64,000 nt of DNA from an uncultured Hyphomicrobiales bacterium (GTDB lineage Bacteria; Pseudomonadota; Alphaproteobacteria; Rhodospirillales; CAYFNC01). The notes under the pieces were generated by a model. The model had not been told where the DNA came from and made no database searches. It worked only from the letters and a program-made list of their open reading frames with translations. Shown here in pieces: positions 1-64,000 of this stretch. The stretch's first letter is position 1. Each line of letters begins with the position of its first letter. A program made the position numbers and the translations under genes. The DNA lies in assembly GCA_964344345.1 (NCBI GenBank), contig CAYFNC010000006.1, positions 30,894 through 94,893 on the forward strand, in the 5' to 3' direction.

Positions 1-1
1 G

Positions 2-1069
2 GAAGATGCGGTTGGGCCGATGACGTTGGAGGAGTTCCGCCGTTCGATCGACTTCATCGCGGAAGGCGTGTTGCCGGCGATGGGCCTCGGCATGGGAGGG
101 GGGCATGTGTCGATCCAGTACGTGGGCGGCGAGATCCTGACCGTGCCGCGGGACCTGCTCGAGAATTGCGTGCTTTACGCGCGGGAGCGCCTAGCGCGGT
201 TGTTCGAACAGGTCACCGACGGGGCTCAGACCAATATGCTGGGGACGGCATGCCGGGTGTTGGCGCTCCATGATCTGTTCGGCGAACGCATCGGCATCTC
301 GGTCGATAGCTTCGGGACGCAGAGGCGGCTGGCCGGCTCGCCGCGCTCCTATCGCAAGCTGTTGGAGACGGGCCGCCGCGAGGCGCTGCACCGCCGGGGT
401 TTTTCTCCGCCGGCCGTGTTCGTGGTGGACGGGGAAGGCCTGTTCCATGCCTTCGACGAAGTGGAACGGGCGGAACGCCTGGGCCACGACCTGACCCTGC
501 GACCCGTTTTCAAAGGCAGCCGTCATGTCCGCCGGCCGGATGCCGAGAGTATCCGAGCCGTCTACGGCGCCATCTTCGAAGCCTGGGTGATGAACAAACG
601 CATCCTGGTGCAACCGTTCCACCAGCTTCTCTCGGCGCGGCTCGCAACGCACTCCGGCGACGGTGATCTTTTCCGCCACACGGCCGGCTGTCCGTTTCAG
701 TGCGACTGCGCGGCCGCGTCCCTGGACCTGGAGCCGGATGGCGGTCTCTACCTCTGCCTCGACATGGCCGACGCGGACCGGTTCCGGCTCGGCAACGCGC
801 TTCATCGGGAATTCGACCTGGACACCTGGAAGGTGTTGGCGCGGCGGCGGGGGCGGCTGGACGCGCGTTGCCGTTCGTGCCGGTGGCTGGCGGAATGCCG
901 GGGGGGCTGCATGAGCGAGGGGCTCGCGCATTCAGGTGATATCTACGGCGTCACCGACCTCTGCCCGGTATGGGAGGATCTGTTCCGCCGCTTCGACCAG
1001 ACGATCGACACAAACGGGCTCGATGCCGTGCGCGCCTGGACGGAAGGGGCCGGCCGTGCGGCGGCCTGA
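2..1069 (+). CDS. radical SAM/SPASM-domain protein, 5' end cut by window edge (array member R1)
   Basis: Frame is open back to nt 2. GGE-type SAM-binding motif IQYVGGEILTV. Full SPASM Cys pattern: CDCAAASLDLEPDGGLYLC, CRSCRWLAECRGGC, LCPVW. The CxxxCxxC triad is presumably upstream of the window. Confidence 0.8.
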   Translation, partial: EDAVGPMTLEEFRRSIDFIAEGVLPAMGLGMGGGHVSIQYVGGEILTVPRDLLENCVLYARERLARLFEQVTDGAQTNMLGTACRVLALHDLFGERIGISVDSFGTQRRLAGSPRSYRKLLETGRREALHRRGFSPPAVFVVDGEGLFHAFDEVERAERLGHDLTLRPVFKGSRHVRRPDAESIRAVYGAIFEAWVMNKRILVQPFHQLLSARLATHSGDGDLFRHTAGCPFQCDCAAASLDLEPDGGLYLCLDMADADRFRLGNALHREFDLDTWKVLARRRGRLDARCRSCRWLAECRGGCMSEGLAHSGDIYGVTDLCPVWEDLFRRFDQTIDTNGLDAVRAWTEGAGRAAA

Positions 1070-1955
1070 GCCCGTGAGGCCTCCGAGCCTGCTGTTCGCG
1101 CCCTGGGAACGCAAGCGGCTCGCCACCGGCGGTGAGGCGCCTTCGTCCGGGATCGGGCGGGTGCTGTTCGCCGTGGACACCGGCGTCATCTCCTTCCTCG
1201 GGTTTCGGTGGCTTCCCTGGCCGCGTCACCAGGGCCATGCGGTCGCGGTCGCCATCCTCGGTGCCAATCCCGTGCTCAACGGTCTCGCGGCGTATTCCGC
1301 CGCCACGGCCGGGGCGTCGGTGGTGCTGTGTCCGGTACGGGCAATGGATTTCTGGGATTACGCACTGCTGGGTCACAGGGCCTTCCGGAGGGTGGTCGAG
1401 GGCCTGCTCGGCACCCGGTTCGGGGAAGGTCCCCATCCCTTCCTGCCGGCGCTCCGCGATCCCCTGACGGCCTGGATCGACGGGCTCTTCGCACACCTGG
1501 GACGCGGCATCGCCATGGCCGGCGCCGACAAGGTCACGCGGATGCCGGGATCGTTCTCTTACGTCCTCGGTGAGCGCACCTCGGCACGCGAGGCGATGGT
1601 CTACGTCCATCCCGGCGAGGGGAACGGCGTTCCCGTGGACGGCCGGCAGGTCGCCTGTGAGCGGGCCTTCTCGTCGGGAATCTCGAGGGTCTTGCCGGCA
1701 CTGGACCTGTGGCCCCATCGCGACACAATCACCTGCCTGTTCGCCGAACGGATCGTCCTGACCTCGTCGCTGCCGGGGTTCACGGGATCAGTTCCGGTGG
1801 AGGGCCACGACGGCGAGGTGCGACTCGCCTACGGCCATTCGCATCTGGTGGCGCTGGGAACGGCCGCACGCCGGCCGGCGACACACGAACACGCCTTGGA
1901 GCGTGCCGTCGGGGATGTGGTCCGCGCGGCCCGGATCATGGAGGCGGACCCATGA
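1056..1955 (+). CDS. hypothetical protein (H1), no recognisable motif
   Basis: Long ORF in frame with 936..1955. I chose GTG 1056 (GAAGGGG 6 nt upstream), which overlaps the R1 stop; GTG 1074 is an alternative. The stop overlaps the R2 start (ATGA at 1952). Confidence 0.5.
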   Translation: MRRPEPVRPPSLLFAPWERKRLATGGEAPSSGIGRVLFAVDTGVISFLGFRWLPWPRHQGHAVAVAILGANPVLNGLAAYSAATAGASVVLCPVRAMDFWDYALLGHRAFRRVVEGLLGTRFGEGPHPFLPALRDPLTAWIDGLFAHLGRGIAMAGADKVTRMPGSFSYVLGERTSAREAMVYVHPGEGNGVPVDGRQVACERAFSSGISRVLPALDLWPHRDTITCLFAERIVLTSSLPGFTGSVPVEGHDGEVRLAYGHSHLVALGTAARRPATHEHALERAVGDVVRAARIMEADP

Positions 1956-3034
1956 GTTGGCTCTACCAGATCAACCTGACCCGGCGCTGCAACCTCCGCT
2001 GCGCCCATTGCTACATCGAGACCGGCGTGCGCAAGGCGGGCGGAACCATGACCCGCGAAGACTTTCTCCGTGTGATCCGGGGCATCGCGGGACATATCGA
2101 CGGCCGTGGCCGCGCCGACATCCATGTTACCGGCGGCGAGCCGACGCTGCTCGGGGCGGGGTTCTTCGCGGACGTGATGCCCGGGGCACGGGCGATCCTG
2201 GAAGGCATCGACCATACCTTCACCCTGGTGACCAATCTTCTGAGCCCGGACGCGCTGGAGATCGGGAGGCATTTCGACCGCGTGGCCACCGCCTGGGAGC
2301 CGGTGACCCGGTTCCCGACGTCGGAGAGCGAGGCGCGATGGCGGCGGAATCTCCGAAGTCTTCTTGGTACCGGGATCGAGGTCGGCGTGACCACGGCGAT
2401 CACCCGGCCGGTCGTCGAGTTGGGAGCGCAAGCGGTGCTGGACCGGCTCGCGGGCGAGGGAATCAAAAGGGTCCATCTCGGTTTCTTCGTGCCCAAGGGC
2501 GATGGGCTTGCCAACCGGCAAGACGTGTTCCCGCGCCTGGAGGAAACCTCGGCGTTCCTGATCGAGGCGGCGCGCTGGACATTCGAGCGTCGCGACGGTG
2601 ATCCCGGACTCCGGGTCGAGCCGGTGGAGGGCATGCTGGCCGCCGTGGCGGGAGACGGCCCCGGCAGCCTCGTCTGCCCCGTCGTTTCCGGGGCCATGGA
2701 CATCGACTGGGACGGCAACACGGGGGCGTGCGTCGCCACCGGCGGCACTCACGATGCCGACTGGCTCGGTAACGTGTTGGAGACCTCGGTGGCGGAGGTG
2801 GCGAATTCGGCCTCGTTCCGGCGCAGGGCGGCCGAAGCATGTGTCCCCAAGAAATCCTGCATCGGCTGCGAGGATTATCCCTTCTGCCGGGCCGGGTGCG
2901 GGGTCCTGTTCCGCCACTGGGAGGGCAATGGCGAGTGTCCCGGTTTCCGCCGTTTCATCCGCTTCATGCGCGAGGCCCATGCCGCGGGTGTCCGCCCGCG
3001 AAACCAGGACCACCATCGAAGGGAGGCCTGCTGA
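1952..3034 (+). CDS. radical SAM/SPASM-domain protein (R2)
   Basis: N-terminus MSWLYQINLTRRCNLRCAHCY (CxxxCxxC). GGE motif HVTGGEPTLLG. SPASM tail CPVVSGAMDIDWDGNTGAC, CIGCEDYPFCRAGC, ECPGF. ATG 1952 overlaps the H1 stop. Confidence 0.85.
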   Translation: MSWLYQINLTRRCNLRCAHCYIETGVRKAGGTMTREDFLRVIRGIAGHIDGRGRADIHVTGGEPTLLGAGFFADVMPGARAILEGIDHTFTLVTNLLSPDALEIGRHFDRVATAWEPVTRFPTSESEARWRRNLRSLLGTGIEVGVTTAITRPVVELGAQAVLDRLAGEGIKRVHLGFFVPKGDGLANRQDVFPRLEETSAFLIEAARWTFERRDGDPGLRVEPVEGMLAAVAGDGPGSLVCPVVSGAMDIDWDGNTGACVATGGTHDADWLGNVLETSVAEVANSASFRRRAAEACVPKKSCIGCEDYPFCRAGCGVLFRHWEGNGECPGFRRFIRFMREAHAAGVRPRNQDHHRREAC

Positions 3035-4194
3035 TGTCGTCCGAGCTTCAGGTCGAGATCGACGACGTCTACGCCTGCCGGGGCAGTTGCCCGGGCTGCG
3101 TGCTGCTGCCGATTGAGCGGCGCGTAAGGCGCCCGGACATGGACGGGGCGACGCTGGAACTGACCATGACCCGGCTCGCCGACTACGTGGCGACGCTGGA
3201 AGGCCTCGATAGCGTGAACATCCTTTTCGGCATCGCCGACCATCTGCTGATGGAGGAAGGCTACGTCCGCCACATCATCCATTCGGCGGCCGGAGTGATC
3301 CGGGACATGAGCCTTGCGGGCTCGGTGTTCCTCACCACCTCGCTGGTGGGCGAGGCAAGCGAGGTACGGCGGCGCCTCGAGCGGCTGGCCGTCATGGGGG
3401 ACGATGTCCCCCTGGTACCGGCGGTGGTCCTCGATCCGACACGGCTGGCCGCGAAAAGGTCGGGCGAAGCCTACGCCGCCAACATCCGGGCGGCCCGCGA
3501 GCTGTTCGGCCGGGTCGACCTCACCGTGACGCTGGGCACCGAAGCGGTCCGGCAGCTGAAGCCGAGGGGTCTGCACGACTTTGCGGCGAATGCCGGCATC
3601 GGGGACGTCACCCTCAACTGGACCCCGACGACGGCCAACCGGTACCACACTTGCGGCGACATGACGGCCCTCGCCGCTTGGTTGGTAGAGTTCGACGACC
3701 GCGTAACGGCGCAAATGAATATAAGGTGTGGCTTGCGGCCGGTGATTGTGCGCACGATCCGCGCGGTGACGGAGGCGTTCGGAAGGCCGGACTCCTGGAA
3801 CGTCGCCGACGTGGCCGAGAGCTTCCTTTCGAAAACCGTCTCCAAGTCGATCCAGATCGACCACGAGGGCCATCTGTTGGCCAAATTCGAAGCCGTGGGC
3901 GACGTCGCCCACGGCGAGCGCTTCGGCTACCGCCCGCTCGGGAACCTCCGGGAAGGCTCAATCGCGGACCTGATCGCCGACGGTATGCCCGTGCTGAAAC
4001 GTCGCGTCATTGCCGCCCACGCCTGCAACCGGGCCTGCAACGAGTGCGGTTTTACCGGCTTCTGCGCCGCGACCGGCTTCCACGTCTACAACCACTTGCT
4101 CGGATGTGCAGATGGGGACGGTGGCTGTCCCCATGTGGCACGGACGCTTTGGGAACACTTTGCCGAGGAGGCGGGCGATGCGGGCCCCCAATGA
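3034..4194 (+). CDS. divergent radical SAM-like protein (R3)
   Basis: N-terminus MSSELQVEIDDVYACRGSCPGCV (CxxxCxxC). GGGAGG 8 nt upstream of the ATG. C-terminal Cys cluster CNRACNECGFTGFC ... GCADGDGGCP. No GGE motif (NILFGIADHLL in its place). Confidence 0.75.
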   Translation: MSSELQVEIDDVYACRGSCPGCVLLPIERRVRRPDMDGATLELTMTRLADYVATLEGLDSVNILFGIADHLLMEEGYVRHIIHSAAGVIRDMSLAGSVFLTTSLVGEASEVRRRLERLAVMGDDVPLVPAVVLDPTRLAAKRSGEAYAANIRAARELFGRVDLTVTLGTEAVRQLKPRGLHDFAANAGIGDVTLNWTPTTANRYHTCGDMTALAAWLVEFDDRVTAQMNIRCGLRPVIVRTIRAVTEAFGRPDSWNVADVAESFLSKTVSKSIQIDHEGHLLAKFEAVGDVAHGERFGYRPLGNLREGSIADLIADGMPVLKRRVIAAHACNRACNECGFTGFCAATGFHVYNHLLGCADGDGGCPHVARTLWEHFAEEAGDAGPQ

Positions 4195-4978
4195 CACGGC
4201 GAGAGGCTACATCCGTGCGTTGCTCGGCGGATCCCGCCGCAGGGCCGCCACATTCCTTTCGCCCGGGTTCGGGCGGCACGGTGGGCGGGACGCAGATGCC
4301 CACTTATCCCACGAGTTGGCCGAGTTCGCCCGCCTCGGTGCCGCTTATCACTTGGAAAAGAGTTACGAGATCGTGACTCGGGCTACGGACGGGGACGGGA
4401 TCGCCTGCTGCCTTCTGGATGCGCGGGGACGGCTGGTCTGCGAAGACACGGTCCACTTCGGTCCGGACGGCTTGGTTCGCGGTGACCAGTCGCCGTTCGA
4501 GACGGTTCCCAAGCTGGTGTTCGACGGAGAGCCAAGTCGGGCCGTGGCGCTCCGCGCACCCGGCCGCGTGCTCCGCAGGGTCGTGCCGATGGGCGTACGT
4601 GCCACCGATGTGAGCTTCGGCCGGGAACCGGGACCCGACAGCTTCCACACCTGCCGGTTCCGCATCGAGAAAGACGTCCTCCGCGGGCACCGCATCGGCT
4701 TCAGGGTCCATTGCCAGGCCGGAGTCGAAGGCCTCGACGTCTTCATGCCGGGCCGCGACCATCCCTTCTTCGTCGACGGGCTGTTTCCGGAGCTCAAAGG
4801 CAGCCGGGTCGGCGTGCCAAAGGAACGCGCGAACTTCTGGCTCCTGGAGGTGACGACGACAGACGGGCGGACCCGCCGGGTCTCCCAACCTTGCGCGGAC
4901 GAATACGTGCTCAAAGCACCGGTGAGGCGGGCGGTGCTGACCGACGCGCTGGATCACCAATGGGCGGTGGGACAATGA
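4178..4978 (+). CDS. hypothetical protein (H2), no recognisable motif
   Basis: ATG 4178 preceded by GAGGAGG at 6-nt spacing. Overlaps the R3 stop by 17 nt. Its stop overlaps the R4 ATG (ATGA at 4975). Confidence 0.5.
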   Translation: MRAPNDTARGYIRALLGGSRRRAATFLSPGFGRHGGRDADAHLSHELAEFARLGAAYHLEKSYEIVTRATDGDGIACCLLDARGRLVCEDTVHFGPDGLVRGDQSPFETVPKLVFDGEPSRAVALRAPGRVLRRVVPMGVRATDVSFGREPGPDSFHTCRFRIEKDVLRGHRIGFRVHCQAGVEGLDVFMPGRDHPFFVDGLFPELKGSRVGVPKERANFWLLEVTTTDGRTRRVSQPCADEYVLKAPVRRAVLTDALDHQWAVGQ

Positions 4979-6018
4979 TGCCGTTGGAAGATGTCACCGT
5001 CGAGGTGTTCAGTCACTGCGCCGGCTCCTGCACCGGCTGCCTGATCACCGCCGGCGAGCGGCGCCAAGTGGTCCCGGTGATGAGCCCGGCCGCGTTCGGT
5101 CGCGCCATGGATTGTGTTTCCGTCCAAGGGCAAAAGATCGGCGTCGAATACCGGGCCATTCTCGGGCCGGGCGACCTCGGCCGCCTTCCTTCGGAGATCT
5201 TGCGTCCCTATGTCGTGTCGGCCACGGGACGGGGCATCCGGCTCGGCGTCACCCTGACGCTGGCGGCCGACGACGAGGACCGCTACCGCCGCGCCCTCGA
5301 CATGCTTCTGGAAAGTGATCCCGGGACGGTGCTCGACATCACCGTCGATCCCCTGCGTCTGGAACGGGACGCGGGCTACGGCACGCGGCTGCGGACGGCG
5401 ATTAACTCTGGCGCCAGGGTCTATCTGACGGTGCTCCTGAGCCGCGCTGTCATGGACCGCTTCACGCCCGAGGTGTTGGCCGGGCTCTGCGCGACGAAGC
5501 TGGACGGCCATCCGGTGACGTTGGGGTTTACGCCGACGTTGGAGAACATCGAACGGGCCAACTACCGCTATTCGGTAATTGGGGCCGCCGGCTACGCCCG
5601 CGCCTTCCACGCGGCGGTCCCGGCCTTCGCCGCCCGCCTGGAAAAGGATCTGGAGCGGTTCCGGGCGGAGGGGAGTTTCCTGGACTTCCTGAGCCAACGC
5701 TTCCACATCGGCCCCGGCCTCGAGGTCTATCCGGTGGCCTACACGGCCTTCGGCGAGGTTACCCTGGACCGGCGCAACGGCGGCACGGCGCTGGGGTCGC
5801 TCCACCAATGGAGCCTTGCCGAGTGCGTCGATGGCGACGCGGCACAGCATCTCTCGGCGCTCAACGCCGCCTGGCTGGACCGGGGCGGGTTCGGATGCGA
5901 AGGCTGCGAATTCCGGCGCGGCTGCCTGTTCAACGGCATCGGCCTGGTACGCCGGCTCTACCGGGGCCACGAAGCAAAGACCGGATCGTGCTACGGGCCG
6001 AAGGGATTGCTCCAATGA
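4975..6018 (+). CDS. divergent radical SAM-like protein (R4)
   Basis: N-terminus MMPLEDVTVEVFSHCAGSCTGCL (CxxxCxxC). C-terminal CEGCEFRRGC ... SCYG. GPGD in place of GGE. Shares the motif PVTLGFTPT with R3 and R5. Confidence 0.75.
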   Translation: MMPLEDVTVEVFSHCAGSCTGCLITAGERRQVVPVMSPAAFGRAMDCVSVQGQKIGVEYRAILGPGDLGRLPSEILRPYVVSATGRGIRLGVTLTLAADDEDRYRRALDMLLESDPGTVLDITVDPLRLERDAGYGTRLRTAINSGARVYLTVLLSRAVMDRFTPEVLAGLCATKLDGHPVTLGFTPTLENIERANYRYSVIGAAGYARAFHAAVPAFAARLEKDLERFRAEGSFLDFLSQRFHIGPGLEVYPVAYTAFGEVTLDRRNGGTALGSLHQWSLAECVDGDAAQHLSALNAAWLDRGGFGCEGCEFRRGCLFNGIGLVRRLYRGHEAKTGSCYGPKGLLQ

Positions 6019-7106
6019 GACAAACCCTGATCGTCAACCTGGACTACTGTGCGTCTTGCAGGGGGAATTGCCCCTCCTGTGTATTGGGCCGGGACGAGAG
6101 GGCGGACGTCCGGTCGCTCCTCGGGCCGGGGCGGGTGGACCGGGCACTCGCCGGGATCGTCGCCCTTCATTCGGCGGTGGGAACGCTGGTGCTGGGCGTC
6201 GGCCGTGGCGATACGCTGGCACTGCCAGAGGACAGCGTCCGTGATCTCGTCGCCTTTGCGCGATCGGCGGAGCGGCGGTTCGGGTTCCATGCGGGGCTGA
6301 TGGAGATATCCACCTCGCTGATGGGCCGGGCGGGGGCGCACCTGACCCGCGCCGGCGCCATCGTCGAGGCTTTCTGGGCGCGGGGATTGCGCCTCGATCC
6401 CCGGTTCGTGGTGGTCGCCGATACGGCCCTGACGTCGCCGACGTACTGGCGCGGCATCGATACCTTCCTTCGCACCCTGGAAGCCACCCGGGGCGGCGAC
6501 GACGGAGCGGGCGACATCCTGGTCGTCAATCTGAGCGCTGGCCACCTTCCCGACCTCGATCGTCTCGCCGATCGCGTCGGCGGCTACCGCTTCCCGGTCA
6601 ACGTCACCTGGACACCGGCCTTCGATCCGGCCCTGAGGAGCGTCGACGGCGTGGATGCGCTCGGGCGATGGCTGGCCGGGTTCTACCGATTGGGGCGTCG
6701 ACTCGGACTCGACAGCAATCTGCTGACCCGCGCCGACCTGGCCATGCAAGCCCACGACTTGGAGCCGGGCACGCTCGCCGATCACATTGCCGCGAACGGC
6801 GCGGCCATGGTGTTCGTCGACCGCGACGGCGCCTGTCACGGGGGCTATGCCTCGGTGAGCGCCGACATGGACCCAGTGCGCTTCGACCCCGCCGGAGAGG
6901 TGGTATCGGCCATGGCGGCGGAGCCCGGGACCGACCTCGCCCGGCTGATGCGCCATCCCGCGTGCCGGGGCTGCGCATTTCTCGGCGCCTGCGTGGCGTC
7001 GGGCGCCCACAAGGCGGCGCTCATGACCCTGAGGAACCTGCCCCCGGGCGCCCGTGTCTGCCCGTCGGCGATGCGGGGCGTGTTCGAGGAGGCGGCCCAT
7101 GGCTGA
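6015..7106 (+). CDS. divergent radical SAM-like protein (R5)
   Basis: N-terminus MRQTLIVNLDYCASCRGNCPSCV. C-terminal CRGCAFLGAC ... VCPS. ATGA overlap with R4. Confidence 0.75.
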   Translation: MRQTLIVNLDYCASCRGNCPSCVLGRDERADVRSLLGPGRVDRALAGIVALHSAVGTLVLGVGRGDTLALPEDSVRDLVAFARSAERRFGFHAGLMEISTSLMGRAGAHLTRAGAIVEAFWARGLRLDPRFVVVADTALTSPTYWRGIDTFLRTLEATRGGDDGAGDILVVNLSAGHLPDLDRLADRVGGYRFPVNVTWTPAFDPALRSVDGVDALGRWLAGFYRLGRRLGLDSNLLTRADLAMQAHDLEPGTLADHIAANGAAMVFVDRDGACHGGYASVSADMDPVRFDPAGEVVSAMAAEPGTDLARLMRHPACRGCAFLGACVASGAHKAALMTLRNLPPGARVCPSAMRGVFEEAAHG

Positions 7107-8391
7107 TGGCCCTTTCGACCGGCGGGGCAGCACGCTGGGCGTGATGGACGACCTGCAGGTGGCCGTGCACACCTACGACGGCTGTCCCCGCGGTTGTCCC
7201 GGCTGCGTGGTCGACCGGGAGTTCAAGAACCGCCGTCGCTTCCGGCCCCTCATTCCGCGCGGGGACATGGCGATCGTCCAGGGCCGCGTCGCCGAGTACT
7301 ACGCCTGGGTGCGGGACACCCTGAACGCCAAGGAGGGTGGCTACTTTGGCCGCGACCGCCACCAGGTGTGCCATTACAGCTTCACCATGCGCTTCGGCAA
7401 CCACGCGGAGCTGCCCCTGGACGATCTGGTCGGGATCGCTGAGAGCCTGGCCGCCGATTTCCGGGTGTTCTCCACCGGCCCGGTCGAGGACCTGGGCGTG
7501 TTCGTGGAATTGAACCGCCGGGTCCCCGGCCGGCTGTTCCTGGAGATCATCTACGACCCCCTGGTCGACCGGGCGGGCGATCTCCGTGCCATGATCGAAG
7601 AGATGCGCCGCCACGGCATCCTCGGCTATCCCGAGGTGCTGCTGACCCGGCGGCTGCTCGCGTCCTACGCCCCGGAACGCTTCGTCGAGGAGCACGTGGC
7701 CCCGCTCGGGGATCTGGGAGCGCAGATGCAGCTCGGCCGTTACGTGCCGTCGATGACCCGGGGGTTTGACAACTCACAGGTGGTGCCGCTGGACCAAGAG
7801 GTGGACTGGCTGGCGGCGGTCGCCAGGGCCATCGTCGCCGGTGGCCACGATGTTCATCCGATCCCGCTCGGCGAATACGCGGTGACGCTCCTGGACGAGT
7901 ACGCGGAGTCCGCCGCCCTCGGGCCCGACGGGCGGATCGACGAGACCCGCTTGCCGCCGCCGGAGCCGTTCGACGCCGCCGCGGTACGGGACAAGGTGCG
8001 CGACATCATGCTCACCAGCCTCTATGTCGACCATAAGCTCGACCTCTACCTCTGGGCCGAGTCCATGGGGCAGCACGTGCTCGACGGCAATCTCGGGTTC
8101 GAGCCGCTGGGCAATATTCGCGACCACGGCATCCGGGACATCCTGACCGGCCCCGGAAACCGCGTCGAACGCCTGCTGTCGGACGTCCTGCGCGACCTCG
8201 TCACCAATCCGAGGTGCGCGCCCTGCCGCTACAAGTCCTTCTGCGCCTCCCACGCCGTGCCGCTGTTCCGCCAAGGCCACGCGGACAACGGTCGGCACTG
8301 CTACGGCTACCTACCGGTGATCCGGGAGTTCCAACGCTCCCCGGCCTTCCTCCAGCGCATGGTCTCCGGGTTCCGGGAGCTTGGGTTCTGA
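7099..8391 (+). CDS. divergent radical SAM-like protein (R6)
   Basis: N-terminal region LQVAVHTYDGCPRGCPGCV. C-terminal CAPCRYKSFC ... HCYG. ATG 7099 preceded by GAGGAGG. 8-nt overlap with the R5 stop. Confidence 0.75.
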   Translation: MADGPFDRRGSTLGVMDDLQVAVHTYDGCPRGCPGCVVDREFKNRRRFRPLIPRGDMAIVQGRVAEYYAWVRDTLNAKEGGYFGRDRHQVCHYSFTMRFGNHAELPLDDLVGIAESLAADFRVFSTGPVEDLGVFVELNRRVPGRLFLEIIYDPLVDRAGDLRAMIEEMRRHGILGYPEVLLTRRLLASYAPERFVEEHVAPLGDLGAQMQLGRYVPSMTRGFDNSQVVPLDQEVDWLAAVARAIVAGGHDVHPIPLGEYAVTLLDEYAESAALGPDGRIDETRLPPPEPFDAAAVRDKVRDIMLTSLYVDHKLDLYLWAESMGQHVLDGNLGFEPLGNIRDHGIRDILTGPGNRVERLLSDVLRDLVTNPRCAPCRYKSFCASHAVPLFRQGHADNGRHCYGYLPVIREFQRSPAFLQRMVSGFRELGF

Positions 8392-9692
8392 TGGAGTACC
8401 GGATCACCGCCTCGCCCGCGTTCTGCCGTACCGTGAACTATTGGGCGGAAGGGACGTCCGCTCGGGAGGAGAAAGCGGTCTCGCTGCTCGTTAGCGCGTC
8501 GTCGCGGGAGGCATTGGCGAAACTCACGGCCGTGCGGGTCGGCGACTATGCCTCCCGGCTCGACTTCGCGAACGGCACCGTCCATTACCCGGGCTTCCAC
8601 ACGGACCCGCTGTTCGTATTCGAACGGGAGGGACGGGCCTGCGTCGACCTCACGGTCTATGGCGGGGAGGTCGGGGATCGGGCCGAACTGGAAAGGGCGG
8701 ACGGCGGGATCGTCACCTTGCCGGTACACCAGGGAGAGGGGGTGCCAGAAGAGGCGGCTTTCGAGAGCCGGCTCGAACGCCTTGGCCCGGGACAGTGGGT
8801 TCTCGATGTGGAGACAACGTCTCCGGTCGAGGTGATCTGGCAGAAGGTCTCTTTCGGCGCCTTCCGCGAATGTATCGTTTCCCTGCCGGCGGGCCGGCAT
8901 GTGCTCGCGGTGCCGGCCGCCTTCGCCGAATACCTCGGCGTCTGCGTCAGCGGCGGCAGTGCCGAGCACAAGCACCGGATATTCGGGCACATCGGCATGG
9001 GTTCGGGCCGGCATGTGCTGGACGCGGAAAGGGGTGTCGTCCTTCATCCCAGGGGCGGGCACGGGTTCCGCTACCAGGCGGCGGTGGTGGCGGTGCCCGA
9101 CGCCGAGGCCCTGGAACGGTTGCTCCCCGACCTTGATGAGTTCGACGAGGTGGAGGTGTTCACGCCCGCCGGGCCTGACGCGATGATGGTCCGCGAACGG
9201 GCGGAGGCGATCGGGGTGCCCCATAAGGTGACCACCTTCGGCCGCGCCATGGATGCCGACGTCGTGGTCGTCGATCCAGCCGTGCCGGAAGTTCCGGACC
9301 GGTCGTTCAGCTACATGTTGTTCGCTGGCGCCGGCGCGCCGGGGTTCGCGGAGCGGACCGCGGCGGCCTGCCGAAGGACGAAGGCCCTGCCGCCCGGAAT
9401 CCCTGTTCTCGACCGCTCCTGGGTCTGCGCTACCCTCGAGGCAACCATCCAGGCGGACCGACCGCACTACGGCATCGCGTTCTCCCGGCCCCCGGCGGAA
9501 CTGTTGGACAGGGCCTCTCTCCGACGTGCCCAAGTGGCGGAGGCCGGACGGAAACTGCGGCGGAGCTCCCCGTGTAGGGAATGTCCCGCGGCCGTGGCGT
9601 GTGCCGACGTGCTGCCGTTCCCCTGGCCTGGATCGGGAATGTTGCCCAGCGTCGGCGATGGAATTTGTTCGTTGCGGGAGGCGCTGGCATGA
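8391..9692 (+). CDS. degenerate paralog of the array (H3): lacks the CxxxCxxC triad but keeps the C-terminal Cys motif
   Basis: The N-terminus (MEYRITASPAFCRTVNYW) has a single Cys where the paralogs have three. The C-terminus CRECPAAVAC ... ICS matches the Cx2Cx5C...C pattern of R4-R7. TGATG junction with R6 and ATGA junction with R7. Confidence 0.6.
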   Translation: MEYRITASPAFCRTVNYWAEGTSAREEKAVSLLVSASSREALAKLTAVRVGDYASRLDFANGTVHYPGFHTDPLFVFEREGRACVDLTVYGGEVGDRAELERADGGIVTLPVHQGEGVPEEAAFESRLERLGPGQWVLDVETTSPVEVIWQKVSFGAFRECIVSLPAGRHVLAVPAAFAEYLGVCVSGGSAEHKHRIFGHIGMGSGRHVLDAERGVVLHPRGGHGFRYQAAVVAVPDAEALERLLPDLDEFDEVEVFTPAGPDAMMVRERAEAIGVPHKVTTFGRAMDADVVVVDPAVPEVPDRSFSYMLFAGAGAPGFAERTAAACRRTKALPPGIPVLDRSWVCATLEATIQADRPHYGIAFSRPPAELLDRASLRRAQVAEAGRKLRRSSPCRECPAAVACADVLPFPWPGSGMLPSVGDGICSLREALA

Positions 9693-10837
9693 ACGCGCAT
9701 GTGGGACGGTCGGGCGGTGGAACGCTCAGCATCGAGAACGGGTACTTCGTGTTTACCCTGATGCCGAGCCTCCGCTGTCCCCTCGATTGCCCGCACTGCT
9801 ACCTGAACCGGGAACAGCGGCGCGACGGACAGGTCATGGCCCTGGACGACCTCGAGGCCGCCTGCCGCAAAGTGGACGCCTACTACCGCTCCCGTGGCCT
9901 GTTGCATAAGACGGTGATCTGCTACTGGTACGGCGGCGAACCCACCGGTTTAGGGATGGACTACTTCGAGGAGGCAGTGGCACGCATCGGCCGGGTGTTG
10001 GCGCGAGATGCGGGCTACGTGACCAAACACGCCGTTCTCACCTCCCTGGTTACCGTGGACGAAGGATGGATCGAGGTGTTTCGGCGACTGACCGGCGGCA
10101 GGGCGCAGACCTCGTTCGACGGCCCGATGCGGGGCAAAGGATATCTCAAGCGCTGGGAAAGCCGGGTGCGCGAGGCCGTGGCCGCCGACCTCGCGGTATC
10201 GACCGTAACCGTCGTCAATCGCACCCTCCTGGATTGGGGGCCGGAACGGTCCCTGGATTATTTGAGCGGTCTCGGAGTGAGGGAGACGAGTTGGCTGCCC
10301 TTCATGTGGAACGAGCGCAACGACGGCGCCAACTACGACACCTTCGCGCCGACCATGGGCGAGTACGCCGGATTCATGATAGGACTCACCAACCATTGGC
10401 TCTCTCGGAAACAACAATGTCTTTCGACGCCCGAGATCGGTCAGATGCGGTTCATCCTCGGCCAGCGGAACCTGCCGGCGCTCTCCAACGTCGCCGGGCA
10501 GACCCTGTTCCTCCTTCCCGATGGCACGGTCGCCCTGCCGGACTACCGCCACGGTTGGCAGGAGTTCATGCGGCCGTTCGGCAATCTGTTGGTCGGAGAC
10601 TTCGGCGACATCCTCCATGGGGCCGAACGTCGCCGATACTTGAGGAAACAGACGCTACGCAACGGCAACCCGAAATGCTTCGCCTGTCCCCACGGCGGCC
10701 ATTGCCTGATGGAGTTCTGGAAAACCAACCGGCCCGGTGACGAATGCTTCGGTGCCAGGGCCTACGTCGAATGGGTTCTGAAGCACGCGGAGGTATCGGG
10801 AGCGGCGGGCGGGACGAGAGACCTCAAGCTCTACTGA
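9689..10837 (+). CDS. radical SAM protein with a reduced SPASM/twitch-like tail (R7)
   Basis: LMPSLRCPLDCPHCYLN (CxxxCxxC). GGE motif WYGGEPTGLG. C-terminal CFACPHGGHC ... ECFG. GGGAGG 8 nt upstream of ATG 9689. Confidence 0.85.
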   Translation: MNAHVGRSGGGTLSIENGYFVFTLMPSLRCPLDCPHCYLNREQRRDGQVMALDDLEAACRKVDAYYRSRGLLHKTVICYWYGGEPTGLGMDYFEEAVARIGRVLARDAGYVTKHAVLTSLVTVDEGWIEVFRRLTGGRAQTSFDGPMRGKGYLKRWESRVREAVAADLAVSTVTVVNRTLLDWGPERSLDYLSGLGVRETSWLPFMWNERNDGANYDTFAPTMGEYAGFMIGLTNHWLSRKQQCLSTPEIGQMRFILGQRNLPALSNVAGQTLFLLPDGTVALPDYRHGWQEFMRPFGNLLVGDFGDILHGAERRRYLRKQTLRNGNPKCFACPHGGHCLMEFWKTNRPGDECFGARAYVEWVLKHAEVSGAAGGTRDLKLY

Positions 10838-11531
10838 CGAGTGGGAAGGCGGCAAGGACGATGAAGGTGCCAATGGCGAGGAACGGTCCGTATGCGAACT
10901 GCCTCTTGCCGGTGAGTGCCGTAGTGATGGCTGCGATAATGCCCGACATCGCGATTGTGGTGGCGAGGCCGCCCAAACCGAGCCAAGCCCCCAGCGCTGC
11001 CACCATTTTGACGTCTCCACCGCCGAGACCGCCCGGACAACGGCGCTGGAACACAATGGAGATGAACACAGTGATCAACCAACCGGCAGCCGCTCCCGTT
11101 GCCGCCTCGGACGGGCCGGGAAGCCCGTGTCCGGAGGCCGCCACCATCATGCCGCCGACCAGCAACGGGATGGTGATGACGTCGGGCAGGATATGGCGGC
11201 GGAGATCGACCAGCGCCGCAATGGCACAGGCCCAGGCCAGGGCGCAGACCGGGAGGCCGGCGAGCGGATCTCCTGTCCCGTTTATAATGGCAACGACCGC
11301 CAGCATGGCACCCCAGGCAGCCTGTGCGAGACGGAGCCGGACAACCAGCCTGCGGCGTCGTGCTCGGTGCCGGGAAAAAAGGCTACCGCTTGCCCGCCGT
11401 CCTCGGACCATGCCGAAAATGATCGTGCCCGCATCGCCAGGAATAAGCGGTGACATGCGCCGCGCAACGACTGGAATGGAAACACCAGAGATGCCAGAGA
11501 GAATGACATAGCCTGCCAATAAGCCTTGCAT
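10824..11531 (-). CDS. A24-family prepilin (type IV leader) peptidase-like membrane protein
   Basis: Polytopic hydrophobic protein with the two aspartyl motifs ALVDLRRHILPD and GGGDVKMVAALGAWLG, plus a FAYGPFLAIG tail. Start is uncertain; an alternative Met at 11306 gives a 161-aa CpaA-sized product. Confidence 0.75.
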   Translation of the reverse strand: MQGLLAGYVILSGISGVSIPVVARRMSPLIPGDAGTIIFGMVRGRRASGSLFSRHRARRRRLVVRLRLAQAAWGAMLAVVAIINGTGDPLAGLPVCALAWACAIAALVDLRRHILPDVITIPLLVGGMMVAASGHGLPGPSEAATGAAAGWLITVFISIVFQRRCPGGLGGGDVKMVAALGAWLGLGGLATTIAMSGIIAAITTALTGKRQFAYGPFLAIGTFIVLAAFPLVSRA

Positions 11532-11923
11532 TCTCTATAACCTCGCGCGCGACCCAGCGTGTTTCGTGAATGTTTCTTATATGTCGATCGCTGCCTTTTC
11601 GTCAAGATGCCCGTCCGCCGGAAAACGTCGCATGCTTCGGCGATGCGCCAGACGCGCTCATGCTCCACGGCGGCATGGCCGTGGAGCAGAAGGTCGCGGA
11701 AGGCGACGATGGCGCGGATGTCGGGGATACGCTGTGCCAGGGCCGGGTCCAGCTTTGCGAGCCGGCCCAAGGCTTCGCCGATGATCTCGAACTTTCGTTC
11801 CACAGCCGAGTGGATGATCTCGTCGTCGACATAGGCCCGGGCATCCAGGCCGGCGGTGAATCTCCGGATCGCATCGGCGGCCTCCCGGATGTCCCAGAGA
11901 TAGGCCCGCGCCTCACGATGCAT
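11282..11923 (-). CDS. hepT: HepT-like (DUF86) toxin with an abnormally long C-terminal extension
   Basis: MHREARAYLWDIREAADAIRRF ... SAVERKFEIIGEA ... FRDLLLHGH (Rx4H motif). Overlaps the stop of the upstream MNT gene. The ORF only terminates at 11282, well inside the peptidase gene. Confidence 0.65.
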   Translation of the reverse strand: MHREARAYLWDIREAADAIRRFTAGLDARAYVDDEIIHSAVERKFEIIGEALGRLAKLDPALAQRIPDIRAIVAFRDLLLHGHAAVEHERVWRIAEACDVFRRTGILTKRQRSTYKKHSRNTLGRARGYRECKAYWQAMSFSLASLVFPFQSLRGACHRLFLAMRARSFSAWSEDGGQAVAFFPGTEHDAAGWLSGSVSHRLPGVPCWRSLPL

Positions 11924-12164
11924 AGACGATCTCGTGCGTCGGGTCGATGCCGGCAAGGATGAAGGGATTCCTGACCGCACCGGGTTCGACCAGATCGACC
12001 GGACGCCCCAGCAGGCGCTCCAGCGCGTCGGCGAGGCCGAAAAACTGCTCCAGGGGAGAGAGGCCGCTTTCCGGGTGGAAGGCGACGAGGAAGTCGACAT
12101 CGCTGGTGGTCGGGTCGAAATCATACCACTCTCCACGATAATCGGCGGTCCAAGTGGCGGTCAT
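11913..12164 (-). CDS. mntA: MNT-type nucleotidyltransferase antitoxin
   Basis: SDVDFLVAF ... LERLLGRPVDLVEPGAVRNPF is typical of a minimal nucleotidyltransferase fold. Paired with and overlapping the DUF86 gene. Confidence 0.75.
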   Translation of the reverse strand: MTATWTADYRGEWYDFDPTTSDVDFLVAFHPESGLSPLEQFFGLADALERLLGRPVDLVEPGAVRNPFILAGIDPTHEIVYAS

Positions 12165-12370
12165 CGCAGCAGGGCCTTGGGAGAGGCCTTGGCCGGAATG
12201 GCTTCGAGTTGGGGCAGTATCTGGGGCGGTATCCCCTGGGTCGAAGCGCGAACATGCGGGTCAAACGGTGCAAAAAAGCCCTATTTTTCAAGGCACGCGG
12301 TGTGGGTTCGTGTTTTCGTGGGACGGGGGGCGAGGCCTTGCGGAGCGGTGGACCGAGCGCGTCTCCGGCT

Positions 12371-12751
12371 TCAACCGTTCGTCTTGGGGATGAAAAGGAC
12401 CCCGGAAAGGCCTTCGAAATGCTGGTCGCAGGTCAAGACGTCGGCGCCGTGGGCCAGCGCCGTGGCGTAGACGATGGCGTCCGCCGTCGCCAGTCCATGG
12501 CGGGCAGCGAATTCGGCCGCCGACAGGGCGATGGACGTATCGAGATCGGCGACGACGCAGGTTTCGGTGAAGGCGATCACCTGGTCGGCCTTGTCCTCGC
12601 CCACTTCCCGCGTCGTCCATTTCGTCAGTTCGAGTTGCACGATGGTCGGCACCAGCCATTGCCCGCGTTCGGGCAGTTCGGCCGCGAGCGTGACGCCCAC
12701 GGGCGAGCCGATCAGCCACTCGATCCACGCCGAGGTGTCGACCAGCCGCAT
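12371..12751 (-). CDS. vapC: PIN-domain toxin VapC
   Basis: MRLVDTSAWIEWL ... TADAIVYATALAHGADVLTCDQHF, with acidic PIN residues in the expected places. ATGA overlap with the upstream antitoxin. Confidence 0.8.
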   Translation of the reverse strand: MRLVDTSAWIEWLIGSPVGVTLAAELPERGQWLVPTIVQLELTKWTTREVGEDKADQVIAFTETCVVADLDTSIALSAAEFAARHGLATADAIVYATALAHGADVLTCDQHFEGLSGVLFIPKTNG

Positions 12752-12969
12752 CAAACGCGATCGCTCCGGTCCCGGTAGCCGTCCGGGGTTGCGCCGCGCG
12801 CCAGGCCTGCGAGGTCCTCCGGCTTTGGGACCGGCACCAGCAGCACGCCCTCGCCCTTGGGCAGAAAGGCGAACTCTTGCCCCGCCTCCCAATGCCGTGC
12901 CATCCTCACGGCCTTGGGGATGCAGATCTGGAATTTGGACGACAGCTTCGCCGTATCACGTGCTGACAT
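12751..12969 (-). CDS. vapB: AbrB/SpoVT-type antitoxin VapB
   Basis: MSARDTAKLSSKFQICIPKAVR ... GQEFAFLPKGEGVLLVPV is a swapped-hairpin beta-barrel type N-terminus. Start taken at ATG 12969. Confidence 0.7.
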   Translation of the reverse strand: MSARDTAKLSSKFQICIPKAVRMARHWEAGQEFAFLPKGEGVLLVPVPKPEDLAGLARGATPDGYRDRSDRV

Positions 12970-13043
12970 TACGTTTCCCCGATCGATTGGACGATGGTAA
13001 GATTTTATCACGGGCTGTCGAAGGCTGGAACCGGATAATCCGT

Positions 13044-13079
13044 GACCGCGTTTCGGTCACCAGTTCCCGAAACGCGGTC
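13044..13079. promoter_or_regulatory. 13-bp perfect inverted repeat upstream of vapBC (possible antitoxin operator or hairpin)
   Basis: GACCGCGTTTCGG (13044-13056) and CCGAAACGCGGTC (13067-13079) with a 10-nt spacer, about 75 nt upstream of the vapB start. Confidence 0.3.
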
Positions 13080-13163
13080 GCAGCAGATGGCAACCCATTG
13101 GAATAATTGGGTTCCTAGAATGGCGTAGATTGGCCTAAGTTGTTGAATTTGCTAATGTTGCGG

Positions 13164-13211
13164 ACGTTTACACCGTGGATGTCGGCGGTTCGATCCCGTC
13201 ACCGCCCACCA
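13164..13211 (+). other. 3' fragment of tRNA-Val(UAC): att-like remnant, not an intact tRNA
   Basis: ACGTTTACACCGT..GTCGGCGGTTCGATCCCGTCACCGCCCACCA covers the anticodon loop (TAC), T-arm, acceptor 3' strand and CCA. It closely matches the E. coli tRNA-Val T-arm. No matching 5' acceptor (GGGCGGT) or D-arm is present upstream. Confidence 0.7.
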
Positions 13212-13310
13212 TGTTTTCAATGACTTACTGGTGATTTCGATTTCTGTTTCTGCCCAATTGAGCGGATATCGACGGCAGAGCTCGGAAAAACGGCGCTCCA
13301 TCCCGATGCC

Positions 13311-13536
13311 CTAGGGCCTGTTGACAATTAGGACGCCGTCGTGGTTGGGCCTCAATGGCGCGAGGTTAGGAGTGAGGACGCAGGGACATGCCGGGCATAT
13401 TCAAGGACGAAGGACGCAGCCTCGCGCCATTCAGGTCCAATCCCCTCGGGGCGGGTCGTATTTTTCCACCGGCCGCGTCGCGAACGGCTTGCGTGGGGCC
13501 CGCCACGGCGGCGTCCTAATTGTCAACAGGCCCTAG
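13311..13536. mobile_element. 226-bp MITE-like element with 34-bp terminal inverted repeats in a CTAG site
   Basis: Left arm CTAGGGCCTGTTGACAATTAGGACGCCGTCGTGG (13311-13344). The right arm (13503-13536) is its reverse complement with 1 mismatch. The flanks read C-TA-[element]-TA-G. No ORF inside. Internal hairpin: AATGGCGCGAGG (13354-13365) pairs with CCTCGCGCCATT (13420-13431). Confidence 0.65.
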
Positions 13537-14820
13537 ACGCCGGGGCGCGCTTGTTTGCCGGCCCGCCCCGGCGCAGGGGGCCGAGAATCCGTCGAGAAAG
13601 GCTTTGGCCAACAGCGCGTGCCCGTCTTTCGCGAGGTGGGCGTCCATTTCGATGAAATTGCGCTCGATGATCCGGACCGGGTCCGGCGCGTCGGCGAAGA
13701 AGGCGGGGAACAGGTCCACGTACGGCACGCGGTTCTTGGTCGTCCATTCGCGCCAGACGCGCCTGTGGGCCGAGTCCTTGTCGCCGGCGTAAATCTGGTC
13801 CACCAGGGGGTAGGCGGCCACCGTCATGGCGATTCCGTGCTCGCGCGCCAACGCCAGCAAGCGGTCCATGTACCGCTCGCTTTTCTCGACCCCCTCGCGG
13901 CCGTACCGCTTCCACTCCGAGGTTTCGATGGGCCAGAGGCCGGTGGGGTCCGCGTGGGGGATGCGCAGCCCCAGACGTTTTTCCTCGTCGAACTTCAAGC
14001 TGACTCGTCGCCGGACGGCGGAGGCGATTTGCCAGACCGCCGAATGCCGCTTCACCCATTTGCGAAACCGTTTTAGATAGAACTTGATCGCGGCGTAGTC
14101 GAAGGTCTTGGGCCGCCATTCCGGTCCGGGCGGCGGCGGGGCCGGGGTCGGCGGCAATTCGTCCCGGGCCGCGATCGCGCCCGCGCCGTCGACGACGTAT
14201 AAGGATTCGCCCGGTTTTTTCGAAGCCGGAATGAAGCCGGTCTTCGCCGTCAGGCGGCCATCCTCGGTTTCGCCGTACATGAAGAAATCGTTGTGGGGGT
14301 CCGTGACGTCGGCGAAGACGATCAGGTGGTCGGGCTTGATTCCCATCTTTTCGACCAGCCATTTGGTTTTATGATAGTAGACGGCGGTGGAGTAGGCCTG
14401 AGCGCTGGCGTTAAGCGTCTCGATTCCACACCTGGACCAGGCGGTGGACAAGAGCCCCGCCACGCTGTCCTCGAAATCCACGCCCAACCCCTCGATGATG
14501 GAATCGCCCATCAGCACGAAACGGGGACGGTCGATGGACTGGCGGACGTCTCGCACGGCGGCGTCCTTCATGCCGAGCGAATTGGTGCGCAACTGGTATA
14601 GCTGTGACCCCCAGAGAACTTCTGAAGAATAATTGGGGCGCAGGCTGAATCCGAAGGCCTCGACGCGCGTCATGCTGTTTTTCTGGGCTTTTTCGGCGGG
14701 GCCGAATCGCTCGTCCACATAGGTTCCGACGATGGTCGCGCCGGTGACGTCGAGCGCGATCAGGAACAGGGCGTATACAACGCCTCCCTTCCAGCCGATG
14801 CCGCGAAAAATGCCGAACAT
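13516..14820 (-). CDS. SGNH/GDSL-type hydrolase-like membrane-anchored protein
   Basis: N-terminal TM segment. GDS block RFVLMGDSIIEGLG. The last 7 codons and the stop lie inside the right inverted repeat of the element above. Confidence 0.65.
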   Translation of the reverse strand: MFGIFRGIGWKGGVVYALFLIALDVTGATIVGTYVDERFGPAEKAQKNSMTRVEAFGFSLRPNYSSEVLWGSQLYQLRTNSLGMKDAAVRDVRQSIDRPRFVLMGDSIIEGLGVDFEDSVAGLLSTAWSRCGIETLNASAQAYSTAVYYHKTKWLVEKMGIKPDHLIVFADVTDPHNDFFMYGETEDGRLTAKTGFIPASKKPGESLYVVDGAGAIAARDELPPTPAPPPPGPEWRPKTFDYAAIKFYLKRFRKWVKRHSAVWQIASAVRRRVSLKFDEEKRLGLRIPHADPTGLWPIETSEWKRYGREGVEKSERYMDRLLALAREHGIAMTVAAYPLVDQIYAGDKDSAHRRVWREWTTKNRVPYVDLFPAFFADAPDPVRIIERNFIEMDAHLAKDGHALLAKAFLDGFSAPCAGAGRQTSAPRRLGPVDN

Positions 14821-14977
14821 GAAGGTGTCTCGTTGGTGAAGGGAAGACCTTAGGAATCCAGGGGCGCATGGTATCCGTCGCCGGACAGGCGGGCAAGGCC
14901 GGCCGTTGATATTGATTCGGCGGCCCGGTTCTATATAAACGGGGTGTCCTCTTTTTGTTCATCGCGGGAGTTCGCGT

Positions 14978-15991
14978 GTGGTGGCCGACAAGCAGCCGGG
15001 GTCCGGAATCGCCAACGTCGTCGTGCCGGTTCTGGCTGTCGTCGTGTTCTTTTTCGTGTTCGAGGTCTCGCTGCGCGTGATTTTCCACCGCAGCATGGAT
15101 TTCGACATCGAGATGTGGAAATACGCGACGGAGCTGAAGCGCGAAGCGTCCATCCAGGGCCTGGGGCACGAACACGTTCCGAACGGCCAGGCGTTTCTCA
15201 TGGGCGTGGACGTGAAGACCAACGCCAAGGGCCTGCGGGACCGGAACTTCGACCATGAAAAGCCGGACAACGCGATCCGAGTGCTGATGCTGGGGGATTC
15301 GCTGGCCTTCGGCTGGGGGGTCGACGTTGCGGACACGCCCTCCAAGATTCTCGAACGCGCCTTGGCGAAAACGTCTCCCGAGACGCGTTTCGAGGTGATC
15401 AATACGGGCGTCGGCAACTACAACACGGCCATGGAGGTCGCTTATTTCCTCGAGGAAGGAGTCAAATACGATCCCGACGTCGTGGTGTTGAACTACTTCA
15501 TCAACGACGCCGAGGAAACCCCGACCAGGAACGTCAATCCGTTCCTGGGGTGGTCCTACGCCTACGTATACCTGGCCGGGCGGCTCGACGCGCTTTCCCG
15601 CCAGGCGCTGGGCGGGGCGGACTGGATGGCGTACTACCGGGGGCTATACCGCGACGACGCGCCCGGGTGGCGGGGGGTCAAGGATTCCGTGCGGCGCCTG
15701 AAGCAGGAATGCGACGCCCGTGGCGTTCGCTTGCTATTCGCCAACTATCCCGAAATCCGCGTCATCGAGCCCTATCCTTTCGCGGACGTCACCGCCAAGA
15801 TCGAAGGGCTCGCCCGGGAGCAGGGGGTTCCGTTCGTCGATCTGCTTCCGGCCCTGGATGGCCTCGAGGCGAGCGCGTTGTGGGTCACCCGCCCGGACCC
15901 GCACCCCAACGCGACCGCCAACCAAGCGTTCGCGCGGGGCCTCGGCGACGCCCTGGCCCGCGTCTATCCCGAATTGTTCCCATCACCATGA
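14978..15991 (+). CDS. SGNH/GDSL-type hydrolase, membrane-anchored
   Basis: N-terminal TM segment VVPVLAVVVFFFVF. GDS block RVLMLGDSLAFGWG. C-terminal DPHPN block. GTG start. Confidence 0.7.
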   Translation: MVADKQPGSGIANVVVPVLAVVVFFFVFEVSLRVIFHRSMDFDIEMWKYATELKREASIQGLGHEHVPNGQAFLMGVDVKTNAKGLRDRNFDHEKPDNAIRVLMLGDSLAFGWGVDVADTPSKILERALAKTSPETRFEVINTGVGNYNTAMEVAYFLEEGVKYDPDVVVLNYFINDAEETPTRNVNPFLGWSYAYVYLAGRLDALSRQALGGADWMAYYRGLYRDDAPGWRGVKDSVRRLKQECDARGVRLLFANYPEIRVIEPYPFADVTAKIEGLAREQGVPFVDLLPALDGLEASALWVTRPDPHPNATANQAFARGLGDALARVYPELFPSP

Positions 15992-16004
15992 CAGGGGAAA
16001 TCCA

Positions 16005-16154
16005 TTGAACGTTCTTCAGGAGCTCTTCGCATTTCTGCGCCAGCGCAAGAAACTTTGGTTGTGGCCGATCGTCATCATGTCCCTTCTGGTGGGATCGCTG
16101 ATCGTGCTGACCCACGGATCGGCCGTGGCGCCGTTCATCTATGCGGTTTTCTAA
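16005..16154 (+). CDS. small membrane protein resembling DUF5989
   Basis: 49 aa: LNVLQELFAFLRQRKKLWLWPIVIMSLLVGSLIVLTHGSAVAPFIYAVF. TTG start with GGGGA upstream. The family assignment is from memory of its consensus. Confidence 0.6.
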   Translation: MNVLQELFAFLRQRKKLWLWPIVIMSLLVGSLIVLTHGSAVAPFIYAVF

Positions 16155-16184
16155 GGGCTGAAGGAATAATGGGGCGGCGGCGCG

Positions 16185-17558
16185 TCAGCCCGCGGCCCCG
16201 GCGTTAATGGCGTCCATTTCGTCCTCGAAGAAGAATCGCTCCTCCCCGAAGGCCGGACGCAGGTCGTCGAGCCAGGTGGCGTCCGGATCGTACTTGGCGA
16301 AGAAGGGGCGCTGGACCCAGTCGGGGTTGCGGCCCTGGATGAACCGAAGCACGAAGACCTTTTCGCCCGCGACCTCGGTCACGCCCTGGATTTCCACCTT
16401 GCCGGGCGTGGCGCTCATGGACGGGCCGCGCGCGGTGCGCGACAGGCCGGATACCTTTGAGTACGCCTCGCGGTAGATGTCCCAAACCCGATGCAGCGGG
16501 ACCTCGAAATAGCGCGACGCGCCGGTGTCCCGCTCCACGAACATGTAGTAGGGGACGACGCCCAACTCCACCTCGGTCCGCCACTTGCGGGACCAGACCC
16601 CGGCGTCGTCGTTGATGTGGGCGAGCACCGGGCCCTGGCTGCGGATGACCGCGCCGGCGTCGCGCAGGCGGCGGATGGCGACCCGGGTGAGTTCGGGCTC
16701 GAGCTCCCGCCAATGATTGAGATGCGCCATGATGGCGACCTGTCGGCCGGTTTCCGCCAGACGCTCGAAAACGGACAGGAAGCGGTCCGCGTCCCGGTCG
16801 GTGACGAAGCGCTGGGGCCAGTAGGTCAACGCCTTGGTGCCCAGGCGGACGCTGCGGATGTGCTCCAGCCCCGGTTCGAACAGGGGGGCCAGATATTCCT
16901 CGAGATGGCGGGCTTGCATCACCGACGGGTCGCCACCGGTGAGCAATAGGTCGGTGACGTCGGTCTGGCCGCGCAGATAGCGCGCGAGGCGGGCGGAATC
17001 GTGGGCGGAGAAGCGCAGGTCGTCGTCGCCCGAGAACTGGGCCCAGCGGTAGCAGAAGGAGCAGTACGACTGGCAGGTCTGTCCACGTCCAGGGAAGAAC
17101 AGAACGGTTTCGCGGTACTTGTGCTGCGCCCCTTCCAGCGGCCGTCCGTCCAGCATGGGGACGTTAAGCGACTGCTGCCCGGCCGGGTGGGGGTTGAGCT
17201 TGTTGCGGATGTCCCAGGCGAGCGTCTGGATTTCGCCCTCGTCCGCGTCCCGGCGCAGAAGGTCGGCCATGGCGTCGAAATCGGCGGGATCGATCATGCC
17301 GGGCTGGGGGAAGACCAGTTGGTACATGGGGTCGTCGGGCGCGTTGTCCCAGTCGATCAACTCGTCCAGGAAATAGGCGTTGACCCGGAACGGCAGAACC
17401 TGCGCGACCACCCGCATGGCGAAGCGCAGGTCGGCGGGCATGCGGGACAGATGGGGAATGTCGTCGAAATCGCGGAGCGTGAAGGTTCTGTGGCTGGCGG
17501 GCGCAAATCGGGCGTAACCGGTCGTCCATTTCCGCGCGAGTTCAGCCACGGGCGTCAT
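16185..17558 (-). CDS. KamA-family (lysine 2,3-aminomutase-like) radical SAM protein
   Basis: AQHKYRETVLFFPGRGQTCQSYCSFCYRW (CxxxCxxC in KamA context), then LLLTGGDP and SVRLGTK blocks. Confidence 0.8.
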   Translation of the reverse strand: MTPVAELARKWTTGYARFAPASHRTFTLRDFDDIPHLSRMPADLRFAMRVVAQVLPFRVNAYFLDELIDWDNAPDDPMYQLVFPQPGMIDPADFDAMADLLRRDADEGEIQTLAWDIRNKLNPHPAGQQSLNVPMLDGRPLEGAQHKYRETVLFFPGRGQTCQSYCSFCYRWAQFSGDDDLRFSAHDSARLARYLRGQTDVTDLLLTGGDPSVMQARHLEEYLAPLFEPGLEHIRSVRLGTKALTYWPQRFVTDRDADRFLSVFERLAETGRQVAIMAHLNHWRELEPELTRVAIRRLRDAGAVIRSQGPVLAHINDDAGVWSRKWRTEVELGVVPYYMFVERDTGASRYFEVPLHRVWDIYREAYSKVSGLSRTARGPSMSATPGKVEIQGVTEVAGEKVFVLRFIQGRNPDWVQRPFFAKYDPDATWLDDLRPAFGEERFFFEDEMDAINAGAAG

Positions 17559-17988
17559 GCTTGACGATCCCTGATCCGTTTCACCAATGGCGCAGTTGGA
17601 CAGATGTTCACCCCGAACTCCCCCAATCTGCTTGATGCGGACCGCCTAGGTCTGATCCGGCGGCGCCCGTCTTTCTTGTCGGATCATTACGTGATCCTTT
17701 CGGACTCGTTTACGCACTTCGAACGAATGAATCAAGAAAAATCGAATCAGCGCTCTTGGCGGTTATGAGTTGCGATTTATTCACAGATTATAACAGGAAT
17801 GTAATATATTGGCGTTGTTTATGAAAATAACTGCCGATTTTTAACTATTATTCAAAAATTCCTAGAAACATACAGTTTGACTTGCAGGTGAGCGGCTATT
17901 TTTTCTCAAGCGATGAAAGACGCAGCCAAATTGATTGTCGAAGACAATCGGACGAATTCCCGGTCGACTCTTGCGGTGAAAGGGCGAA

Positions 17989-18018
17989 AAGGCTTGGCGG
18001 CGCCGGCCGCCAAGCCTT
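17989..18018 (-). terminator. hairpin terminator just downstream of tRNA-Lys
   Basis: 13-bp perfect stem AAGGCTTGGCGGC / GCCGCCAAGCCTT with a 4-nt loop, 8 nt after the tRNA 3' end. On the minus strand only two T residues follow the stem (TTCGCCC), though the stem's own terminal TT gives a run of four. Confidence 0.6.
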
Positions 18019-18025
18019 TCCTTAT

Positions 18026-18314
18026 TGGTGAGCCCGCCAGGACTCGAACCTGGGACCAACTGATTACGCACCACTTCGGCTTTCGCCGCCCCATCGGGTT
18101 CGTGGTCCGGACTATCCCTTCGCCGTATCCCCTGGAGGACGTAGGCGGGCGCCGTCTAGTCTCTACACCTTCCCGGGCTCGGCCGGGCTTGGCTCGGGAT
18201 CGCCATCAGCGTGGGCTGGAAGGGTTCCCCGAATTTGACGCCTGTTCACCCGCCGGTTTCCCGACGGGGCTCCCGTTTGAAAGTCAGTTGCTCTACCACC
18301 TGAGCTACGGGCCC
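18026..18314 (-). tRNA. tRNA-Lys(UUU) interrupted by a group I intron (exons 18280-18314 and 18026-18066)
   Basis: The joined exons give a 76-nt cloverleaf: GGGCCCG TA GCTC AGGTGGTA GAGC A ACTGA CTTTTAA TCAGT TGGTC CCAGG TTCGAGT CCTGG CGGGCTC A CCA. All stems pair, and the sequence is close to E. coli tRNA-Lys. Confidence 0.85.
18067..18279 (-). ncRNA. group I intron (IC3-like, Azoarcus/Agrobacterium tRNA-intron type), 213 nt
   Basis: Contains GTCAAATTCGG, GAGCCAAGC and GAAGGTGTAGAGACTAGACGGCGCCCGCCTA, which match the Azoarcus tRNA-Ile intron core as I recall it. The intron ends in G. The exon CUUU can pair with the internal GGAG, giving a U-G wobble at the 5' splice site. Confidence 0.85.
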
Positions 18315-18522
18315 GCGGTCGCCCGCGAGGGCAGGCCCTTAAATACACCGCGCGTTTCGCCAGATCAATTCCTGGCGGCTCTTCCGTTCGGCACAATCTT
18401 CCACGGCGGCAGAGAAAATTTTTCCCGGTAGGCAGCCGAAACGCCGGTATTTCCTGTCCCGTCCATGCGGGTCGAAAAAAGAAACGCATTATTTTCAATG
18501 TGTTGATTGTTCCTGGGAAAGT

Positions 18523-18537
18523 TGGCCCGCTCTTTGC
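18523..18537 (+). promoter_or_regulatory. sigma54 (-24/-12) promoter candidate for the fliK-flgD-flgE operon
   Basis: TGGCCC-GCTCT-TTGC fits TGGCAC-N5-TTGC spacing exactly. It lies 44 nt upstream of the fliK ATG. Confidence 0.55.
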
Positions 18538-18580
18538 TCATTAGGCCGTGACGAAAATTCTTTTGGGGAAAGGCCAAGTC

Positions 18581-20443
18581 ATGGACAGTCTCGTCATCAA
18601 CGCCCAAGCCGCCGCCAACGACGCGAACGGGCAGAAGAAGAATGAAAACAGTCTTCCCGGCAACTTCGGCGGACTCGCGGCGACCTTCGACGAACTCGTC
18701 AAGAAGGTCACCACGTCGATCGAGGGCAACCTTGGCCGCATCGCCCCTAAATCCGACCTGACCAGCGTGTCCGAGGCGACCCAGCCCGCCGCGCCGAGGG
18801 AAGAGAACGACTATAGCCGCCGCGACGACGTCTCGCACGGCGACCGCGATGACCGCGGCTACGCCGACGACCGGGGCGACGACCGTCCCGACGCCGTCCG
18901 CGCCGACCGAGGCGACGACGGCGGTCGCGACATGAGCGACGACCGTCCCCAGGAAACCGCCGACAACCGCGTCGATAACCGCGATGACGGCGGACGGCGC
19001 GACGAGGCCCCCCGCGACAACGACCACGGCGCCGACCGCCAGGCCTCCGAGGACCATCCCCAGAATAACGAGAACGCTTCCGCCCGCCAGGACGGCGGCG
19101 AGCAGAATCCGCAGGCGACCGACCAGCAGGCCCGGCAGACCGCCGGCGCCGAGGGCGCGCAGACCCAGAACGCCGGCAACCAGGCGCTGGGCGCGGCCCA
19201 GCACGCCGAACAGGTGTTGTCCGGTTTGGTCGCCGGCGCCCAGGGCCAGCAGGCTCAGGCCCAGGTCGCGACCCAGGCCAGGGTCGAGGCCCATGGTCCC
19301 AAGATCGATGGCGCCCATCAGGGACCGAGCGCCGGGCTCGAGGCCGTCGCATCCAAGGCGGCCGAGACCGGCTCCGGCCCCAACCACAGCCTCGGCAAGA
19401 ACAACGGCCAGCACCTGGGACAGGGGCAGGCCAACCAGCAGGCCCAGGCCAACGCCCAGGGTCAGGCTCAGGGGCAGGCCCAGGGCCAGGCCGCGCAGGC
19501 CGCCGCCAATAACGACGCCGCCGCGCGCCAGGCCGCCGATCTGGCGGGCAAGTTGGCTCCGGGCGAGAAGCTCGCCGTCGAGGTCAACGTGGCCAACGAG
19601 GCCCAGACCCTGGTGTCCAAGCCGGGATCGGCCTTGTCGACCGCCAGCGCCGCCGCCGCCGAGGAAGGGCCGACCCTGCGTCAGCAGCAGGCCCAGAACA
19701 CGAACGCCCAGGCGGGCCTGAACGCGGCCGCGCAGCAGAACGCCCAGCAGGGCGCCCAGGCCATGGGCCAGGGCCAGGCCCAGCAGGGCGCGGCCCAGTC
19801 CGGCCAGAACCAGATCCTGGCGGCCCAGGCCGCCGACGGCAAGGCGCAGGCCGCTTCCGGCCCGCAGGGCCCGCAGACCATCCAGCAGCCCCAGGGCCTG
19901 GGCGGCGAGAGCGCCGGGCAGTCCAACGCCAACGCCACGTCGGAAACCGGCCAGACCCAGCAGTCGGCCGCCGCCCGCGCCGCGCAGCAGGCCCGTCCGG
20001 CCGCGCAGACCCAGCCCGTGGCCACTCAGGTCTCGGTCGAGATCACCAAGGCGCTCGCCGCCGGCAACGACAGGATCAACATCAAGCTCGATCCCGCGTC
20101 GCTGGGCCGCGTGGACGTCAACATGGAGGTCTCCCACGAGGGCAAGATCATGGCCGTGGTGACGGCGGACAGCAAGGACACCTTGGATCTGCTGCGCCGC
20201 GACGCCGGCGATCTGGCCAAGTCGCTGCAGGAAGCCGGGCTCGACCTGGACGCTGGCGACATGGAGTTCAACCTCCGCGAACAGACCGAACAGTTCGCCG
20301 AGCAGGGTAACGGCCAGGGCAACGGCGCGGGCGGCGAGGAAGCCGACAACAACCCGTTCCTGGACGAAGACATCGTCGATCCCTGGGCGGTGACGAACGA
20401 AGGCGGGATCATTTCCGACACCCGCGTCGACATCAAGGCCTAG
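18581..20443 (+). CDS. fliK: flagellar hook-length control protein FliK
   Basis: The C-terminal Flg_hook-type domain reads QVSVEITKALAAGNDRINIKLDPASLGRVDVNMEVSHEGKIMAVVTADSKDTLDLLRRD. The long central region is low-complexity and Q/A/G-rich. The gene sits upstream of flgD. Confidence 0.8.
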   Translation: MDSLVINAQAAANDANGQKKNENSLPGNFGGLAATFDELVKKVTTSIEGNLGRIAPKSDLTSVSEATQPAAPREENDYSRRDDVSHGDRDDRGYADDRGDDRPDAVRADRGDDGGRDMSDDRPQETADNRVDNRDDGGRRDEAPRDNDHGADRQASEDHPQNNENASARQDGGEQNPQATDQQARQTAGAEGAQTQNAGNQALGAAQHAEQVLSGLVAGAQGQQAQAQVATQARVEAHGPKIDGAHQGPSAGLEAVASKAAETGSGPNHSLGKNNGQHLGQGQANQQAQANAQGQAQGQAQGQAAQAAANNDAAARQAADLAGKLAPGEKLAVEVNVANEAQTLVSKPGSALSTASAAAAEEGPTLRQQQAQNTNAQAGLNAAAQQNAQQGAQAMGQGQAQQGAAQSGQNQILAAQAADGKAQAASGPQGPQTIQQPQGLGGESAGQSNANATSETGQTQQSAAARAAQQARPAAQTQPVATQVSVEITKALAAGNDRINIKLDPASLGRVDVNMEVSHEGKIMAVVTADSKDTLDLLRRDAGDLAKSLQEAGLDLDAGDMEFNLREQTEQFAEQGNGQGNGAGGEEADNNPFLDEDIVDPWAVTNEGGIISDTRVDIKA

Positions 20444-20481
20444 GCGAAAAAAGCGCCAGGCCGGGCTAGGAGACGAAAACG

Positions 20482-21186
20482 ATGCTGACGAACGACATCA
20501 CAGGCGTCATGGGCGCCCAGGCGGCGGAGACCGGAGACCCGGTCGCCCGCTCGGTCAGCGACAAGGAAAAGCTGGACGAGGAACTGAACCGGTTCATGAA
20601 CCTTCTGGTCACCCAGCTCAAGAACCAGGACCCCCTGGACCCCATGGACGCCAACGAATTCACCAACCAGTTGGTGCAGTTCGCGAGCGTCGAGCAGCAG
20701 ATCTACCAGAACGCCAACCTGGAAAAGCTGTTGAAGGTGCAGGAAAGCTCCCAGATCGCGACCATGGTCAACTACATCGGCACCGAGGTCGAGGTCGAAG
20801 GCGAGGTCCTGCCTCTGCAGGACGGCGCGGGCAAGTTCACGTACACGCTCTCGGAAAACGCCAAGCAGAACACCATCACCATCACCAACGCCGCGGGTCA
20901 TCAGGTCTACAACGGCGACGGCGAAACCGCGATGGGCATGCACACCTTCGAATGGGACGGCCTGGACAAGTACGGCATCCAGCTTCCCGACGGCGCCTAT
21001 ACGATCAAGTCCAGCGCCGTGGATCCCAGGGGCAACCTTCTTGACGTTTCCTACACCGTGTTCGGCCGGGTGACCGGCGGCGCGTCCGATGACGGCGAGG
21101 TCTCGCTGTTCATGGACGATGTCCAGTCGCCCATGAACGACGTCCTGTCGGTCAACGAGGCCAAAAAGGACACGACGACGGAGTAA
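20482..21186 (+). CDS. flgD: flagellar hook assembly/capping protein FlgD
   Basis: FMNLLVTQLKNQDPLDPMDANEFTNQLVQFASVEQQI is the FlgD signature. AGGAGA ribosome-binding site. Confidence 0.9.
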   Translation: MLTNDITGVMGAQAAETGDPVARSVSDKEKLDEELNRFMNLLVTQLKNQDPLDPMDANEFTNQLVQFASVEQQIYQNANLEKLLKVQESSQIATMVNYIGTEVEVEGEVLPLQDGAGKFTYTLSENAKQNTITITNAAGHQVYNGDGETAMGMHTFEWDGLDKYGIQLPDGAYTIKSSAVDPRGNLLDVSYTVFGRVTGGASDDGEVSLFMDDVQSPMNDVLSVNEAKKDTTTE

Positions 21187-21252
21187 TGGAGTTAACCAAG
21201 GCGGCCGAGAAAAAGCAGGCCGCGAGAGTAGACTAGAGTAAGGAGAAGAATC

Positions 21253-23328
21253 ATGAGTTTGTACGGTGCTTTGTTCTCGGGCGTTTCGGGCCTGACGTCG
21301 CAGAGTAGCGCCATGGGCGCCATCTCGGACAACATCACGAACGTCTCGACCGTGGGTTACAAGAACACGCAGGTGAACTTCCAGACCCTGGTCACCAAGC
21401 AGACGTCGTCAACGTTCTATTCCGCGGGCGGCGTGCAGTCCAAACCCCGCGGCGCCAACGACGTGCAGGGCCTGTTGCAGGCGACCACGTCGCAGACCGA
21501 CTTCAGCGTGTCGGGCGGCGGCTTCTTCGTGGTCAACGAGGCCAGCCAGCCCGGCATCAGCAACCAGTACCTGTACTCCCGCGCCGGCGAGTTCTTCCAG
21601 GACAACGCAGGCTTCCTGCGCAACACGTCGGGTTATTACCTGCAGGCGTGGCCGACGGATGCGTCCGGCAACGTGCGGGCCGCCAACACCAATCTCAGCG
21701 TGGCCAACCAGAACATCGTGTCCACCGACTATCTGGAAACGGTCAACCTGTCCCGCGTCGGCGGCACGGCGTCGTCCACCACGTCCATCGGCGTCGGCGC
21801 CAACCTCCCGGCCAGCGACACCACGGGCCAGACCCACCGGACCGACGTCCAGTTCTTCGACTCGCTCGGCAACGCCGGCAACGTCAGCTTCGTGTACACC
21901 AAGACGGGGCGCGACAACGTCTGGGATCTGGGCATCGATCCGCCCGCCGGCACCAGCGTGCTGACGGTGGAGGATTCCAGCGGCAATGCGACCCAGAGCG
22001 CCGGGCACGTGGAATTCACCGCCCGTCCCGCCGACGGCGCCACCATCGTGATCGACGGCATCACATACGAATTCGACAACACCGGCGCCGTGGGCGGCGG
22101 CAATACCGCGGTCACCGTCACGAACAACACCACGATCGCGCAGGACGTGGCGACCCTGGTCGCCGCGATCAAGGGCGCGGACACGGACTTCGCGGATTAC
22201 GGCGGGTACACCAACACCCGCGTTGCGGTCAGCTCCACCGACACCGCGACGGTCATCTTCCGCGAAGACGGAACCAAGGCGTTCTCCGTCAACCCGGCCG
22301 GTCTTCTTGACACCTCGGGCAATCCGGTGACCAAGCAGGAGACCACCTTCACGGTCCGGAACGTGGCGTCGGGTTATCGCGATTTCCTCCAGTTCAAGTT
22401 CCCGGGCGTTCCCGCCAACGGCGAGACCATGACCATCAACGGCACGGTCTACACCTTCAACAACGCCGAAGGCGCGGGCGATAACGACACCACCATCGCC
22501 ACCGGCGGCGGCGTCGCGGCCATGCTGGCCGACCTGGAATCCGCAATGGAGGCCAACGACTCCCTGTTCGCGGGCACCCGCGTCAGGGTCCGACAGGACT
22601 CCAACTCGGGCGCCGTCGACACCCTTGTGCTCGACGTTCTGCCAAGCGGCTCATACAACGTGGTCTTCTCGAACCCGTTCGCCAACAACCCGACCGACCC
22701 GTCCGGCGTGTTGACCTACGCCGACGGCGGAACCACGGCGATCGACAAGAGCTACGCCCTGGTCTTCGACTCCAAGGGCCTTCCGAGCGCCATCAACGTC
22801 TCGGAACTGGAAATCCTGGGCTTCACCAACGGTTCCGCCGACATGGACGACTCGACCACCAACGTGTCGCAGATCGGCCTCGATTTCGGCACCGTGGGCG
22901 AGGCCAACGGCATGACCCAGTTCGGCGCGGCCTACAGCCCGACGTTCATCACCCAGAACGGGTCTCGTTTCGGAACTTTCTCCGGCGTGTCGGTGAACAC
23001 ATCCGGCCTCGTGACGGCGCTGTTCGACAACGGCGAAACCCGGACGGTCTTCAAGATCCCGGTCGCCACCTTCGTCAGCCCGGCCCAGTTGGAAAACCGG
23101 AGCGGCAACGTGTGGAGCTCCACCGAGGCGTCGGGCGACTACACGCTGCGCGAACCGGACAACGGTCCCGCGGGCCAGGTGGTCCAGGCCGCCCTGGAAT
23201 CCTCCACGGTCGACATCGGTGAGGAATTCACCAACATGATCGTGGTCCAGCGGGCCTATTCCGCCAGCGCCAAGATCATCAGCACCGCCGACGAAATGTT
23301 GGAAGAGCTGATGAGGACCAAGCGTTAG
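21253..23328 (+). CDS. flgE: flagellar hook protein FlgE
   Basis: N-terminus MSLYGALFSGVSGLTSQSSAMGAISDNITNVSTVGYK. C-terminus FTNMIVVQRAYSASAKIISTADEMLEEL. Confidence 0.95.
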   Translation: MSLYGALFSGVSGLTSQSSAMGAISDNITNVSTVGYKNTQVNFQTLVTKQTSSTFYSAGGVQSKPRGANDVQGLLQATTSQTDFSVSGGGFFVVNEASQPGISNQYLYSRAGEFFQDNAGFLRNTSGYYLQAWPTDASGNVRAANTNLSVANQNIVSTDYLETVNLSRVGGTASSTTSIGVGANLPASDTTGQTHRTDVQFFDSLGNAGNVSFVYTKTGRDNVWDLGIDPPAGTSVLTVEDSSGNATQSAGHVEFTARPADGATIVIDGITYEFDNTGAVGGGNTAVTVTNNTTIAQDVATLVAAIKGADTDFADYGGYTNTRVAVSSTDTATVIFREDGTKAFSVNPAGLLDTSGNPVTKQETTFTVRNVASGYRDFLQFKFPGVPANGETMTINGTVYTFNNAEGAGDNDTTIATGGGVAAMLADLESAMEANDSLFAGTRVRVRQDSNSGAVDTLVLDVLPSGSYNVVFSNPFANNPTDPSGVLTYADGGTTAIDKSYALVFDSKGLPSAINVSELEILGFTNGSADMDDSTTNVSQIGLDFGTVGEANGMTQFGAAYSPTFITQNGSRFGTFSGVSVNTSGLVTALFDNGETRTVFKIPVATFVSPAQLENRSGNVWSSTEASGDYTLREPDNGPAGQVVQAALESSTVDIGEEFTNMIVVQRAYSASAKIISTADEMLEELMRTKR

Positions 23329-23369
23329 GACCGTTTTACTTTCTTCTCCAAGCCCAACCGTCTCAACTT

Positions 23370-23403
23370 CCCCGGCAGGGTTCGCCCCGCCGGGGTTTTT
23401 TTT
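23370..23403 (+). terminator. rho-independent terminator after flgE
   Basis: Stem CCCCGGC / GCCGGGG followed by T8. Confidence 0.75.
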
Positions 23404-23453
23404 GTCCGGGCGCTGGAATACGCTGTTGCGAGGCGGAATGCGGGAGAACGCCG

Positions 23454-24371
23454 ATGTTCGAGTTCGGATCGAAAAACGATGGCGACGGCGTGGAAACGGC
23501 GCTGGAGCGCATCCATTGGACCTTGGAGCAAATTTACGCGTCGCTCGAAGGCGTGGCGATGCGCGAAGCCGCGCGCGAGAAGAAGCGGATCGAGGGGCTC
23601 AACGCGACCGCGCGCCTGCTGCGGGAACTGCAGGAAAGCCTCGCCGACGCCTCCATGGACCGGCTGGCGGCGTTTGTCGAGACGCGGCGCGGCGCCGCCG
23701 GGGCGGACGCGTTTCGCGCGGAAATGCTGGTTATCGCCCACGCCCTGACTTCGAATCGTCTGGAGGATTTGAACGCCCTTTGCCCCGGCTGCCTCGACGG
23801 GACCGCCGGCCTGCTGGCGCGGACGGAGCGCTTCGCCCTGGAAACGGTCGAGCCCCTTCATCGAGACCTGTTGGACTGGCTGGGGCGCGAGGCCTCGGTC
23901 GAAGGGCGCGACGCCCTGATGGCGGATATCCTCGCCGCGACGGTCCCCAAGGAGGAATTGAACGCGGCCATGGACCGGCTGCGGGCCGAGCACGGCCAGG
24001 ACGACCTGTTCGAGCGGGTGGGCGTGATGCTGAGCGGCCCTTACCTTTTGATGGAGGCGACCGAGGAGACCGTCGCCGCCTTCGTCCGGGAGATGGAGCG
24101 CGGCGACCTGGTCGACTTGATGGCCTCCGTCGAGGAGGAATTGCGCGGCCGCCTCCTGTCCGCCTGTGGCCCGGAGGCGGAGGAGGGGCTGGTCCAGGAC
24201 ATGGAGATTCGGGGCCCCGCCGACATCGAGGAGCGCCGCCGCGCTTTCGCGCACGCGGCCGGGATCATACGGGGCATGGCCCGGGACGGGCGCATGGCGT
24301 TCGCGAGGCCGTCCGCCGACATCCTCACGTCCGAGGAGATCGACGACATCCTGAAGATGGTCGAGGATTAA
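23454..24371 (+). CDS. hypothetical protein with a FliG C-terminal-like segment
   Basis: The segment VDLMASVEEELRGRLLSACGPEAEEGLVQDMEIRGPADIEERRRAFAHAAGIIRGMARDG resembles the FliG_C pattern. The rest is unrecognised. Confidence 0.45.
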   Translation: MFEFGSKNDGDGVETALERIHWTLEQIYASLEGVAMREAAREKKRIEGLNATARLLRELQESLADASMDRLAAFVETRRGAAGADAFRAEMLVIAHALTSNRLEDLNALCPGCLDGTAGLLARTERFALETVEPLHRDLLDWLGREASVEGRDALMADILAATVPKEELNAAMDRLRAEHGQDDLFERVGVMLSGPYLLMEATEETVAAFVREMERGDLVDLMASVEEELRGRLLSACGPEAEEGLVQDMEIRGPADIEERRRAFAHAAGIIRGMARDGRMAFARPSADILTSEEIDDILKMVED

Positions 24372-24372
24372 T

Positions 24373-24996
24373 TCAGCGCTTCAACAGGAACACCGCCTGC
24401 TCGCCCAGAAGGTTTGCGGTGAAGAACCCCCGGCCAATGCCCCGGGGAATCCCGTCCGCGTCCAGCGAGACCGCCTTTTCTATGGTGATGTCCGCGACCC
24501 GGCAGAGATCCATGAAATCCTTGATGGTGCAGAAATGGATGTTTGGGGTTTCGTACCATTCCAGCGGCAGGATTCCGCTTTTGGGCATGCGGCCGCGAAA
24601 CAGCACGTACAGCCGCAGCCGCCAGTGGGCGAAGTTGGGAAACGACACCACCGCGCGCCGCCCGATGCGCAGCATGTTCTCCAGCGCCACCCGGGGCTCG
24701 CGCATGGCCTGCAGGGTCTGGCTCAGCACCACGTAGTCGAAGGCGCCGTCGGGGTATTCCTTCAGGTCGGTCTCGGCGTCGCCCTGGATCACGGACAGGC
24801 CCGCGCTGACGCAGGCGTTGACGCCCTTGCTGGACAACTCCACGCCTCGGGCGTCCACGTCCTTGAAGCGGCTGAGGTACTCCAATAGCCCGCCGTCGCC
24901 GCAGCCCACGTCCAGGACGCGGCTTCCCGGCTCGATCATGTCGGCGACGAGCTGCAGGTCGGGGCGGATATTGCTCTTCAGGATTTCCGGGGTCAT
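24373..24996 (-). CDS. metW: methionine biosynthesis protein MetW
   Basis: [26 protein letters not shown] ... [20 protein letters not shown] ... [16 protein letters not shown]. Overlaps the metX stop. Confidence 0.9.
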
Positions 24997-26186
24997 GGGC
25001 GTTTGAGCCCCCGAGTCTTCTCCGCCCCTTCCAGGAAGCCGCCGAGAACCTTCCAGAATTCGGGCTCTTCCAGCAGGAACGCGTCGTGGCCCTTGTCGGA
25101 GACGATCTCGGCGAAGCTGACGTCGGCCGCGACCGCGTTCAAAGCGTGCACGATGCGGCGGCTTTCGGACGTGGGGTACAGCCAGTCGCTGGTGAACGAG
25201 ATGACGCAGAACCGGACCGGCGTGTCCTTGAACGCATTGGCGAGCACCCCGTCGAACCGCGCCGCCACGTCGTGGTAGTCCATGGCCCGGGTGATGTAGA
25301 GGTACGAGTTGGCGTCGAACCGCTCCACGAACTTGATCCCCTGGTGGCGCAGATAGCTTTCCACCTGGAAGTCCGCGTCGAAGCCGAAGGTGAAGGCGTC
25401 CCGGTCCTGCAGCGTGCGGCCGAACTTCCGCTCCAGCGCCGCCTCGGAAAGGTACGTGATGTGCGCCGCCATGCGGGCGACGGCGAGGCCACGGCTTGGG
25501 TTGCGGTCCTCGAGCACGTAGTCGCCGCCCAGCCATTCCGGATCGGCCATGATCGCCTGGCGGCCCAGCTCGTGGAAAGCGATGTTCTGGGCGGAGTGAT
25601 AGGCCGACGTGGCGATGGGCGCGGCGCAGTAGCAGCGCTCGGGAAATTCGACCGCGAACTCCAAAACCTGCATGCCGCCCATGGACCCGCCGATGACCAT
25701 GAACAACTGGTCGATGCCCAGGTGGTCCAGCAGCAAGGCGTGGGCGCGCACCATGTCGCGGATGGTGATGACCGGGAAATTCAGGCCCCAGGGCTTTCCG
25801 GTTTCGGGGTTGACGTCGCGCGGCCCGGCCGTGCCCATGCAGCCGCTCAGGATGTTGGCGCAGATGACGAAGTAGCGGTCCGTGTCCAGAACCTTGCCCG
25901 GCCCGACCATGATGTCCCACCAGCCGGGATTGCCGGTCAGGGGATGGGTTTCGGCCACGTATTGGTCGCCGGTCAGCGCGTGGCAGACCAGGACCGCGTT
26001 GGACTTGTCCGCGTTCAGCGCGCCGTAGGTCCGGTAGGCGACGGGGAAATCGCGAAGCTCGACCCCGCATTCCAGCGTCAACGGCTTGTCGCGGCCGAGG
26101 AACACCCGCTCGCCCGGCAGGGTCCATTCCTGGGCGCCGTTGGCCGCGGATGCGTTCATGGGGGTCACGAGAGAGGTCCGATCCAT
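24993..26186 (-). CDS. metX: homoserine O-acetyltransferase MetX
   Basis: [12 protein letters not shown] ... [11 protein letters not shown] ... [10 protein letters not shown] ... SDWLYP. Start is uncertain (26186 or 26159). Confidence 0.9.
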
Positions 26187-26298
26187 TCCATAATAGCCAC
26201 ATAGCTGGCGATCATGGGGGGGAGTGTCAACGTTTTCTTTGATTTTGGCGCTCCGTGGCCTTATCACTCTATCTTCCCTTCACGAGAGGCCCCTCGCA

Positions 26299-27222
26299 AT
26301 GAGCGACTCGGAACGAATGCTGACGGCGCTACGCCGTGAGATCGACGAGATAGACGATCAGATTCATGACCTTCTGATGCGCCGCACGAAGGTGGTCGAG
26401 GGCGTGCGCTCCCTGAAAAAGGCCCAAAGGGTCAAGATCCGCCCGGCGCGGGAGGCGGAAATCCTCTATCGCCTTTTGAAGCGCCACCAGGGGCACTTCC
26501 CCCGGCGCGAACTGACCCGCATCTGGCGCGAGATGATCGTGGCCACGCTCCGGTTCGAAGGCGCGTTCTCCGTCGCCGTTTACGAGGACGATCCCACCTC
26601 GGGCCTGTGGGACCTGGCCCGGGACCAATACGGGGCCTACACGCCCATGACCGCCTACGCGTCGGTCAGGCAGGTGATCGACTCGGTCACGCGCCAGGAT
26701 TCCACCGTCGGCATCCTGCCCGTTCCCCGCTGGGACGACGTCGATCCCTGGTGGCGGCACCTGGCCACCAACAAGCCCGACGCGCCCAAGGTCATCGCCC
26801 GGCTGCCGTTCGTTCTCGGCGGCAACGCCCGTGGCGGCAATCCCGAGGCCCTGGTGGTCTGCCCTGTGCCGCAAGAGCCCACCGGCAGCGACCGGACCAT
26901 GTTCATCGCCGAGACCGACGAGGGCGTGTCCCAGGCCGCCCTGGAAAAGCAGCTCAAGCTCGTCGGCGTCAAGGTGGTCTACACCCGGATGCTCCGCGAC
27001 GTTCACGCGCCCGACGTGTTCTTTTACCTGGTGGAGCTGGACGGCTTCGTTCCCGCCGACCACGACGGCCTGGTCCAGTTGAAGGAAGCCATGGGGGAAA
27101 GCCTCCATCACCTGTTCCCCATGGGCGGCTACGCCTTGCCGCTTGAGGAGGAGATGCTGAGCGATCCTCCCAAGCCCAAGCACGACGACGAGGACGAGGC
27201 GGAGGCCACGGCCGCGTCCTGA
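26299..27222 (+). CDS. chorismate mutase-domain protein with a C-terminal prephenate-dehydratase-like extension
   Basis: N-terminus LTALRREIDEIDDQIHDLLMRRTKVVEGV (CM type 2 helix). Sits next to hisC and tyrC. Confidence 0.7.
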   Translation: MSDSERMLTALRREIDEIDDQIHDLLMRRTKVVEGVRSLKKAQRVKIRPAREAEILYRLLKRHQGHFPRRELTRIWREMIVATLRFEGAFSVAVYEDDPTSGLWDLARDQYGAYTPMTAYASVRQVIDSVTRQDSTVGILPVPRWDDVDPWWRHLATNKPDAPKVIARLPFVLGGNARGGNPEALVVCPVPQEPTGSDRTMFIAETDEGVSQAALEKQLKLVGVKVVYTRMLRDVHAPDVFFYLVELDGFVPADHDGLVQLKEAMGESLHHLFPMGGYALPLEEEMLSDPPKPKHDDEDEAEATAAS

Positions 27223-27248
27223 CGCCAAGGAACCCAAGGAACAACACC

Positions 27249-28340
27249 ATGTCCGCGCCCGCCGTAAGACCGGGAATCATGGAAATCGCCCCCTATGTGG
27301 GCGGGGAGTCCAGCCTTAAGGGCGTGGACCGCGTGGTCAAGCTCGCCTCCAACGAAGGCGCCTTCGGCCCGAGCCCCAAGGCGGTGGAGGCCTATCGCGA
27401 GGCCGCCCCGGCCATGCATCGCTATCCGGACGGCAACTGCGTCGCCCTGCGCGGAGCGCTCGAGGAGCGTTGGGGCCTGGACGCGGAACGCATCGTATGC
27501 GGCGCGGGGTCGGACGAGATCCTCGGGCTGCTGTGCCGGGCTTACGCGGGCCCGGGGGACGAGGCGCTCTACACCGAGCATGGGTTCTTGATGTACCCCA
27601 TCTTCGCGCACTCGGTCGGCGCGACGCCGATCAAGGCGCCGGAAACCAACCTGAAGACCGACGTGGACGCCCTGTTGGCCCGGGTCACGGAGCGTACCCG
27701 CATCGTGTTCCTCGCCAATCCCAACAACCCGACGGGGTCGTACCTGACGGCGGACGAAATGGCGGGGCTTCGCGCCCGGCTGCCCGACCATGTCCTGTTG
27801 GTCATCGACGCGGCCTACGCCGAGTTCGTCGATCGGGACGACTACGATCCCGGGACCGCGCTGGTGGACGCGGGCGAGAACGTGGTCATGACCCGCACGT
27901 TCTCGAAAATCTTCGCGCTGGGCGGGTTGCGGCTCGGCTGGGGGTATTGCCCGCCCGCCGTCGCCGACGTCCTGAACCGGTCGCGCAATCCCTTCAACGT
28001 GGCGAGCGCGGCGCAGGCGGCCGGGGTCGCGGCGCTGGAGGACCGGGATTTTTTCGACAAATGCCGGGCGCACAACCTCGAATGGCTGGCCTGGACCCGA
28101 GGGAAGCTGCAAGCGCTGGGGATCGACGCGCCGGACAGCGCCGCGAACTTCGCCCTCGCCCGGTTCGGGAGCGAGGAAAAGGCCCTAGCCGCCGACGGGT
28201 TCCTCAGGTCGCGGGGGATCATCGTCCGGCGCATGGCGTCTTACGGCCTTCCGGACAGCCTGCGCATCTCCATCGGATTGGAGGACGAGATGCGGCTGAT
28301 TATCGATACGCTGAGCGATTTCATGGACACGCAGTCATGA
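27249..28340 (+). CDS. hisC: histidinol-phosphate aminotransferase
   Basis: KLASNEGAFGPSP ... YPDGNC ... NPNNPTGSY ... TRTFSKIFALGGLRLGW. Confidence 0.9.
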   Translation: MSAPAVRPGIMEIAPYVGGESSLKGVDRVVKLASNEGAFGPSPKAVEAYREAAPAMHRYPDGNCVALRGALEERWGLDAERIVCGAGSDEILGLLCRAYAGPGDEALYTEHGFLMYPIFAHSVGATPIKAPETNLKTDVDALLARVTERTRIVFLANPNNPTGSYLTADEMAGLRARLPDHVLLVIDAAYAEFVDRDDYDPGTALVDAGENVVMTRTFSKIFALGGLRLGWGYCPPAVADVLNRSRNPFNVASAAQAAGVAALEDRDFFDKCRAHNLEWLAWTRGKLQALGIDAPDSAANFALARFGSEEKALAADGFLRSRGIIVRRMASYGLPDSLRISIGLEDEMRLIIDTLSDFMDTQS

Positions 28341-29218
28341 CAGTCATGTTCGAACGCATCGCCTTCATCGGCATCGGCCTGATCGGGTCGTCCTTGGCCC
28401 GGGTGGTCCGGCGCGATGGGCTGGCCCGGGAAATCGCCGTTTGCGCCCGGCGCAAGGAGACCTTGGACACGGTCCGGGAGCTCGGCCTCGCCGACGTCCT
28501 GACCCACGACGCGGCCCAAGCGGTTCGGGGCGCGGACCTGGTCATGGTCTGCACCCCCATCGGGGCCTACGCCGCCATCGCCGAGGCCATCGCCTCCGCG
28601 CTCGAACCCGGCGCCATCCTGTCCGACGTCGGCTCCATCAAACAGGCGGTGATCCGCGACATGGGGCCGTTCGTTCCCGAAGGCGTCCATTTCGTCCCCG
28701 GCCATCCCGTGGCGGGGACCGAGCATTCCGGGCCCGAGCACGGCTTCGCCGACCTGTTCCAGGACCGCTGGTGCATCCTGACTCCGCCGAAGGGAACGGA
28801 CCATGCGGCGGTGGACAAGGTCGCCGACCTCTGGGGCCGGGCGGGCATGACGGTTGAGGTCATGGACCCCCGCCACCACGACCAGGTTCTGGCCATCACG
28901 TCCCACCTGCCGCACCTGATCGCCTACACCATCACGGGCACGGCCACGGACCTGGAGGAGCACCTGAAGCGCGAGGTGATCAAGTTCTCCGCCGGGGGCT
29001 TTCGCGATTTCACCCGCATCGCGGCGTCGGATCCGGTGATGTGGCGGGACATCTTCCTCGGCAACAAGGATGCGGTGCTGGAGATGCTGGGCCGGTTCAG
29101 CGAGGACTTGGCGGCGCTGCAGCGCGCCATCCGCTGGGGCGAGGGGGACAAGATCGAGGACTACTTCGCCCGCGCCCGGGAAATTCGCCGCAGCGTGATC
29201 GAAGCCAAGCAGGCCTGA
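28337..29218 (+). CDS. tyrC: prephenate/arogenate dehydrogenase
   Basis: IAFIGIGLIGSSLA ... SDVGSIK ... VPGHPVAGTEHSGP ... HDQVLAITSHLPHL. ATGA overlap with hisC. Confidence 0.85.
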   Translation: MTVMFERIAFIGIGLIGSSLARVVRRDGLAREIAVCARRKETLDTVRELGLADVLTHDAAQAVRGADLVMVCTPIGAYAAIAEAIASALEPGAILSDVGSIKQAVIRDMGPFVPEGVHFVPGHPVAGTEHSGPEHGFADLFQDRWCILTPPKGTDHAAVDKVADLWGRAGMTVEVMDPRHHDQVLAITSHLPHLIAYTITGTATDLEEHLKREVIKFSAGGFRDFTRIAASDPVMWRDIFLGNKDAVLEMLGRFSEDLAALQRAIRWGEGDKIEDYFARAREIRRSVIEAKQA

Positions 29219-29575
29219 TCACAATCCCAGCATCATCGCCACCCATCCAAGCCCCAAGGCCGCGATCAGGATCGGCGAGGTGATCAGCCCCACGAACGCC
29301 AACAGGAAACCGACGATGGCCCAGGTCCATTGTCCCTTGAACATGGCGAAAAGGCTGCAGAGGAAGCCCAAGGGCGTGAACACGAACGCCACGTCCAGGA
29401 TGCCCAATAACCCGAAGCAGACGGCGAAATAGCCCATGACCGGGTGATCGGCGTCCGCCCGTTTTTCCGGCGGCTGGGCGGGCGGCTCGGGCTTGTCTTC
29501 CCCGGGCGCTTCCGGCTCGGGCGACGCGGCGGGCTTGTCCGGGTCGGGGGTGAGGCGAAGTTCGATCTTATCCAT
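29219..29575 (-). CDS. small membrane protein, hypothetical
   Basis: Pro/Glu-rich N-terminus followed by three hydrophobic segments. Confidence 0.5.
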   Translation of the reverse strand: MDKIELRLTPDPDKPAASPEPEAPGEDKPEPPAQPPEKRADADHPVMGYFAVCFGLLGILDVAFVFTPLGFLCSLFAMFKGQWTWAIVGFLLAFVGLITSPILIAALGLGWVAMMLGL

Positions 29576-29584
29576 GGCCGGTCC

Positions 29585-30829
29585 TCACCTTTGGCGGAGG
29601 GCGGCGGCCCAGCATTCCGCCGGGTCGAAGGCCACCAGGGCGACGAATTCCGGGTCCAGCTTCCCCTCGCGGCCCATGCCGTCCAGGATGTCGAGGATTT
29701 CGTCCGGCCGCATGCTGGGGCGATAGGGGCGGTCCTGGGCCAGGGCCTGGAACACGTCGGCGACGGCGAGCAGTCGGGCCTCGGTGGGCAGGTCCGCGCC
29801 GCCGAGATGGAAGGGGTAGCCCTCGCCCGTCACCTGCTCGTGGTGGTAGGCCGCCCATTCGGCGATTTCCTCGAACCCCTCGATGCGGGTCAGGATCTGG
29901 TGGGTGTGGAAGCTGTGGTGGCTGATGGCCGCGCGCTCCCGGTCGTCGAGCGGCGCGGGCTTCTCCAGCACCTCGTCCGGCACCCGGAGTTTCCCGAGGT
30001 CGTGCAGCAACGCCGCCACCTGCACCCGGTCGCAGCGCCCGGCGTCGAACCCGGCCCGCTCGCACAGCAATCGCGAGACCCGGGCGACGCCGAGCGAGTG
30101 CTCGGCCGTATAGGGGCTTTTGGCGTCCACGATGCGGGCGAACATGGCGGCCAGCATCTTGGTCTGGTCGATGGTGACCGGGACGGGATTGCGCGTCTTC
30201 GCCCCCTTGTCGAGAAACGCGATCAGGGGATCGGGCTCCAACGTAAACCAGAACGATTCCCGCGCGGCGGCGTCCTTGAAGGCGTCGACCAGCTTGGGCG
30301 AAAACCGGGTTCCCCGATTGGCGATGACGGCTTCCTTGACCGCGTCCCGGGCCAGGATCGGCTCCGAAACCCCTTGCTGCGCCACCAGGGCGTCGACGCG
30401 GTCGGCGAGATAGAGGCAGTTGGCCATGTCCATGGCGTGGCGCGGCAGCCGGGGCTCCATTTCCTCCAGGTCGGCCCAATGGGCGTGGTGGTGGCGGATG
30501 GCGAGGGCCAGGTGCGCCAGCGGCTCGAACGCTTCCAGAAGCCGTTCGCCCCGGACGCAATGGGCCTCGGCCCCGCTCCAGTCGATGTTGTCCACCAGAT
30601 CCCGGTGTTCGGTGTTCGACGAGACGCCGCAATCGTGCAGCATGCCCGCGTCGAACAGGAACTCCAGGTCTTCGGGCGGGAATCCCCCGGCCTTGCCGAT
30701 TTCCATGGCCATGTAGGCCACGCGCTTGCCGTGGCGCACGTCGTCGATGCCAACGTAGTCGAGGGCGTCGGACAGAACGTAGATGATCTGCCTGAGGTCC
30801 AGCGTCAGCGGTTGGCCACCGTCGATCAT
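29585..30829 (-). CDS. HD-GYP domain protein (two HD-type domains)
   Basis: AALLHDLGKLRVP ... HHSFHTHQIL ... YHHEQVTGEGYPFHL ... AVADVFQALAQDRPYR. Confidence 0.8.
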   Translation of the reverse strand: MIDGGQPLTLDLRQIIYVLSDALDYVGIDDVRHGKRVAYMAMEIGKAGGFPPEDLEFLFDAGMLHDCGVSSNTEHRDLVDNIDWSGAEAHCVRGERLLEAFEPLAHLALAIRHHHAHWADLEEMEPRLPRHAMDMANCLYLADRVDALVAQQGVSEPILARDAVKEAVIANRGTRFSPKLVDAFKDAAARESFWFTLEPDPLIAFLDKGAKTRNPVPVTIDQTKMLAAMFARIVDAKSPYTAEHSLGVARVSRLLCERAGFDAGRCDRVQVAALLHDLGKLRVPDEVLEKPAPLDDRERAAISHHSFHTHQILTRIEGFEEIAEWAAYHHEQVTGEGYPFHLGGADLPTEARLLAVADVFQALAQDRPYRPSMRPDEILDILDGMGREGKLDPEFVALVAFDPAECWAAALRQR

Positions 30830-30844
30830 GTTTTGTCCGATCGC

Positions 30845-31642
30845 TTAGTCGTCCCCAGTTCCGAAGCCGCCCAAAAGCGACCCTTCGCCCTTGGATCCGC
30901 CCGCGATCGGCGCGGCCTGCAGCATGCGCCCGGCGAGCCTCGAGAACGGCAGGCTTTGCAGCCACACCCGGCCGGGGCCGCGAAGACGGGCGAAGAACAC
31001 GCCCTCGCCGCCGAACAGCATGGTCTTGACGCCCCCGACGGTGACCAGGTCGAAATCGATGGTGGGCGACATGGCCGCGAGGCAGCCGGTGTCAACGTGC
31101 AGCTCCTCGCCCGGGTTCAGGTCGCGCTCGATCACGGTGCCGCCCATATGCACGAAGACCCAGCCGTCGCCTTCCAGCTTCTGCATGATGAAGCCCTCGC
31201 CGCCGAACAGCCCGGTCAGGATGCGTTTTTGGATGTGGATGCCGACGCTGACGCCCTTGGCGGCGGCGAGGAAGCTGTCCTTCTGGCAGATCAGCGCGCC
31301 GCCGATTTCGGACAGCAGCACCGGCTTGATGTTGCCGGGATAGGGCGCGCCGAAGGCGCAGACGGCCTTGCCCGACGATCCTTCGTGGGTGAAGGCGGTC
31401 ATGAACAGGCTTTCGCCGGTCAGGATGCGTTTGCCGGCGCCGAACAGCTTGGACATCAGCCCGTCGGACGAGCCGTCGCCCAAAAGCGTGTTCATCTCCA
31501 CCACCGGGTCCTTGTACATCATGACCCCGGCCTCGGCGATGGCGCTTTCGCCGGGGTCTAATTCGACCTCGACGAACTGCATTTCGTGGCCGTGGATTCG
31601 ATAGTCGATTTCGTCGTTGCTCGGCATGACCGCGCTCCCCAA
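30845..31642 (-). CDS. TIGR00266/AIM24-like (DUF124) family protein
   Basis: [32 protein letters not shown] ... [23 protein letters not shown]. The family assignment is from memory. Confidence 0.7.
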
Positions 31643-31815
31643 AGCCCAAACCTTCTCGAATGGTGCCTGGGAACGCCATGAAAATCAACGATTTTGCGCT
31701 GCGATTTCGCAGGTGCGAAAAATTACTGGCCAGTTACATGATAATTTGCTAATATTTTGTTAACCATAAACGCCCGAACGAGGCCGAAGGCCCAGGGCGA
31801 ACGGAGGCGGTTCAG

Positions 31816-31926
31816 ATGGTCATAGTCGACGATTCGACGGTGTTGCCGGTTGTGCGGGTCGGTTTCGGCGTAATCGGGGGCGTGGCCCTCGGCTTGGTTC
31901 TCATGGCCACGGTGGCGGTGGTCTGA
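31816..31926 (+). CDS. candidate 36-aa hydrophobic peptide
   Basis: ATG preceded by GGAGG at 8-nt spacing. MVIVDDSTVLPVVRVGFGVIGGVALGLVLMATVAVV. GC-rich third codon positions. It is below the ORF-track length cutoff. Confidence 0.35.
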   Translation: MVIVDDSTVLPVVRVGFGVIGGVALGLVLMATVAVV

Positions 31927-31960
31927 GCGGAGCCCGCGAAAGGCTGGAAATCCGGAATTC

Positions 31961-32140
31961 TCAGTGCCCGGCGCCGCGTCCCGCGCCCGGGGCCAACACG
32001 AAATGGCGCGAGCAATAGGGGCACACGGCCTCGCCCGACGCGCCGATCTGCAAAAAGACCCTGGGGTGTCCGCCCGCGCCTTCTCCGCCGTCGCATTTCA
32101 CGGTGCGCGTGTCCACCTGCTTCGCCTGTTCCTGTTCCAT
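31961..32140 (-). CDS. zinc-finger (zf-CHCC-like) small protein
   Basis: VKCDGGEGAGGHPRVFLQIG ... AVCPYCSRHF. Confidence 0.6.
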   Translation of the reverse strand: MEQEQAKQVDTRTVKCDGGEGAGGHPRVFLQIGASGEAVCPYCSRHFVLAPGAGRGAGH

Positions 32141-32238
32141 TGCTCTTCCTCCCCCGCGGTCCCGATTTTGGACCGTTGCCTTTGCTTGCGGTCGATGATA
32201 GCGATTGGCGCGCGACAATCAACGTCAGACGACGCGAG

Positions 32239-33201
32239 ATGCCATCCCAAGCCCCCGACAACGCGATCGAAACGATCGACCTCTGCAAGACCTATCGCAA
32301 GCGCGGCCGCCGCCCGGCGCACGAGGCGCTCAAGACCGTCTCCATCGCCATTCCGCGCGGGTCCATGTTCGCGCTGCTGGGGCCGAACGGGGCCGGGAAG
32401 TCCACCTTCATCAATATCCTGGCCGGGCTGGTGGTCAAGACGTCGGGCGAGGCGCGTGTGTGGGGCGCGGACATCGAGGCGGACATGCGCACGGCGCGCC
32501 GCGCCATTGGCGTGGTGCCCCAGGAGCTGAACATCGACCCGTTCTTCTCGCCCCGCGAATTGCTGGAGGTGCAGGCGGGGCTCTACGGCGTTCCGCCGGG
32601 TCAAAGGAAAACCGACGAGATCCTCGAGGCCATCGGCTTGACCGAACAGGCGGACGCCTACGCCCGGACCCTGTCGGGCGGCATGCGGCGGCGCCTTCTG
32701 GTGGGCAAGGCCATGGTGCATTCGCCCCCGGTCCTGGTGCTGGACGAGCCCACCGCGGGCGTGGACATCGAGCTTCGCCGCCAGCTTTGGGAGACCGTGC
32801 GCGGGCTCAACGCCCGGGGCGTGACCATCTTGCTCACCACCCATTACCTGGAGGAGGCGGAAGAGCTCTGCGATCGCGTCGCCATCATCGACAAGGGCCG
32901 CCTGGTGGCGTGCGAGTCCAAGGAAACCCTGCTTTCCCGCATCGACTCCCGGGAGATGGAGATCACCGTGGACCGGGACCTGGAGAGCGTTCCCGAAGCG
33001 CTCGACTTCCATCAGGCGACGGTGGTGGCGCCGCGCCGCCTGCGCTTCCGCTATCCCCCCAGCAGCGTCACCGGCGGCGAGATCCTTGACCGGGCGCGCG
33101 AGGCGGGCCTCGGCGTGGTCGAGGTCGCCACCTGGGAGGCGGAGCTGGAAGATATCTTTCTTCATCTCACCGGCCGGAATAACGGGGAGGGGGCGCATTG
33201 A
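32239..33201 (+). CDS. ABC transporter ATP-binding protein
   Basis: Walker A GPNGAGKST. Signature LSGGMRRRL. Walker B VLVLDEPTAGVD. Confidence 0.85.
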   Translation: MPSQAPDNAIETIDLCKTYRKRGRRPAHEALKTVSIAIPRGSMFALLGPNGAGKSTFINILAGLVVKTSGEARVWGADIEADMRTARRAIGVVPQELNIDPFFSPRELLEVQAGLYGVPPGQRKTDEILEAIGLTEQADAYARTLSGGMRRRLLVGKAMVHSPPVLVLDEPTAGVDIELRRQLWETVRGLNARGVTILLTTHYLEEAEELCDRVAIIDKGRLVACESKETLLSRIDSREMEITVDRDLESVPEALDFHQATVVAPRRLRFRYPPSSVTGGEILDRAREAGLGVVEVATWEAELEDIFLHLTGRNNGEGAH

Positions 33202-34163
33202 GGGCGGCCTGGCTTCTCGCCGGGATAATCGCGTTCCTGTCCGCCTGCGCGCCCGTGATCGCGCCGCCCGGTCCCGGAGGGACGGCGGCCATCGACGGCG
33301 AGACGCTGACGACCTCGGACGGGCTGAGCCTGCCGCTTCGAACGTGGGCGCCCGAGGGAAAGCCCAAGGCCGTCGTGGCCGCGCTTCACGGCTTCAACGA
33401 CTACGGTAATTTCATAAATAACGCCGCCGCGTTCTGGGCCGAGCGGGGGATCGCGGTCTACGCCTACGATCAGCGAGGGTTCGGCGCCGCGCCCCATCGC
33501 GGCCTGTGGGCGGGGCGGGAGGCGATGACGGGGGATATCAAGACCTTTGCGCGGCTATTGAGGGCGCGCCATCCCAAGACACCGCTCCACCTTCTCGGCG
33601 TCAGCATGGGCGGCGCCGTGGTCATGACCGCCATGACGGACGAGGACCCGCCCGACGTCGATGGGGTGATTCTGTCGGGACCGGCGGTGTGGGGCAGGCG
33701 CACCATGCCTTGGTATCAGCCCGTGGCGCTTTGGATCGGGGCGCACGCCATTCCGGGCGTCGTCCTGACCGGGCGGGGGATCAAGCGACGTCCATCCGAC
33801 AACGTCGAGATGCTGCGGGCGCTGGGGAGAGACCCCTTGATGATCCGGGGCGCGCGGGTGGACGCGCTTTGGGGGGTGACGGACCTGATGGACGAGGCGC
33901 TGGAGGCCACCGCAAAGCTGCGCGGGCCGACCCTGATCCTGATCGGCGCCAACGACGACATCGTGCCGCACCCGGCCTACCGCGCCATGCGGGAGTTGCT
34001 GCCGGACGATCCCGGGATCCGGCTGGTCCGCTATGAATACGGCTATCACATGCTGCTCCGCGACCTTCAGGCCGAAACCGTGTGGAAAGACGCGGCGGCG
34101 TGGATGCGGGACCAAAGGGCCCCGCTTCCATCCGGCGCCGAGGAGGCCGCGCGGAAACCATAG
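33198..34163 (+). CDS. alpha/beta hydrolase lipoprotein (lysophospholipase/monoacylglycerol lipase-like)
   Basis: Lipobox AFLSAC. ALHGFNDYG. Nucleophile elbow LLGVSMGG. TTG start overlaps the ABC gene stop. Confidence 0.8.
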   Translation: MRAAWLLAGIIAFLSACAPVIAPPGPGGTAAIDGETLTTSDGLSLPLRTWAPEGKPKAVVAALHGFNDYGNFINNAAAFWAERGIAVYAYDQRGFGAAPHRGLWAGREAMTGDIKTFARLLRARHPKTPLHLLGVSMGGAVVMTAMTDEDPPDVDGVILSGPAVWGRRTMPWYQPVALWIGAHAIPGVVLTGRGIKRRPSDNVEMLRALGRDPLMIRGARVDALWGVTDLMDEALEATAKLRGPTLILIGANDDIVPHPAYRAMRELLPDDPGIRLVRYEYGYHMLLRDLQAETVWKDAAAWMRDQRAPLPSGAEEAARKP

Positions 34164-34304
34164 TCCCGGAACCGTCATTTATTCGTGCTTGCCCCCGACT
34201 CACCGATTTGGCAGGCTAATATTTGTAGTCAGGAAGATTGCTGGCCCCAAGATGATGTGGCTGGCGCTAAATCTAGGATTTTCCTGGGAATAATAGGGGG
34301 CTTT

Positions 34305-34808
34305 ATGGATTCCCTGGGTCTTGTTGAAGAGTCGCGATTCGGCCATCCGCTGGACGTGATCGAGAACATGGTCGCCGCCAACGACTGGGCGTTCCAGCGT
34401 TCCGGCGACGAGGAGATGTCGGTCCAGGTGCCGGGGCGCTGGTGCGATTTCAGCCTGTTCTTCAATTGGAACGCCATGGTTTCGGCCATGCATTGCACCT
34501 GCGCCATGGATATCCGGGTCCCGTCGGACCGGAAGGGCTCCATCTACGAGCTTTTGGCCATGATCAACGAACAGACTTGGCTCGGCCATTTCGGGGTGTG
34601 GGACGACGAGGGCCTGCCCATGTTCCGCCACTCCCTGCCTTTGCGCGGCGCGGCCATGCCCACCACCGAGCAGATCGAGGACGTGGTCGATACCGCCATC
34701 GACGAGTGCGAGCGGTTCTATCCCGCGTTTCAGTACGTGCTCTGGGGCGGCAAGACCCCGGCCGAAGCCATGGCCTTCGCCACCTTCGACACCGTGGGGG
34801 AAGCCTGA
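34305..34808 (+). CDS. YbjN-domain protein
   Basis: PLDVIENMVAANDWAFQRSGDEEMSVQVPGRWCDF ... is a YbjN/T3SS-chaperone-like pattern. AGGGGG ribosome-binding site. Confidence 0.65.
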   Translation: MDSLGLVEESRFGHPLDVIENMVAANDWAFQRSGDEEMSVQVPGRWCDFSLFFNWNAMVSAMHCTCAMDIRVPSDRKGSIYELLAMINEQTWLGHFGVWDDEGLPMFRHSLPLRGAAMPTTEQIEDVVDTAIDECERFYPAFQYVLWGGKTPAEAMAFATFDTVGEA

Positions 34809-35627
34809 ATGGAGAGCGGTCCCCTGCTGCTAGCCGGGTGCGGCAAGATGGGTGGGGCGCTTCTGGACGGGTGGCTCGACCGGGGGCTGGACCCCGCGTT
34901 CGTCACCGTTGTCGAACCCGCAGCCGACGCAGCCGACGCCGTGCTGGCCAAGGGCGTGACCGTGGTGTCCGCCCCCGAAGACCTGACGGCGAGCCATCCC
35001 TTTTCGGTCGTGATGCTGGCGGTCAAGCCCCAGGTCATGGGCGACGTGGCCCCGGCCTACGCCCGGTTCGCGTCGCCGGAGACCGTGTTTCTTTCCATCG
35101 CCGCCGGAAAAACCATCACCGAATTCGAGTCCATGCTGGGGGAGGGGGCGGCGATCGTCCGCTCCATGCCCAACACCCCGGCGGCCGTGCGCAAGGGCGT
35201 CACCGTCTTGTGCGCCAACGCCAGCGTCGACGAGCGCCAGCGCGCCCGCTGCCAGGAATTGCTCGAAGCCGTGGGCCGGGCGGCCTGGGTCGAGGACGAG
35301 GGGCTGATGGACGCGGTCACCGCCGTGTCGGGCAGCGGCCCGGCCTACGTCTTCCATCTGGTCGAAGCCATGGCGGCGGCGGGGGAGGCCCAGGGCCTTG
35401 CGCCCGACCTCGCCCAGACGTTGGCCCGCGCGACCGTGAGCGGGGCGGGGGCGTTGCTCGACGCCTCGCCCGAAAGCCCCGGGACCCTGCGGCAAAACGT
35501 CACCAGCCCCGGCGGCACCACGGCCGCCGCCCTGGAGGTCCTGATGGCGGACGAGGGGCTGAGAGCCCTGATGGCGCGCGCCATCGACGCGGCGGCGCGG
35601 CGGTCTCGGGAGTTATCGGGAAAATAG
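34809..35627 (+). CDS. proC: pyrroline-5-carboxylate reductase
   Basis: LLAGCGKMGGALL ... MLAVKPQ ... VRSMPNTPAAV ... SGSGPAYVF ... VTSPGGTT. Confidence 0.9.
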   Translation: MESGPLLLAGCGKMGGALLDGWLDRGLDPAFVTVVEPAADAADAVLAKGVTVVSAPEDLTASHPFSVVMLAVKPQVMGDVAPAYARFASPETVFLSIAAGKTITEFESMLGEGAAIVRSMPNTPAAVRKGVTVLCANASVDERQRARCQELLEAVGRAAWVEDEGLMDAVTAVSGSGPAYVFHLVEAMAAAGEAQGLAPDLAQTLARATVSGAGALLDASPESPGTLRQNVTSPGGTTAAALEVLMADEGLRALMARAIDAAARRSRELSGK

Positions 35628-35629
35628 CC

Positions 35630-36427
35630 TCAGGCCCGCTTGCCCAGGAACACCCCAACGGGACCCAGCGGCGGAACCAAGGGGATCGCGCCCGCGCGGG
35701 CGCTTTGGGCTGGGACGGCGCGCCGGGCGTCGGCGGGAAGGTCCTCGGGCCCCTGATAGACGTAGCCCATGTCCTCGCTGCCCTCGATCAGGCGGATGTT
35801 GCAGTTGCCGGGATTGGGTTCGGCCTCGAACCATTCGGGGCTGAGGTGCAGCCATTGCATCAGGAAGGCGCGGAGCGTCACCCCGTGGGAGACGATCACC
35901 AGGTTGGTGATGCCGTGGTCGGTGCGGTCCTGGTGCAGGGTGGGGAAGAACTGGCGCACCCGGACGGCCACGTCGAATCGGCTTTCGCCGAGCGGCATGC
36001 GCGCCCAGAACCGGCCCGCGTGCTTTTCGCATTTCTTGTAGTGCGCCCATTCGTCGGGGAAGCGCTTGGGCAGTTCGTCGTCGGGGATGCCGTCGAACAG
36101 GCCGAACTGCTGTTCGGTCAGGTTGATGTCCTCGCGCCGGTCGGTGACGAGGTCGCAGGCCTCGCGCATGATCAAGTCGGCGGTCTGGCGGGCGCGCTTG
36201 TAGGGGCTCTGCCACAGCCGGACGTGATGGTTGGCGTCGGCGCCGTCGCGGGCGATGGCGTCCTTCAGGAAATCATGCACGAAAACGCCCGCCGCGCTGG
36301 CCTGGGCCATGCCGGTGCGGGTCAGCGGGATGGTGTGGTCGGCCTGGGTCTGGGTCAGGGAGTTGTCGACGTTCAGCGCCGACTGTCCGTGCCTGACCAA
36401 CAGAATTCTGAATTTGCCGCCGCCCAT
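35630..36427 (-). CDS. histidine phosphatase (phosphoglycerate mutase-like) family protein
   Basis: FRILLVRHGQSALN ... IVSHGVTLRAF. Confidence 0.75.
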   Translation of the reverse strand: MGGGKFRILLVRHGQSALNVDNSLTQTQADHTIPLTRTGMAQASAAGVFVHDFLKDAIARDGADANHHVRLWQSPYKRARQTADLIMREACDLVTDRREDINLTEQQFGLFDGIPDDELPKRFPDEWAHYKKCEKHAGRFWARMPLGESRFDVAVRVRQFFPTLHQDRTDHGITNLVIVSHGVTLRAFLMQWLHLSPEWFEAEPNPGNCNIRLIEGSEDMGYVYQGPEDLPADARRAVPAQSARAGAIPLVPPLGPVGVFLGKRA

Positions 36428-36495
36428 CTTTTCATTCTCCAATAGAGTATATGCGAAGGGGACGGGCCGCCCCGTCCCCAGCATCCGTCCCTTGG

Positions 36496-36714
36496 CTAGT
36501 CTTCCCACGCCGGGTTCAAGGTGTCGGAATGGTCCAAGTGGGAGCCATCGGGGTGGACGGTCTCGATGACCTCTTCGGGATAGAAGTATTCGTTCATGTC
36601 TTCCGAGTCGCCATAGTCATAGTCGTCGTTCTCGTCGTGAGTGACGTAGTAGACTTCGTCGGTTTCTTTGGCGCGTTTGATGGCTTTTTTCAGAGCTTCC
36701 GTGTATTTCATCAT
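36496..36714 (-). CDS. small acidic hypothetical protein
   Basis: MMKYTEALKKAIKRAKETDEVYYVTHDENDDYDYGDSEDM... The ORF is supported only by length and codon bias. Confidence 0.4.
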   Translation of the reverse strand: MMKYTEALKKAIKRAKETDEVYYVTHDENDDYDYGDSEDMNEYFYPEEVIETVHPDGSHLDHSDTLNPAWED

Positions 36715-37101
36715 CTTGCTCCACATCGATGGTTGCGCCGCCGGGGGCGGCGTGGCGCTCCGTGGTTCGGTCATGAGGGGAGGGGACGGAGGAGCGCCGG
36801 TCGGGGTTCAGCCGCGTATGCCGCCGGAACCGCGTTCCTTTCGACGTGTGGCGGCGCTGTCCCTGGCGATGCCTTCGCCCTGGCGCGCCATCCGGGGATG
36901 GAGCGAAGAGGAGGAGGACTCGCCGCAACCGAGGCCAATCGGGTTATGGGTGGTGAATTTTTTCATCTCTTCCACACCTGTTAAAGCGGCGAGCTTTCCT
37001 CTTGTTGGCGCGCGGCTCATCCGCGCTTGATGGTGTGAACTATAGCAGGGGCTCGTAACGGGATTATGTCGGTGTGTTGCAGGTGCGAAGAAAAAACGTT
37101 T

Positions 37102-37128
37102 CTGCTTCGTTACAAAGCAGGTTTTTTT
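37102..37128. terminator. bidirectional hairpin terminator downstream of the DUF2312 gene
   Basis: Stem CTGCTT / AAGCAG flanked by A6 (37091-37096) and T7 (37122-37128). Confidence 0.5.
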
Positions 37129-37266
37129 AGTTTACAAAAGGTTAATCGGCGATAATGACGGATTTTCGCGGATGCGTTTCGCGGCCGCAAACGTAACGCT
37201 ATCGGGAAACGTGCGCTTGATTTTCGTAATGCAGCCTGGCTTGTCGGGCCGGAGGGGAGGCGCTCC

Positions 37267-37509
37267 CTACATCTCGAGGGCGTGCATATAGAGGTTCAGA
37301 AGCTCTTCCTGCTCGCGCCGGTCGCTGGCGTCCATCTTGCGCAGGCGGATGATCTGGCGAAGGATTTTGACGTCGAAGCCGGTTCCCTTGGCCTCGGCGT
37401 AGACTTCGCGGATGTCGGCGGCGAGGGCGGCCTTCTCCTCTTCAAGGCGTTCGATCCGCTCCACGAAGGAGCGCAGGCGGTCCACCGCGATCCCTTCTGC
37501 TTGCGCCAT
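37267..37509 (-). CDS. DUF2312 (GapR-like) small DNA-binding protein
   Basis: LRSFVERIERLEEEKAALAADIREVYAEAKGTGFDVKILRQIIRLRKMD. Confidence 0.8.
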   Translation of the reverse strand: MAQAEGIAVDRLRSFVERIERLEEEKAALAADIREVYAEAKGTGFDVKILRQIIRLRKMDASDRREQEELLNLYMHALEM

Positions 37510-37645
37510 GATGCGATCCTTTCAATCCCCTGGAGCGCGGACAATAGTCTTTTCGCGCGTCCGCGCGCAAGGGGGAGGGCGAAACGCGGCGGGGCCGGTC
37601 GCTCGCGCGCCGGCCCCGCTTGGACGTTTCCGTTGTTATTTTGGA

Positions 37646-38047
37646 TCAGGGCTCCAACGCGAGCGCCCTGGCGAGTTGGCTCAAGGCTTCTTGGTGCTTG
37701 GAGTTCTCGATCTGCGAGAAGTTGCGCGCGAGCTCGAGGCACATGCGCTGGCGCTGGGTCATCTCGTTCTCCTCGTTGGTTTCGTCGAGGCCCTCGAAGA
37801 AATAGCTGACCGGAACGCGAAGGACCCTGGCGATCTCGTACAGGCGACCGGCCGAAATCCTGTTGATGCCCCGTTCGTACTTGTGGGTCTGTTGATAGGT
37901 GACGCCGATCATGTCGGCCATCTGCTGTTGGCTGAGTCCCAGCATGATGCGGCGTTCGCGAATGCGCTGTCCGACGAAACGGTCGGTTTCCGTCGCCCTG
38001 TTGGCGACGACCCCTTCGGTCGGCTCCCTCGTTTCAATAGTGTTCAC
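37646..38047 (-). CDS. XRE-family HTH transcriptional regulator
   Basis: VGQRIRERRIMLGLSQQQMADMIGVTYQQTHKYERGINRISAGRLYEIARVL. Confidence 0.8.
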   Translation of the reverse strand: MNTIETREPTEGVVANRATETDRFVGQRIRERRIMLGLSQQQMADMIGVTYQQTHKYERGINRISAGRLYEIARVLRVPVSYFFEGLDETNEENEMTQRQRMCLELARNFSQIENSKHQEALSQLARALALEP

Positions 38048-38332
38048 GTGTCTTCCCTCCTCGGCGCCCGGCCCGTCGGCCGATCAACCTATAAGATGTC
38101 TGCTTTCCCTGTCGGGGCCTCCCGCCCCAAATGAATTAGGCCTGCGCTTGGCGCGCGGCCCGTTGTTTTTGTCCGTCGCGTCCAACCCAAAATCTCCCAG
38201 GGCCGCGAACGGTGAGGGAAGTGTAACACCAATTTCAGAAAAAGCACACCAGGAAATTTAACCAATGGTTAGGGTGTGGAACAGAGATCTGTGATTTGAT
38301 TTTAATTATACAAGGTTGAATGCGTAATTCTT

Positions 38333-38971
38333 TTATTTTCCGTCCGGTTTTTCCTTCGTCAACTCGTCGAGCTGTTGCTGCATGAGGTTGAGGTGAGCGC
38401 GCATGTCCTCGAGCTGGCGCTCGGACGACGCCTTGGAGACGCCTTTACCGCCCGCGTTATTCCGCGGCCCGGCGCCGTTCCCGCCCTCGCCGTTCTTGCC
38501 ATCCTCCCCATAGAAGGGTGTGAACATCTTGATGGCGCTTTCGAACAGCGCCATGTTCTGCTTGCTCATCTCCTCGAACTGATGGAAGGGCATCAGGCCG
38601 TCCAGAGCCTCGCGCATGTATTGGCGCATCTGCTCTTGGTTGCGGGCGAAGGAGTGCATGCTGTGTTCGAGGTAACGCGGAACCAGCGCCTGCAGGCTGT
38701 CGCCATAGAAGCTGATCAGGTGGCGCAGGAAGCTGATGGGCAGCAGGTTCTGTCCCTTGGCTTCTTCCTCCACGATGATGTGGGTCAGGACGGCGCGGGT
38801 GATGTCCTCGCCGGTTTTGGCGTCGAATACGACGAAATCCGTGCCTTCCTTGACCATCTGCGACAGGTGGTCGAGGGTCACGTAGCTGCTGGTGGCGGTG
38901 TTGTACAACCGTCTGTTGGCGTACTTTTTTATGGTTATTTGCGCCGAGCCGTTTTTGAGTTGGTCTGCCAT
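38333..38971 (-). CDS. phaR: polyhydroxyalkanoate synthesis repressor PhaR
   Basis: ITIKKYANRRLYNTATSSYVTLDHLSQMVKEGTDFVVFDAKTGEDITRAVL. Confidence 0.9.
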   Translation of the reverse strand: MADQLKNGSAQITIKKYANRRLYNTATSSYVTLDHLSQMVKEGTDFVVFDAKTGEDITRAVLTHIIVEEEAKGQNLLPISFLRHLISFYGDSLQALVPRYLEHSMHSFARNQEQMRQYMREALDGLMPFHQFEEMSKQNMALFESAIKMFTPFYGEDGKNGEGGNGAGPRNNAGGKGVSKASSERQLEDMRAHLNLMQQQLDELTKEKPDGK

Positions 38972-39156
38972 CGCTAAAGCCTGGGCCTCGCGCCGTTATG
39001 TATATGCTGCTCAGAATGCAATCCAAACATTATCGTCCTTTCGTTTGGATTTCCAGATAAAATGCTGCATTGCAAAAAATCGTCTCCTGGACGTACATGG
39101 CGCTCCCAAAGCCCGGTGAGGGGGGCTATAGTCGCTCCGAGAGGATGCGCAAGACC

Positions 39157-39579
39157 ATGCCGGACACGCCGGACATAGACGAATTGGCGCGGCGTTACAT
39201 GGATCTGTGGCAAGGTCAGTTGACCGGACTGGCCACGGATCGCGACGTCGCGGACTTGATGGGCCGAACGGCCGAACTCGCCAATTCAAGCGTGACCACT
39301 TTCACGGCGGTGGCCATGGCCGGGCTGGCCAAGGCCATGCCCGGCGCCATGGGGAACGGATCGGATGACGGACGCGGAGCGCAAGGAGGCGCGGGAAAAC
39401 CGGAGGGAGCGGCTGGGCCCGACCCCTCTGCCCATGCACCTGGGGCTGCAGAGCTTGGGATGGTTCTGCTCGCGGGCCGCGTTGCCGTTCTTGAAGAGCG
39501 GCTCGCTGCCCTGGAGGCCCGAATTGCGGGCGGAGGCGGAGAGGCTGGCCCGGGACCTGGAGGGCGTCGACCTTCATGA
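39157..39579 (+). CDS. hypothetical protein (uncertain; overlaps the next gene by about 215 nt)
   Basis: ELARRYMDLWQGQLTGLA ... LAGRVAVLEERLAALEARIA (coiled-coil-like). Start and reality of the ORF are uncertain. Confidence 0.3.
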   Translation: MPDTPDIDELARRYMDLWQGQLTGLATDRDVADLMGRTAELANSSVTTFTAVAMAGLAKAMPGAMGNGSDDGRGAQGGAGKPEGAAGPDPSAHAPGAAELGMVLLAGRVAVLEERLAALEARIAGGGGEAGPGPGGRRPS

Positions 39580-40627
39580 ATTCGCCCGCGCCGTCGACGC
39601 CGAGGCCGTCCACAGGATGGGCGACTTCATGGACGCGGTTCGGGCCTACCAGCACTTTTCCGTGGTCCGCGACATGCCCGACCCGCCGGTGGTGTGGGAG
39701 AGCGGCTCGGCCCGCCTGCTCGATTACGGGGCCGAGGCGGGCTCCGACGGCCTGAACGGCGTTCCGGTCCTGGTGACGCCGTCGTTGATCAACCGCTCCT
39801 ACATCATGGATCTGACGCCGAAGCGGAGCTTGATGCGCTACCTGGCCCGCCATGGCGCGCGGCCGCTCATGCTCGATTGGGGAACGCCCGGGAAGGAGGA
39901 ACTCGGCTACTCCCTTTCCGACTACATCGGCGGCCTGTTGGAAGACGCGCTGGACCATTCCGTCAAGATGACCGGCGGGCCGGTGGGGGTGCTGGGCTAC
40001 TGCATGGGCGGCATGCTCGCCCTCGCCCTGGCCCACCGACGGCCGGAGCAGGTGTCCCACCTGGCGCTCCTGGCCACGCCGTGGAACTTTCATGCGGGCG
40101 ATCCGGCCGGGGTGCGCGTGCTCTCCGCCATGGCGCCGCAGATCGAGATGTCGCTCAAGCTGCTCGGCGCGCTGCCGGTCGAGATGATGCAGATGATGTT
40201 CGCGAGCCTGGACCCCTATCTCGCCGCCAGGAAGTTCCGCCGCTTCGCCCGCTGGGACGCGGACACGGAGCGGGCCAGGAACTTCGTCTCGCTGGAGGAC
40301 TGGCTGAACGACGGCGTGCCGCTGGCGGGCCCCGTGGCCAAGGAGCTTCTAGTCGATTGGTACGTGGAGAACGCGCCCTATAACGGGACGTGGGAAGTCT
40401 GCGGCCGCCCGGTGCTGCCCGAGGAGGTCGAGGCCAAGACCCTGATGGTGATCCCCGAACAGGACTACATCGTCCCCCCCGCGTCCAGCGAACCCCTGGC
40501 CAGGCGCCTGCCCAAGGCCGAGAGCTGGCGGCTTTCGGCCGGGCACATCGGCATGGTGGCGGGCGGACGGGCCGTGAACACCTTGTACGCCCCGCTCTCC
40601 GAATGGCTCGGCGGCGGGTTCCACTAG
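39365..40627 (+). CDS. alpha/beta hydrolase of the PHA-synthase (PhaC)-like type
   Basis: VLVTPSLINRSYIMDL ... LMLDWGTPG ... lipase-box-like LGYCMGGML. Located between phaR and phaAB. Confidence 0.75.
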   Translation: MTDAERKEARENRRERLGPTPLPMHLGLQSLGWFCSRAALPFLKSGSLPWRPELRAEAERLARDLEGVDLHEFARAVDAEAVHRMGDFMDAVRAYQHFSVVRDMPDPPVVWESGSARLLDYGAEAGSDGLNGVPVLVTPSLINRSYIMDLTPKRSLMRYLARHGARPLMLDWGTPGKEELGYSLSDYIGGLLEDALDHSVKMTGGPVGVLGYCMGGMLALALAHRRPEQVSHLALLATPWNFHAGDPAGVRVLSAMAPQIEMSLKLLGALPVEMMQMMFASLDPYLAARKFRRFARWDADTERARNFVSLEDWLNDGVPLAGPVAKELLVDWYVENAPYNGTWEVCGRPVLPEEVEAKTLMVIPEQDYIVPPASSEPLARRLPKAESWRLSAGHIGMVAGGRAVNTLYAPLSEWLGGGFH

Positions 40628-40762
40628 GCCTTTGCGGGATTCTCTTCTTTCATCGTTGCATCCGCCATGGGTGGGCGATATAACAGCGCCAAGCGGCTGG
40701 CCATGGGGTTAAATGCCGCATCAAATCTGTAAATTCAGGCAGGTGAAGAGGAGATGTCCCTA

Positions 40763-41938
40763 ATGTCTGAGATCGTGATTGCCGGCGCCGCCCGTACGCC
40801 GATCGGCGCTTTCAACGGAAGCCTGAGCAGCTTGCCGCCCACCGAACTGGGCATCACTGCTTCGACCGAGGCGCTGAAGCGCGCCAAGACCGACCCCGGC
40901 GAGGTCGAGGAGTGCATCTTCGGCATCATCCTGTCCGGCAACACCGGCGCCGGCCCGGCCCGTCAGGTCGGCCTGGGCGCCGGCCTGTCGAACGAGAGCT
41001 CGGCCTACGCCATCAACCAGCTGTGCGCGTCCGGCATGCGCGCCATCGCCGAGGGCTACAAGTCCATCCGCGAGGGCAACGCCAACGTGGTTCTCGCCGG
41101 CGGCATGGAGAGCATGAGCTGGGCTCCCCACATCATCCACATGCGCAACGGCGTCAAGATGGGCGACGGCAAGCTGCAGGACACCATGATGCGCGACGCG
41201 CTCATCGATCCCTACGGCAAGTACCACATGGGCAACACGGCCGAGAACGTGGCCAAGAAGCACCAGATCACCCGTGAGGATCAGGACGCCTTCGCCTGCG
41301 CTTCCCAGAACAAGGCCGAGCAGGCCCAGAAGGACGGCAAGTTCGTCGACGAGATCGCGCCCGTGACCATCAAGTCCCGCAGGGGCGACAAGGTCGTCGA
41401 CACCGACGAGCATCCCTCCCACGGCACCACCATGGAAAGCCTGGGCAAGCTTCGCGCGGCTTTCGACAAGGAAGGCTCCGTGACCGCCGGCAACGCTTCG
41501 GGCATCAACGACGGCGCCGCCGCCGTGGTCCTGATGACCGCCGACGCCGCCGAGAAGAAGGGCATCGAGCCCCTCGGCCGCATCGTGTCCTGGGCCACCT
41601 ACGGCGTCGATCCCGCCATCATGGGCACCGGCCCGATCCCGGCCACCCGCCTGGCGCTGGAGCGCGCGGGCTGGAAGATCGACGATCTGGACCTGGTCGA
41701 GGCCAACGAGGCCTTCGCCGCCCAGGCCGTCGCCGTCAACCGGGAACTCGGCTGGGACGACTCGATCGTCAACGTCAACGGCGGCGCCATCGCGCTCGGC
41801 CATCCGATCGGGGCCTCCGGCGCTCGTATCGTCAACACGCTGCTTTACGAAATGAAGCGGCGCAACGCCAAGAAGGGCCTGACCACCATGTGCGTCGGCG
41901 GGGGCATGGGCATCGCCATGTGCTTCGAGCGCGTCTAA
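40763..41938 (+). CDS. phaA: acetyl-CoA C-acetyltransferase (beta-ketothiolase)
   Basis: [21 protein letters not shown] ... [10 protein letters not shown] ... [17 protein letters not shown] ... CVGGGMG. ATG 40754 is an alternative start. Confidence 0.95.
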
Positions 41939-42036
41939 GCGCCCTTCGTTCACCTGCTTTTCCCGCCGGACGGACCGCCGTCCGGCGGGAGCTGGTTTAA
42001 AGACAACAAGAGAAGACTTGAGGAGGAAACTCGAAA

Positions 42037-42771
42037 ATGGCTAACAAGAACAAGCATGTCGCCGTTGTGACCGGCGGCACCCGCGGCATCGGCGCGGCGT
42101 GCTCCATCGCTTTGAAGGAAGCTGGTTACAGCGTGGCGGCGATCTATAACTCCAACGACGAAGCCGCCGCGAAGTTCGAGAAGAAGACCGGCGTCTCCGT
42201 TTATAAGTTCAACTGCGCCGACTTCCATGCTTGCGAGCTGGGCCTGCAGCGCATCACCAACGAACACGGCCCGGTCGACGTTCTGGTGAACAACGCCGGC
42301 ATCATTCGCGACGCGCCGCTGCACAAGATGACCTACGAGAAGTGGCACCTGGTCATCGACACCAACCTGGACTCCATGTTCAACATGACCCGTTGCGTGA
42401 TCGACGGCATGCGCGAGCGCAAGTACGGCCGCGTCATCAACATCACGTCCATGAACGCCCAGCGCGGCATGTTCGGTCAGTCCAACTACTCGGCCTCCAA
42501 GGCGGGCATCATCGGCTTCACCAAGTCGGTCGCTCAGGAAGCCGCGAAGAAGGGCATCACCGTCAACTGCATCTCGCCGGGCTACATCATGACCGACATG
42601 CTGGGCGGCATCCCCGAAAAGGTGATGAAGGCCATCGAAGCCGACATCCCCGTGGGCCGCGTCGGCCAGCCGAGCGAGATCGCGCGCGGCGTGGTCTTCC
42701 TGGCCGACGAGGAAGCCGGGTACGTCACCGGCTCGACGCTGACCATCAACGGCGGCCAGTACGTCGTCTGA
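42037..42771 (+). CDS. phaB: acetoacetyl-CoA reductase
   Basis: VAVVTGGTRGIG ... NNAGI ... YSASKAG ... SDR family. AGGAGG ribosome-binding site. Confidence 0.95.
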   Translation: MANKNKHVAVVTGGTRGIGAACSIALKEAGYSVAAIYNSNDEAAAKFEKKTGVSVYKFNCADFHACELGLQRITNEHGPVDVLVNNAGIIRDAPLHKMTYEKWHLVIDTNLDSMFNMTRCVIDGMRERKYGRVINITSMNAQRGMFGQSNYSASKAGIIGFTKSVAQEAAKKGITVNCISPGYIMTDMLGGIPEKVMKAIEADIPVGRVGQPSEIARGVVFLADEEAGYVTGSTLTINGGQYVV

Positions 42772-42797
42772 CGCGTCAAGCGTTCGGATTCGCGAAA

Positions 42798-42824
42798 GGG
42801 GGGGCGGTTTCGCCCTCCCTTTTT
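42798..42824 (+). terminator. rho-independent terminator after phaB
   Basis: Stem GGGGGGGCG / CGCCCTCCC (one G-U pair) followed by TTTTT. Confidence 0.65.
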
Positions 42825-42927
42825 GCGTTTGTTCGCAAGGACATCTGGAAAACCTGTGGAAAACCTTTGTCAAGGGGCGTATAGAAAGCCCCTCCGAATA
42901 AGCAAACCGACAAACCGGATGAAAACA

Positions 42928-44313
42928 ATGGCAGAGAACTGGACACCGACGAGCTGGCGCGACAAGACCATTTTCAAGGTCCCGACCTATCCCGACCAGC
43001 AAGAGCTGGCGCGGATCGAGGAGACGCTTCGCGGTTATCCGCCCCTGGTCTTCGCGGGCGAGGCGCGCAACCTGAAGGCCGACTTGGCCCGCGTCGCGGC
43101 GGGGGAGGCGTTCCTGCTTCAGGGCGGCGACTGCGCCGAAAGCTTCGCCGAGTTCTCCGCCGACAACATCCGCGACACCTTCCGCGTTCTGTTGCAGATG
43201 GCCGTGGTGCTGACCTTCGGCGCGGCGTGCCCGATTGTGAAGGTGGGCCGCATGGCGGGCCAGTTCGCCAAACCGCGATCCAGCGACACCGAGACCCGCG
43301 ACGGGGTGACGCTGAACAGCTATTTCGGCGACAACATCAACGCGACGGACTTTTCCGATGCCTCCCGCCTTCCCAACCCGTCGCGCATGATCGACGGCTA
43401 TTCCCAGGCGGCGATGACGCTGAACCTTCTCCGGGCCTTCGCCCAGGGCGGTTACGCCGACCTGAACAAGGTGCACCAGTGGAACTTGGGCTTCGTCGCC
43501 GACAGCCCGGCGGGCGACAAGTACGAGGACACCGCGTCCCGCATTGGCGAGGCGCTGCAGTTCATGGCCGCCTGCGGCATCACGCCGGAAAGCTCGCCGC
43601 AACTGGCCGAGACCAGCTTCTATACCTCGCACGAGGCGCTGCTGCTGAACTACGAGGAGGCCATGACCCGCGTGGACAGCACGTCGGGCGATTATTACGA
43701 CACCTCCGCCCACATGCTTTGGATCGGCGAGCGCACCCGCCAGACCGACGCGGCGCACGTGGATTTCCTGCGCGGCGTCGGCAACCCCATCGGGGTCAAG
43801 ACCGGCCCGGGCATGGACCCGGACGAGTTGATGCGCCTGATCGACATCATCAACCCCGAAAACGAGCCCGGCCGCATGACCATCATTTCGCGCATGGGCG
43901 CCGACAAGGTGGGCGAGGTCCTGCCGGGGCTGATCCGCAGGATCGAAAGCGAGGGGCGCTCGGTGGTCTGGTCGTGCGATCCCATGCACGCCAACACGGT
44001 CAGCGCCGCCAACGGCTACAAGACCCGTCATTTCGACAAGGTCCTGGACGAGGTGCGGGCGTTCTTCGCCGTGCACAAGGCCGAGGGCACCTACGCCGGC
44101 GGCGTCCATTTCGAAATGACCGGCCAGGACGTGACCGAATGCGTCGGCGGCTCCTTCGCCATCACCGAGGCCGACCTGTCCAGCCGCTACCACACCCACT
44201 GCGATCCCAGGCTCAACGCCCGCCAATCGCTTGAGCTGGCCTTCCTGCTGTCCGAGCTGCTTCGCGACGAGCGGGTTGCGAGCGGCGCGGCGCGGCGCGC
44301 GGCTGTCGGCTAA
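42928..44313 (+). CDS. class II 3-deoxy-7-phosphoheptulonate (DAHP) synthase
   Basis: WTPTSWR ... [14 protein letters not shown] ... [11 protein letters not shown] ... [11 protein letters not shown] ... [13 protein letters not shown] 42919 is an alternative start. Confidence 0.9.
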
Positions 44314-44611
44314 CGCCGATTTTTCCCAGGCGCATGCGGACGCGCGCCTGGGGCGGAGAATCTCCTTTTTCTCCAACTTCCGGCTTATGACGCGGCGGGA
44401 AATTACCCTTCCGGGCGCATTTCACGCGATTCTTGAGGGATGGGAAGGAATTTTGTTCTTCGCCGGCCCGATTCGCAGTATGGTGTCTTTGGGCCTGTAC
44501 GCGCATGGCGGGGGATTTGCTGTCTCAATACCCAAGAGGACGAGATGGAACCGAAGCCACGCTGGACAGGCGGGGCCGATATGTCTTTGATTTTAGTTGG
44601 GAAACAAGGTT

Positions 44612-45046
44612 ATGACTAAAGCGACCGTGAAATGGTTCAACGCCCGTAAGGGTTACGGGTTCGTGACGCCCGAGGATGGCTCTCCGGATGCGTTCCTTCA
44701 CATCTCCGTCGTCGAGCGCGCCGGACACTTCAATCTCACCGAAAACACGGTCATCGAATGCGAGATCGGCCAGGGCCAAAAGGGCACCCAGGTCGAAGCC
44801 ATTCATTCCGTCGAAATGCCCGAGGGGGCCGAGGGCGACAACGTCGTCGAAGGCACCGTCAAGTGGTTCAATTCCGAAAAGGGCTTCGGCTTCGTCCAGC
44901 GCGACGGCGGCGGCAAGGATATCTTTATCCACATTTCCGCGCTGGAGCGTTCCGGCCTGACCACCCTTCCCGAAGGCCAGCGCGTGCGGGTTTCGACCAG
45001 CATGGGCCAGAAGGGTCCCCAGGCCGAAACCATCGAGTTTATCTAG
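44612..45046 (+). CDS. cold-shock protein with two tandem CSD domains
   Basis: [13 protein letters not shown] and [13 protein letters not shown] motifs. A leader of roughly 300 nt lies upstream. Confidence 0.9.
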
Positions 45047-45083
45047 AAATTTCGGGGGGTCCCCAACGGGGCCGCTTGAATTC

Positions 45084-45974
45084 TCAGAGATCGGGATCGT
45101 CCAGCCCGCGTTGGCGGTGCGTGGCCACGGCCGTGTTGCGCAGCAGGCAGGCGATGGTCATGGGGCCGACGCCGCCCGGCACGGGCGTGATGGCGCCCGC
45201 GACCTGCTTGGCGCTTTCGAAGTCCACGTCGCCGACCAGTTTCTTTTTCCCGTCGCCCGCGTCGATGCGGTTGATGCCGACGTCGATCACGCAGGCGCCG
45301 GGCTTGATCCAGTCGCCTTTGATCATTTCGGCCCGTCCCACGGCGGCGATCAGGATGTCCGCCGTCCGGCACAGTCCGGGAAGGTCCCGGGTGCGCGAAT
45401 GGGCCACGGTCACAGTGCAGTTCCTTGAAAGCAGCAACTGCGCCATGGGCTTGCCCACGATGTTGGAGCGGCCGACCACCACGGCGTTCAGCCCCTCCAG
45501 ATCGCCGAGCGCGTCCTCCAGCAGCATCAGGCAGCCGAGCGGCGTGCACGACACCATGGCGTCGGGCGCGCCGGTGGACAGCTTGCCCACGTTGACCACG
45601 TGGAACCCGTCCACGTCCTTGGCCGGGTCGATTGCGGCGATGATCGCGTCCTCGTCGATGTGGCCGGGCAGGGGAAGCTGAACCAGGATGCCGTGGACGC
45701 GGGGATCGTTGTTCAGGCCGTTGATCAGGATCAGCAGGTCTTCCTGCGTGGTCTCGGCGGGCTTGCGGTATTCGAGGGACTCCATGCCGACTTCGGCGGT
45801 CATCTTGACCTTGGACTTGACGTAGACCTGGCTCGCCGGATCCTCGCCCACCAGCACGACCGCGAGGCCGGGCGTGGTGCGGTGGTAATCCTTCAGGTCC
45901 CCGACCACCTGGGCGATGCGTCGGCGGTATTTCTGGGCGAAGGCCTTGCCGTCGATGATCTTGGCCTCGGTCAT
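45084..45974 (-). CDS. folD: bifunctional methylenetetrahydrofolate dehydrogenase/cyclohydrolase
   Basis: IIDGKAFA ... [18 protein letters not shown] ... [10 protein letters not shown] ... [11 protein letters not shown] ... [10 protein letters not shown]. Confidence 0.95.
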
Positions 45975-46291
45975 GCGCGTTCCCCCATCCATTGCTCCAG
46001 GCGCTCCAGCGCGTCGTCCGCGTCGATCGCCAGGGTCTTGTTCCGTCCCGTCGCCCCCGCCGTGACCGTAATCGCCGATTTCGGCAGGCGCCACGCCTTG
46101 GCCAGCATCTTGATCACCGCCGCGTTGGCCTTGCCGCCTTCGGGCGGGGCGGTGACGGACGCCTTCAGGACCGCGTCGCCGTCCGCGTTCTTGGCGATTC
46201 CATCGATCCGGTCGGCCCGGGCCCCGGGCTTGACCCTAAGGCGGACCTTGACGCCATGGGGCGACGCCTCCCAAGGCCTCTCAGTAGGCAA
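45971..46291 (-). CDS. DUF167 (YggU) family protein
   Basis: [18 protein letters not shown] ... [23 protein letters not shown] start overlaps the yggT stop. Confidence 0.75.
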
Positions 46292-46583
46292 CCTTCATCC
46301 ACAGCCCCTGCAGAACCATCTGCACGAAATAGAGCCCCAGAAGCAAAACCACCGGCGTGATGTCGATGCCGCCAAGGTTCGGGACGTATTTCCGAATGGG
46401 CTTCAGCGCCGGTTCGGTCGCCCGGTTGGTGAAGTCCACCACCATGTAGACGAACCGGTTGTAGGTATTGATGACGTTGAAGGCGACGAGCCAACTCAAC
46501 ACCACGCCGACCACGACCACGAAAATATAGATGTCGATGGCCATGATCATGATCTGCAGAAGCGGTCCCAGTACGACGTCCAT
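46281..46583 (-). CDS. YggT family membrane protein
   Basis: 100 aa. IYIFVVVVGVVLSWLVAF ... TEPALKPIRKYVPNLGGIDITPVVLLL. Confidence 0.8.
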   Translation of the reverse strand: MDVVLGPLLQIMIMAIDIYIFVVVVGVVLSWLVAFNVINTYNRFVYMVVDFTNRATEPALKPIRKYVPNLGGIDITPVVLLLGLYFVQMVLQGLWMKVAY

Positions 46584-46648
46584 AGCTACGCAATCCGTGT
46601 CCGTGGCGACCGGGGAAAGGTAGCTCCCGGCGCGTCTGGGTTCAATGC

Positions 46649-47317
46649 CTAACCTCCGGCTTTTTCGATCAGAATGTCCAGCAGGGCTTCCTCGGCCCCG
46701 TCCGGCTCCCCGCCCTCGAAAATCCGCTCGCCCGCAAGCCAGCGCGTCTCGGCGTCCGGGGCTTCGAGGACGGTCCGGACCGCGTGGTTCAACTCCACCG
46801 CTCCCCGATCCAGTCCCAACGCCTTCATGGCCGCCCACGACGCCGCGTTGGCCGAGGCGCGGAGCAGGTCGAAGGCTTCCAGCGACGGCGCCTCGCCGTC
46901 GCCCGCCTCCCACGCGGTCCGGCAGGACTCGGCGGAAAGCGACGCCAGGGTCCTGCACGCGATGGGGCGATCCTCGTAGACCCCGCACGCGCCGTCTCCG
47001 TTCAGGAACGCGCAGGGGATGCGGGCCCGCAGCCTGGCGTCGGCGTCCAGGTCCCGGGTCTTGTCCGCGACGGCGGCGACGCTTTCCGGGGCGAAGCCCC
47101 GTTCGCGGGCGGCCTCGGCCAGGATCAGGGCCTCGGGGAGCGAGACGGGGACGAAGCTGTGGCAGCACCACCAGCACCCCCCGTGGCAGGCGACGCGCGG
47201 CGTCGATGCGGCTTCTAGGGATTTATCGAGTAGGCGGTTCAGGAAGCGGGCGGCGCGGCGCGCGCCCTTGTCCTCCAGAATGTCCATCAGCATGCGGGCG
47301 AAGGCGGCGGCCTCCAT
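46649..47317 (-). CDS. YkgJ-type (CxxCxxCC) putative Fe-S/zinc-binding protein
   Basis: ACHGGCWWCCH ... CAFLNGDGACGVYEDRPIACR. Start is uncertain; the longest ORF would overlap ggt. Confidence 0.65.
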   Translation of the reverse strand: MEAAAFARMLMDILEDKGARRAARFLNRLLDKSLEAASTPRVACHGGCWWCCHSFVPVSLPEALILAEAARERGFAPESVAAVADKTRDLDADARLRARIPCAFLNGDGACGVYEDRPIACRTLASLSAESCRTAWEAGDGEAPSLEAFDLLRASANAASWAAMKALGLDRGAVELNHAVRTVLEAPDAETRWLAGERIFEGGEPDGAEEALLDILIEKAGG

Positions 47318-47402
47318 GGGCTCGAAGGTGGGGGCGAGGCCGTTGGCGCGGATGCGCTTCGCATGCTTGCGGAGTTTCGTGATCCTTTCGCGCCGTTCGG
47401 TC

Positions 47403-49037
47403 CTAGTCGCCAAGGGCCGCGCCCTCCCGCCTCGGGTCCGCGCCGCCTTCCAGCGCGCCCGCGCGGGCGCGGATCGCGTGCAGGCCACTGGTCATGGATT
47501 TGATGTTCACCTGGTGGCCCATGGCTTCAAGCTTCGCCGCCATGGTCTCGAGCCCGGTTCCGGCCTCTAGCTCCAGCGCGCCGCCCCGGCTTTGGAAGTT
47601 GGCGAGGTCGATGGATTGCTGGGCGTCCAGGCCCCAGTCCAGCGCCGCCACCAGCGCCTTCGCCACGTATCCGATGATGCGCGGCCCGCCGGGCGAGCCC
47701 ACCGCCATCGCGAACCGTCCGTCCCGGTCGAGGACGATGGTCGGCGACATGGAGCTTAGGGGTCGCTTGCCCGGTCCCGGCGCGTTGGGCGGGGCCGAGA
47801 AATCGGTCAGCTCGTTGTTCAGCAGGAACCCGCCCGCCATCAGGCGCGAGCCGAAGGCGGATTCGATGCTGGCGGTGAGCGACACGGCGTTGCCGTCCTT
47901 GTCCACCACGCTAAGGTGACTGGTGGATTCTCCCTTGATTCCGGACGGGACCGGGGCGGGGAGAGCGCGCTCCCCGATCCGGCCCGCGCGGCGCTTCAGG
48001 TAGACCGGGTCGAGAAGCCGTTCCACCGGAACCCGGACCGCGTCCGGGTCGGCCAGGTGCGCCTTGCGGTCGGCGAAGGCCAGCTTACCCGCCTCGGCGA
48101 ACAGGTGCACCGCGCGGGGAGAGGCGGGCTCCATGTCCGGCAAGGGGAAATGGGCCAGCACGCCCAGGATCTGCAGAACGGCCACCCCGCCCGACGACGG
48201 CGGCGGCATGCCGCAGACTCGCCAGACGCGATAGGCTCCGCACACGGGGCGTCTTTTCACGGCGCGATAGGCCGCCATATCCGCCATGGACATGCGCCCG
48301 GGATTGCGGGGCGCGTTCCGGACCGCCGCGACCATCGCCTCCGCAATGGGACCCTTATAAAAAGCGTCCGCGCCTTCGTCCGCCACGCGCCGCAGGGTCT
48401 TGGCGAGCGCGGGGTTTCGAAGGCGCGCGCCCATGGGCTTGGGCGCGCCGTCGTCCGTGAAGAAATATCGCCGCGAGGCCTCGAACGAATTCAGCGCCCA
48501 AGCACTGGAAATCATGGAATGCAGGCGGGGGGAGATGTCGAAGCCGTCCTCGGCCAGACGGATCGCGGGGTCGAACAGGCGTTTCCAGGGCAGGCGGCCG
48601 TGGTCCCGGTGCGCCATCTCGAACAGGCGTAGAAGTCCCGGAACCCCCACCGACAGCCCCCCGGGAACCGCGTCCTTGAACCCCATGCCCCGGAACATGT
48701 CCGTCGTCGCCGTCCGGGGCGCGGTCTCGCGGCCGTCATAGGCTTCCACGGTCCGGGACGCGGCCGCGTAATGGATCAGGAACCCGCCGCCGCCGATACC
48801 AGACGATTGGGGCTCGACCAACGTCAGAACCAGGGCGGTCGCGATGGCCGCATCGGTCGCCGAGCCGCCCGCGCGGAGGATTCCTCGTCCTGCCTCGGCC
48901 GCGAGCGGATTGGCCGCCGAAACCATGTGGCGGGACGCCGTCGCCGGGGCGCTTCCCCCGTTTTCCGCCATGGAAAGCGCGGAGGCGCAGCCGCCCGCCA
49001 GCGCAAGGAACGAGAGGACGAACAAGCGGATGATCAT
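47403..49037 (-). CDS. ggt: gamma-glutamyltransferase
   Basis: Signal/lipobox FLALAGGCAS. GGGGFLIHY ... ESTSHLSVVDKDGNAVSLT ... GSPGGPRII. Confidence 0.9.
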   Translation of the reverse strand: MIIRLFVLSFLALAGGCASALSMAENGGSAPATASRHMVSAANPLAAEAGRGILRAGGSATDAAIATALVLTLVEPQSSGIGGGGFLIHYAAASRTVEAYDGRETAPRTATTDMFRGMGFKDAVPGGLSVGVPGLLRLFEMAHRDHGRLPWKRLFDPAIRLAEDGFDISPRLHSMISSAWALNSFEASRRYFFTDDGAPKPMGARLRNPALAKTLRRVADEGADAFYKGPIAEAMVAAVRNAPRNPGRMSMADMAAYRAVKRRPVCGAYRVWRVCGMPPPSSGGVAVLQILGVLAHFPLPDMEPASPRAVHLFAEAGKLAFADRKAHLADPDAVRVPVERLLDPVYLKRRAGRIGERALPAPVPSGIKGESTSHLSVVDKDGNAVSLTASIESAFGSRLMAGGFLLNNELTDFSAPPNAPGPGKRPLSSMSPTIVLDRDGRFAMAVGSPGGPRIIGYVAKALVAALDWGLDAQQSIDLANFQSRGGALELEAGTGLETMAAKLEAMGHQVNIKSMTSGLHAIRARAGALEGGADPRREGAALGD

Positions 49038-49053
49038 CGGCGGAAACCAACCT

Positions 49054-49335
49054 TTAGCGGGGCGGGAAACGTTTATAGAAATCGCCCCGCCCCCCAACAT
49101 GGCGGAGGATAACGCGATGGCCATTCTCGTCCAGTTCAAGCCCAACGCGAAACCTCCCTATGCGCAGCCGATAGAAACGATCGAAACCGGATAGCTTCGT
49201 GAGGTTGGAAAGGGCTCTCGGGTCCTCGATCCCGTCACGATGGCGTTCGATGAATTCATCGACGCGTTTCTCGACGTCGATGGGGAGTTTCTTGGCGCTT
49301 TTGAGGAATGCGCGGGTGGCGTGGAGGGACCACAT
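49054..49335 (-). CDS. RelE/ParE-family type II toxin
   Basis: 93 aa. FDRFYRLRIGRFRVGLELDENGHRVILRHVGGRGDFY. Confidence 0.75.
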   Translation of the reverse strand: MWSLHATRAFLKSAKKLPIDVEKRVDEFIERHRDGIEDPRALSNLTKLSGFDRFYRLRIGRFRVGLELDENGHRVILRHVGGRGDFYKRFPPR

Positions 49336-49352
49336 GAATTATTCCGGCGCGG

Positions 49353-49562
49353 CTAGGACTTGGCCGCCCGGGACTTTTCCGCAAGGTATTCCTCCGCGGT
49401 CATAAGGCTCTCGTAGCCTTCCCTATCGATGCTGTGTTGGATGGCGGCGGCCAACTCTTCGTCGGCGTCGATTTCTTCGCGGATGGCGGCGAGGCGCCCT
49501 TCAGGAATGCTCTGGAGCCATTCAGCCAAGCCGGGATCGCTGATGTCGAGCGTGATGCGCAT
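49353..49562 (-). CDS. putative cognate antitoxin
   Basis: 69-aa acidic protein immediately upstream of the toxin (17-nt gap). No family motif recognised. Confidence 0.5.
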   Translation of the reverse strand: MRITLDISDPGLAEWLQSIPEGRLAAIREEIDADEELAAAIQHSIDREGYESLMTAEEYLAEKSRAAKS

Positions 49563-50167
49563 GCGCCTTGCCTCCGGAACCTGCGTGATCGCGCGCCATA
49601 ATAGCATGGGCGTTCGGCGGGCGGCAGTCCGGAATGAACGCGCGGAAAACAACGCACTTGCGAACAGTGATCGACGAGAACGCCGCGTCTGCGTAAAAAC
49701 CCTCTGAAATTTCCATGACTTCAAAGAAGCGAAGGTTTTTTTCGCACCTGCGAGAGTTAAGCATATGTCAACCATTCGCCCCTATCATCGGGATCAATGA
49801 AGCAATGAATATGACCGACGGTGGATGAGATGGAAATTCTGACGACAATCGTAATCGCCATGATGTTCATGTGGGCAATCGCCGGGTTTTTGACCTTGAC
49901 CAGCGGCTTCGCCGGGCTGATCCGTTAAACGACGAAGACCCGCGCGATACGCGATAGTCGCGGCGCGGAAATCTTCTCGAGGTGAATCGGTTTTTTCCAG
50001 AAAATTCAACTCGCGAGCACCGGCGCCCCCTCCGGGAGGGTATCCTAACTCATTGAAATATAATAAATATAACTTCTCGCTTAACCATCTCTTGCACTTG
50101 CGAGATAGGCCCCATATTTTCCCCCTTGGATAATTAACGACGATTGCATCGAAGGGGGCCGTTTCTT

Positions 50168-51106
50168 ATGTCCACGCGTCATGAAAGCAAGGTGTTGATT
50201 CTCGGATCCGGGCCTGCGGGCTACACCGCCGCAATTTACGCGTCGCGCGCGTCGCTGTCGCCGCTTCTGGTCAAGGGCATGCAGCCGGGCGGGCAGCTCA
50301 CCATGACCACCGAGGTCGAGAACTTCCCAGGCTTCGAGGAGGCCATCCAGGGCCCCGAGCTGATGGAGCGCATGGAGAAGCAGGCTCTCAACGTCGGCGC
50401 CACCCTGATGGACGACCTGATCGTCGAGGCGGACCTGTCCAAGCGGCCCTTCGTGCTCAAGGGCGACTCGGGCGACGAGTACGCGGGCGAGACCCTGATC
50501 ATCGCCACCGGGGCCAGCGCGCGCTGGCTCGGCATGGAGTCGGAAGAGAAATACATGGGCTTCGGCGTGTCCGCCTGCGCCACCTGCGACGGCTTCTTCT
50601 ATCGCGAAAAGAAGGTCGCGGTGATCGGCGGCGGCGACGCGGCGGCCGAGGAGGCGATTTATCTCTCCCATATCGCCAGCCAAGTCTATCTGGTCCATCG
50701 CCGCGACGAGCTCCGCGCGGACAAAACCCTGCAAAAGCGGGTGTTCGACAATTCGAAGATCACCATGGTCTGGGACTCGGTTCCGGACGAAATCCTGGGC
50801 CAGGACATGCCCCCGGGCGTCACCGGGCTCCGGGTCAAGAACGTCAAGTCCGGCGACACCACCGACATCGACCTGGACGGCGTGTTCGTCGCCATCGGGC
50901 ACAACCCGAACACCGAGCTGTTCAAGGGCCAGCTCGACATGGACGAGCAGGGCTACCTGATCACCAAGCCCGACAGCGCCGCCACCAACATCGAAGGCGT
51001 GTTCGCGGCGGGCGACGTCCAGGACCGGCATTTCCGCCAGGCCATCACGGCGGCCGGCACCGGCTGCATGGCGGCTTTGGAGGCCGAACGGCTCCTGACC
51101 GAATAG
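50168..51106 (+). CDS. trxB: thioredoxin-disulfide reductase
   Basis: ILGSGPAGYTAAIYA ... redox CATCDG ... VIGGGDAAAEEA ... GVFAAGDVQD. Confidence 0.95.
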   Translation: MSTRHESKVLILGSGPAGYTAAIYASRASLSPLLVKGMQPGGQLTMTTEVENFPGFEEAIQGPELMERMEKQALNVGATLMDDLIVEADLSKRPFVLKGDSGDEYAGETLIIATGASARWLGMESEEKYMGFGVSACATCDGFFYREKKVAVIGGGDAAAEEAIYLSHIASQVYLVHRRDELRADKTLQKRVFDNSKITMVWDSVPDEILGQDMPPGVTGLRVKNVKSGDTTDIDLDGVFVAIGHNPNTELFKGQLDMDEQGYLITKPDSAATNIEGVFAAGDVQDRHFRQAITAAGTGCMAALEAERLLTE

Positions 51107-51137
51107 AAAGGGTCGGCGCCGTTCCGGAGGCGCGATC

Positions 51138-52052
51138 ATGGACTGGGACAAGCTCAGGGTCTTTCACGCCGTGGCCGAGGCTGGGAGCTTCACCCACGCG
51201 GGCGAGGTCCTGCATCTGAGCCAGTCCGCCGTCAGCCGCCAGATTGGCGCGCTGGAGGCCGCCCTCGACGTCACCTTGTTCCACCGCCACGCCCGGGGCC
51301 TGATGCTGACCGAGCAGGGCGAGATCCTTTTCGCCGCCGCGAAGGAGGTCTACGGCCGCCTGTCCATGGCCGAGGCCATGCTGTCCGAGCGGCGCGAACG
51401 CCCCTCCGGCCCCCTTCGGGTGACCACCACGGTGGCCTTCGGCTCGGTCTGGCTGACGCCCAGAATCAAGGCGTTCCAGGAGCTTTACCCCGACATCGAC
51501 GTGTCCCTGGTGCTGGCGGATTCGGAATTGGACCTTTCCATGCGCCAGGCGGACGTGGCCATCCGCATGATGGCCCCACGCCAACCCGGCCTGGTGCAGC
51601 GCCGCCTGATGACCATGCGCCACGACATCTACGGCGCGCCGGAGTACCTGAAGCGCCATGGCGTGCCGCATCGTTCCGAAGACCTTGACCACCACAAAAT
51701 CGTGGTCTACGGCGACGACGAAACCGCGACCGACCTGAACTGGCTGTTGCGCGCGGGAGCCAGGAAAGGGGAGGCTCGGCGCCCGGTGCTGCGGGTCAAC
51801 AGCGTCTACGGCATCTTCCGCGCGGTCCAAAGCGGGTTGGGGCTCGGCGCGCTGCCCGACTACATGAGCCTGGAGGCGGGCAACCTGGTTCATGTCCTGC
51901 CCGAGCTAAGGGGGCCCAGCATCGACACCTTCTTCGTCTATCCCGAAGAGCTTCGGAACTCGAAGCGGATCGCCGTGTTCCGCGACTTCGTCATGGGAAA
52001 AATCGACGAGGACGGGCTGGCCCCGTCGGCGAGCCATGCGCGGGACGCATAG
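51138..52052 (+). CDS. LysR-family transcriptional regulator
   Basis: LRVFHAVAEAGSFTHAGEVLHLSQSAVSRQIGALE. Confidence 0.9.
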   Translation: MDWDKLRVFHAVAEAGSFTHAGEVLHLSQSAVSRQIGALEAALDVTLFHRHARGLMLTEQGEILFAAAKEVYGRLSMAEAMLSERRERPSGPLRVTTTVAFGSVWLTPRIKAFQELYPDIDVSLVLADSELDLSMRQADVAIRMMAPRQPGLVQRRLMTMRHDIYGAPEYLKRHGVPHRSEDLDHHKIVVYGDDETATDLNWLLRAGARKGEARRPVLRVNSVYGIFRAVQSGLGLGALPDYMSLEAGNLVHVLPELRGPSIDTFFVYPEELRNSKRIAVFRDFVMGKIDEDGLAPSASHARDA

Positions 52053-52234
52053 CTGAATTTCCGAAACCGTTCTGGTCAGCGTACACCCCCACGATTATTT
52101 ATGCGTTCGGCGGAGTTGAGAGGCAGTTGCATTCCAATTTCGCGCTCCGGGCGGACGCCCGGAAGGGGCCCGCATCCACCCTCCCGGAGGTCCGGGTCCC
52201 ACGTCTCCCAGACGTGAAGCCTCCCTATAACCTT

Positions 52235-52267
52235 GGCCGGAATCCAACGGGTTCCGGCCCTTTTTTT
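52235..52267 (+). terminator. strong rho-independent terminator in the lysR-dinB intergenic region
   Basis: Stem GGCCGGAA / TTCCGGCC, then C and T7. Confidence 0.65.
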
Positions 52268-52489
52268 CAATATGTTATGGTGATGTTGCGTGGTTTTGAC
52301 GAAGAAAATACGCACATAGTTCTCCACTTGTGGGCGCGCCGTGGGCGCAAATCAAGAATTTCAGTGTTTCATTTAGATGTTCGGTCCCCGTGCTTCACGA
52401 CGCGCTGGAATGGGTTGCCGAACGTTGGATGAAAGTGAGGCTTCGATTACGTTTGGCGCAAAGTGCTGGAGATCGGAAAGAGCTTCGAG

Positions 52490-53659
52490 ATGGCGACGCT
52501 TTGCAGGAAATGTCTCCGCCTCTCTTATGAGGGCGCCGGCGTCTGCCCGGGGTGCGGGTCGAAGATGACGGTTTCCCATGGCGAGCTGACGACATTGGAC
52601 ATCGCCCATATCGACTGCGACGCGTTTTTCGCCGCCGTGGAGAAACGCGACAACCCCAGCCTGCGAAACAAACCCGTCCTGATCGGGCGCGACACGGGAC
52701 GCGGAGTGGTGGCGACCGCATGCTATGTCGCCCGGCGATACGGCCCCAGATCCGCCATGCCGATGTACCGCGCGCTTGAGCTCTGCCCGGGCGCCGTGGT
52801 CATTCCGCCCGACATGGCGAAATACAAAAGGGTCGGCGGGCGGGTTCGCTCCATCTTCCTGGACGCGACCCCGACCGTGGAGCCGGTCTCCATCGACGAG
52901 GCTTATCTGGATCTCACGCAAGACGAGCGACGGGATCCGCGCCCACCGGCCGTTCTCCTCGCCGAGATCGCCGCGCGGGTCGAACGCGAGGTCGGCATCA
53001 CCGTGTCCGTCGGTCTTTCCCACAACAAGTTCTTGGCGAAAATGGCCTCCGACCTTGAAAAGCCGAGGGGGTTTTCGGTGATCGGCCGCGCCGAAGCCAG
53101 ATCCTTTCTCGCTCCGCTGTCGGTCAGAAAGATTCATGGCGTCGGCGAAGCCACCGCCAAGCGCATGGCCGAGGGCGGGGTGGACACGATCGGCCAACTC
53201 CAGCAAATGACCGAGACGGAGTTGGTCGCCCAGTTCGGGAAGTTCGGGCGGCGGCTGGCCCAGTTCGCCGTCGGCGAAGACGACCGGAAAGTCACCACGG
53301 ACCGCCAACGCAAAAGCGTCAGCGCCGAAACCACCTTTCGTTCGGACATGCGCTCGGCCGAAGATCTGTGCTCGGCCCTACGCCCCCTGTGCGACAAGGT
53401 CGCGACGCGTCTGGTTCAAGGGGAAATAGCCGGGCGAACCGTTGTCGTGAAACTGAAGACCGCCGATTTCCAAATCCACACCCGGAACCATCGAATGCCC
53501 AACCCGACCCAAAGGGCCAACGTGATCTACGAACATGCGGCGCCCATCATCGCTCGCGAGGCGGACGGTCGTAAGTACCGCTTGATCGGCGTCGGGGTCA
53601 GCGATCTTCGCCCCGCGGCCGAGGCGGACCCGCCGGGATTGTTCGACGGACTGGATTGA
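52490..53659 (+). CDS. dinB: DNA polymerase IV with an N-terminal Cys4 extension
   Basis: MATLCRKC ... CPGCGS, then IAHIDCDAFFAAVEKRDNP ... SIDEAYLD ... SVGLSHNKFLAK. Confidence 0.9.
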   Translation: MATLCRKCLRLSYEGAGVCPGCGSKMTVSHGELTTLDIAHIDCDAFFAAVEKRDNPSLRNKPVLIGRDTGRGVVATACYVARRYGPRSAMPMYRALELCPGAVVIPPDMAKYKRVGGRVRSIFLDATPTVEPVSIDEAYLDLTQDERRDPRPPAVLLAEIAARVEREVGITVSVGLSHNKFLAKMASDLEKPRGFSVIGRAEARSFLAPLSVRKIHGVGEATAKRMAEGGVDTIGQLQQMTETELVAQFGKFGRRLAQFAVGEDDRKVTTDRQRKSVSAETTFRSDMRSAEDLCSALRPLCDKVATRLVQGEIAGRTVVVKLKTADFQIHTRNHRMPNPTQRANVIYEHAAPIIAREADGRKYRLIGVGVSDLRPAAEADPPGLFDGLD

Positions 53660-53697
53660 GCCATTTGTCATGAAGCCTCCAATCCTTTTTTCCATCC

Positions 53698-55617
53698 CTA
53701 CCGCCGGAACCTGGCGTCCGGCGGAGGGAAGACGATCTTGCCGCCGTCGGCGGGCAGGATGGCGATTTCGGTGGGAACGCCGTTCTCGTCCAGGACGACT
53801 TGGCCGAGCGCGCTCATGTTGGCGAGCCTTCGGGGCTTCAATCCTTCGGGCCTGCGGGCGCGGACGCGCATGCGGCGGCGCTTGGTCAGAAGGTTGAGCG
53901 GGGAATCGCTGCCGTAGAACCAACGGTTCAACCGGTCGAACCAGCGCAGCAATCCGTGGGGGAATTCGTTCTTGAACCCGCTGCAGGTGATCTGCCAGAT
54001 GTCCGGGCTGGTCTTGGCGAAGCGGATCTTCACGTCGTAGACGAAGGAGTAATGCACGTCGCCGGACAGGATGACGAAGTTCTGCGGCGTCTTGGTGTGG
54101 CGGAAGATGTTGAGGATCACGTTCGCCGAACCGGGATGCGCCATCCAGTTCTCGGCGTCCACCAGCAACGCGTGGCCGAAATAGGCGAAGACGCGCTGCA
54201 CCGTCTCGATCAGCTTCACCCCGAAAATCGGCGCGGGCGAGACCATCAGCACGGCGGGCTGGTCCACAAGCTCGCCCTGAAGCTCGGAAAGCGCCTCCCA
54301 GTCCATCAGGCCCGACGGCTTGGACAGCGACGTTTCCGACCACCAGCGGCGCGTGCGCGTGTCCATCACCACCATCCGAGGCGACGTGGGCAGGGTGTAA
54401 TGCCAGCCATGAAAAGCGAAAAGGGCCCCGACCAGCGCGTCGCGGGGCTCCCCGCCCGGGCCGTCGAGGCCGCCACGGACCGCGCCGACGAAATCGTCGT
54501 CGAAACGGTCGGGGTCGTTTCCCCATCCCTGGAACAGCCAGTAGGCGATGAGCGCGTTGCCGAGGATTCGGCGCGAGAACGGATGGCCGTAGGCCGCGTC
54601 CTCCCATCCGCGCGTCAGGTTCCAGTCGTCTGTGACGTCGTGGTCGTCGAAGATCATGTAGACCGGAACGTGGGCCAGCGCCCGCCGCACCCGGGAAAGC
54701 CCCTCGGCGAAGCCTTGCACATGGGGCAGTTCGGTCTGGTAGGCCTCCCGATGCTTGGCGGCGACGTCGTCGGGGTCGAGCCGGATGTCGCCCCAAAGGG
54801 CGGGCGACCAGACCAGAAGATACATGCCGCACAGCTCCCGAAGCGCGATCAGGTGGTTCTGCGCGGTTTCGGCGGTGAAGATGGGCTTGCGGACGCCGCC
54901 GAAGAAGCGGTCGCGAAGCGCCTTGTTGGCCTTGGTCGCGGGTAGAAGCTCCTCGCGGCGGTAATAGCAGCATTGGTGGCCGAGCAGGCTTTCGCTGTCC
55001 GGAACCTTCGCGCCGTCAAGCGCTTCGTGGAAAAGGCCGACCCGCGCCGCCGCCTGGTGGATCGCCGACAGCATCGGCCCCGCCACGTCGTCGCAATAAA
55101 CCTGGTCGCCGGACAGCGTCAACAGCGCTGGGCGGGAGTTGGCGTCGTTCAGGCTTTCGCCAATGGCCTCGTCGACCCTGAGCAGCGCGTCCCCGCTTTC
55201 GTAATGGGGCTTGCGGCACGACCCGTGCAGAAAACGATCGAGGCGAACGTGGATGGCGAAGCTCGGCCTGCGTTCGTCGTCATAAGTCAAATCGGGGATT
55301 AGGTCCTTCAGCGAGGCCTCTCCGCTCGGGGTGGCGGCGATCAGGTCGTATTCCAGCATTTCCCCCGTGGGCAGCGGCTCGGCCGGGCGGAGGTCGATCA
55401 ACTGGACGAAGGCGCGCTCGCCGATGCGGACGCGGCGCGCCGCAGCGCCCTCGATGGTCTGGGAGAAGAACGGCGCGTTTTCGCCTCGTCGGTAAAGGCA
55501 TGCGCGGAACGTCGCCTCCTCGCTGACGGCGAGCCAGAGCACGACGCGGTCGGGCGTCACCCGGCGAAGGATCGGCCCCGCGATGATAAGGGGGAGGGGA
55601 CCCGGGTCGGGGTTCAT
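53698..55617 (-). CDS. PhoD-like / calcineurin-type metallophosphoesterase family protein
   Basis: LTLSGDQVYCDD ... MIFDDHDVTDDW ... ILSGDVHYSF. Confidence 0.6.
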   Translation of the reverse strand: MNPDPGPLPLIIAGPILRRVTPDRVVLWLAVSEEATFRACLYRRGENAPFFSQTIEGAAARRVRIGERAFVQLIDLRPAEPLPTGEMLEYDLIAATPSGEASLKDLIPDLTYDDERRPSFAIHVRLDRFLHGSCRKPHYESGDALLRVDEAIGESLNDANSRPALLTLSGDQVYCDDVAGPMLSAIHQAAARVGLFHEALDGAKVPDSESLLGHQCCYYRREELLPATKANKALRDRFFGGVRKPIFTAETAQNHLIALRELCGMYLLVWSPALWGDIRLDPDDVAAKHREAYQTELPHVQGFAEGLSRVRRALAHVPVYMIFDDHDVTDDWNLTRGWEDAAYGHPFSRRILGNALIAYWLFQGWGNDPDRFDDDFVGAVRGGLDGPGGEPRDALVGALFAFHGWHYTLPTSPRMVVMDTRTRRWWSETSLSKPSGLMDWEALSELQGELVDQPAVLMVSPAPIFGVKLIETVQRVFAYFGHALLVDAENWMAHPGSANVILNIFRHTKTPQNFVILSGDVHYSFVYDVKIRFAKTSPDIWQITCSGFKNEFPHGLLRWFDRLNRWFYGSDSPLNLLTKRRRMRVRARRPEGLKPRRLANMSALGQVVLDENGVPTEIAILPADGGKIVFPPPDARFRR

Positions 55618-55868
55618 GAAACGGCTCCGTCCGCTATCTGGTTATCGATTTCGCATCGACAACGGCCTCGGCGAAAATAATCGTGCTTCCGCCAGGGACA
55701 GTCCAGCCCTGTTTGTGATCCCGGTCACGGCGAGGTGCGGAGGTTTGGGTAAACTGGTCCTCGACAGCCATACGGTTCCCTCCAAGCCCCGCGCCGCCTT
55801 TTCCCCTCCCTCCCCCTCGAACGGCGCGGGGCTTCTAATTACCCGCTTCGAATTCCCCTTCGCGTCCG

Positions 55869-57422
55869 GTGTGGTATGCTGCTTTTTCGCGACGACCCAG
55901 GAAGGGGGCGGCGGTGAAAGAAACCAAGTCCTCCGAGACCGGAACCCTGACCGAACCCACCAGCTATCGCCTGGTCTGCGGCCTGTTTTTGCGGCTGCTG
56001 GCCCTGGTTTACCTGATCGCGTTCGTTTCCATTTCTGGCCAGATCGACGGCCTCGCCGGACCGGACGGGATATTGCCTTACGGCCGATACCTCGAAAGCT
56101 ACCGGACCGTCGAGGGTGACTTCGCCTTTTTGATCGCGCCCGGCCTGTTCTGGCTGTCGGCCGAAACCTGGGCGTTGGAGGGCGCGGCCTATCTCGGCGC
56201 CGGAATATCGATCCTGCTGTTCTTTGACATCTGGCCAAGGGTGTCCGCTCTGGCGCTGTTCGTGCTGTATCTGTCCCTGGTCGGCGCCGGGTCCGTGTTC
56301 ATGCATTTCCAGTGGGACGCCATGCTGCTGGAGATGGGGTTTTTGGCGATCTTCCTTCCGGGGGGATCGCGGATCGTCGTGTTTCTGTACCGCTGGCTGC
56401 TCTTCCGCCTTCGATTCCTGTCCGGCGCGTTCAAGGTTCTGAGCGGCGATCCCTCCTGGCTCGGCCTGCCCGCGCTCCTGGGCGGCGAGGGGGCTTGGCG
56501 AGGGCTGACGGCCCTGAATACCTATTTCGAGACCCAGCCGCTTCCCCACGTCGGGGCGTGGTACGCCCACCAGCTTCCCGAATGGCTGTTGATGGCGGGG
56601 ACGGCGACGGTCCTGATTTTGGAGCTGGTGGTTCCGTTCATGATGTTCATGCCGCGCCGCTATCGCCTGTTCGCCGCGTGGGCGACCATCGGTTTTCAAT
56701 TGGCCGTGATGCTGACCAGCAACCACACGTTCTTCAACGTTCTGACCCTGGTCCTTTGCCTGTTCCTGTTCGACGACCGGGCGCTCGCGCGCGTGGTTCC
56801 GACCTGGGCCCGGGGCTGGCTGACCCGGCGGTTCCCGGACCGACCGGAAGGCGCGGCCAAGCGGGCCGTGGCGGGACTGCTGGCCGCCGCCATCGTTCCG
56901 CTGAGCGTTCTTACGCCCTTACAGGTTCTGGACAAGGAGCTGTTTTCGGATCGCCTCAATTGGGTTTTGAACCTGGTCAAGCGCTATCACGTGGTCCATC
57001 CCTACCATGTCTTCCCGACCATGAACCGCGAGCGCATCGAGGTGGTGATCGAGGGCTCCATGGACGCTGTCGATTGGCGCGAATACGGCTTCAAATTCAA
57101 GGCCGACCGGGTTGACGAGCCGCTCCGCGTCTCCCAGCCGCACCACCCCCGGCTCGATTGGATGCTGTGGTTCGTTCCGTCGGACAATCCCGACCATGAT
57201 TTCTGGATGCCGAACCTGGCCGGAGCCTTGTTCAAGGGATCGAAGCCGGTGCTCGACCTCTTCGACGTCGTGCCCTTTGGCGGCGCGCCGCCCAACTTTA
57301 TTCGCATCAGTTTCTTCCGTTATCGCTTCGCCGCGCCCGAGGAGCGGGCGAAGACGGGCGCGTGGTGGGCGCGGACCTATCTTGGCCCGGCGACGCCGGT
57401 TCCTTGGCTTTCTCGGTTTTGA
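55869..57422 (+). CDS. lipase maturation factor (LMF1-like) family membrane protein
   Basis: SYRLVCGLFLRLLALVYLIAFVSISGQIDGLAGPDGILP. Polytopic. C-terminus HHPRLDWMLWF. Start is uncertain. Confidence 0.7.
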   Translation: MWYAAFSRRPRKGAAVKETKSSETGTLTEPTSYRLVCGLFLRLLALVYLIAFVSISGQIDGLAGPDGILPYGRYLESYRTVEGDFAFLIAPGLFWLSAETWALEGAAYLGAGISILLFFDIWPRVSALALFVLYLSLVGAGSVFMHFQWDAMLLEMGFLAIFLPGGSRIVVFLYRWLLFRLRFLSGAFKVLSGDPSWLGLPALLGGEGAWRGLTALNTYFETQPLPHVGAWYAHQLPEWLLMAGTATVLILELVVPFMMFMPRRYRLFAAWATIGFQLAVMLTSNHTFFNVLTLVLCLFLFDDRALARVVPTWARGWLTRRFPDRPEGAAKRAVAGLLAAAIVPLSVLTPLQVLDKELFSDRLNWVLNLVKRYHVVHPYHVFPTMNRERIEVVIEGSMDAVDWREYGFKFKADRVDEPLRVSQPHHPRLDWMLWFVPSDNPDHDFWMPNLAGALFKGSKPVLDLFDVVPFGGAPPNFIRISFFRYRFAAPEERAKTGAWWARTYLGPATPVPWLSRF

Positions 57423-57493
57423 ATTGAAAAGGGCGGATATGGACCGCCGTTGAATTGCGTTATGATCCGCGAAGCTTGCGGAAAGGGCGGCTC

Positions 57494-58201
57494 GTGATCA
57501 AATGCAGCGTCATCGTTCCCGTGTTCAACGAGGACCGAACCATCGTGCAAATCCTGGAAAAGGTTTCGGTCGTGACGGTCGAGGGCGTCGAATTCGAGGT
57601 CGTCGTCGTCGACGATGGATCGACCGACGGCACGCGGGATCTGCTGAAGGGGCGTCCGGAACTCTATGCGACCCTTCTTCTCCAGGACAGGAACGGCGGC
57701 AAGGGCGCGGCAGTCAAGGCGGGCCTAGCCGCCGCGACCGGCGATTACGTACTCTTTCAGGACGCGGACCTGGAATACGATCCGGCCGATTATCCGACGT
57801 TGCTGGAACCCGTGACGCGCCTTGGCGCCGAGGTGGTGATCGGAAGCCGCATGCTGGCGCCGCGCATGACGCGGGTCTCGTATTTCTGGCACAAGGCCGG
57901 AAACAGAATCATCACGCTAGCTTTCAACGTCCTGTTCAACGTGACCTTCACCGACGCCTATTCATGCTATCTGATGTTCCGCCGCGACCTCGTTTCCCCT
58001 TCCGAATTGAAGACGGAGGGGTGGGAGCAGCAGGCCGAGATCCTTGGGCGCGTCGTGCCCCGCGCGAAGGCCCTCTTCGAGGTTCCGATCAGCTATTACG
58101 GTCGCGGCTACGGCGAAGGAAAAAAGATCAGATGGTGGCACGCGTTCATCGTGCTGTGGACCATCTTGCGGTCGCGGTTGTTTCTTAAAAGGAATGTATA
58201 A
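57494..58201 (+). CDS. family 2 glycosyltransferase
   Basis: CSVIVPVFNE ... VVVVDDGSTDGT ... FQDADLEYDP. GTG 57494 preceded by GAAAGGG (the ORF is open from 57455). Confidence 0.85.
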   Translation: MIKCSVIVPVFNEDRTIVQILEKVSVVTVEGVEFEVVVVDDGSTDGTRDLLKGRPELYATLLLQDRNGGKGAAVKAGLAAATGDYVLFQDADLEYDPADYPTLLEPVTRLGAEVVIGSRMLAPRMTRVSYFWHKAGNRIITLAFNVLFNVTFTDAYSCYLMFRRDLVSPSELKTEGWEQQAEILGRVVPRAKALFEVPISYYGRGYGEGKKIRWWHAFIVLWTILRSRLFLKRNV

Positions 58202-58511
58202 CATCAAGTCGTTCGTAGGTCAGGAGCGGACCGCTCGCGGCCACATCCCAAAAAGCGCGCCTATCGCTCTTCACGGAATACCCTCGGAAGGTGTGCGGAG
58301 ACGCCAGGGATGATAGTCAGCGGGAAAAACGCTTGTAACAAAAAACTCGGAAGCGGTCTTTCTCCGGCCGGTTGTCCGATCGCCCGGCGCGGGCGGTGTA
58401 ATTCGCGATTTCGGCATTATCTAAATCTCAACGACTGGCGCGTATAGCTGTTTTTAACCCCGGTCCGGGCGCGTATAATCGCCGCGTCCTTGGAAAAGAA
58501 AAGGTGGCGTC

Positions 58512-60464
58512 ATGAAGCTTCGTCTTGTCATTCCGAGGTTCAGCCCCCCAGGTTTCAGCTACGCCTTCCCCCTTGGCCTCGCCTACATCTCGTCGGCGGT
58601 CAAGGCCGCGGGACACGAGGTCACGTGCCTCAATCTGAACAACGAGGAGATCGTGGACCGCGACGCCATCGAGGCGGCGGTGAAGGGCTTCGATCCCGAC
58701 GTCTGCGGCACCGGCTCCATCTCGCCGCTGTTCGGCGCTGTCAAGGAGATCATGAGCGTCGCGCGCGAAACCAAGCCCTCGATCGTGAACGTGATCGGCG
58801 GCGGCGTGTTCAGCAGCGCGCCCGAGGTGGTCACGCCGCTTCTGGACATCGACATGGGCGTGGTCGGCGAGGGCGAGGAGACCATCGTCGAAATCCTGCA
58901 CGCGCTCGAACACGGCGGCGACCTCAAGGACATCAAGGGCATCGGCGTCAAGGGCAAGGATGGGGAATGCCAAAGGACCGAGGCGCGTCCGCCCATCCGC
59001 GACATCTCGAAACTGCCCTGGCCCGACTACGAGGGCCTGGACCTGGAGCGGTTCCTGGAAATCCAGAACATCGCGGACGAAGCGTACTCCAACATCATCG
59101 ACACGCCGCGCAGCCTGCCGATGATTTCCAGCCGGTCGTGTCCCTACGCCTGCACCTTCTGCTTCCATCCCACCAGCCGCATCTACCGCGAACGGCCCAT
59201 GGATGCGTTCTTCGAGGAGCTGGATTGGCTGATCGACAAGTACGACGTGAACCTGCTGGAAATCTGCGACGAGCTGTTCACGGCCAAGAAGCAGCGGGCG
59301 CTGGATTTCTGCGAGCGCATCAAGCCCTATGATCTGAAATGGCAGGTTCAGCTCCACGTCTCCATGATCGACGCCGAGTTGCTGGAGACCATGGAGGACG
59401 CCGGTTGCATCCTGGCCAGCTACGGGCTCGAAAGCGCCAACGACGACGTTCTTCTCAGCATGAAGAAGAAGGCCACCCGCGCCCAGATCGAGAACGCGCT
59501 CGGCCTTACCCACGAGAAGAAGGTCGGCATCCAGGGCAACTTCATCTTCGGCGACACCGCCGAGACCATGCGGACCATCAACGACACCATGGACTGGTGG
59601 TCCAAGCATCGGGAATACCGCGTTAACCTGAGCTTCCTGCAGGTCTATCCCGGCACGCCCATCTATCACCACGCGGTGGAGACCGGAATCATCAAGGAGA
59701 CCGCCAAGGACGGAGACCTGGTCCAAGGCATCATCAACACCACCATCCTGGACAACGAGACCTACGAACGCATGATGCGCCGCCTGCGCATCTACCGCGA
59801 AACCCTGGTCATCCCGGCGCCCGTGGTCCAGTTCGAGCAGCAGAACGGCGAACTGGTCTCCGGCAAGCCGCTCTACCATATCGTTTGGGACTGCCCCCGC
59901 TGCGGGACCCGCAACGATTTCCGCAACGTCCGCACCGACATGCCGCACCACCAGCGCGCGCTCATCTTTGCGTGCCGCGATTGCAAGACTCGCTTCGACG
60001 TGCCCAACCCGACGGTCCCACCCGTCGACGATCCCGAACTCGACGAGCTGTACAACGAGGCGATCGCGCGGCGGCAAGCGGGCGACGTTCGCGGCGCGGC
60101 GGAGAAATACCTCGAGATCGTCAACAAGACGTTCCCGCCCTTCGCGCCGCCGCCGGAATCCTATGTCCGCGCCTGTTTCGACCTCGGCAACATCTTTCTT
60201 AGGGAGTTCAACGACGTCGAGCACGCCATCGTTTACCTGGGCGAGGCGGTGATGCATCGCGCCTTCGACCCCAGGTGCCATTTCGCGTTCGCGCTGGCCC
60301 TGATGAACGAAGGCTCCATCGACGGCGCGCAATTGCACTGCGAAACCGCGCGGCGCCTTATCTCGGCGGAGAATCCGGACGAGATGGCCAGCGTCGATCA
60401 ACTCGCCGCCGCCATCGCAAGCCAGAAGGCCGCCGATGAGACACCGACCTTCTTTATCGGTTGA
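58512..60464 (+). CDS. B12-binding-domain (class B) radical SAM protein with a C-terminal Cys4 zinc-ribbon and helical-repeat extension
   Basis: N-terminus LGLAYISSAVKAAGHEV ... VIGGGVF (B12-binding fold). SSRSCPYACTFCFH (CxxxCxxC). CPRC...CRDC, then TPR-like helices. Confidence 0.85.
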   Translation: MKLRLVIPRFSPPGFSYAFPLGLAYISSAVKAAGHEVTCLNLNNEEIVDRDAIEAAVKGFDPDVCGTGSISPLFGAVKEIMSVARETKPSIVNVIGGGVFSSAPEVVTPLLDIDMGVVGEGEETIVEILHALEHGGDLKDIKGIGVKGKDGECQRTEARPPIRDISKLPWPDYEGLDLERFLEIQNIADEAYSNIIDTPRSLPMISSRSCPYACTFCFHPTSRIYRERPMDAFFEELDWLIDKYDVNLLEICDELFTAKKQRALDFCERIKPYDLKWQVQLHVSMIDAELLETMEDAGCILASYGLESANDDVLLSMKKKATRAQIENALGLTHEKKVGIQGNFIFGDTAETMRTINDTMDWWSKHREYRVNLSFLQVYPGTPIYHHAVETGIIKETAKDGDLVQGIINTTILDNETYERMMRRLRIYRETLVIPAPVVQFEQQNGELVSGKPLYHIVWDCPRCGTRNDFRNVRTDMPHHQRALIFACRDCKTRFDVPNPTVPPVDDPELDELYNEAIARRQAGDVRGAAEKYLEIVNKTFPPFAPPPESYVRACFDLGNIFLREFNDVEHAIVYLGEAVMHRAFDPRCHFAFALALMNEGSIDGAQLHCETARRLISAENPDEMASVDQLAAAIASQKAADETPTFFIG

Positions 60465-60528
60465 CGCCCAGCGTAGGCTGAGTGGGGACGACGCGCGCCG
60501 CTACGTGGAGCGCAGGCTGGAAACACCC

Positions 60529-61431
60529 ATGACCACGCTCGACCGCTTCCCCCGTTGGTTTCTGGTCGAGACGGTCAATAGCTGCAATTCCCGTTGCGTC
60601 ATGTGCGGCATCGACTTCGACAAGAAGGCGAAGGCGGTGATGGCCGACGACGTCTTCCGCTCCATCATCGACGAGATCGCGGGCTGGCCGGACCACGTCC
60701 TTCGGGTGACGCTGACTCTTGACGGCGAGCCGTTGATCGACAAGAAGCTGCCCGATCGCATCCGTCGGGTGAAGCAGGCCGGTCCGTTCGAGGCCCACAT
60801 CAGCACCAACGCCAGCCTGCTGACCGAAAAGACCGGCCGCGCCTTGATCGAGGCCGGGCTGGACCTGGTCTATATCACCGTCGATTCCTTGAAGAAAGAC
60901 GTCTACGACGCCATCCGGGTCGGCCTGGACTTCGATGTGGTCTACGAAAATGTCCTGAACTTCGTGACGCTTCGCGACCGACTCGGCGCCGCGACCGCCA
61001 TCAGGGTGCAGATGGTGCAGCAGGAAGCCAATTACGACGAGGCCGACGATTTCGAGGCCCACTGGGGGCCCATCCTGTCCCCCCGCGACCAGGTGGTGGT
61101 CCAGCGCGCCCACAACTGGGGCAACGCGGCGGAGGTGATGAAATTCGGCGACGAGGACCAAGTCAACGACCATCCCTGCATCGCGCCGTTCGGCACCTGC
61201 GTCATCCTTGTCGACGGCTCCATCCGGCTATGCTGCATGGATGTGGAGGACACCTGTGTGCTCGGCAAAGTCCAAGACGCCTCCATCGCCGAGCTGTGGC
61301 GGGGCGAGCGCATGCGGGCGGCGCGCGAGGTTCACCTGTCCGGGCGGCGCGAGGATATCGCGATCTGCGACGGCTGCACGCTCTGGCGCGAGGACAAGCA
61401 GACCTTCCATGCCGGTGGAGACGCGTCATGA
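60529..61431 (+). CDS. radical SAM/SPASM-domain protein
   Basis: VETVNSCNSRCVMCG (CxxxCxxC). LTLDGEPL. SPASM tail CIAPFGTCVILVDGSIRLCC ... ICDGCTLW. Confidence 0.85.
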   Translation: MTTLDRFPRWFLVETVNSCNSRCVMCGIDFDKKAKAVMADDVFRSIIDEIAGWPDHVLRVTLTLDGEPLIDKKLPDRIRRVKQAGPFEAHISTNASLLTEKTGRALIEAGLDLVYITVDSLKKDVYDAIRVGLDFDVVYENVLNFVTLRDRLGAATAIRVQMVQQEANYDEADDFEAHWGPILSPRDQVVVQRAHNWGNAAEVMKFGDEDQVNDHPCIAPFGTCVILVDGSIRLCCMDVEDTCVLGKVQDASIAELWRGERMRAAREVHLSGRREDIAICDGCTLWREDKQTFHAGGDAS

Positions 61432-63302
61432 GCGGCCGACGCCTGACCCGATACGCCGCCGAGCTCCGCGACCGGTATGGGGCGAACGAGCGCCTGTTGC
61501 TGGTCCAGTTGCCCCAGGTGGTCCTGGGCGCGTTCAACCGGGACGTGGCGCTGGCCGGAAGCTATTACATCTTTCCGCCGACGGGACTGCAGTTCCTGTA
61601 CGAGTCCATCCGCCATCGCGGGCTCGACGTCCGCATCCTCGATTTGAACTTCCGCATCCTGAAGGCGGTGCGCGAGGACCCGGACTTCGACGTCGAGGAG
61701 TGGCCCGCCATCCTGGAGGCCGAACTCGACGACTTCCGCCCCGGCCACGTGGGCGTGTCGTGCCTGTTCGATTTCGCCATCGGCCCCATGACCCGTGCGC
61801 TGACGCTCCTGAAGGAGCGGGGCGAAAGCGTGGTCACCGTCGGCGGCGTGATCGCCACCTATGAATGGCGGAATCTGTTGGCGCGCGATTTGTGCCATTT
61901 CGTGGTCGAGGGCGAGGGGGAGAGGAAGTTCGACTACCTGCTTTCCCGACTGTCCGGCGAAATCGACGTGGAGCCAACGGTGGGTATCCGCTTCAAGGAC
62001 GCGGACGGCTTCCACGAGAGCGAAGGCGACGCGAGTCCCGTCCATCCCCAAGGCGACCTGGTCGCCAGCTACGATCTGGTTCCGGTGGAGGAGTACGAGA
62101 AATACGGCTCGCTCAACCCCTATTCGCGGATGGACAACAGGCCCCGCGCGCCCTTCGCGGCCATCCAGATGAGCCGAGGATGCCGGGCCGCGTGCACGTT
62201 TTGCTCGGTGCGCGACTTCATGGGCAAGGGCGTGCGGTTCCGGCCCATCGCCGACATCCTGGCGGAAATGGCGTTCCTGATCGAGAAGCGCGGCGTGCGG
62301 CATTTCGAATGGCTGGACGATGATCTTTTGTTCTATCGCAAGGAGCTTCGCGACCTTCTCCGCGCCGTGATCGAGCGGGGCTGGGACATCCGCTGGTCGG
62401 CCAACAACGGGCTTATCGCCGCCTCCCTGGACGAGGAGACCTTGGACCTGATCCGCGATTCCGGCTGCATCGGGTTCAAGATCGGCATCGAGACCGGCAA
62501 CGCCGAGATGCTGCGCAAGGTCCGGAAGCCAGGCAACCTGGACAAGTTCCGCCGCGTGTCCAGCCTGTTGGAGCGCGCGCCCGGCGTCTTCGTCGGCGGC
62601 AACTTCATCGTCGGGCTTCCTGACGAACGGTTCGGCCAGATGCTGGACAGCTTCCGGTTCTCGCTGGAAATGCGGCTGGACTGGTCGGCCATGACCGTCT
62701 GTCAGATGATCCGGGGCGCCTCCGCCTTCGCCGACGCGGGCGAGTATTTCGAGGACCAGATGCGGACCGACGGCTCGAACGTCGCCAATTTCATTCCGTC
62801 GCGGCACACCGCCAACGGCCACATGCGGAGCAGGGGGCGGCTGTTGCGGGGGCTCGATGTCTTCGCGTTTCCCCCGGACCAGGTCCCCGACGACGAGCAG
62901 GTCAAGGAAATCTGGTTCGCGTTCAACCTGCTCGGCAACTACGCGTTCAACAAGAACCTGAGCCCGGGCGGACGGCCCGAGAAGTTCGTCGCCTGGGTCG
63001 CGTCCGTGCTCGTGGCCTATCCGACCAATCCCTACATGAACCTGTTCCTGTCCCTGGCGCACGCGATGTTGGGAAACAAGGACGTCGCCGAAAGCCATCG
63101 CCTGCGCGCGCGCGAAAACGTCAAGGACGATTATTGGCGAGGACGGTTCGAGAGCTTCGGGCTGTTTCCGCTTCTTGCGGAAGCCCCCGAAACCCGCGAA
63201 GAGGCCCACGCGGCCCTGGAGCGGCTGCGCCGGAATATCCGCTTCCGTCTGGCCAAGTGGTTGGATGGGGAGGAGGAGGCGCGCCTGAGCGCGGCGAAGT
63301 AG
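61428..63302 (+). CDS. B12-binding-domain (class B) radical SAM protein
   Basis: ATGA overlap with the upstream gene. GGTGGAG ribosome-binding site. PTGLQFLYESIRHRGLDV ... VGGVIAT. MSRGCRAACTFCSV. Confidence 0.85.
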   Translation: MSGRRLTRYAAELRDRYGANERLLLVQLPQVVLGAFNRDVALAGSYYIFPPTGLQFLYESIRHRGLDVRILDLNFRILKAVREDPDFDVEEWPAILEAELDDFRPGHVGVSCLFDFAIGPMTRALTLLKERGESVVTVGGVIATYEWRNLLARDLCHFVVEGEGERKFDYLLSRLSGEIDVEPTVGIRFKDADGFHESEGDASPVHPQGDLVASYDLVPVEEYEKYGSLNPYSRMDNRPRAPFAAIQMSRGCRAACTFCSVRDFMGKGVRFRPIADILAEMAFLIEKRGVRHFEWLDDDLLFYRKELRDLLRAVIERGWDIRWSANNGLIAASLDEETLDLIRDSGCIGFKIGIETGNAEMLRKVRKPGNLDKFRRVSSLLERAPGVFVGGNFIVGLPDERFGQMLDSFRFSLEMRLDWSAMTVCQMIRGASAFADAGEYFEDQMRTDGSNVANFIPSRHTANGHMRSRGRLLRGLDVFAFPPDQVPDDEQVKEIWFAFNLLGNYAFNKNLSPGGRPEKFVAWVASVLVAYPTNPYMNLFLSLAHAMLGNKDVAESHRLRARENVKDDYWRGRFESFGLFPLLAEAPETREEAHAALERLRRNIRFRLAKWLDGEEEARLSAAK

Positions 63303-63304
63303 GA

Positions 63305-63745
63305 TTACGGTTCGCCGCGTTTCTCGGTCTTCAAGACCGCTTCCTCCAGGAACGACTTGAAGTCCAGGTCGCCCCGGACAATGTCGTCGACCATGAATTC
63401 CGCAAGGTCGTTGAAGCATTTCGCCAGCCTGCCGACGTCGATTTCGTCGCGGCACATGTCCTTGACGGTCTCCGCCCGTTTCAAAAGCTCGGCGTGGTAG
63501 GCGCTGTGCTGCTCAAGCCGGGGGAAGTTCGTCTCGGCGAGGATGTCCTCCTCGACCTTGAAGTGCTCGGTCGCTTCCTTGATGAACCAGTCAAAAAGCC
63601 CCCGGCATTCCTTCAAGTCGCCGGCCGCGATGGTTTCGTTAAGCCGGTTCAGGATTTCGGCCAAGCGCTTATGGTCGCCGTCGATGTCCGGGTGCCCGGT
63701 TTCATAGGTGGGAAGAATCTCGATTCTGGGCACACGCCCCCCCAA
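63305..63745 (-). CDS. hemerythrin-like metal-binding protein
   Basis: YETGHPDIDGDHKRL ... EATEHFKVEEDIL ... HSAYHAELL ... FMVDDIVRGD. Start is TTG 63745 or GTG 63733. Confidence 0.8.
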   Translation of the reverse strand: MGGRVPRIEILPTYETGHPDIDGDHKRLAEILNRLNETIAAGDLKECRGLFDWFIKEATEHFKVEEDILAETNFPRLEQHSAYHAELLKRAETVKDMCRDEIDVGRLAKCFNDLAEFMVDDIVRGDLDFKSFLEEAVLKTEKRGEP

Positions 63746-63773
63746 CTTTCCAACCTTTGAATCTCCGCGCAGT

Positions 63774-64000
63774 TCAATCCTTGCATCTTTCCGTCAGGGG
63801 GGCAAGGCGCGGATGGGTGGTTTCGAGCACCACGTTGGCGCCGGAGCGGACTTGGCGAAGATGGAAGTCCTGGATGGGGTTGTGGGCGCGGGAGAAGGCC
63901 AGGCGGCCCCTGGGGCTGTCCAGGACGGCCGACGCCATGGCGTCCGCCATGTCCTTGCTGGCGGACGCGTCGCCGCCGACGGCGCGAAGTCCGTGGAGAA
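63774..64000 (-). CDS. 3' end of a gene cut by the window edge, possibly an ABC substrate-binding protein
   Basis: The reverse translation reads ...DSPRGRLAFSRAHNPIQDFHLRQVRSGANVVLETTHPRLAPLTERCKD-stop. The resemblance to Liv-type binding proteins is weak. Confidence 0.4.
   Translation of the reverse strand, partial: LHGLRAVGGDASASKDMADAMASAVLDSPRGRLAFSRAHNPIQDFHLRQVRSGANVVLETTHPRLAPLTERCKD

Follow-up and report, generated by a model that had tools for sequence, protein, structure and literature searches.

A functional-looking tRNA-Lys(UUU) gene split inside its anticodon by a small group I intron of the catalogued Lys.4Ug class in an uncultured Hyphomicrobiales bacterium

Layout of the interrupted gene and its neighbourhood

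We analysed a 64-kb stretch of DNA from an uncultured Hyphomicrobiales bacterium, hereafter the window. On its minus strand, a tRNA-Lys(UUU) gene is interrupted between anticodon positions 35 and 36. The gene and its putative flanking signals are as follows:

18314-18280, minus strand: 5' exon of tRNA-Lys(UUU), 35 nt, GGGCCCGTAGCTCAGGTGGTAGAGCAACTGACTTT, tRNA positions 1-35
18279-18067, minus strand: group I (IC3-type) intron, 213 nt, ORF-less, recognised by RF00028, a leave-one-out profile HMM and covariation
18066-18026, minus strand: 3' exon of tRNA-Lys(UUU), 41 nt, TAATCAGTTGGTCCCAGGTTCGAGTCCTGGCGGGCTCACCA, tRNA positions 36-76, CCA encoded
18340-18368, minus strand: possible sigma-70-type promoter, TTGATC-17 nt-TATTTA, found by eye, ending 25 nt upstream of position 1
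17984-18019, minus strand: terminator-like hairpin (putative function), a 14-bp stem and then UUUU, beginning 6 nt past the CCA

The 5' exon ends in ...ACTGACTTT, its last base, U35, being the -1 nucleotide at the 5' splice site. The intron runs from CAAAC (more fully, CAAACGGGAG) to ...GTGCG (more fully, GTGGTGCG), and the 3' exon opens with TAATCAGT and closes with CACCA. Joining the exons gives the predicted spliced reading ...ACTGACTTTTAATCAGT... across the junction, and ARAGORN recognises in the joined sequence a 76-nt tRNA-Lys(ttt) with the anticodon loop CTTTTAA: a canonical cloverleaf with anticodon UUU, a 7-bp acceptor stem containing one G.U pair, discriminator A73 and an encoded CCA. 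The closest mature tRNAs, 93.4% identical, are the tRNA-Lys(UUU) genes of two Alphaproteobacteria MAGs. The coordinates, the strand and the 76-nt tRNA-Lys cloverleaf proposed in a first-pass annotation of this DNA are hence exact, as judged from the sequence and from ARAGORN on the joined exons; its further claim, that a 213-nt group I intron splits the anticodon at 35/36, is borne out by the joined exons, by covariation and by the leave-one-out HMM (both below). ARAGORN at default settings found no tRNA elsewhere in the 64-kb window.

The stem of the hairpin downstream of the gene was called on the plus strand, and its minus-strand reading and T run were read from the sequence. The FsrA sRNA model also matches this bidirectional 14-bp hairpin weakly at 17988-18019 (23 bits vs a gathering threshold of 80), an identity that we rejected as a chance match to the terminator hairpin. 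Upstream, the TTGATC-17-TATTTA element was not called by a consensus promoter scan, and its sequence hints only faintly that it might act as a promoter.

The product of the gene next to the tRNA (16185-17558, minus strand) is 457 aa long, contains a CxxxCxxC motif and has no Pfam match at E<=0.001. It scores 122 bits against the NCBIfam KamA (lysine 2,3-aminomutase) radical SAM model, well under the cut-off of 199, and by its sequence we regard it as a divergent aminomutase-like enzyme; the presence of a KamA-like gene beside a lysine tRNA is probably a coincidence. An identical protein is encoded on the ENA metagenome contig ERZ930070. The intergenic region between the start of this gene and the tRNA terminator (17600-17999) has 45% GC against a background of ~63%. 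On the opposite strand, a flagellar hook cluster, fliK-flgD-flgE (18548-23328, plus strand), starts 234 nt from the tRNA gene; its FliK ORF shows a strong Q/A/G bias, and over 18800-20000 its GC reaches 0.77 and its AT skew 0.4-0.6. Together with the 93.4% tRNA similarity, this cluster points to an alphaproteobacterial origin.

Same-site introns and the fold of the ribozyme

We scanned species-representative genomes for two core strings plus G+TAATC at an intron-like spacing, and obtained 35 loci. ARAGORN splice-site testing identified 33 of them, lying within L121-L154, as tRNA genes split at 35/36: 16 tRNA-Lys(UUU), 16 tRNA-Lys(CUU) and a single tRNA-Asn(GUU) (L128, Gemmatimonadaceae). The other two were left out as fortuitous GTAATC matches, L155 being a classical tRNA-Leu(UAA) 3Ug intron and L139 seemingly an fMet-type intron with an unplaced 5' exon. 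At all 33 same-site loci the -1 base is U, the omega base is G and the exons form an intact cloverleaf. Most hosts are Alphaproteobacteria (Rhodobacterales, Hyphomicrobiales/Mesorhizobium, Sphingomonadales, Skermanella and Neomegalonema), the rest being Gemmatimonadaceae, Acidobacteriota, an Anaerolineales MAG, a Gammaproteobacteria MAG and Owenweeksia. The intron closest to that of the window, at 87.9% identity, belongs to a Rhodobacterales MAG. A tblastn search with six window proteins found no synteny with loci L121-L155. A metagenome scan for an intron-less allele of the exact tRNA returned 0 matches, as did its intron-bearing control, the lineage being absent from the collection. In one of the genomes, Mesorhizobium sp. 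CAU 1741, a 66-nt tRNA-like element (L142:4440-4505, plus strand; Rfam, 37.7 bits) on which ARAGORN is silent precedes the intron-bearing tRNA-Lys(CUU) by ~130 nt.

The window intron and the 33 same-site introns were brought together in a 34-sequence alignment (A1). To assign helices, we used homology to the curated supplementary alignment of Williams 2020; they were then verified on the window copy, where they are placed as follows:

18270-18283, minus strand: P1, CUUUC/GGGAG, in which C32, U33, U34, U35 and intron C+1 (18283-18279) pair with the guide at 18274-18270; loop AAAC
18249-18268, minus strand: P2 hairpin, 8 bp with a GAAA tetraloop; compensatory changes in 8/8 pairs
18237-18242, minus strand: 5' strand of P3, GGCGUC, partner of 18148-18153; 100% paired (n=34), compensatory in 4/6 pairs
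18167-18232, minus strand: P4-P5-P5a-P6-P6a domain, with J3/4 AAA just upstream, J4/5 AA and P4 UCGGGG/UCCCGA
18157-18163, minus strand: 5' strand of P7, G(A)GACUA with a bulged A, partner of 18109-18114; 100% paired, 2 pairs compensatory and 3 invariant
18148-18153, minus strand: 3' strand of P3, GGCGCC, from alignment covariation
18121-18147, minus strand: P8/P8a hairpin; P8 100% paired, compensatory in 3/4 pairs, P8a canonical in the window
18109-18114, minus strand: 3' strand of P7, UAGUCC, preceded by J8/7 AAGGGA
18070-18106, minus strand: three-way P9 domain with P9 ACCAC/GUGGU, P9a CCC-GAUG-GGG and P9b CGGC-GAAA-GCCG
18067, minus strand: omega-G, last base of the intron, preceded by UGC; G in 34/34 sequences (column G219)

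In the window intron all 66 modelled pairs are canonical, through P1, P2, the P3/P7 pseudoknot, P4-P6, P8 and the P9 domain, and every core nucleotide that is invariant across the 34 sequences is present. P7 crosses P3, forming the pseudoknot with the guanosine-binding site. GAAA tetraloops cap both L2 and L9b, and the 213 nt leave no room for an ORF. The minimum free energy of the single sequence is no better than that of shuffled sequences (z = 0.10), a score that is uninformative for this GC-rich RNA; the centroid fold still recovers most helices.

Covariation across the alignment supports the same structure. The share of paired cells in A1 is 94.6%, and sliding the 3' partners by 1-3 columns lowers it to 33-47%; the former figure is somewhat favoured by construction, since the structure was taken from the window sequence and the published alignment. 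This does not apply to the compensatory counts: changes on both sides of the pair are found at 43 of the 66 pairs, and 0/500 column shuffles reach the observed values. P3, P4, P5, P6, P7 and P8 are each fully paired, with compensatory pairs in the core at P3 (4), P5 (2), P7 (2) and P8 (3); P4 and P6 are almost invariant, while P5, P5a and P6a covary. Outside the core, compensatory changes affect 4/5 pairs of P9 and 4/4 of P9b.

P1 consists of C32-G, U33-A, U34.G, U35.G and C+1-G, U35.G being the wobble at the splice site, and the -1 pair is U.G in 34/34 sequences. A terminal G and a P1 with a U-G wobble had been claimed at the outset, and both hold throughout the alignment. At the 3' end, the G at 18067 is the only boundary that gives back a 7-nt anticodon loop. 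Position 34 forms a C-G pair in 16 of the sequences, a U.G pair in another 16, G-C in one and U-A in one; on inspection of A1, C-G goes with CUU hosts, U.G with UUU and G-C with Asn GUU, so that the guide sequence tracks the anticodon of its host.

Two elements are less standard. P10 is nearly absent from the window copy, where inspection finds a single possible G.U pair; several relatives ending in ...AUUGGGAG could make three P10 pairs, as seen in the alignment. Within P5, an internal loop at 18203-18223 on the minus strand (A1 columns 70-102) reads CCUUCC.../...GAUGG, with the consensus CCYUNCG/CGNUGG. The CCUUCC/GAUGG loop may be the alternative GNRA-receptor motif described for IC3 introns.

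These two elements are what could make one suspect that a protein factor removes the intron or helps it to leave, the ribozyme fold being necessary but not sufficient in vivo. Some group I introns do rely on protein cofactors, P10 is nearly missing here, and the tetraloop-receptor region of P5 departs, on inspection, from the canonical 11-nt motif. We nonetheless regard such dependence as highly unlikely: the intron is 213 nt long and ORF-less, its core is complete and both GAAA tetraloops are in place, and the genes adjoining it, the KamA-family radical SAM gene and fliK, offer no candidate cofactor. Moreover, efficient self-splicing in vitro is a property of related small IC3 tRNA introns, those of Azoarcus and Anabaena.

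Place among known classes and behaviour of annotation tools

A survey of tRNA introns in ~80,000 bacterial genomes catalogued a class named Lys.4Ug (Williams 2020, bioRxiv 10.1101/2020.01.27.920355), and its seed alignment holds Mpe6.Lys.4Ug (CUUU/...g), along with Lys.3Ug and Lys.2Ug. The Mpe6 seed is base for base the intron at our locus L135, from Neomegalonema (formerly Meganema) perideroedes DSM 15528. The window intron splits the loop as CUUU/intron...g/UAA, the arrangement that defines Lys.4Ug, and is 78% identical to Mpe6. Judging from its sequence, we assign it to this class as a new example; neither the host nor the insertion site is new. The first-pass annotation had suspected that a tRNA-Lys host might be novel, a suspicion that falls because Lys.4Ug is already among the classes of Williams 2020. 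The two introns agree in host tRNA, insertion point, U-1, omega-G, guide GGGAG, helix set and a three-way P9 domain with CGGCGAAAGCCG. They differ in length (232 nt for Mpe6 vs 213 nt in the window, where P6a and P9a are shorter) and in P7, where the window has ACUA/UAGU and Mpe6 GCCA/UGGU, a compensatory change; they also come from different organisms and genomic contexts.

More distant comparisons place the intron within IC3, the subgroup to which GISSD assigns the four classical tRNA introns according to Williams 2020 (bioRxiv 10.1101/2020.01.27.920355). The window intron shows core homology to the introns of Azoarcus tRNA-Ile (68% global identity to the seed), cyanobacterial tRNA-Leu (77%) and Agrobacterium-type tRNA-Arg (70-78%), and at 213 nt, ORF-less and inside a 7-nt anticodon loop it fits the size (about 200-250 nt) and site of the class. 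The core strings GTCAAATTCGG, GAGCCAAGC and GAAGGTGTAGAGACTAGACGGCGCCCGCCTA, on which the first-pass annotation had based the label 'Azoarcus-like', are all in the intron; the first two and the initial 22 nt of the third are shared with the Azoarcus-type Ile seed, the rest differing at 2 positions. With the Azoarcus-type tRNA-Ile(CAU) intron (Ile2.5Ug) the window copy has in common J3/4 AAA, P4, P6, GAAGGUGUAGAGACUAGACGGC, P7 UAGUCC and the GAAA loop of P2. The label is therefore apt for the IC3 core strings but not for the whole molecule, which is only 68% identical overall and whose P9 domain is built like those of the Leu and Arg introns: where the window copy has the P9/P9a/P9b junction with its GAAA loop, Azoarcus shows one P9 hairpin. 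The Azoarcus intron is also inserted after position 36 instead of 35, has the guide GUG for CAU, and carries in P5 the canonical 11-nt GAAA receptor CCUAAG/UAUGG where the window has CCUUCC/GAUGG.

The three-way P9, with a ...GCGAAAGC... hairpin, is found in the cyanobacterial and plastid tRNA-Leu(UAA) introns (Leu.3Ug) and in the alphaproteobacterial tRNA-Arg introns (Arg.5Ug and Arg.3Ug, the latter 77-78% identical to the window intron); all of these differ from the window intron in host tRNA, in guide and in being inserted after 34 or 36. Lys.3Ug and Lys.2Ug (seeds Mle24 and Dba165) are likewise group I introns in the anticodon loops of tRNA-Lys, at other insertion points. Their 59-61% identity to the window intron and their core variants, such as UCAGAGACUA, set them apart as other intron lineages; they also bear extra P7.1/7.2-like inserts. 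The 22-49 nt 'group I introns' claimed in 2017 in cyanobacterial tRNA-Lys(CTT) (PMC5733544) are too short for group I ribozymes, and for this reason we rejected them as prior art. A targeted, non-exhaustive full-text literature search found no experimental splicing data for tRNA-Lys group I introns, nor any expression data for the Lys.4Ug class.

Standard tools handle the locus poorly. The Rfam group I model, RF00028 (Intron_gpI), matches 18290-18099 on the minus strand over its full length (1-253) with 34.4 bits; its E-value is 5.4e-7 when the local region is searched and 4.6e-5 with the 64-kb window as a whole, where it is the sole Rfam match at E<=0.01. At gathering thresholds (50 for RF00028), Rfam gives zero matches across the 64 kb. 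The covariance-model search proposed in the first-pass annotation is thus significant and does not refute the intron, yet its score falls below gathering. This is a property of the whole class: RF00028 stays under gathering in 15/18 homologous loci, and the remaining three reach 50.6-53.6 bits. The Rfam group I seed contains no bacterial introns, according to Williams 2020 (bioRxiv 10.1101/2020.01.27.920355). When a profile HMM is trained on the 33 other loci, with the window sequence excluded (alignment A2; nhmmer), it matches the window exactly once, at full length, at 18285-18061 on the minus strand (200.9 bits, E 4.9e-61). Intron-aware tRNA prediction, also proposed at the outset and run here with ARAGORN, does detect a gene but miscalls it as a tRNA-SeC with a 191-nt intron at 38/39, and at the homologous loci ARAGORN finds 0/18 interrupted tRNA genes. 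Owing to the sub-gathering Rfam score and the SeC miscall, these off-the-shelf checks are ambiguous.

With default settings, the only tRNA that ARAGORN reports in the window is a tRNA-Thr(cgt) at 18026-18101 on the minus strand, and one could argue that this is the real gene, with an unrelated group I-like sequence upstream of it. We give this reading practically no credence. On inspection, the call reuses the 3' exon of tRNA-Lys and takes its 5' half from the P9a/P9b hairpins, GAACCCG mimicking the 5' strand of an acceptor; mismatches are present in the acceptor stem (A.C) and in the anticodon stem (G.G), and the borrowed segment is conserved, with covariation, as P9 of the intron. With two stems mismatched the call does not qualify as a tRNA-Thr, and since it recurs in none of the 18 homologous loci it is best seen as a chance ghost. 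ARAGORN 'ghost exons' of this kind were described by Williams 2020 (bioRxiv 10.1101/2020.01.27.920355).

The tRNA-Lys(UUU) gene could instead be a decaying or silent copy, its intron no longer splicing and an intact tRNA-Lys(UUU) elsewhere serving translation. The visible part of the genome is 64 kb and holds no other tRNA, the P10 helix is weak, the putative promoter escaped the scan and the Rfam score lies under gathering, all of which would suit a relic. Still, 0/66 pairs are broken, all alignment-invariant core nucleotides are in place, the cloverleaf made by the exons is perfect and carries CCA, and a terminator-like hairpin lies 3' of the gene. Because no pair is broken, no core nucleotide is substituted and the low Rfam score, common to 15/18 homologous loci, is a trait of the class, we find a silent relic quite unlikely.

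Default ARAGORN, its intron mode and Rfam at gathering all fail on this gene, so a tRNA-Lys will seem to be missing: automatic annotation would log a real tRNA-Thr at 18026-18101 and overlook the tRNA-Lys. Genomes with a Lys.4Ug-type intron will appear one tRNA-Lys gene short, distorting tRNA-complement and completeness estimates.

Proposed splicing and movement between hosts

Taken together, the locus is very probably what it looks like, a functional-looking tRNA-Lys(UUU) gene split at U35/U36 by a small ORF-less IC3-type ribozyme of class Lys.4Ug. Its boundaries, all of its helices, their covariation across 34 genes and the covariation of guide and anticodon are directly observed; from established group I chemistry, we infer that the gene would be transcribed, spliced and used in vivo. 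Transcription would yield a single precursor in which the intron takes the canonical P1-P9 architecture. C32-U35 and the first intron base would pair with the guide GGGAG to form P1, placing U35.G at the cleavage site, and a free guanosine held in the P7 pocket would attack after U35. The terminal G (18067) would next occupy the pocket, and the 3'-OH of U35 would attack the bond before U36, ligating the exons into the loop CUUUUAA and releasing the intron. With P10 being weak, we assume that the anticodon stem keeps the exons together. RNase P and modification enzymes would then complete the tRNA.

Introns with UUU and CUU hosts are interleaved in an NJ tree built without bootstrapping, and between phyla the introns can be as similar as their host tRNAs, or more so (for example, 85% intron identity to an Acidobacteriota copy). 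Interleaving and cross-phylum identity suggest, at the sequence level, repeated host switching. A switch between Lys-UUU and Lys-CUU would be cost-free, as the guide GGGAG tolerates G.U and can pair with CUUU as well as CUCU. Reverse splicing or recombination at loops reading CUNU|UAA may be the route by which the intron moves.

Viral contigs were scanned with the same pattern as the genomes; an earlier pattern (GCGAAAGYYG..GTAATC) had been discarded for its loose 3' end, which left it swamped by chance matches. On a 543-kb contig catalogued as viral (IMGVR_UViG_3300024239_000011), a 194-nt intron belonging to the class of the window intron interrupts a tRNA-Lys(UUU) at 35/36 (L158:7243-7520); it is closest to the Owenweeksia copy, at 79% identity. 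A second, 103-kb viral contig carries a tRNA-Leu(UAA) 3Ug intron within a 10-tRNA array (L157:3497-3678). Phage-borne tRNA genes could serve as a vehicle for spread between phyla.

A broader picture can be drawn only tentatively, and we hold it for possible rather than probable: a ribozyme lineage that moves among Lys-UUU, Lys-CUU and Asn-GUU genes, across at least five phyla and onto a 543-kb viral-catalogue contig, and that here occupies the sole tRNA-Lys(UUU) gene. The value of the locus lies chiefly in its warning for annotation and in the single data point that it adds on intron host switching. The interleaved Lys-UUU, Lys-CUU and Asn-GUU hosts, together with the viral-catalogue copy, make a small and tractable case of an ORF-less intron changing its host gene. 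If this were indeed the only tRNA-Lys(UUU) gene of the organism, decoding of AAA and AAG would depend on the activity of a ribozyme.

What the first reader, a model, noticed from the sequence alone, without database searches (positions are those of the whole stretch)
57494..63745. Second, unrelated radical SAM cluster: B12-rSAM, rSAM/SPASM and B12-rSAM flanked by GT2/LMF1-like genes and a hemerythrin
The three rSAM genes run 58512-63302. The last two are translationally coupled (ATGA at 61428). Two class B enzymes (B12-binding N-domains; CPYACTFC and CRAACTFC) bracket a SPASM enzyme (CNSRCVMC). In known systems this composition (methyltransferase-type plus SPASM maturase) is seen in heavily modified RiPPs such as proteusin-type clusters. 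Class B enzymes also occur in lipid and hopanoid methylation. Here the neighbours are a GT2, a polytopic LMF1-like protein and a PhoD-like phosphoesterase upstream. A hemerythrin lies convergent 2 nt after the last rSAM gene and could serve O2 sensing or protection for oxygen-labile enzymes. No annotated precursor is present. Together with the left-hand array and the KamA-like gene, the window holds 11 rSAM-type genes.
Basis: partly seen in the sequence, partly recalled or inferred. Interest (0 to 1): 0.7.

Follow-up and report, generated by a model that had tools for sequence, protein, structure and literature searches.

The report
Radical-SAM trio for surface-sugar tailoring
Three overlapping radical-SAM genes are real, but their relatives in other genomes sit among sugar-building genes for cell-surface and flagellar glycans, so this is most likely a small, uncharacterised sugar-decorating operon and not a peptide (RiPP) or lipid cluster.

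Summary
Three radical-SAM (rSAM) genes lie at 58512-63302: B12-rSAM1, an rSAM with a SPASM-type domain, and B12-rSAM2. They have the stated Cys motifs, and both junctions overlap (29 nt, and ATGA).

The interpretation needs changing. No curated family is reached, including RiPP, hopanoid, ladderane and BchE models.

Synteny points to sugar tailoring:
- In 29 informative loci from many phyla, rSAM2 orthologs (47-63% identity) lie in nucleotide-sugar or glycan cassettes.
- A SPASM ortholog is adjacent in 21 of the 29. The other 8 carry a class-III aminotransferase instead, and never both.
- The SPASM family's best solved relative is BtrN, and all four of BtrN's auxiliary-cluster cysteines are conserved.
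- The closest rSAM2 homolog sits in a flagellin-glycosylation island (FlaF, Maf, CMP-sugar synthetase).
- The closest rSAM1 homolog sits inside a legionaminic-acid operon (LegC, LegB, NeuB-type synthase).

rSAM1 is never found next to the SPASM-rSAM2 pair elsewhere. GT2, LMF1, PhoD and the hemerythrin are not co-conserved with any of the three. The window holds none of the partner sugar genes.

Best reading: a detached sugar-tailoring operon, with a BtrN-like alcohol oxidation plus two probably cobalamin-dependent alkylations. Substrate and chemistry are inferred, not shown.

The parts
58512..60464 (+). B12-rSAM1: class-B-type radical SAM enzyme with an N-terminal Rossmann-like (B12-binding) domain, motif CPYACTFC, a C-terminal 4-Cys zinc-ribbon-like beta domain and a TPR tail.
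   Evidence: Pfam. The model has pLDDT 92.5, with five beta-alpha units at the N-terminus, beta strands at 438-498 and helical repeats at 508-637. Foldseek top hits are TsrM, CysS, AprD4, OxsB and TokK, and the tail matches TPR structures. C461, C464, C488 and C491 are invariant in 24 homologs.
60436..61431 (+). rSAM enzyme with a SPASM/twitch-type C-terminal domain (CNSRCVMC). It is BtrN-like, overlaps rSAM1 by 29 nt and overlaps rSAM2 by ATGA.
   Evidence: Pfam. The ortholog alignment gives invariant C50, C54, C57, C248, C266, C267, C311 and C314. The family profile's best PDB hit is BtrN at E=1e-17, with all four BtrN C-terminal cysteines aligned.
61428..63302 (+). B12-rSAM2: class-B-type radical SAM enzyme (CRAACTFC) with a helical C-terminal domain.
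   Evidence: Pfam. Orthologs are 51-63% identical across phyla. The model has pLDDT 82.7. Foldseek top hits are TsrM, AprD4, MgmA, OxsB, TokK and CysS.
58202..58511 (.). 310-nt gap before rSAM1 (GC 0.568). It presumably holds the operon's own promoter or leader region.
   Evidence: No Rfam family matched. There is no convincing sigma-70 or terminator match. The small ORFs here are not conserved elsewhere. GC content.
57455..58201 (+). GT2 glycosyltransferase of the polyprenyl-phosphate-sugar synthase type (AglJ/ArnC/PpgS-like). It is a neighbour and is not shown to belong to the system.
   Evidence: PF00535 scores 107 bits. The best NCBIfam hits are AglJ, ArnC and dolichyl-P hexose transferase, all below cut-off. 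Relatives occur near rSAM2-like genes only in L055 and L060.
55869..57422 (+). LMF1-family polytopic membrane protein. It is a neighbour and is not co-conserved.
   Evidence: LMF1 scores 156 bits and LMF1_C 130 bits. The nearest homolog (67% identity) is followed by EamA and has no GT2 or rSAM neighbour.
63305..63745 (-). Bacteriohemerythrin-domain protein, convergent with rSAM2. It is a neighbour and is not co-conserved.
   Evidence: TIGR02481 scores 69.2 bits against a cut-off of 51.75. It is absent from all related loci.
53698..55617 (-). 639-aa protein with a weak PhoD-like stretch, divergent from the LMF1 gene. It is a neighbour and is not co-conserved.
   Evidence: PF09423 scores 34.4 bits over 53 residues. 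It is absent from related loci.

Best explanation
The three genes form one co-translated operon of radical-SAM enzymes. They most likely tailor a nucleotide-activated sugar destined for a surface glycan. That glycan is most plausibly the flagellin or cell-surface glycan built around a legionaminic-acid-type nonulosonic acid and/or a heptose-derived sugar.

Proposed steps (all inferred):
1. The middle enzyme works like BtrN. 5'-deoxyadenosyl radical abstracts the carbinol hydrogen of a sugar hydroxyl, and the single auxiliary [4Fe-4S] cluster takes the electron. This gives a keto-sugar, which in related loci is then aminated by a DegT-type aminotransferase.
2. rSAM2, always encoded beside that oxidation/amination step, carries out a probably cobalamin-dependent radical alkylation (most likely C-methylation) of an unactivated carbon of the same sugar.
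3. rSAM1 adds a second, independent modification. Its TPR tail suggests that it docks on a protein partner.

In this genome the trio is detached from the main sugar locus, which must lie elsewhere.
For: Operon: the junctions overlap by 29 nt and by ATGA.

rSAM2 family:
- 80 loci were retrieved from bacteria and DPANN archaea.
- Orthologs of 47% identity or more sit in a recurrent cassette. It comprises an HldE-like kinase/nucleotidyltransferase, a HAD-like protein, an APH-type kinase, split transketolase, a 357-aa rSAM, two methyltransferases, a WbuC cupin (TIGR04366, 141 bits against a cut-off of 42), aminotransferases and a TIGR04372 glycosyltransferase (152 bits against 45). Magnetococcales loci add TPR+GT proteins.
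- More distant relatives sit among epimerases/dehydratases, GmhA-like SIS proteins, DegT and E1-type ThDP enzymes.

SPASM partner:
- An ortholog (42-56% identity) is adjacent to rSAM2 in 21 of 29 informative loci.
- The other 8 carry a class-III aminotransferase. No locus has both, and none has neither.
- DegT is present in 12 of the 21 SPASM loci and in 0 of the 8 aminotransferase loci.
- The best solved relative is BtrN (E=1e-17), with all four BtrN C-terminal cysteines aligned to invariant C248, C266, C311 and C314. The next hits are MoaA and the sugar decarboxylase BlsE.

Nearest relatives:
- The 63% rSAM2 homolog lies among FlaF, Maf (Maf_flag10_N+MptE-like), CTP_transf_3, CBS-NTP-transferase, DegT, GT4 and sulfotransferases, with the APH/transketolase cassette alongside.
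- The 52-54% rSAM1 homolog is flanked by LegC (TIGR04181, 439 bits against 420), LegB (445 against 475) and a CBS-NTP-transferase. A NeuB-type synthase follows 3 nt downstream (391 against 399.65, truncated by the contig end).
- L093 repeats the Leg/FlaF context.
- Neighbours of rSAM1 relatives are enriched for epimerases, DegT, sugar-1-P cytidylyltransferase, transketolase, TylC3-type C-methyltransferases and YerE-like ThDP enzymes.

Fold: both large enzymes have the class-I B12-rSAM architecture.
Against: - The 64-kb window contains none of the partner genes: no NeuB, LegB, LegC, Maf, FlaF, CMP-synthetase, DegT, WbuC, transketolase or HldE-like gene. The substrate in this organism is therefore unknown.
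- rSAM1 is never adjacent to the SPASM-rSAM2 pair in about 160 other loci, so the three may not act on one molecule.
- The flagellin link rests on a few loci (L171, L093, L163). Many cassettes look like O-antigen or capsule loci instead (WbuC, ABC exporter, sulfotransferases).
- Cobalamin binding and methyl transfer are not shown. AprD4, a top structural and sequence hit, has a similar N-domain but binds no cobalamin (PMC12931638). The best HMM hits, BchE and HpnJ, are not methylases.
- All functional inference is guilt by association. No member of any of the three families is characterised.
Confidence: 0.6

Rival explanations
1. RiPP maturation. Two class-B methyltransferases and a SPASM maturase would modify an unannotated ribosomal peptide, as in proteusin-type clusters.
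For: The composition superficially resembles PoyB/PoyC plus a SPASM enzyme. rSAM1 carries a TPR tail that could bind a peptide. Weak sub-threshold hits occur to ApyD and rSAM_ocin_1.
Against: - The RiPP models score 3- to 8-fold below their cut-offs.
- There is no PqqD/RRE hit, and only 49 residues precede the cluster motif in the SPASM protein.
- The small ORFs in the 310-nt gap are not conserved near any homolog.
- Across about 160 related loci the neighbours are sugar-nucleotide and glycosyltransferase genes, not precursors, peptidases or RiPP exporters.
Confidence: 0.05
2. Membrane glycolipid or lipid modification together with the upstream genes. The GT2 would make a polyprenyl-phosphate sugar (or lipid-linked glycan), the three rSAM enzymes would modify it, and the LMF1-like and PhoD-like proteins would handle it.
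For: GT2 and LMF1 lie on the same strand directly upstream, separated from the trio by a 310-nt gap with no terminator-like hairpin. The GT2 is of the Dpm1/AglJ/ArnC type. GT2 relatives (39-45% identity) lie just downstream of rSAM2-like genes in two Elusimicrobia loci, L055 and L060. Class-B rSAMs do act on lipids, for example HpnP/HpnR and the ladderane enzyme.
Against: - The nearest LMF1 homolog (67% identity) has neither GT2 nor rSAM neighbours.
- LMF1, PhoD and GT2 are absent from 78 of the 80 rSAM2 loci and from all 80 metagenome rSAM1 loci.
- HpnR, HpnJ and ladderane models score far below cut-off.
- No hopanoid or lipid-synthesis genes lie nearby.
Confidence: 0.12
3. Sugar tailoring, but by non-methylating chemistry. 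One or both 'B12' enzymes would act without cobalamin, or without methyl transfer, for example as an AprD4-like diol dehydratase (deoxygenation) or a BchE/HpnJ/OxsB-like rearrangement or cyclisation.
For: AprD4 (paromamine 1,2-diol dehydratase) is the best or second-best sequence hit in the PDB for both enzymes and a top fold hit. The best NCBIfam scores are to BchE (151.6 bits) and HpnJ (128.7 bits) for rSAM1. The review PMC12931638 states that non-methylating members cannot be told from methylases by sequence or structure, and that AprD4 binds no cobalamin.
Against: PF02310 is above its gathering score in both proteins. TsrM, CysS, TokK and MgmA, all cobalamin methylases, are equally good fold matches. 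All characterised groups in the class-B network include C-methyltransferases.
Confidence: 0.2
4. The adjacency is partly accidental. The SPASM-rSAM2 pair is one functional module, and rSAM1 is an independent enzyme that happened to be fused into the same transcript in this lineage.
For: rSAM1 relatives stand alone or with other partners everywhere else examined. rSAM2 orthologs never have an rSAM1 ortholog directly upstream.
Against: The 29-nt coding overlap between rSAM1 and the SPASM gene implies co-transcription and probably coupled translation. Both families occur in the same kind of locus, and rSAM1-like genes (35-36% identity) lie 3-5 kb from rSAM2 orthologs in L006 and L042.
Confidence: 0.25

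Closest known systems
BtrN (butirosin pathway radical-SAM 2-deoxy-scyllo-inosamine dehydrogenase, PDB 4M7T/4M7S)
   Same: It is the best solved relative of the middle enzyme's family (profile E=1e-17). Both the rSAM core and the C-terminal domain align, and all four C-terminal cysteines are matched by family-invariant cysteines at nearly identical spacing. Like BtrN, which works with the DegT-family aminotransferase BtrS (my own knowledge), the family is genomically tied to DegT aminotransferases: 12 of 21 loci.
   Different: Sequence similarity is low. The family has a conserved ~45-residue N-terminal extension and an extra invariant Cys (C267). The substrate context is nucleotide-sugar and glycan loci, not aminocyclitol antibiotics. 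No DegT gene lies in this window. Activity is untested.
Cobalamin-dependent radical-SAM C-methyltransferases acting on amino sugars (GenK, GenD1/GntE, Fms7, MoeK5; listed in PMC12931638)
   Same: These share the class-B architecture of an N-terminal Rossmann-like B12 domain plus an rSAM barrel, and a carbohydrate-tailoring context.
   Different: Membership of those groups was not tested: no GenK or GenD1 model was available. The context here is primary surface-glycan loci across many phyla, not actinomycete antibiotic clusters. The proteins have extra C-terminal domains (Zn-ribbon plus TPR, or a helical domain). Methyl transfer is not shown.
AprD4 (apramycin radical-SAM 1,2-diol dehydratase, PDB 6FD2)
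   Same: It is a top PDB sequence hit for both large enzymes (E 1e-13 to 2e-13) and a strong fold match, and its substrate is a sugar.
   Different: NF033070 scores only 51.5 and 59.2 bits against a cut-off of 500. AprD4 binds no cobalamin. No AprD3-like partner was identified here.
BchE / HpnJ (largest class-B group, non-methylating or unknown chemistry)
   Same: These give the highest NCBIfam scores for rSAM1: BchE 151.6 bits and HpnJ 128.7 bits.
   Different: The scores are far below the cut-offs (481 and 578). No (bacterio)chlorophyll or hopanoid genes are nearby. rSAM1 has a different C-terminal region.
Proteusin-type RiPP clusters (PoyB/PoyC plus further maturases)
   Same: They also combine several class-B rSAM enzymes in one locus.
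   Different: The model scores are sub-threshold. There is no precursor, no RRE and no RiPP accessory genes, and the synteny is entirely with sugar genes.

Membership tests
Class B (cobalamin-dependent) radical SAM enzymes | CxxxCxxC radical-SAM motif within a Radical_SAM (PF04055) domain | tested here: met
   CPYACTFC in rSAM1 and CRAACTFC in rSAM2. PF04055 scores 53.5 and 70.4 bits against a cut-off of 29.5.
Class B (cobalamin-dependent) radical SAM enzymes | N-terminal Rossmann-like B12-binding domain (PF02310) with five beta-alpha units, and the class-I arrangement seen in TsrM, TokK, OxsB and QCMT | tested here: met
   PF02310 scores 59.6 and 46.9 bits against 32.1. The models show five N-terminal strands each. 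Foldseek matches TsrM, CysS, TokK, OxsB and MgmA with E from 1e-20 to 1e-11.
Class B (cobalamin-dependent) radical SAM enzymes | Actual binding of cobalamin and its use in catalysis | not testable with these tools
   AprD4 has a similar domain but binds no cobalamin. Sequence and fold cannot decide this.
BtrN-like (twitch) radical-SAM alcohol dehydrogenases | A single auxiliary [4Fe-4S] site formed by four Cys in the C-terminal domain, with BtrN as the closest solved relative | tested here: met
   The profile of 14 orthologs hits BtrN best (E=1e-17). BtrN's four C-terminal Cys align with invariant C248, C266, C311 and C314.
BtrN-like (twitch) radical-SAM alcohol dehydrogenases | Pairing with a DegT/BtrS-type aminotransferase that aminates the keto product | tested here: inconclusive
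   The pairing holds for the family: DegT occurs in 12 of 21 SPASM-type loci, against 0 of 8 loci that carry the class-III aminotransferase instead. It does not hold in this window, where no DegT hit was found.
SPASM-domain radical SAM enzymes (two auxiliary clusters) | A seven- or eight-cysteine motif that ligates two auxiliary [4Fe-4S] clusters | tested here: inconclusive
   PF13186 scores 45.6 bits against 21.5. The window protein has 7 Cys in the region, but only 5 are invariant among orthologs.
RiPP radical-SAM maturation systems (proteusin PoyB/PoyC-like, SPASM peptide maturases) | A score above the curated threshold for RiPP rSAM models | tested here: not met
   TIGR03975 scores 71.5 and 54.1 bits against 281.85. 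ApyD scores 115.9 and 91.5 bits against 750. The peptide-maturase models for the SPASM protein all score 56 bits or less against cut-offs of 265-650.
RiPP radical-SAM maturation systems (proteusin PoyB/PoyC-like, SPASM peptide maturases) | An RRE/PqqD-like recognition domain and an adjacent, conserved precursor-peptide gene | tested here: not met
   There is no PqqD hit at E<=0.01. Only 49 residues precede the motif in the SPASM protein. ORFs in the gap are not conserved. Neighbours in related loci are sugar genes.
Hopanoid / lipid class-B enzymes (HpnR, HpnJ, ladderane rSAM) and GDGT-MAS | A score above the curated threshold, with hpn or lipid-synthesis neighbours | tested here: not met
   HpnR scores 68.7 and 42.5 bits against 650. 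HpnJ scores 128.7 and 81.3 bits against 577.6. The ladderane model scores 118.1 and 57.1 bits against 360. GDGT-MAS is only a weak PDB hit, E=2e-3. No such neighbours are present.
Nonulosonic-acid (legionaminic / pseudaminic) and flagellin-glycosylation loci | A NeuB/LegI/PseI-type synthase, a CMP-sugar synthetase, LegB/LegC-type enzymes, and a Maf or FlmG transferase in the same locus | tested here: not met
   None of these is detectable in the 64-kb window. They are present next to the closest homologs: L171 (FlaF, Maf, CTP_transf_3), L172 (LegC, LegB, NeuB-type) and L093. The link is therefore by homolog context only.
Bacteriohemerythrin | A hemerythrin domain model above threshold | tested here: met
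   TIGR02481 scores 69.2 bits against 51.75, and PF01814 scores 47.3 bits against 25.3.
Polyprenyl-phosphate glycosyltransferases of family GT2 (Dpm1/GtrB/ArnC/AglJ type) | A GT2 catalytic domain with closest similarity to polyprenyl-P sugar synthases, reaching a curated equivalog | tested here: inconclusive
   PF00535 scores 107 bits, so the domain criterion is met. The best equivalogs, AglJ at 104.5 bits against 325 and ArnC at 66.4 bits against 529, are not reached.

The most novel reading that the evidence does not exclude
The trio would be a portable add-on module that decorates a legionaminic-acid-type nonulosonic acid, or the heptose-derived sugar made by the associated cassette, on flagellin or another surface glycoprotein. 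It would do so by a radical oxidation plus two cobalamin-dependent C-alkylations. That would be the first cobalamin/radical-SAM chemistry described on bacterial sialic-acid-like sugars. The TPR/Zn-ribbon tail of rSAM1 would dock the enzyme on the glycosylation machinery or on the glycoprotein itself.
Probability: 0.25. Interest if true: 0.7.

Novelty: new variant of a known kind. Interest (0 to 1): 0.5.

Why it matters
Class-B radical-SAM enzymes form more than 100 sequence groups, and most have no known substrate (PMC12931638).

This analysis ties two such groups, and a BtrN-like partner family, to nucleotide-sugar and flagellin-glycan loci. The loci occur across many bacterial phyla and DPANN archaea. 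One clean genomic rule emerged: next to rSAM2 there is either a BtrN-like rSAM (usually with DegT) or a class-III aminotransferase, never both.

That gives enzymologists concrete candidate substrates to try, such as CMP/GDP-linked legionaminic-acid intermediates and NDP-heptose derivatives. It also gives glycobiologists a likely source of unexplained methyl or amino decorations on flagellin and surface glycans.

For the genome scan, it moves this locus from 'possible RiPP cluster' to 'orphan glycan-tailoring operon'.

Tried and rejected
- Exact-sequence look-ups of window proteins failed, so the native 138-kb contig could not be read. Only a 6.7-kb twin contig, L088, extended the view by 2.9 kb. 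It shows an ABC-type binding protein and a 589-aa gene.
- A single-protein scan of genome contigs with rSAM1 found nothing.
- The sigma-70/terminator scan of 55.4-64 kb was uninformative.
- Rfam found no riboswitch or other RNA family, including no cobalamin riboswitch.
- Fold searches confirmed the class-B fold but could not separate methylase from non-methylase.
- Literature searches found nothing that describes these families: radical SAM with WbuC/transketolase, nucleotide sugar, heptose/HldE, nonulosonic, or flagellin glycosylation island, and LMF1 in bacteria.
- A flagellin search of all loci found a flagellin gene near a relative only in L163.
- Plasmid searches gave one Azospirillum oryzae locus with further rSAM, GNAT, carbamoyltransferase and methyltransferase genes. 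It is suggestive but not decisive.
- The small ORFs in the 310-nt gap were tested as precursor candidates and rejected.
- Horizontal-transfer signals from composition were considered. The trio's GC (0.63-0.65) matches the window's (0.649).
- The label 'WbpG-like' that I used for a 408-aa L171 protein has no evidence behind it and is not relied on.

Full report
**1. What is in the sequence**

ORF listing and Pfam confirm the anatomy.
- PhoD-like gene, 53698-55617 (-).
- LMF1/LMF1_C membrane protein, 55869-57422 (+).
- GT2, 57455-58201 (+).
- A 310-nt gap.
- rSAM1, 58512-60464: B12-binding plus Radical_SAM domains, motif CPYACTFC.
- An rSAM with a SPASM-type domain, 60436-61431: motif CNSRCVMC.
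- rSAM2, 61428-63302: B12-binding plus Radical_SAM domains, motif CRAACTFC.
- A convergent hemerythrin, 63305-63745 (-).

The ATGA junction at 61428 and the 2-nt spacing to the hemerythrin stop are exact. The SPASM gene most probably starts at ATG 60436, because the ~45 residues before the cluster motif are conserved in orthologs. It therefore overlaps rSAM1 by 29 nt, and all three genes are coupled.

The two large enzymes are only 25% identical to each other. The trio has no detectable similarity to the left-hand rSAM array. Its GC content (0.63-0.65) equals the window mean. The gap holds no Rfam family and no convincing promoter or terminator match.

**2. Family placement by sequence and fold**

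No NCBIfam equivalog is reached by any of the three proteins.
- rSAM1: BchE 151.6 bits against a cut-off of 481; HpnJ 128.7 against 578; ladderane 118 against 360; ApyD 116 against 750; HpnR 69 against 650.
- rSAM2: the Sden_1168 P-methyltransferase model 108 against 575; ApyD 92 against 750.
- RiPP C-methyltransferase model TIGR03975: 71.5 and 54.1 bits against 282.
- SPASM protein: its best hits (tungsten-cofactor maturase 80 bits against 380, spiro-SPASM, twitch) are also sub-threshold.

In the PDB, both large enzymes hit AprD4, MgmA/QCMT and TsrM by sequence, and rSAM1 also hits CysS. AlphaFold models built from homolog alignments are confident: pLDDT 82.7 for rSAM2 and 92.5 for rSAM1. Both show the class-I B12-rSAM architecture. 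Foldseek top hits are TsrM, CysS, AprD4, OxsB, TokK and MgmA.

rSAM1 additionally has a beta domain with four invariant cysteines (C461, C464, C488, C491) and a TPR tail at 508-637 that matches TPR structures.

A 2026 review states that class-B enzymes form more than 100 groups, most of them unexplored. It also states that non-methylating members cannot be recognised from sequence or structure, and that AprD4 binds no cobalamin (PMC12931638). Cobalamin use and methyl transfer therefore remain inferences here.

**3. The SPASM enzyme is BtrN-like**

Fourteen orthologs align at 40-53% identity to the window protein. Outside the CxxxCxxC motif, only C248, C266, C267, C311 and C314 are invariant.

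A profile of this alignment finds BtrN as by far the best solved relative (E=1e-17). MoaA, the sugar decarboxylase BlsE and GDGT-MAS follow. The ungapped 71-residue alignment of the C-terminal domain places BtrN's four cysteines exactly on C248, C266, C311 and C314. From my knowledge of the published BtrN structure, these four ligate its single auxiliary cluster.

There is no room for an RRE, since only 49 residues precede the motif, and there is no PqqD hit.

**4. Neighbourhoods of rSAM2 and the SPASM gene**

rSAM2 has orthologs at 51-63% identity in Rhodospirillales, Gallionellales, Magnetococcales, Planctomycetota, Omnitrophota and others. A profile-guided scan of one genome per species returned 80 loci, including DPANN archaea.

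I ran tblastn with the seven window proteins against these loci and clustered the neighbouring ORFs. Family scans of the cluster representatives show a recurrent cassette:
- an HldE-like kinase/nucleotidyltransferase,
- a HAD-like protein,
- an APH-type kinase,
- split transketolase,
- a 357-aa rSAM,
- two methyltransferases,
- a WbuC-family cupin (TIGR04366, above cut-off),
- an aminotransferase,
- rSAM2,
- often a TIGR04372 glycosyltransferase (above cut-off), TylC3-type C-methyltransferases, an epimerase/dehydratase and an ABC exporter,
- in Magnetococcales, TPR plus glycosyltransferase proteins.

Individual loci add further sugar genes: DegT, RmlC, sulfotransferases, and PEP-utilising/GATase/NTP-transferase sets. 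More distant rSAM2 relatives (30-40% identity) sit among epimerases, GmhA-like SIS proteins, HldE-like proteins, DegT, E1-type ThDP enzymes, SDRs and Nudix proteins.

Among 29 informative ortholog loci, the counts are as follows:

| Gene beside rSAM2 | Loci | DegT also present |
|---|---|---|
| SPASM ortholog only | 21 | 12 |
| Class-III aminotransferase only | 8 | 0 |
| Both | 0 | - |
| Neither | 0 | - |

SPASM relatives at 36-40% identity also occur in seven loci of more distant rSAM2 relatives.

None of the cassette genes other than the SPASM gene and rSAM2 is present in the 64-kb window.

**5. Neighbourhoods of rSAM1**

rSAM1 has full-length homologs (38-52% identity, with the same Zn-ribbon and TPR tail) mainly in Rhodospirillales and relatives, often as several paralogs per genome. 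In two long contigs it stands alone.

A metagenome scan gave 80 further loci. None has an rSAM2 or close SPASM ortholog, and none has GT2, LMF1, PhoD or a hemerythrin. Their neighbours are enriched for epimerase/dehydratases, DegT, a sugar-1-phosphate cytidylyltransferase, transketolase subunits, TylC3-type C-methyltransferases, a YerE-like ThDP enzyme and a 373-aa rSAM.

The closest homolog (52-54% identity, L172) is flanked on one side by three genes:
- a CBS-NTP-transferase,
- LegB (TIGR04180, 445 bits against 475),
- a LegC-family aminotransferase (439 bits against 420).

Three nucleotides downstream it is followed by a NeuB-type synthase. That gene scores 391 bits against 399.65 and is truncated by the contig end. 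L093 repeats this context and adds FlaF.

**6. Closest rSAM2 homolog**

The 63% homolog (L171) lies among the following:
- FlaF,
- a Maf protein (Maf_flag10_N plus MptE-like),
- CTP_transf_3,
- a CBS-NTP-transferase,
- DegT,
- GT4,
- sulfotransferases,
- GATase/HisF-like genes,
- a TPR-GT41 protein,
- the start of the APH/transketolase cassette.

This is a flagellin-glycosylation island of the nonulosonic-acid type. A flagellin gene itself was found near a relative only in L163, so the flagellar assignment is plausible but not general.

**7. Flanking genes in the window**

The nearest LMF1 homolog (67% identity) is followed by EamA and has no GT2 or rSAM neighbour. GT2 relatives occur near rSAM2-like genes only in two Elusimicrobia loci. 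The hemerythrin and PhoD-like genes recur nowhere.

The rest of the window is ordinary chromosome:
- FliK/FlgD/FlgE at 18.5-23.3 kb,
- PHB genes,
- DAHP synthase,
- gamma-glutamyltranspeptidase (GGT),
- the ORFs at 50144-51106 and 52463-53659, which I read as TrxB and DinB from their translations alone (no family search was run).

It contains no NeuB, LegB, LegC, Maf, FlaF or CMP-synthetase.

**8. Interpretation**

Shown:
- A coupled three-gene rSAM operon.
- Class-B fold for two of the enzymes.
- A BtrN-like cluster-ligand pattern for the third.
- Strong co-conservation of the SPASM-rSAM2 pair.
- A consistent nucleotide-sugar or glycan context for all three families.
- A Leg/flagellin-glycosylation context for the nearest relatives.
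- Lack of co-conservation of rSAM1 with the pair, and of all flanking genes.

Inferred:
- The middle enzyme oxidises a sugar hydroxyl to a ketone, which is aminated by DegT in related loci.
- rSAM2 alkylates (probably C-methylates) the same sugar using cobalamin.
- rSAM1 adds a further modification and uses its TPR tail for docking.
- In this organism the substrate is made elsewhere in the genome.

I give about 0.6 to the sugar/glycan-tailoring reading overall, and about 0.25-0.35 to the specific flagellin/nonulosonic-acid version.

**9. Rivals**

- RiPP maturation is poorly supported (0.05).
- A lipid or glycolipid system with GT2 and LMF1 rests only on adjacency in this one genome (0.12).
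- Non-methylating chemistry on a sugar is a real possibility for either large enzyme (0.2).
- rSAM1 may be functionally independent of the pair despite co-transcription (0.25).

**10. Novelty and limits**

I found no paper in the searchable library that links radical SAM enzymes with nonulosonic acids or flagellin-glycosylation islands. None of the three families reaches a curated model.

The kind of system, radical-SAM tailoring of sugars, is known from BtrN, AprD4 and GenK/GenD1. I therefore class this as a new variant of a known kind.

The main limits:
- The native genome beyond the window could not be read.
- ORF calling in the related loci was heuristic.
- Everything functional is guilt by association.

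Noticed in passing
window 1661-10837 (+): The left-hand array has six ORFs with a CxxxCxxC motif. Four of them share an unusual C[RAP]G[SN]C[PT][GS]C version and get no Pfam hit at E<=0.001. Only the ORFs at 1709-3034 (Radical_SAM plus SPASM) and 9581-10837 (Radical_SAM, just below the gathering score) are recognised. The array has no similarity to the trio.
   Followed up: partly
   Followed up: no
window 18548-23328 (+): Flagellar hook genes FliK, FlgD and FlgE lie about 35 kb upstream of the trio. This is worth noting because the trio's closest relatives sit in flagellin-glycosylation islands. No flagellin, Maf or FlaF gene is in the window.
   Followed up: partly
L008-L036 and L042 (rSAM2 ortholog loci): There is a strict either/or next to rSAM2 orthologs. 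A BtrN-like SPASM gene is present in 21 loci, 12 of them with DegT. A class-III aminotransferase is present in 8 loci, none with DegT. No locus has both, and none has neither.
   Followed up: yes
L133, L148, L151, L123, L137: Distant rSAM1 relatives (35-42% identity, about 500 aa, no TPR tail) sit directly behind tandem arrays of three or four paralogous SPASM-type rSAM genes. This architecture is reminiscent of the window's left-hand array.
   Followed up: no
L006 15358-17253 and L042 14896-16329: In a Gallionellales and a gammaproteobacterial locus, an rSAM1-like class-B gene (35-36% identity) lies 3-5 kb downstream of the rSAM2 ortholog, next to sulfotransferase and GFO/IDH/MocA genes. This is the only other co-occurrence of the two families seen.
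   Followed up: partly
L173 (Azospirillum oryzae plasmid NZ_CP054615.1, 227648-253492): An 827-aa rSAM1 homolog (42% identity) in a cultured strain is surrounded by two more rSAM genes, a GNAT, a carbamoyltransferase, methyltransferases and a KAS III. This strain could serve as a tractable experimental handle.
   Followed up: no
window 58310-58447 (+): A 45-codon ORF lies in the 310-nt gap before rSAM1. It has no conserved counterpart near any homolog and is probably not a gene.
   Followed up: yes
L088 3747-6673 (beyond the window's right end): A twin metagenome contig (ERZ930070) shows that the hemerythrin is followed by a Peripla_BP_6 solute-binding protein and a 589-aa gene on the minus strand. 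The sugar cassette does not continue downstream.
   Followed up: yes
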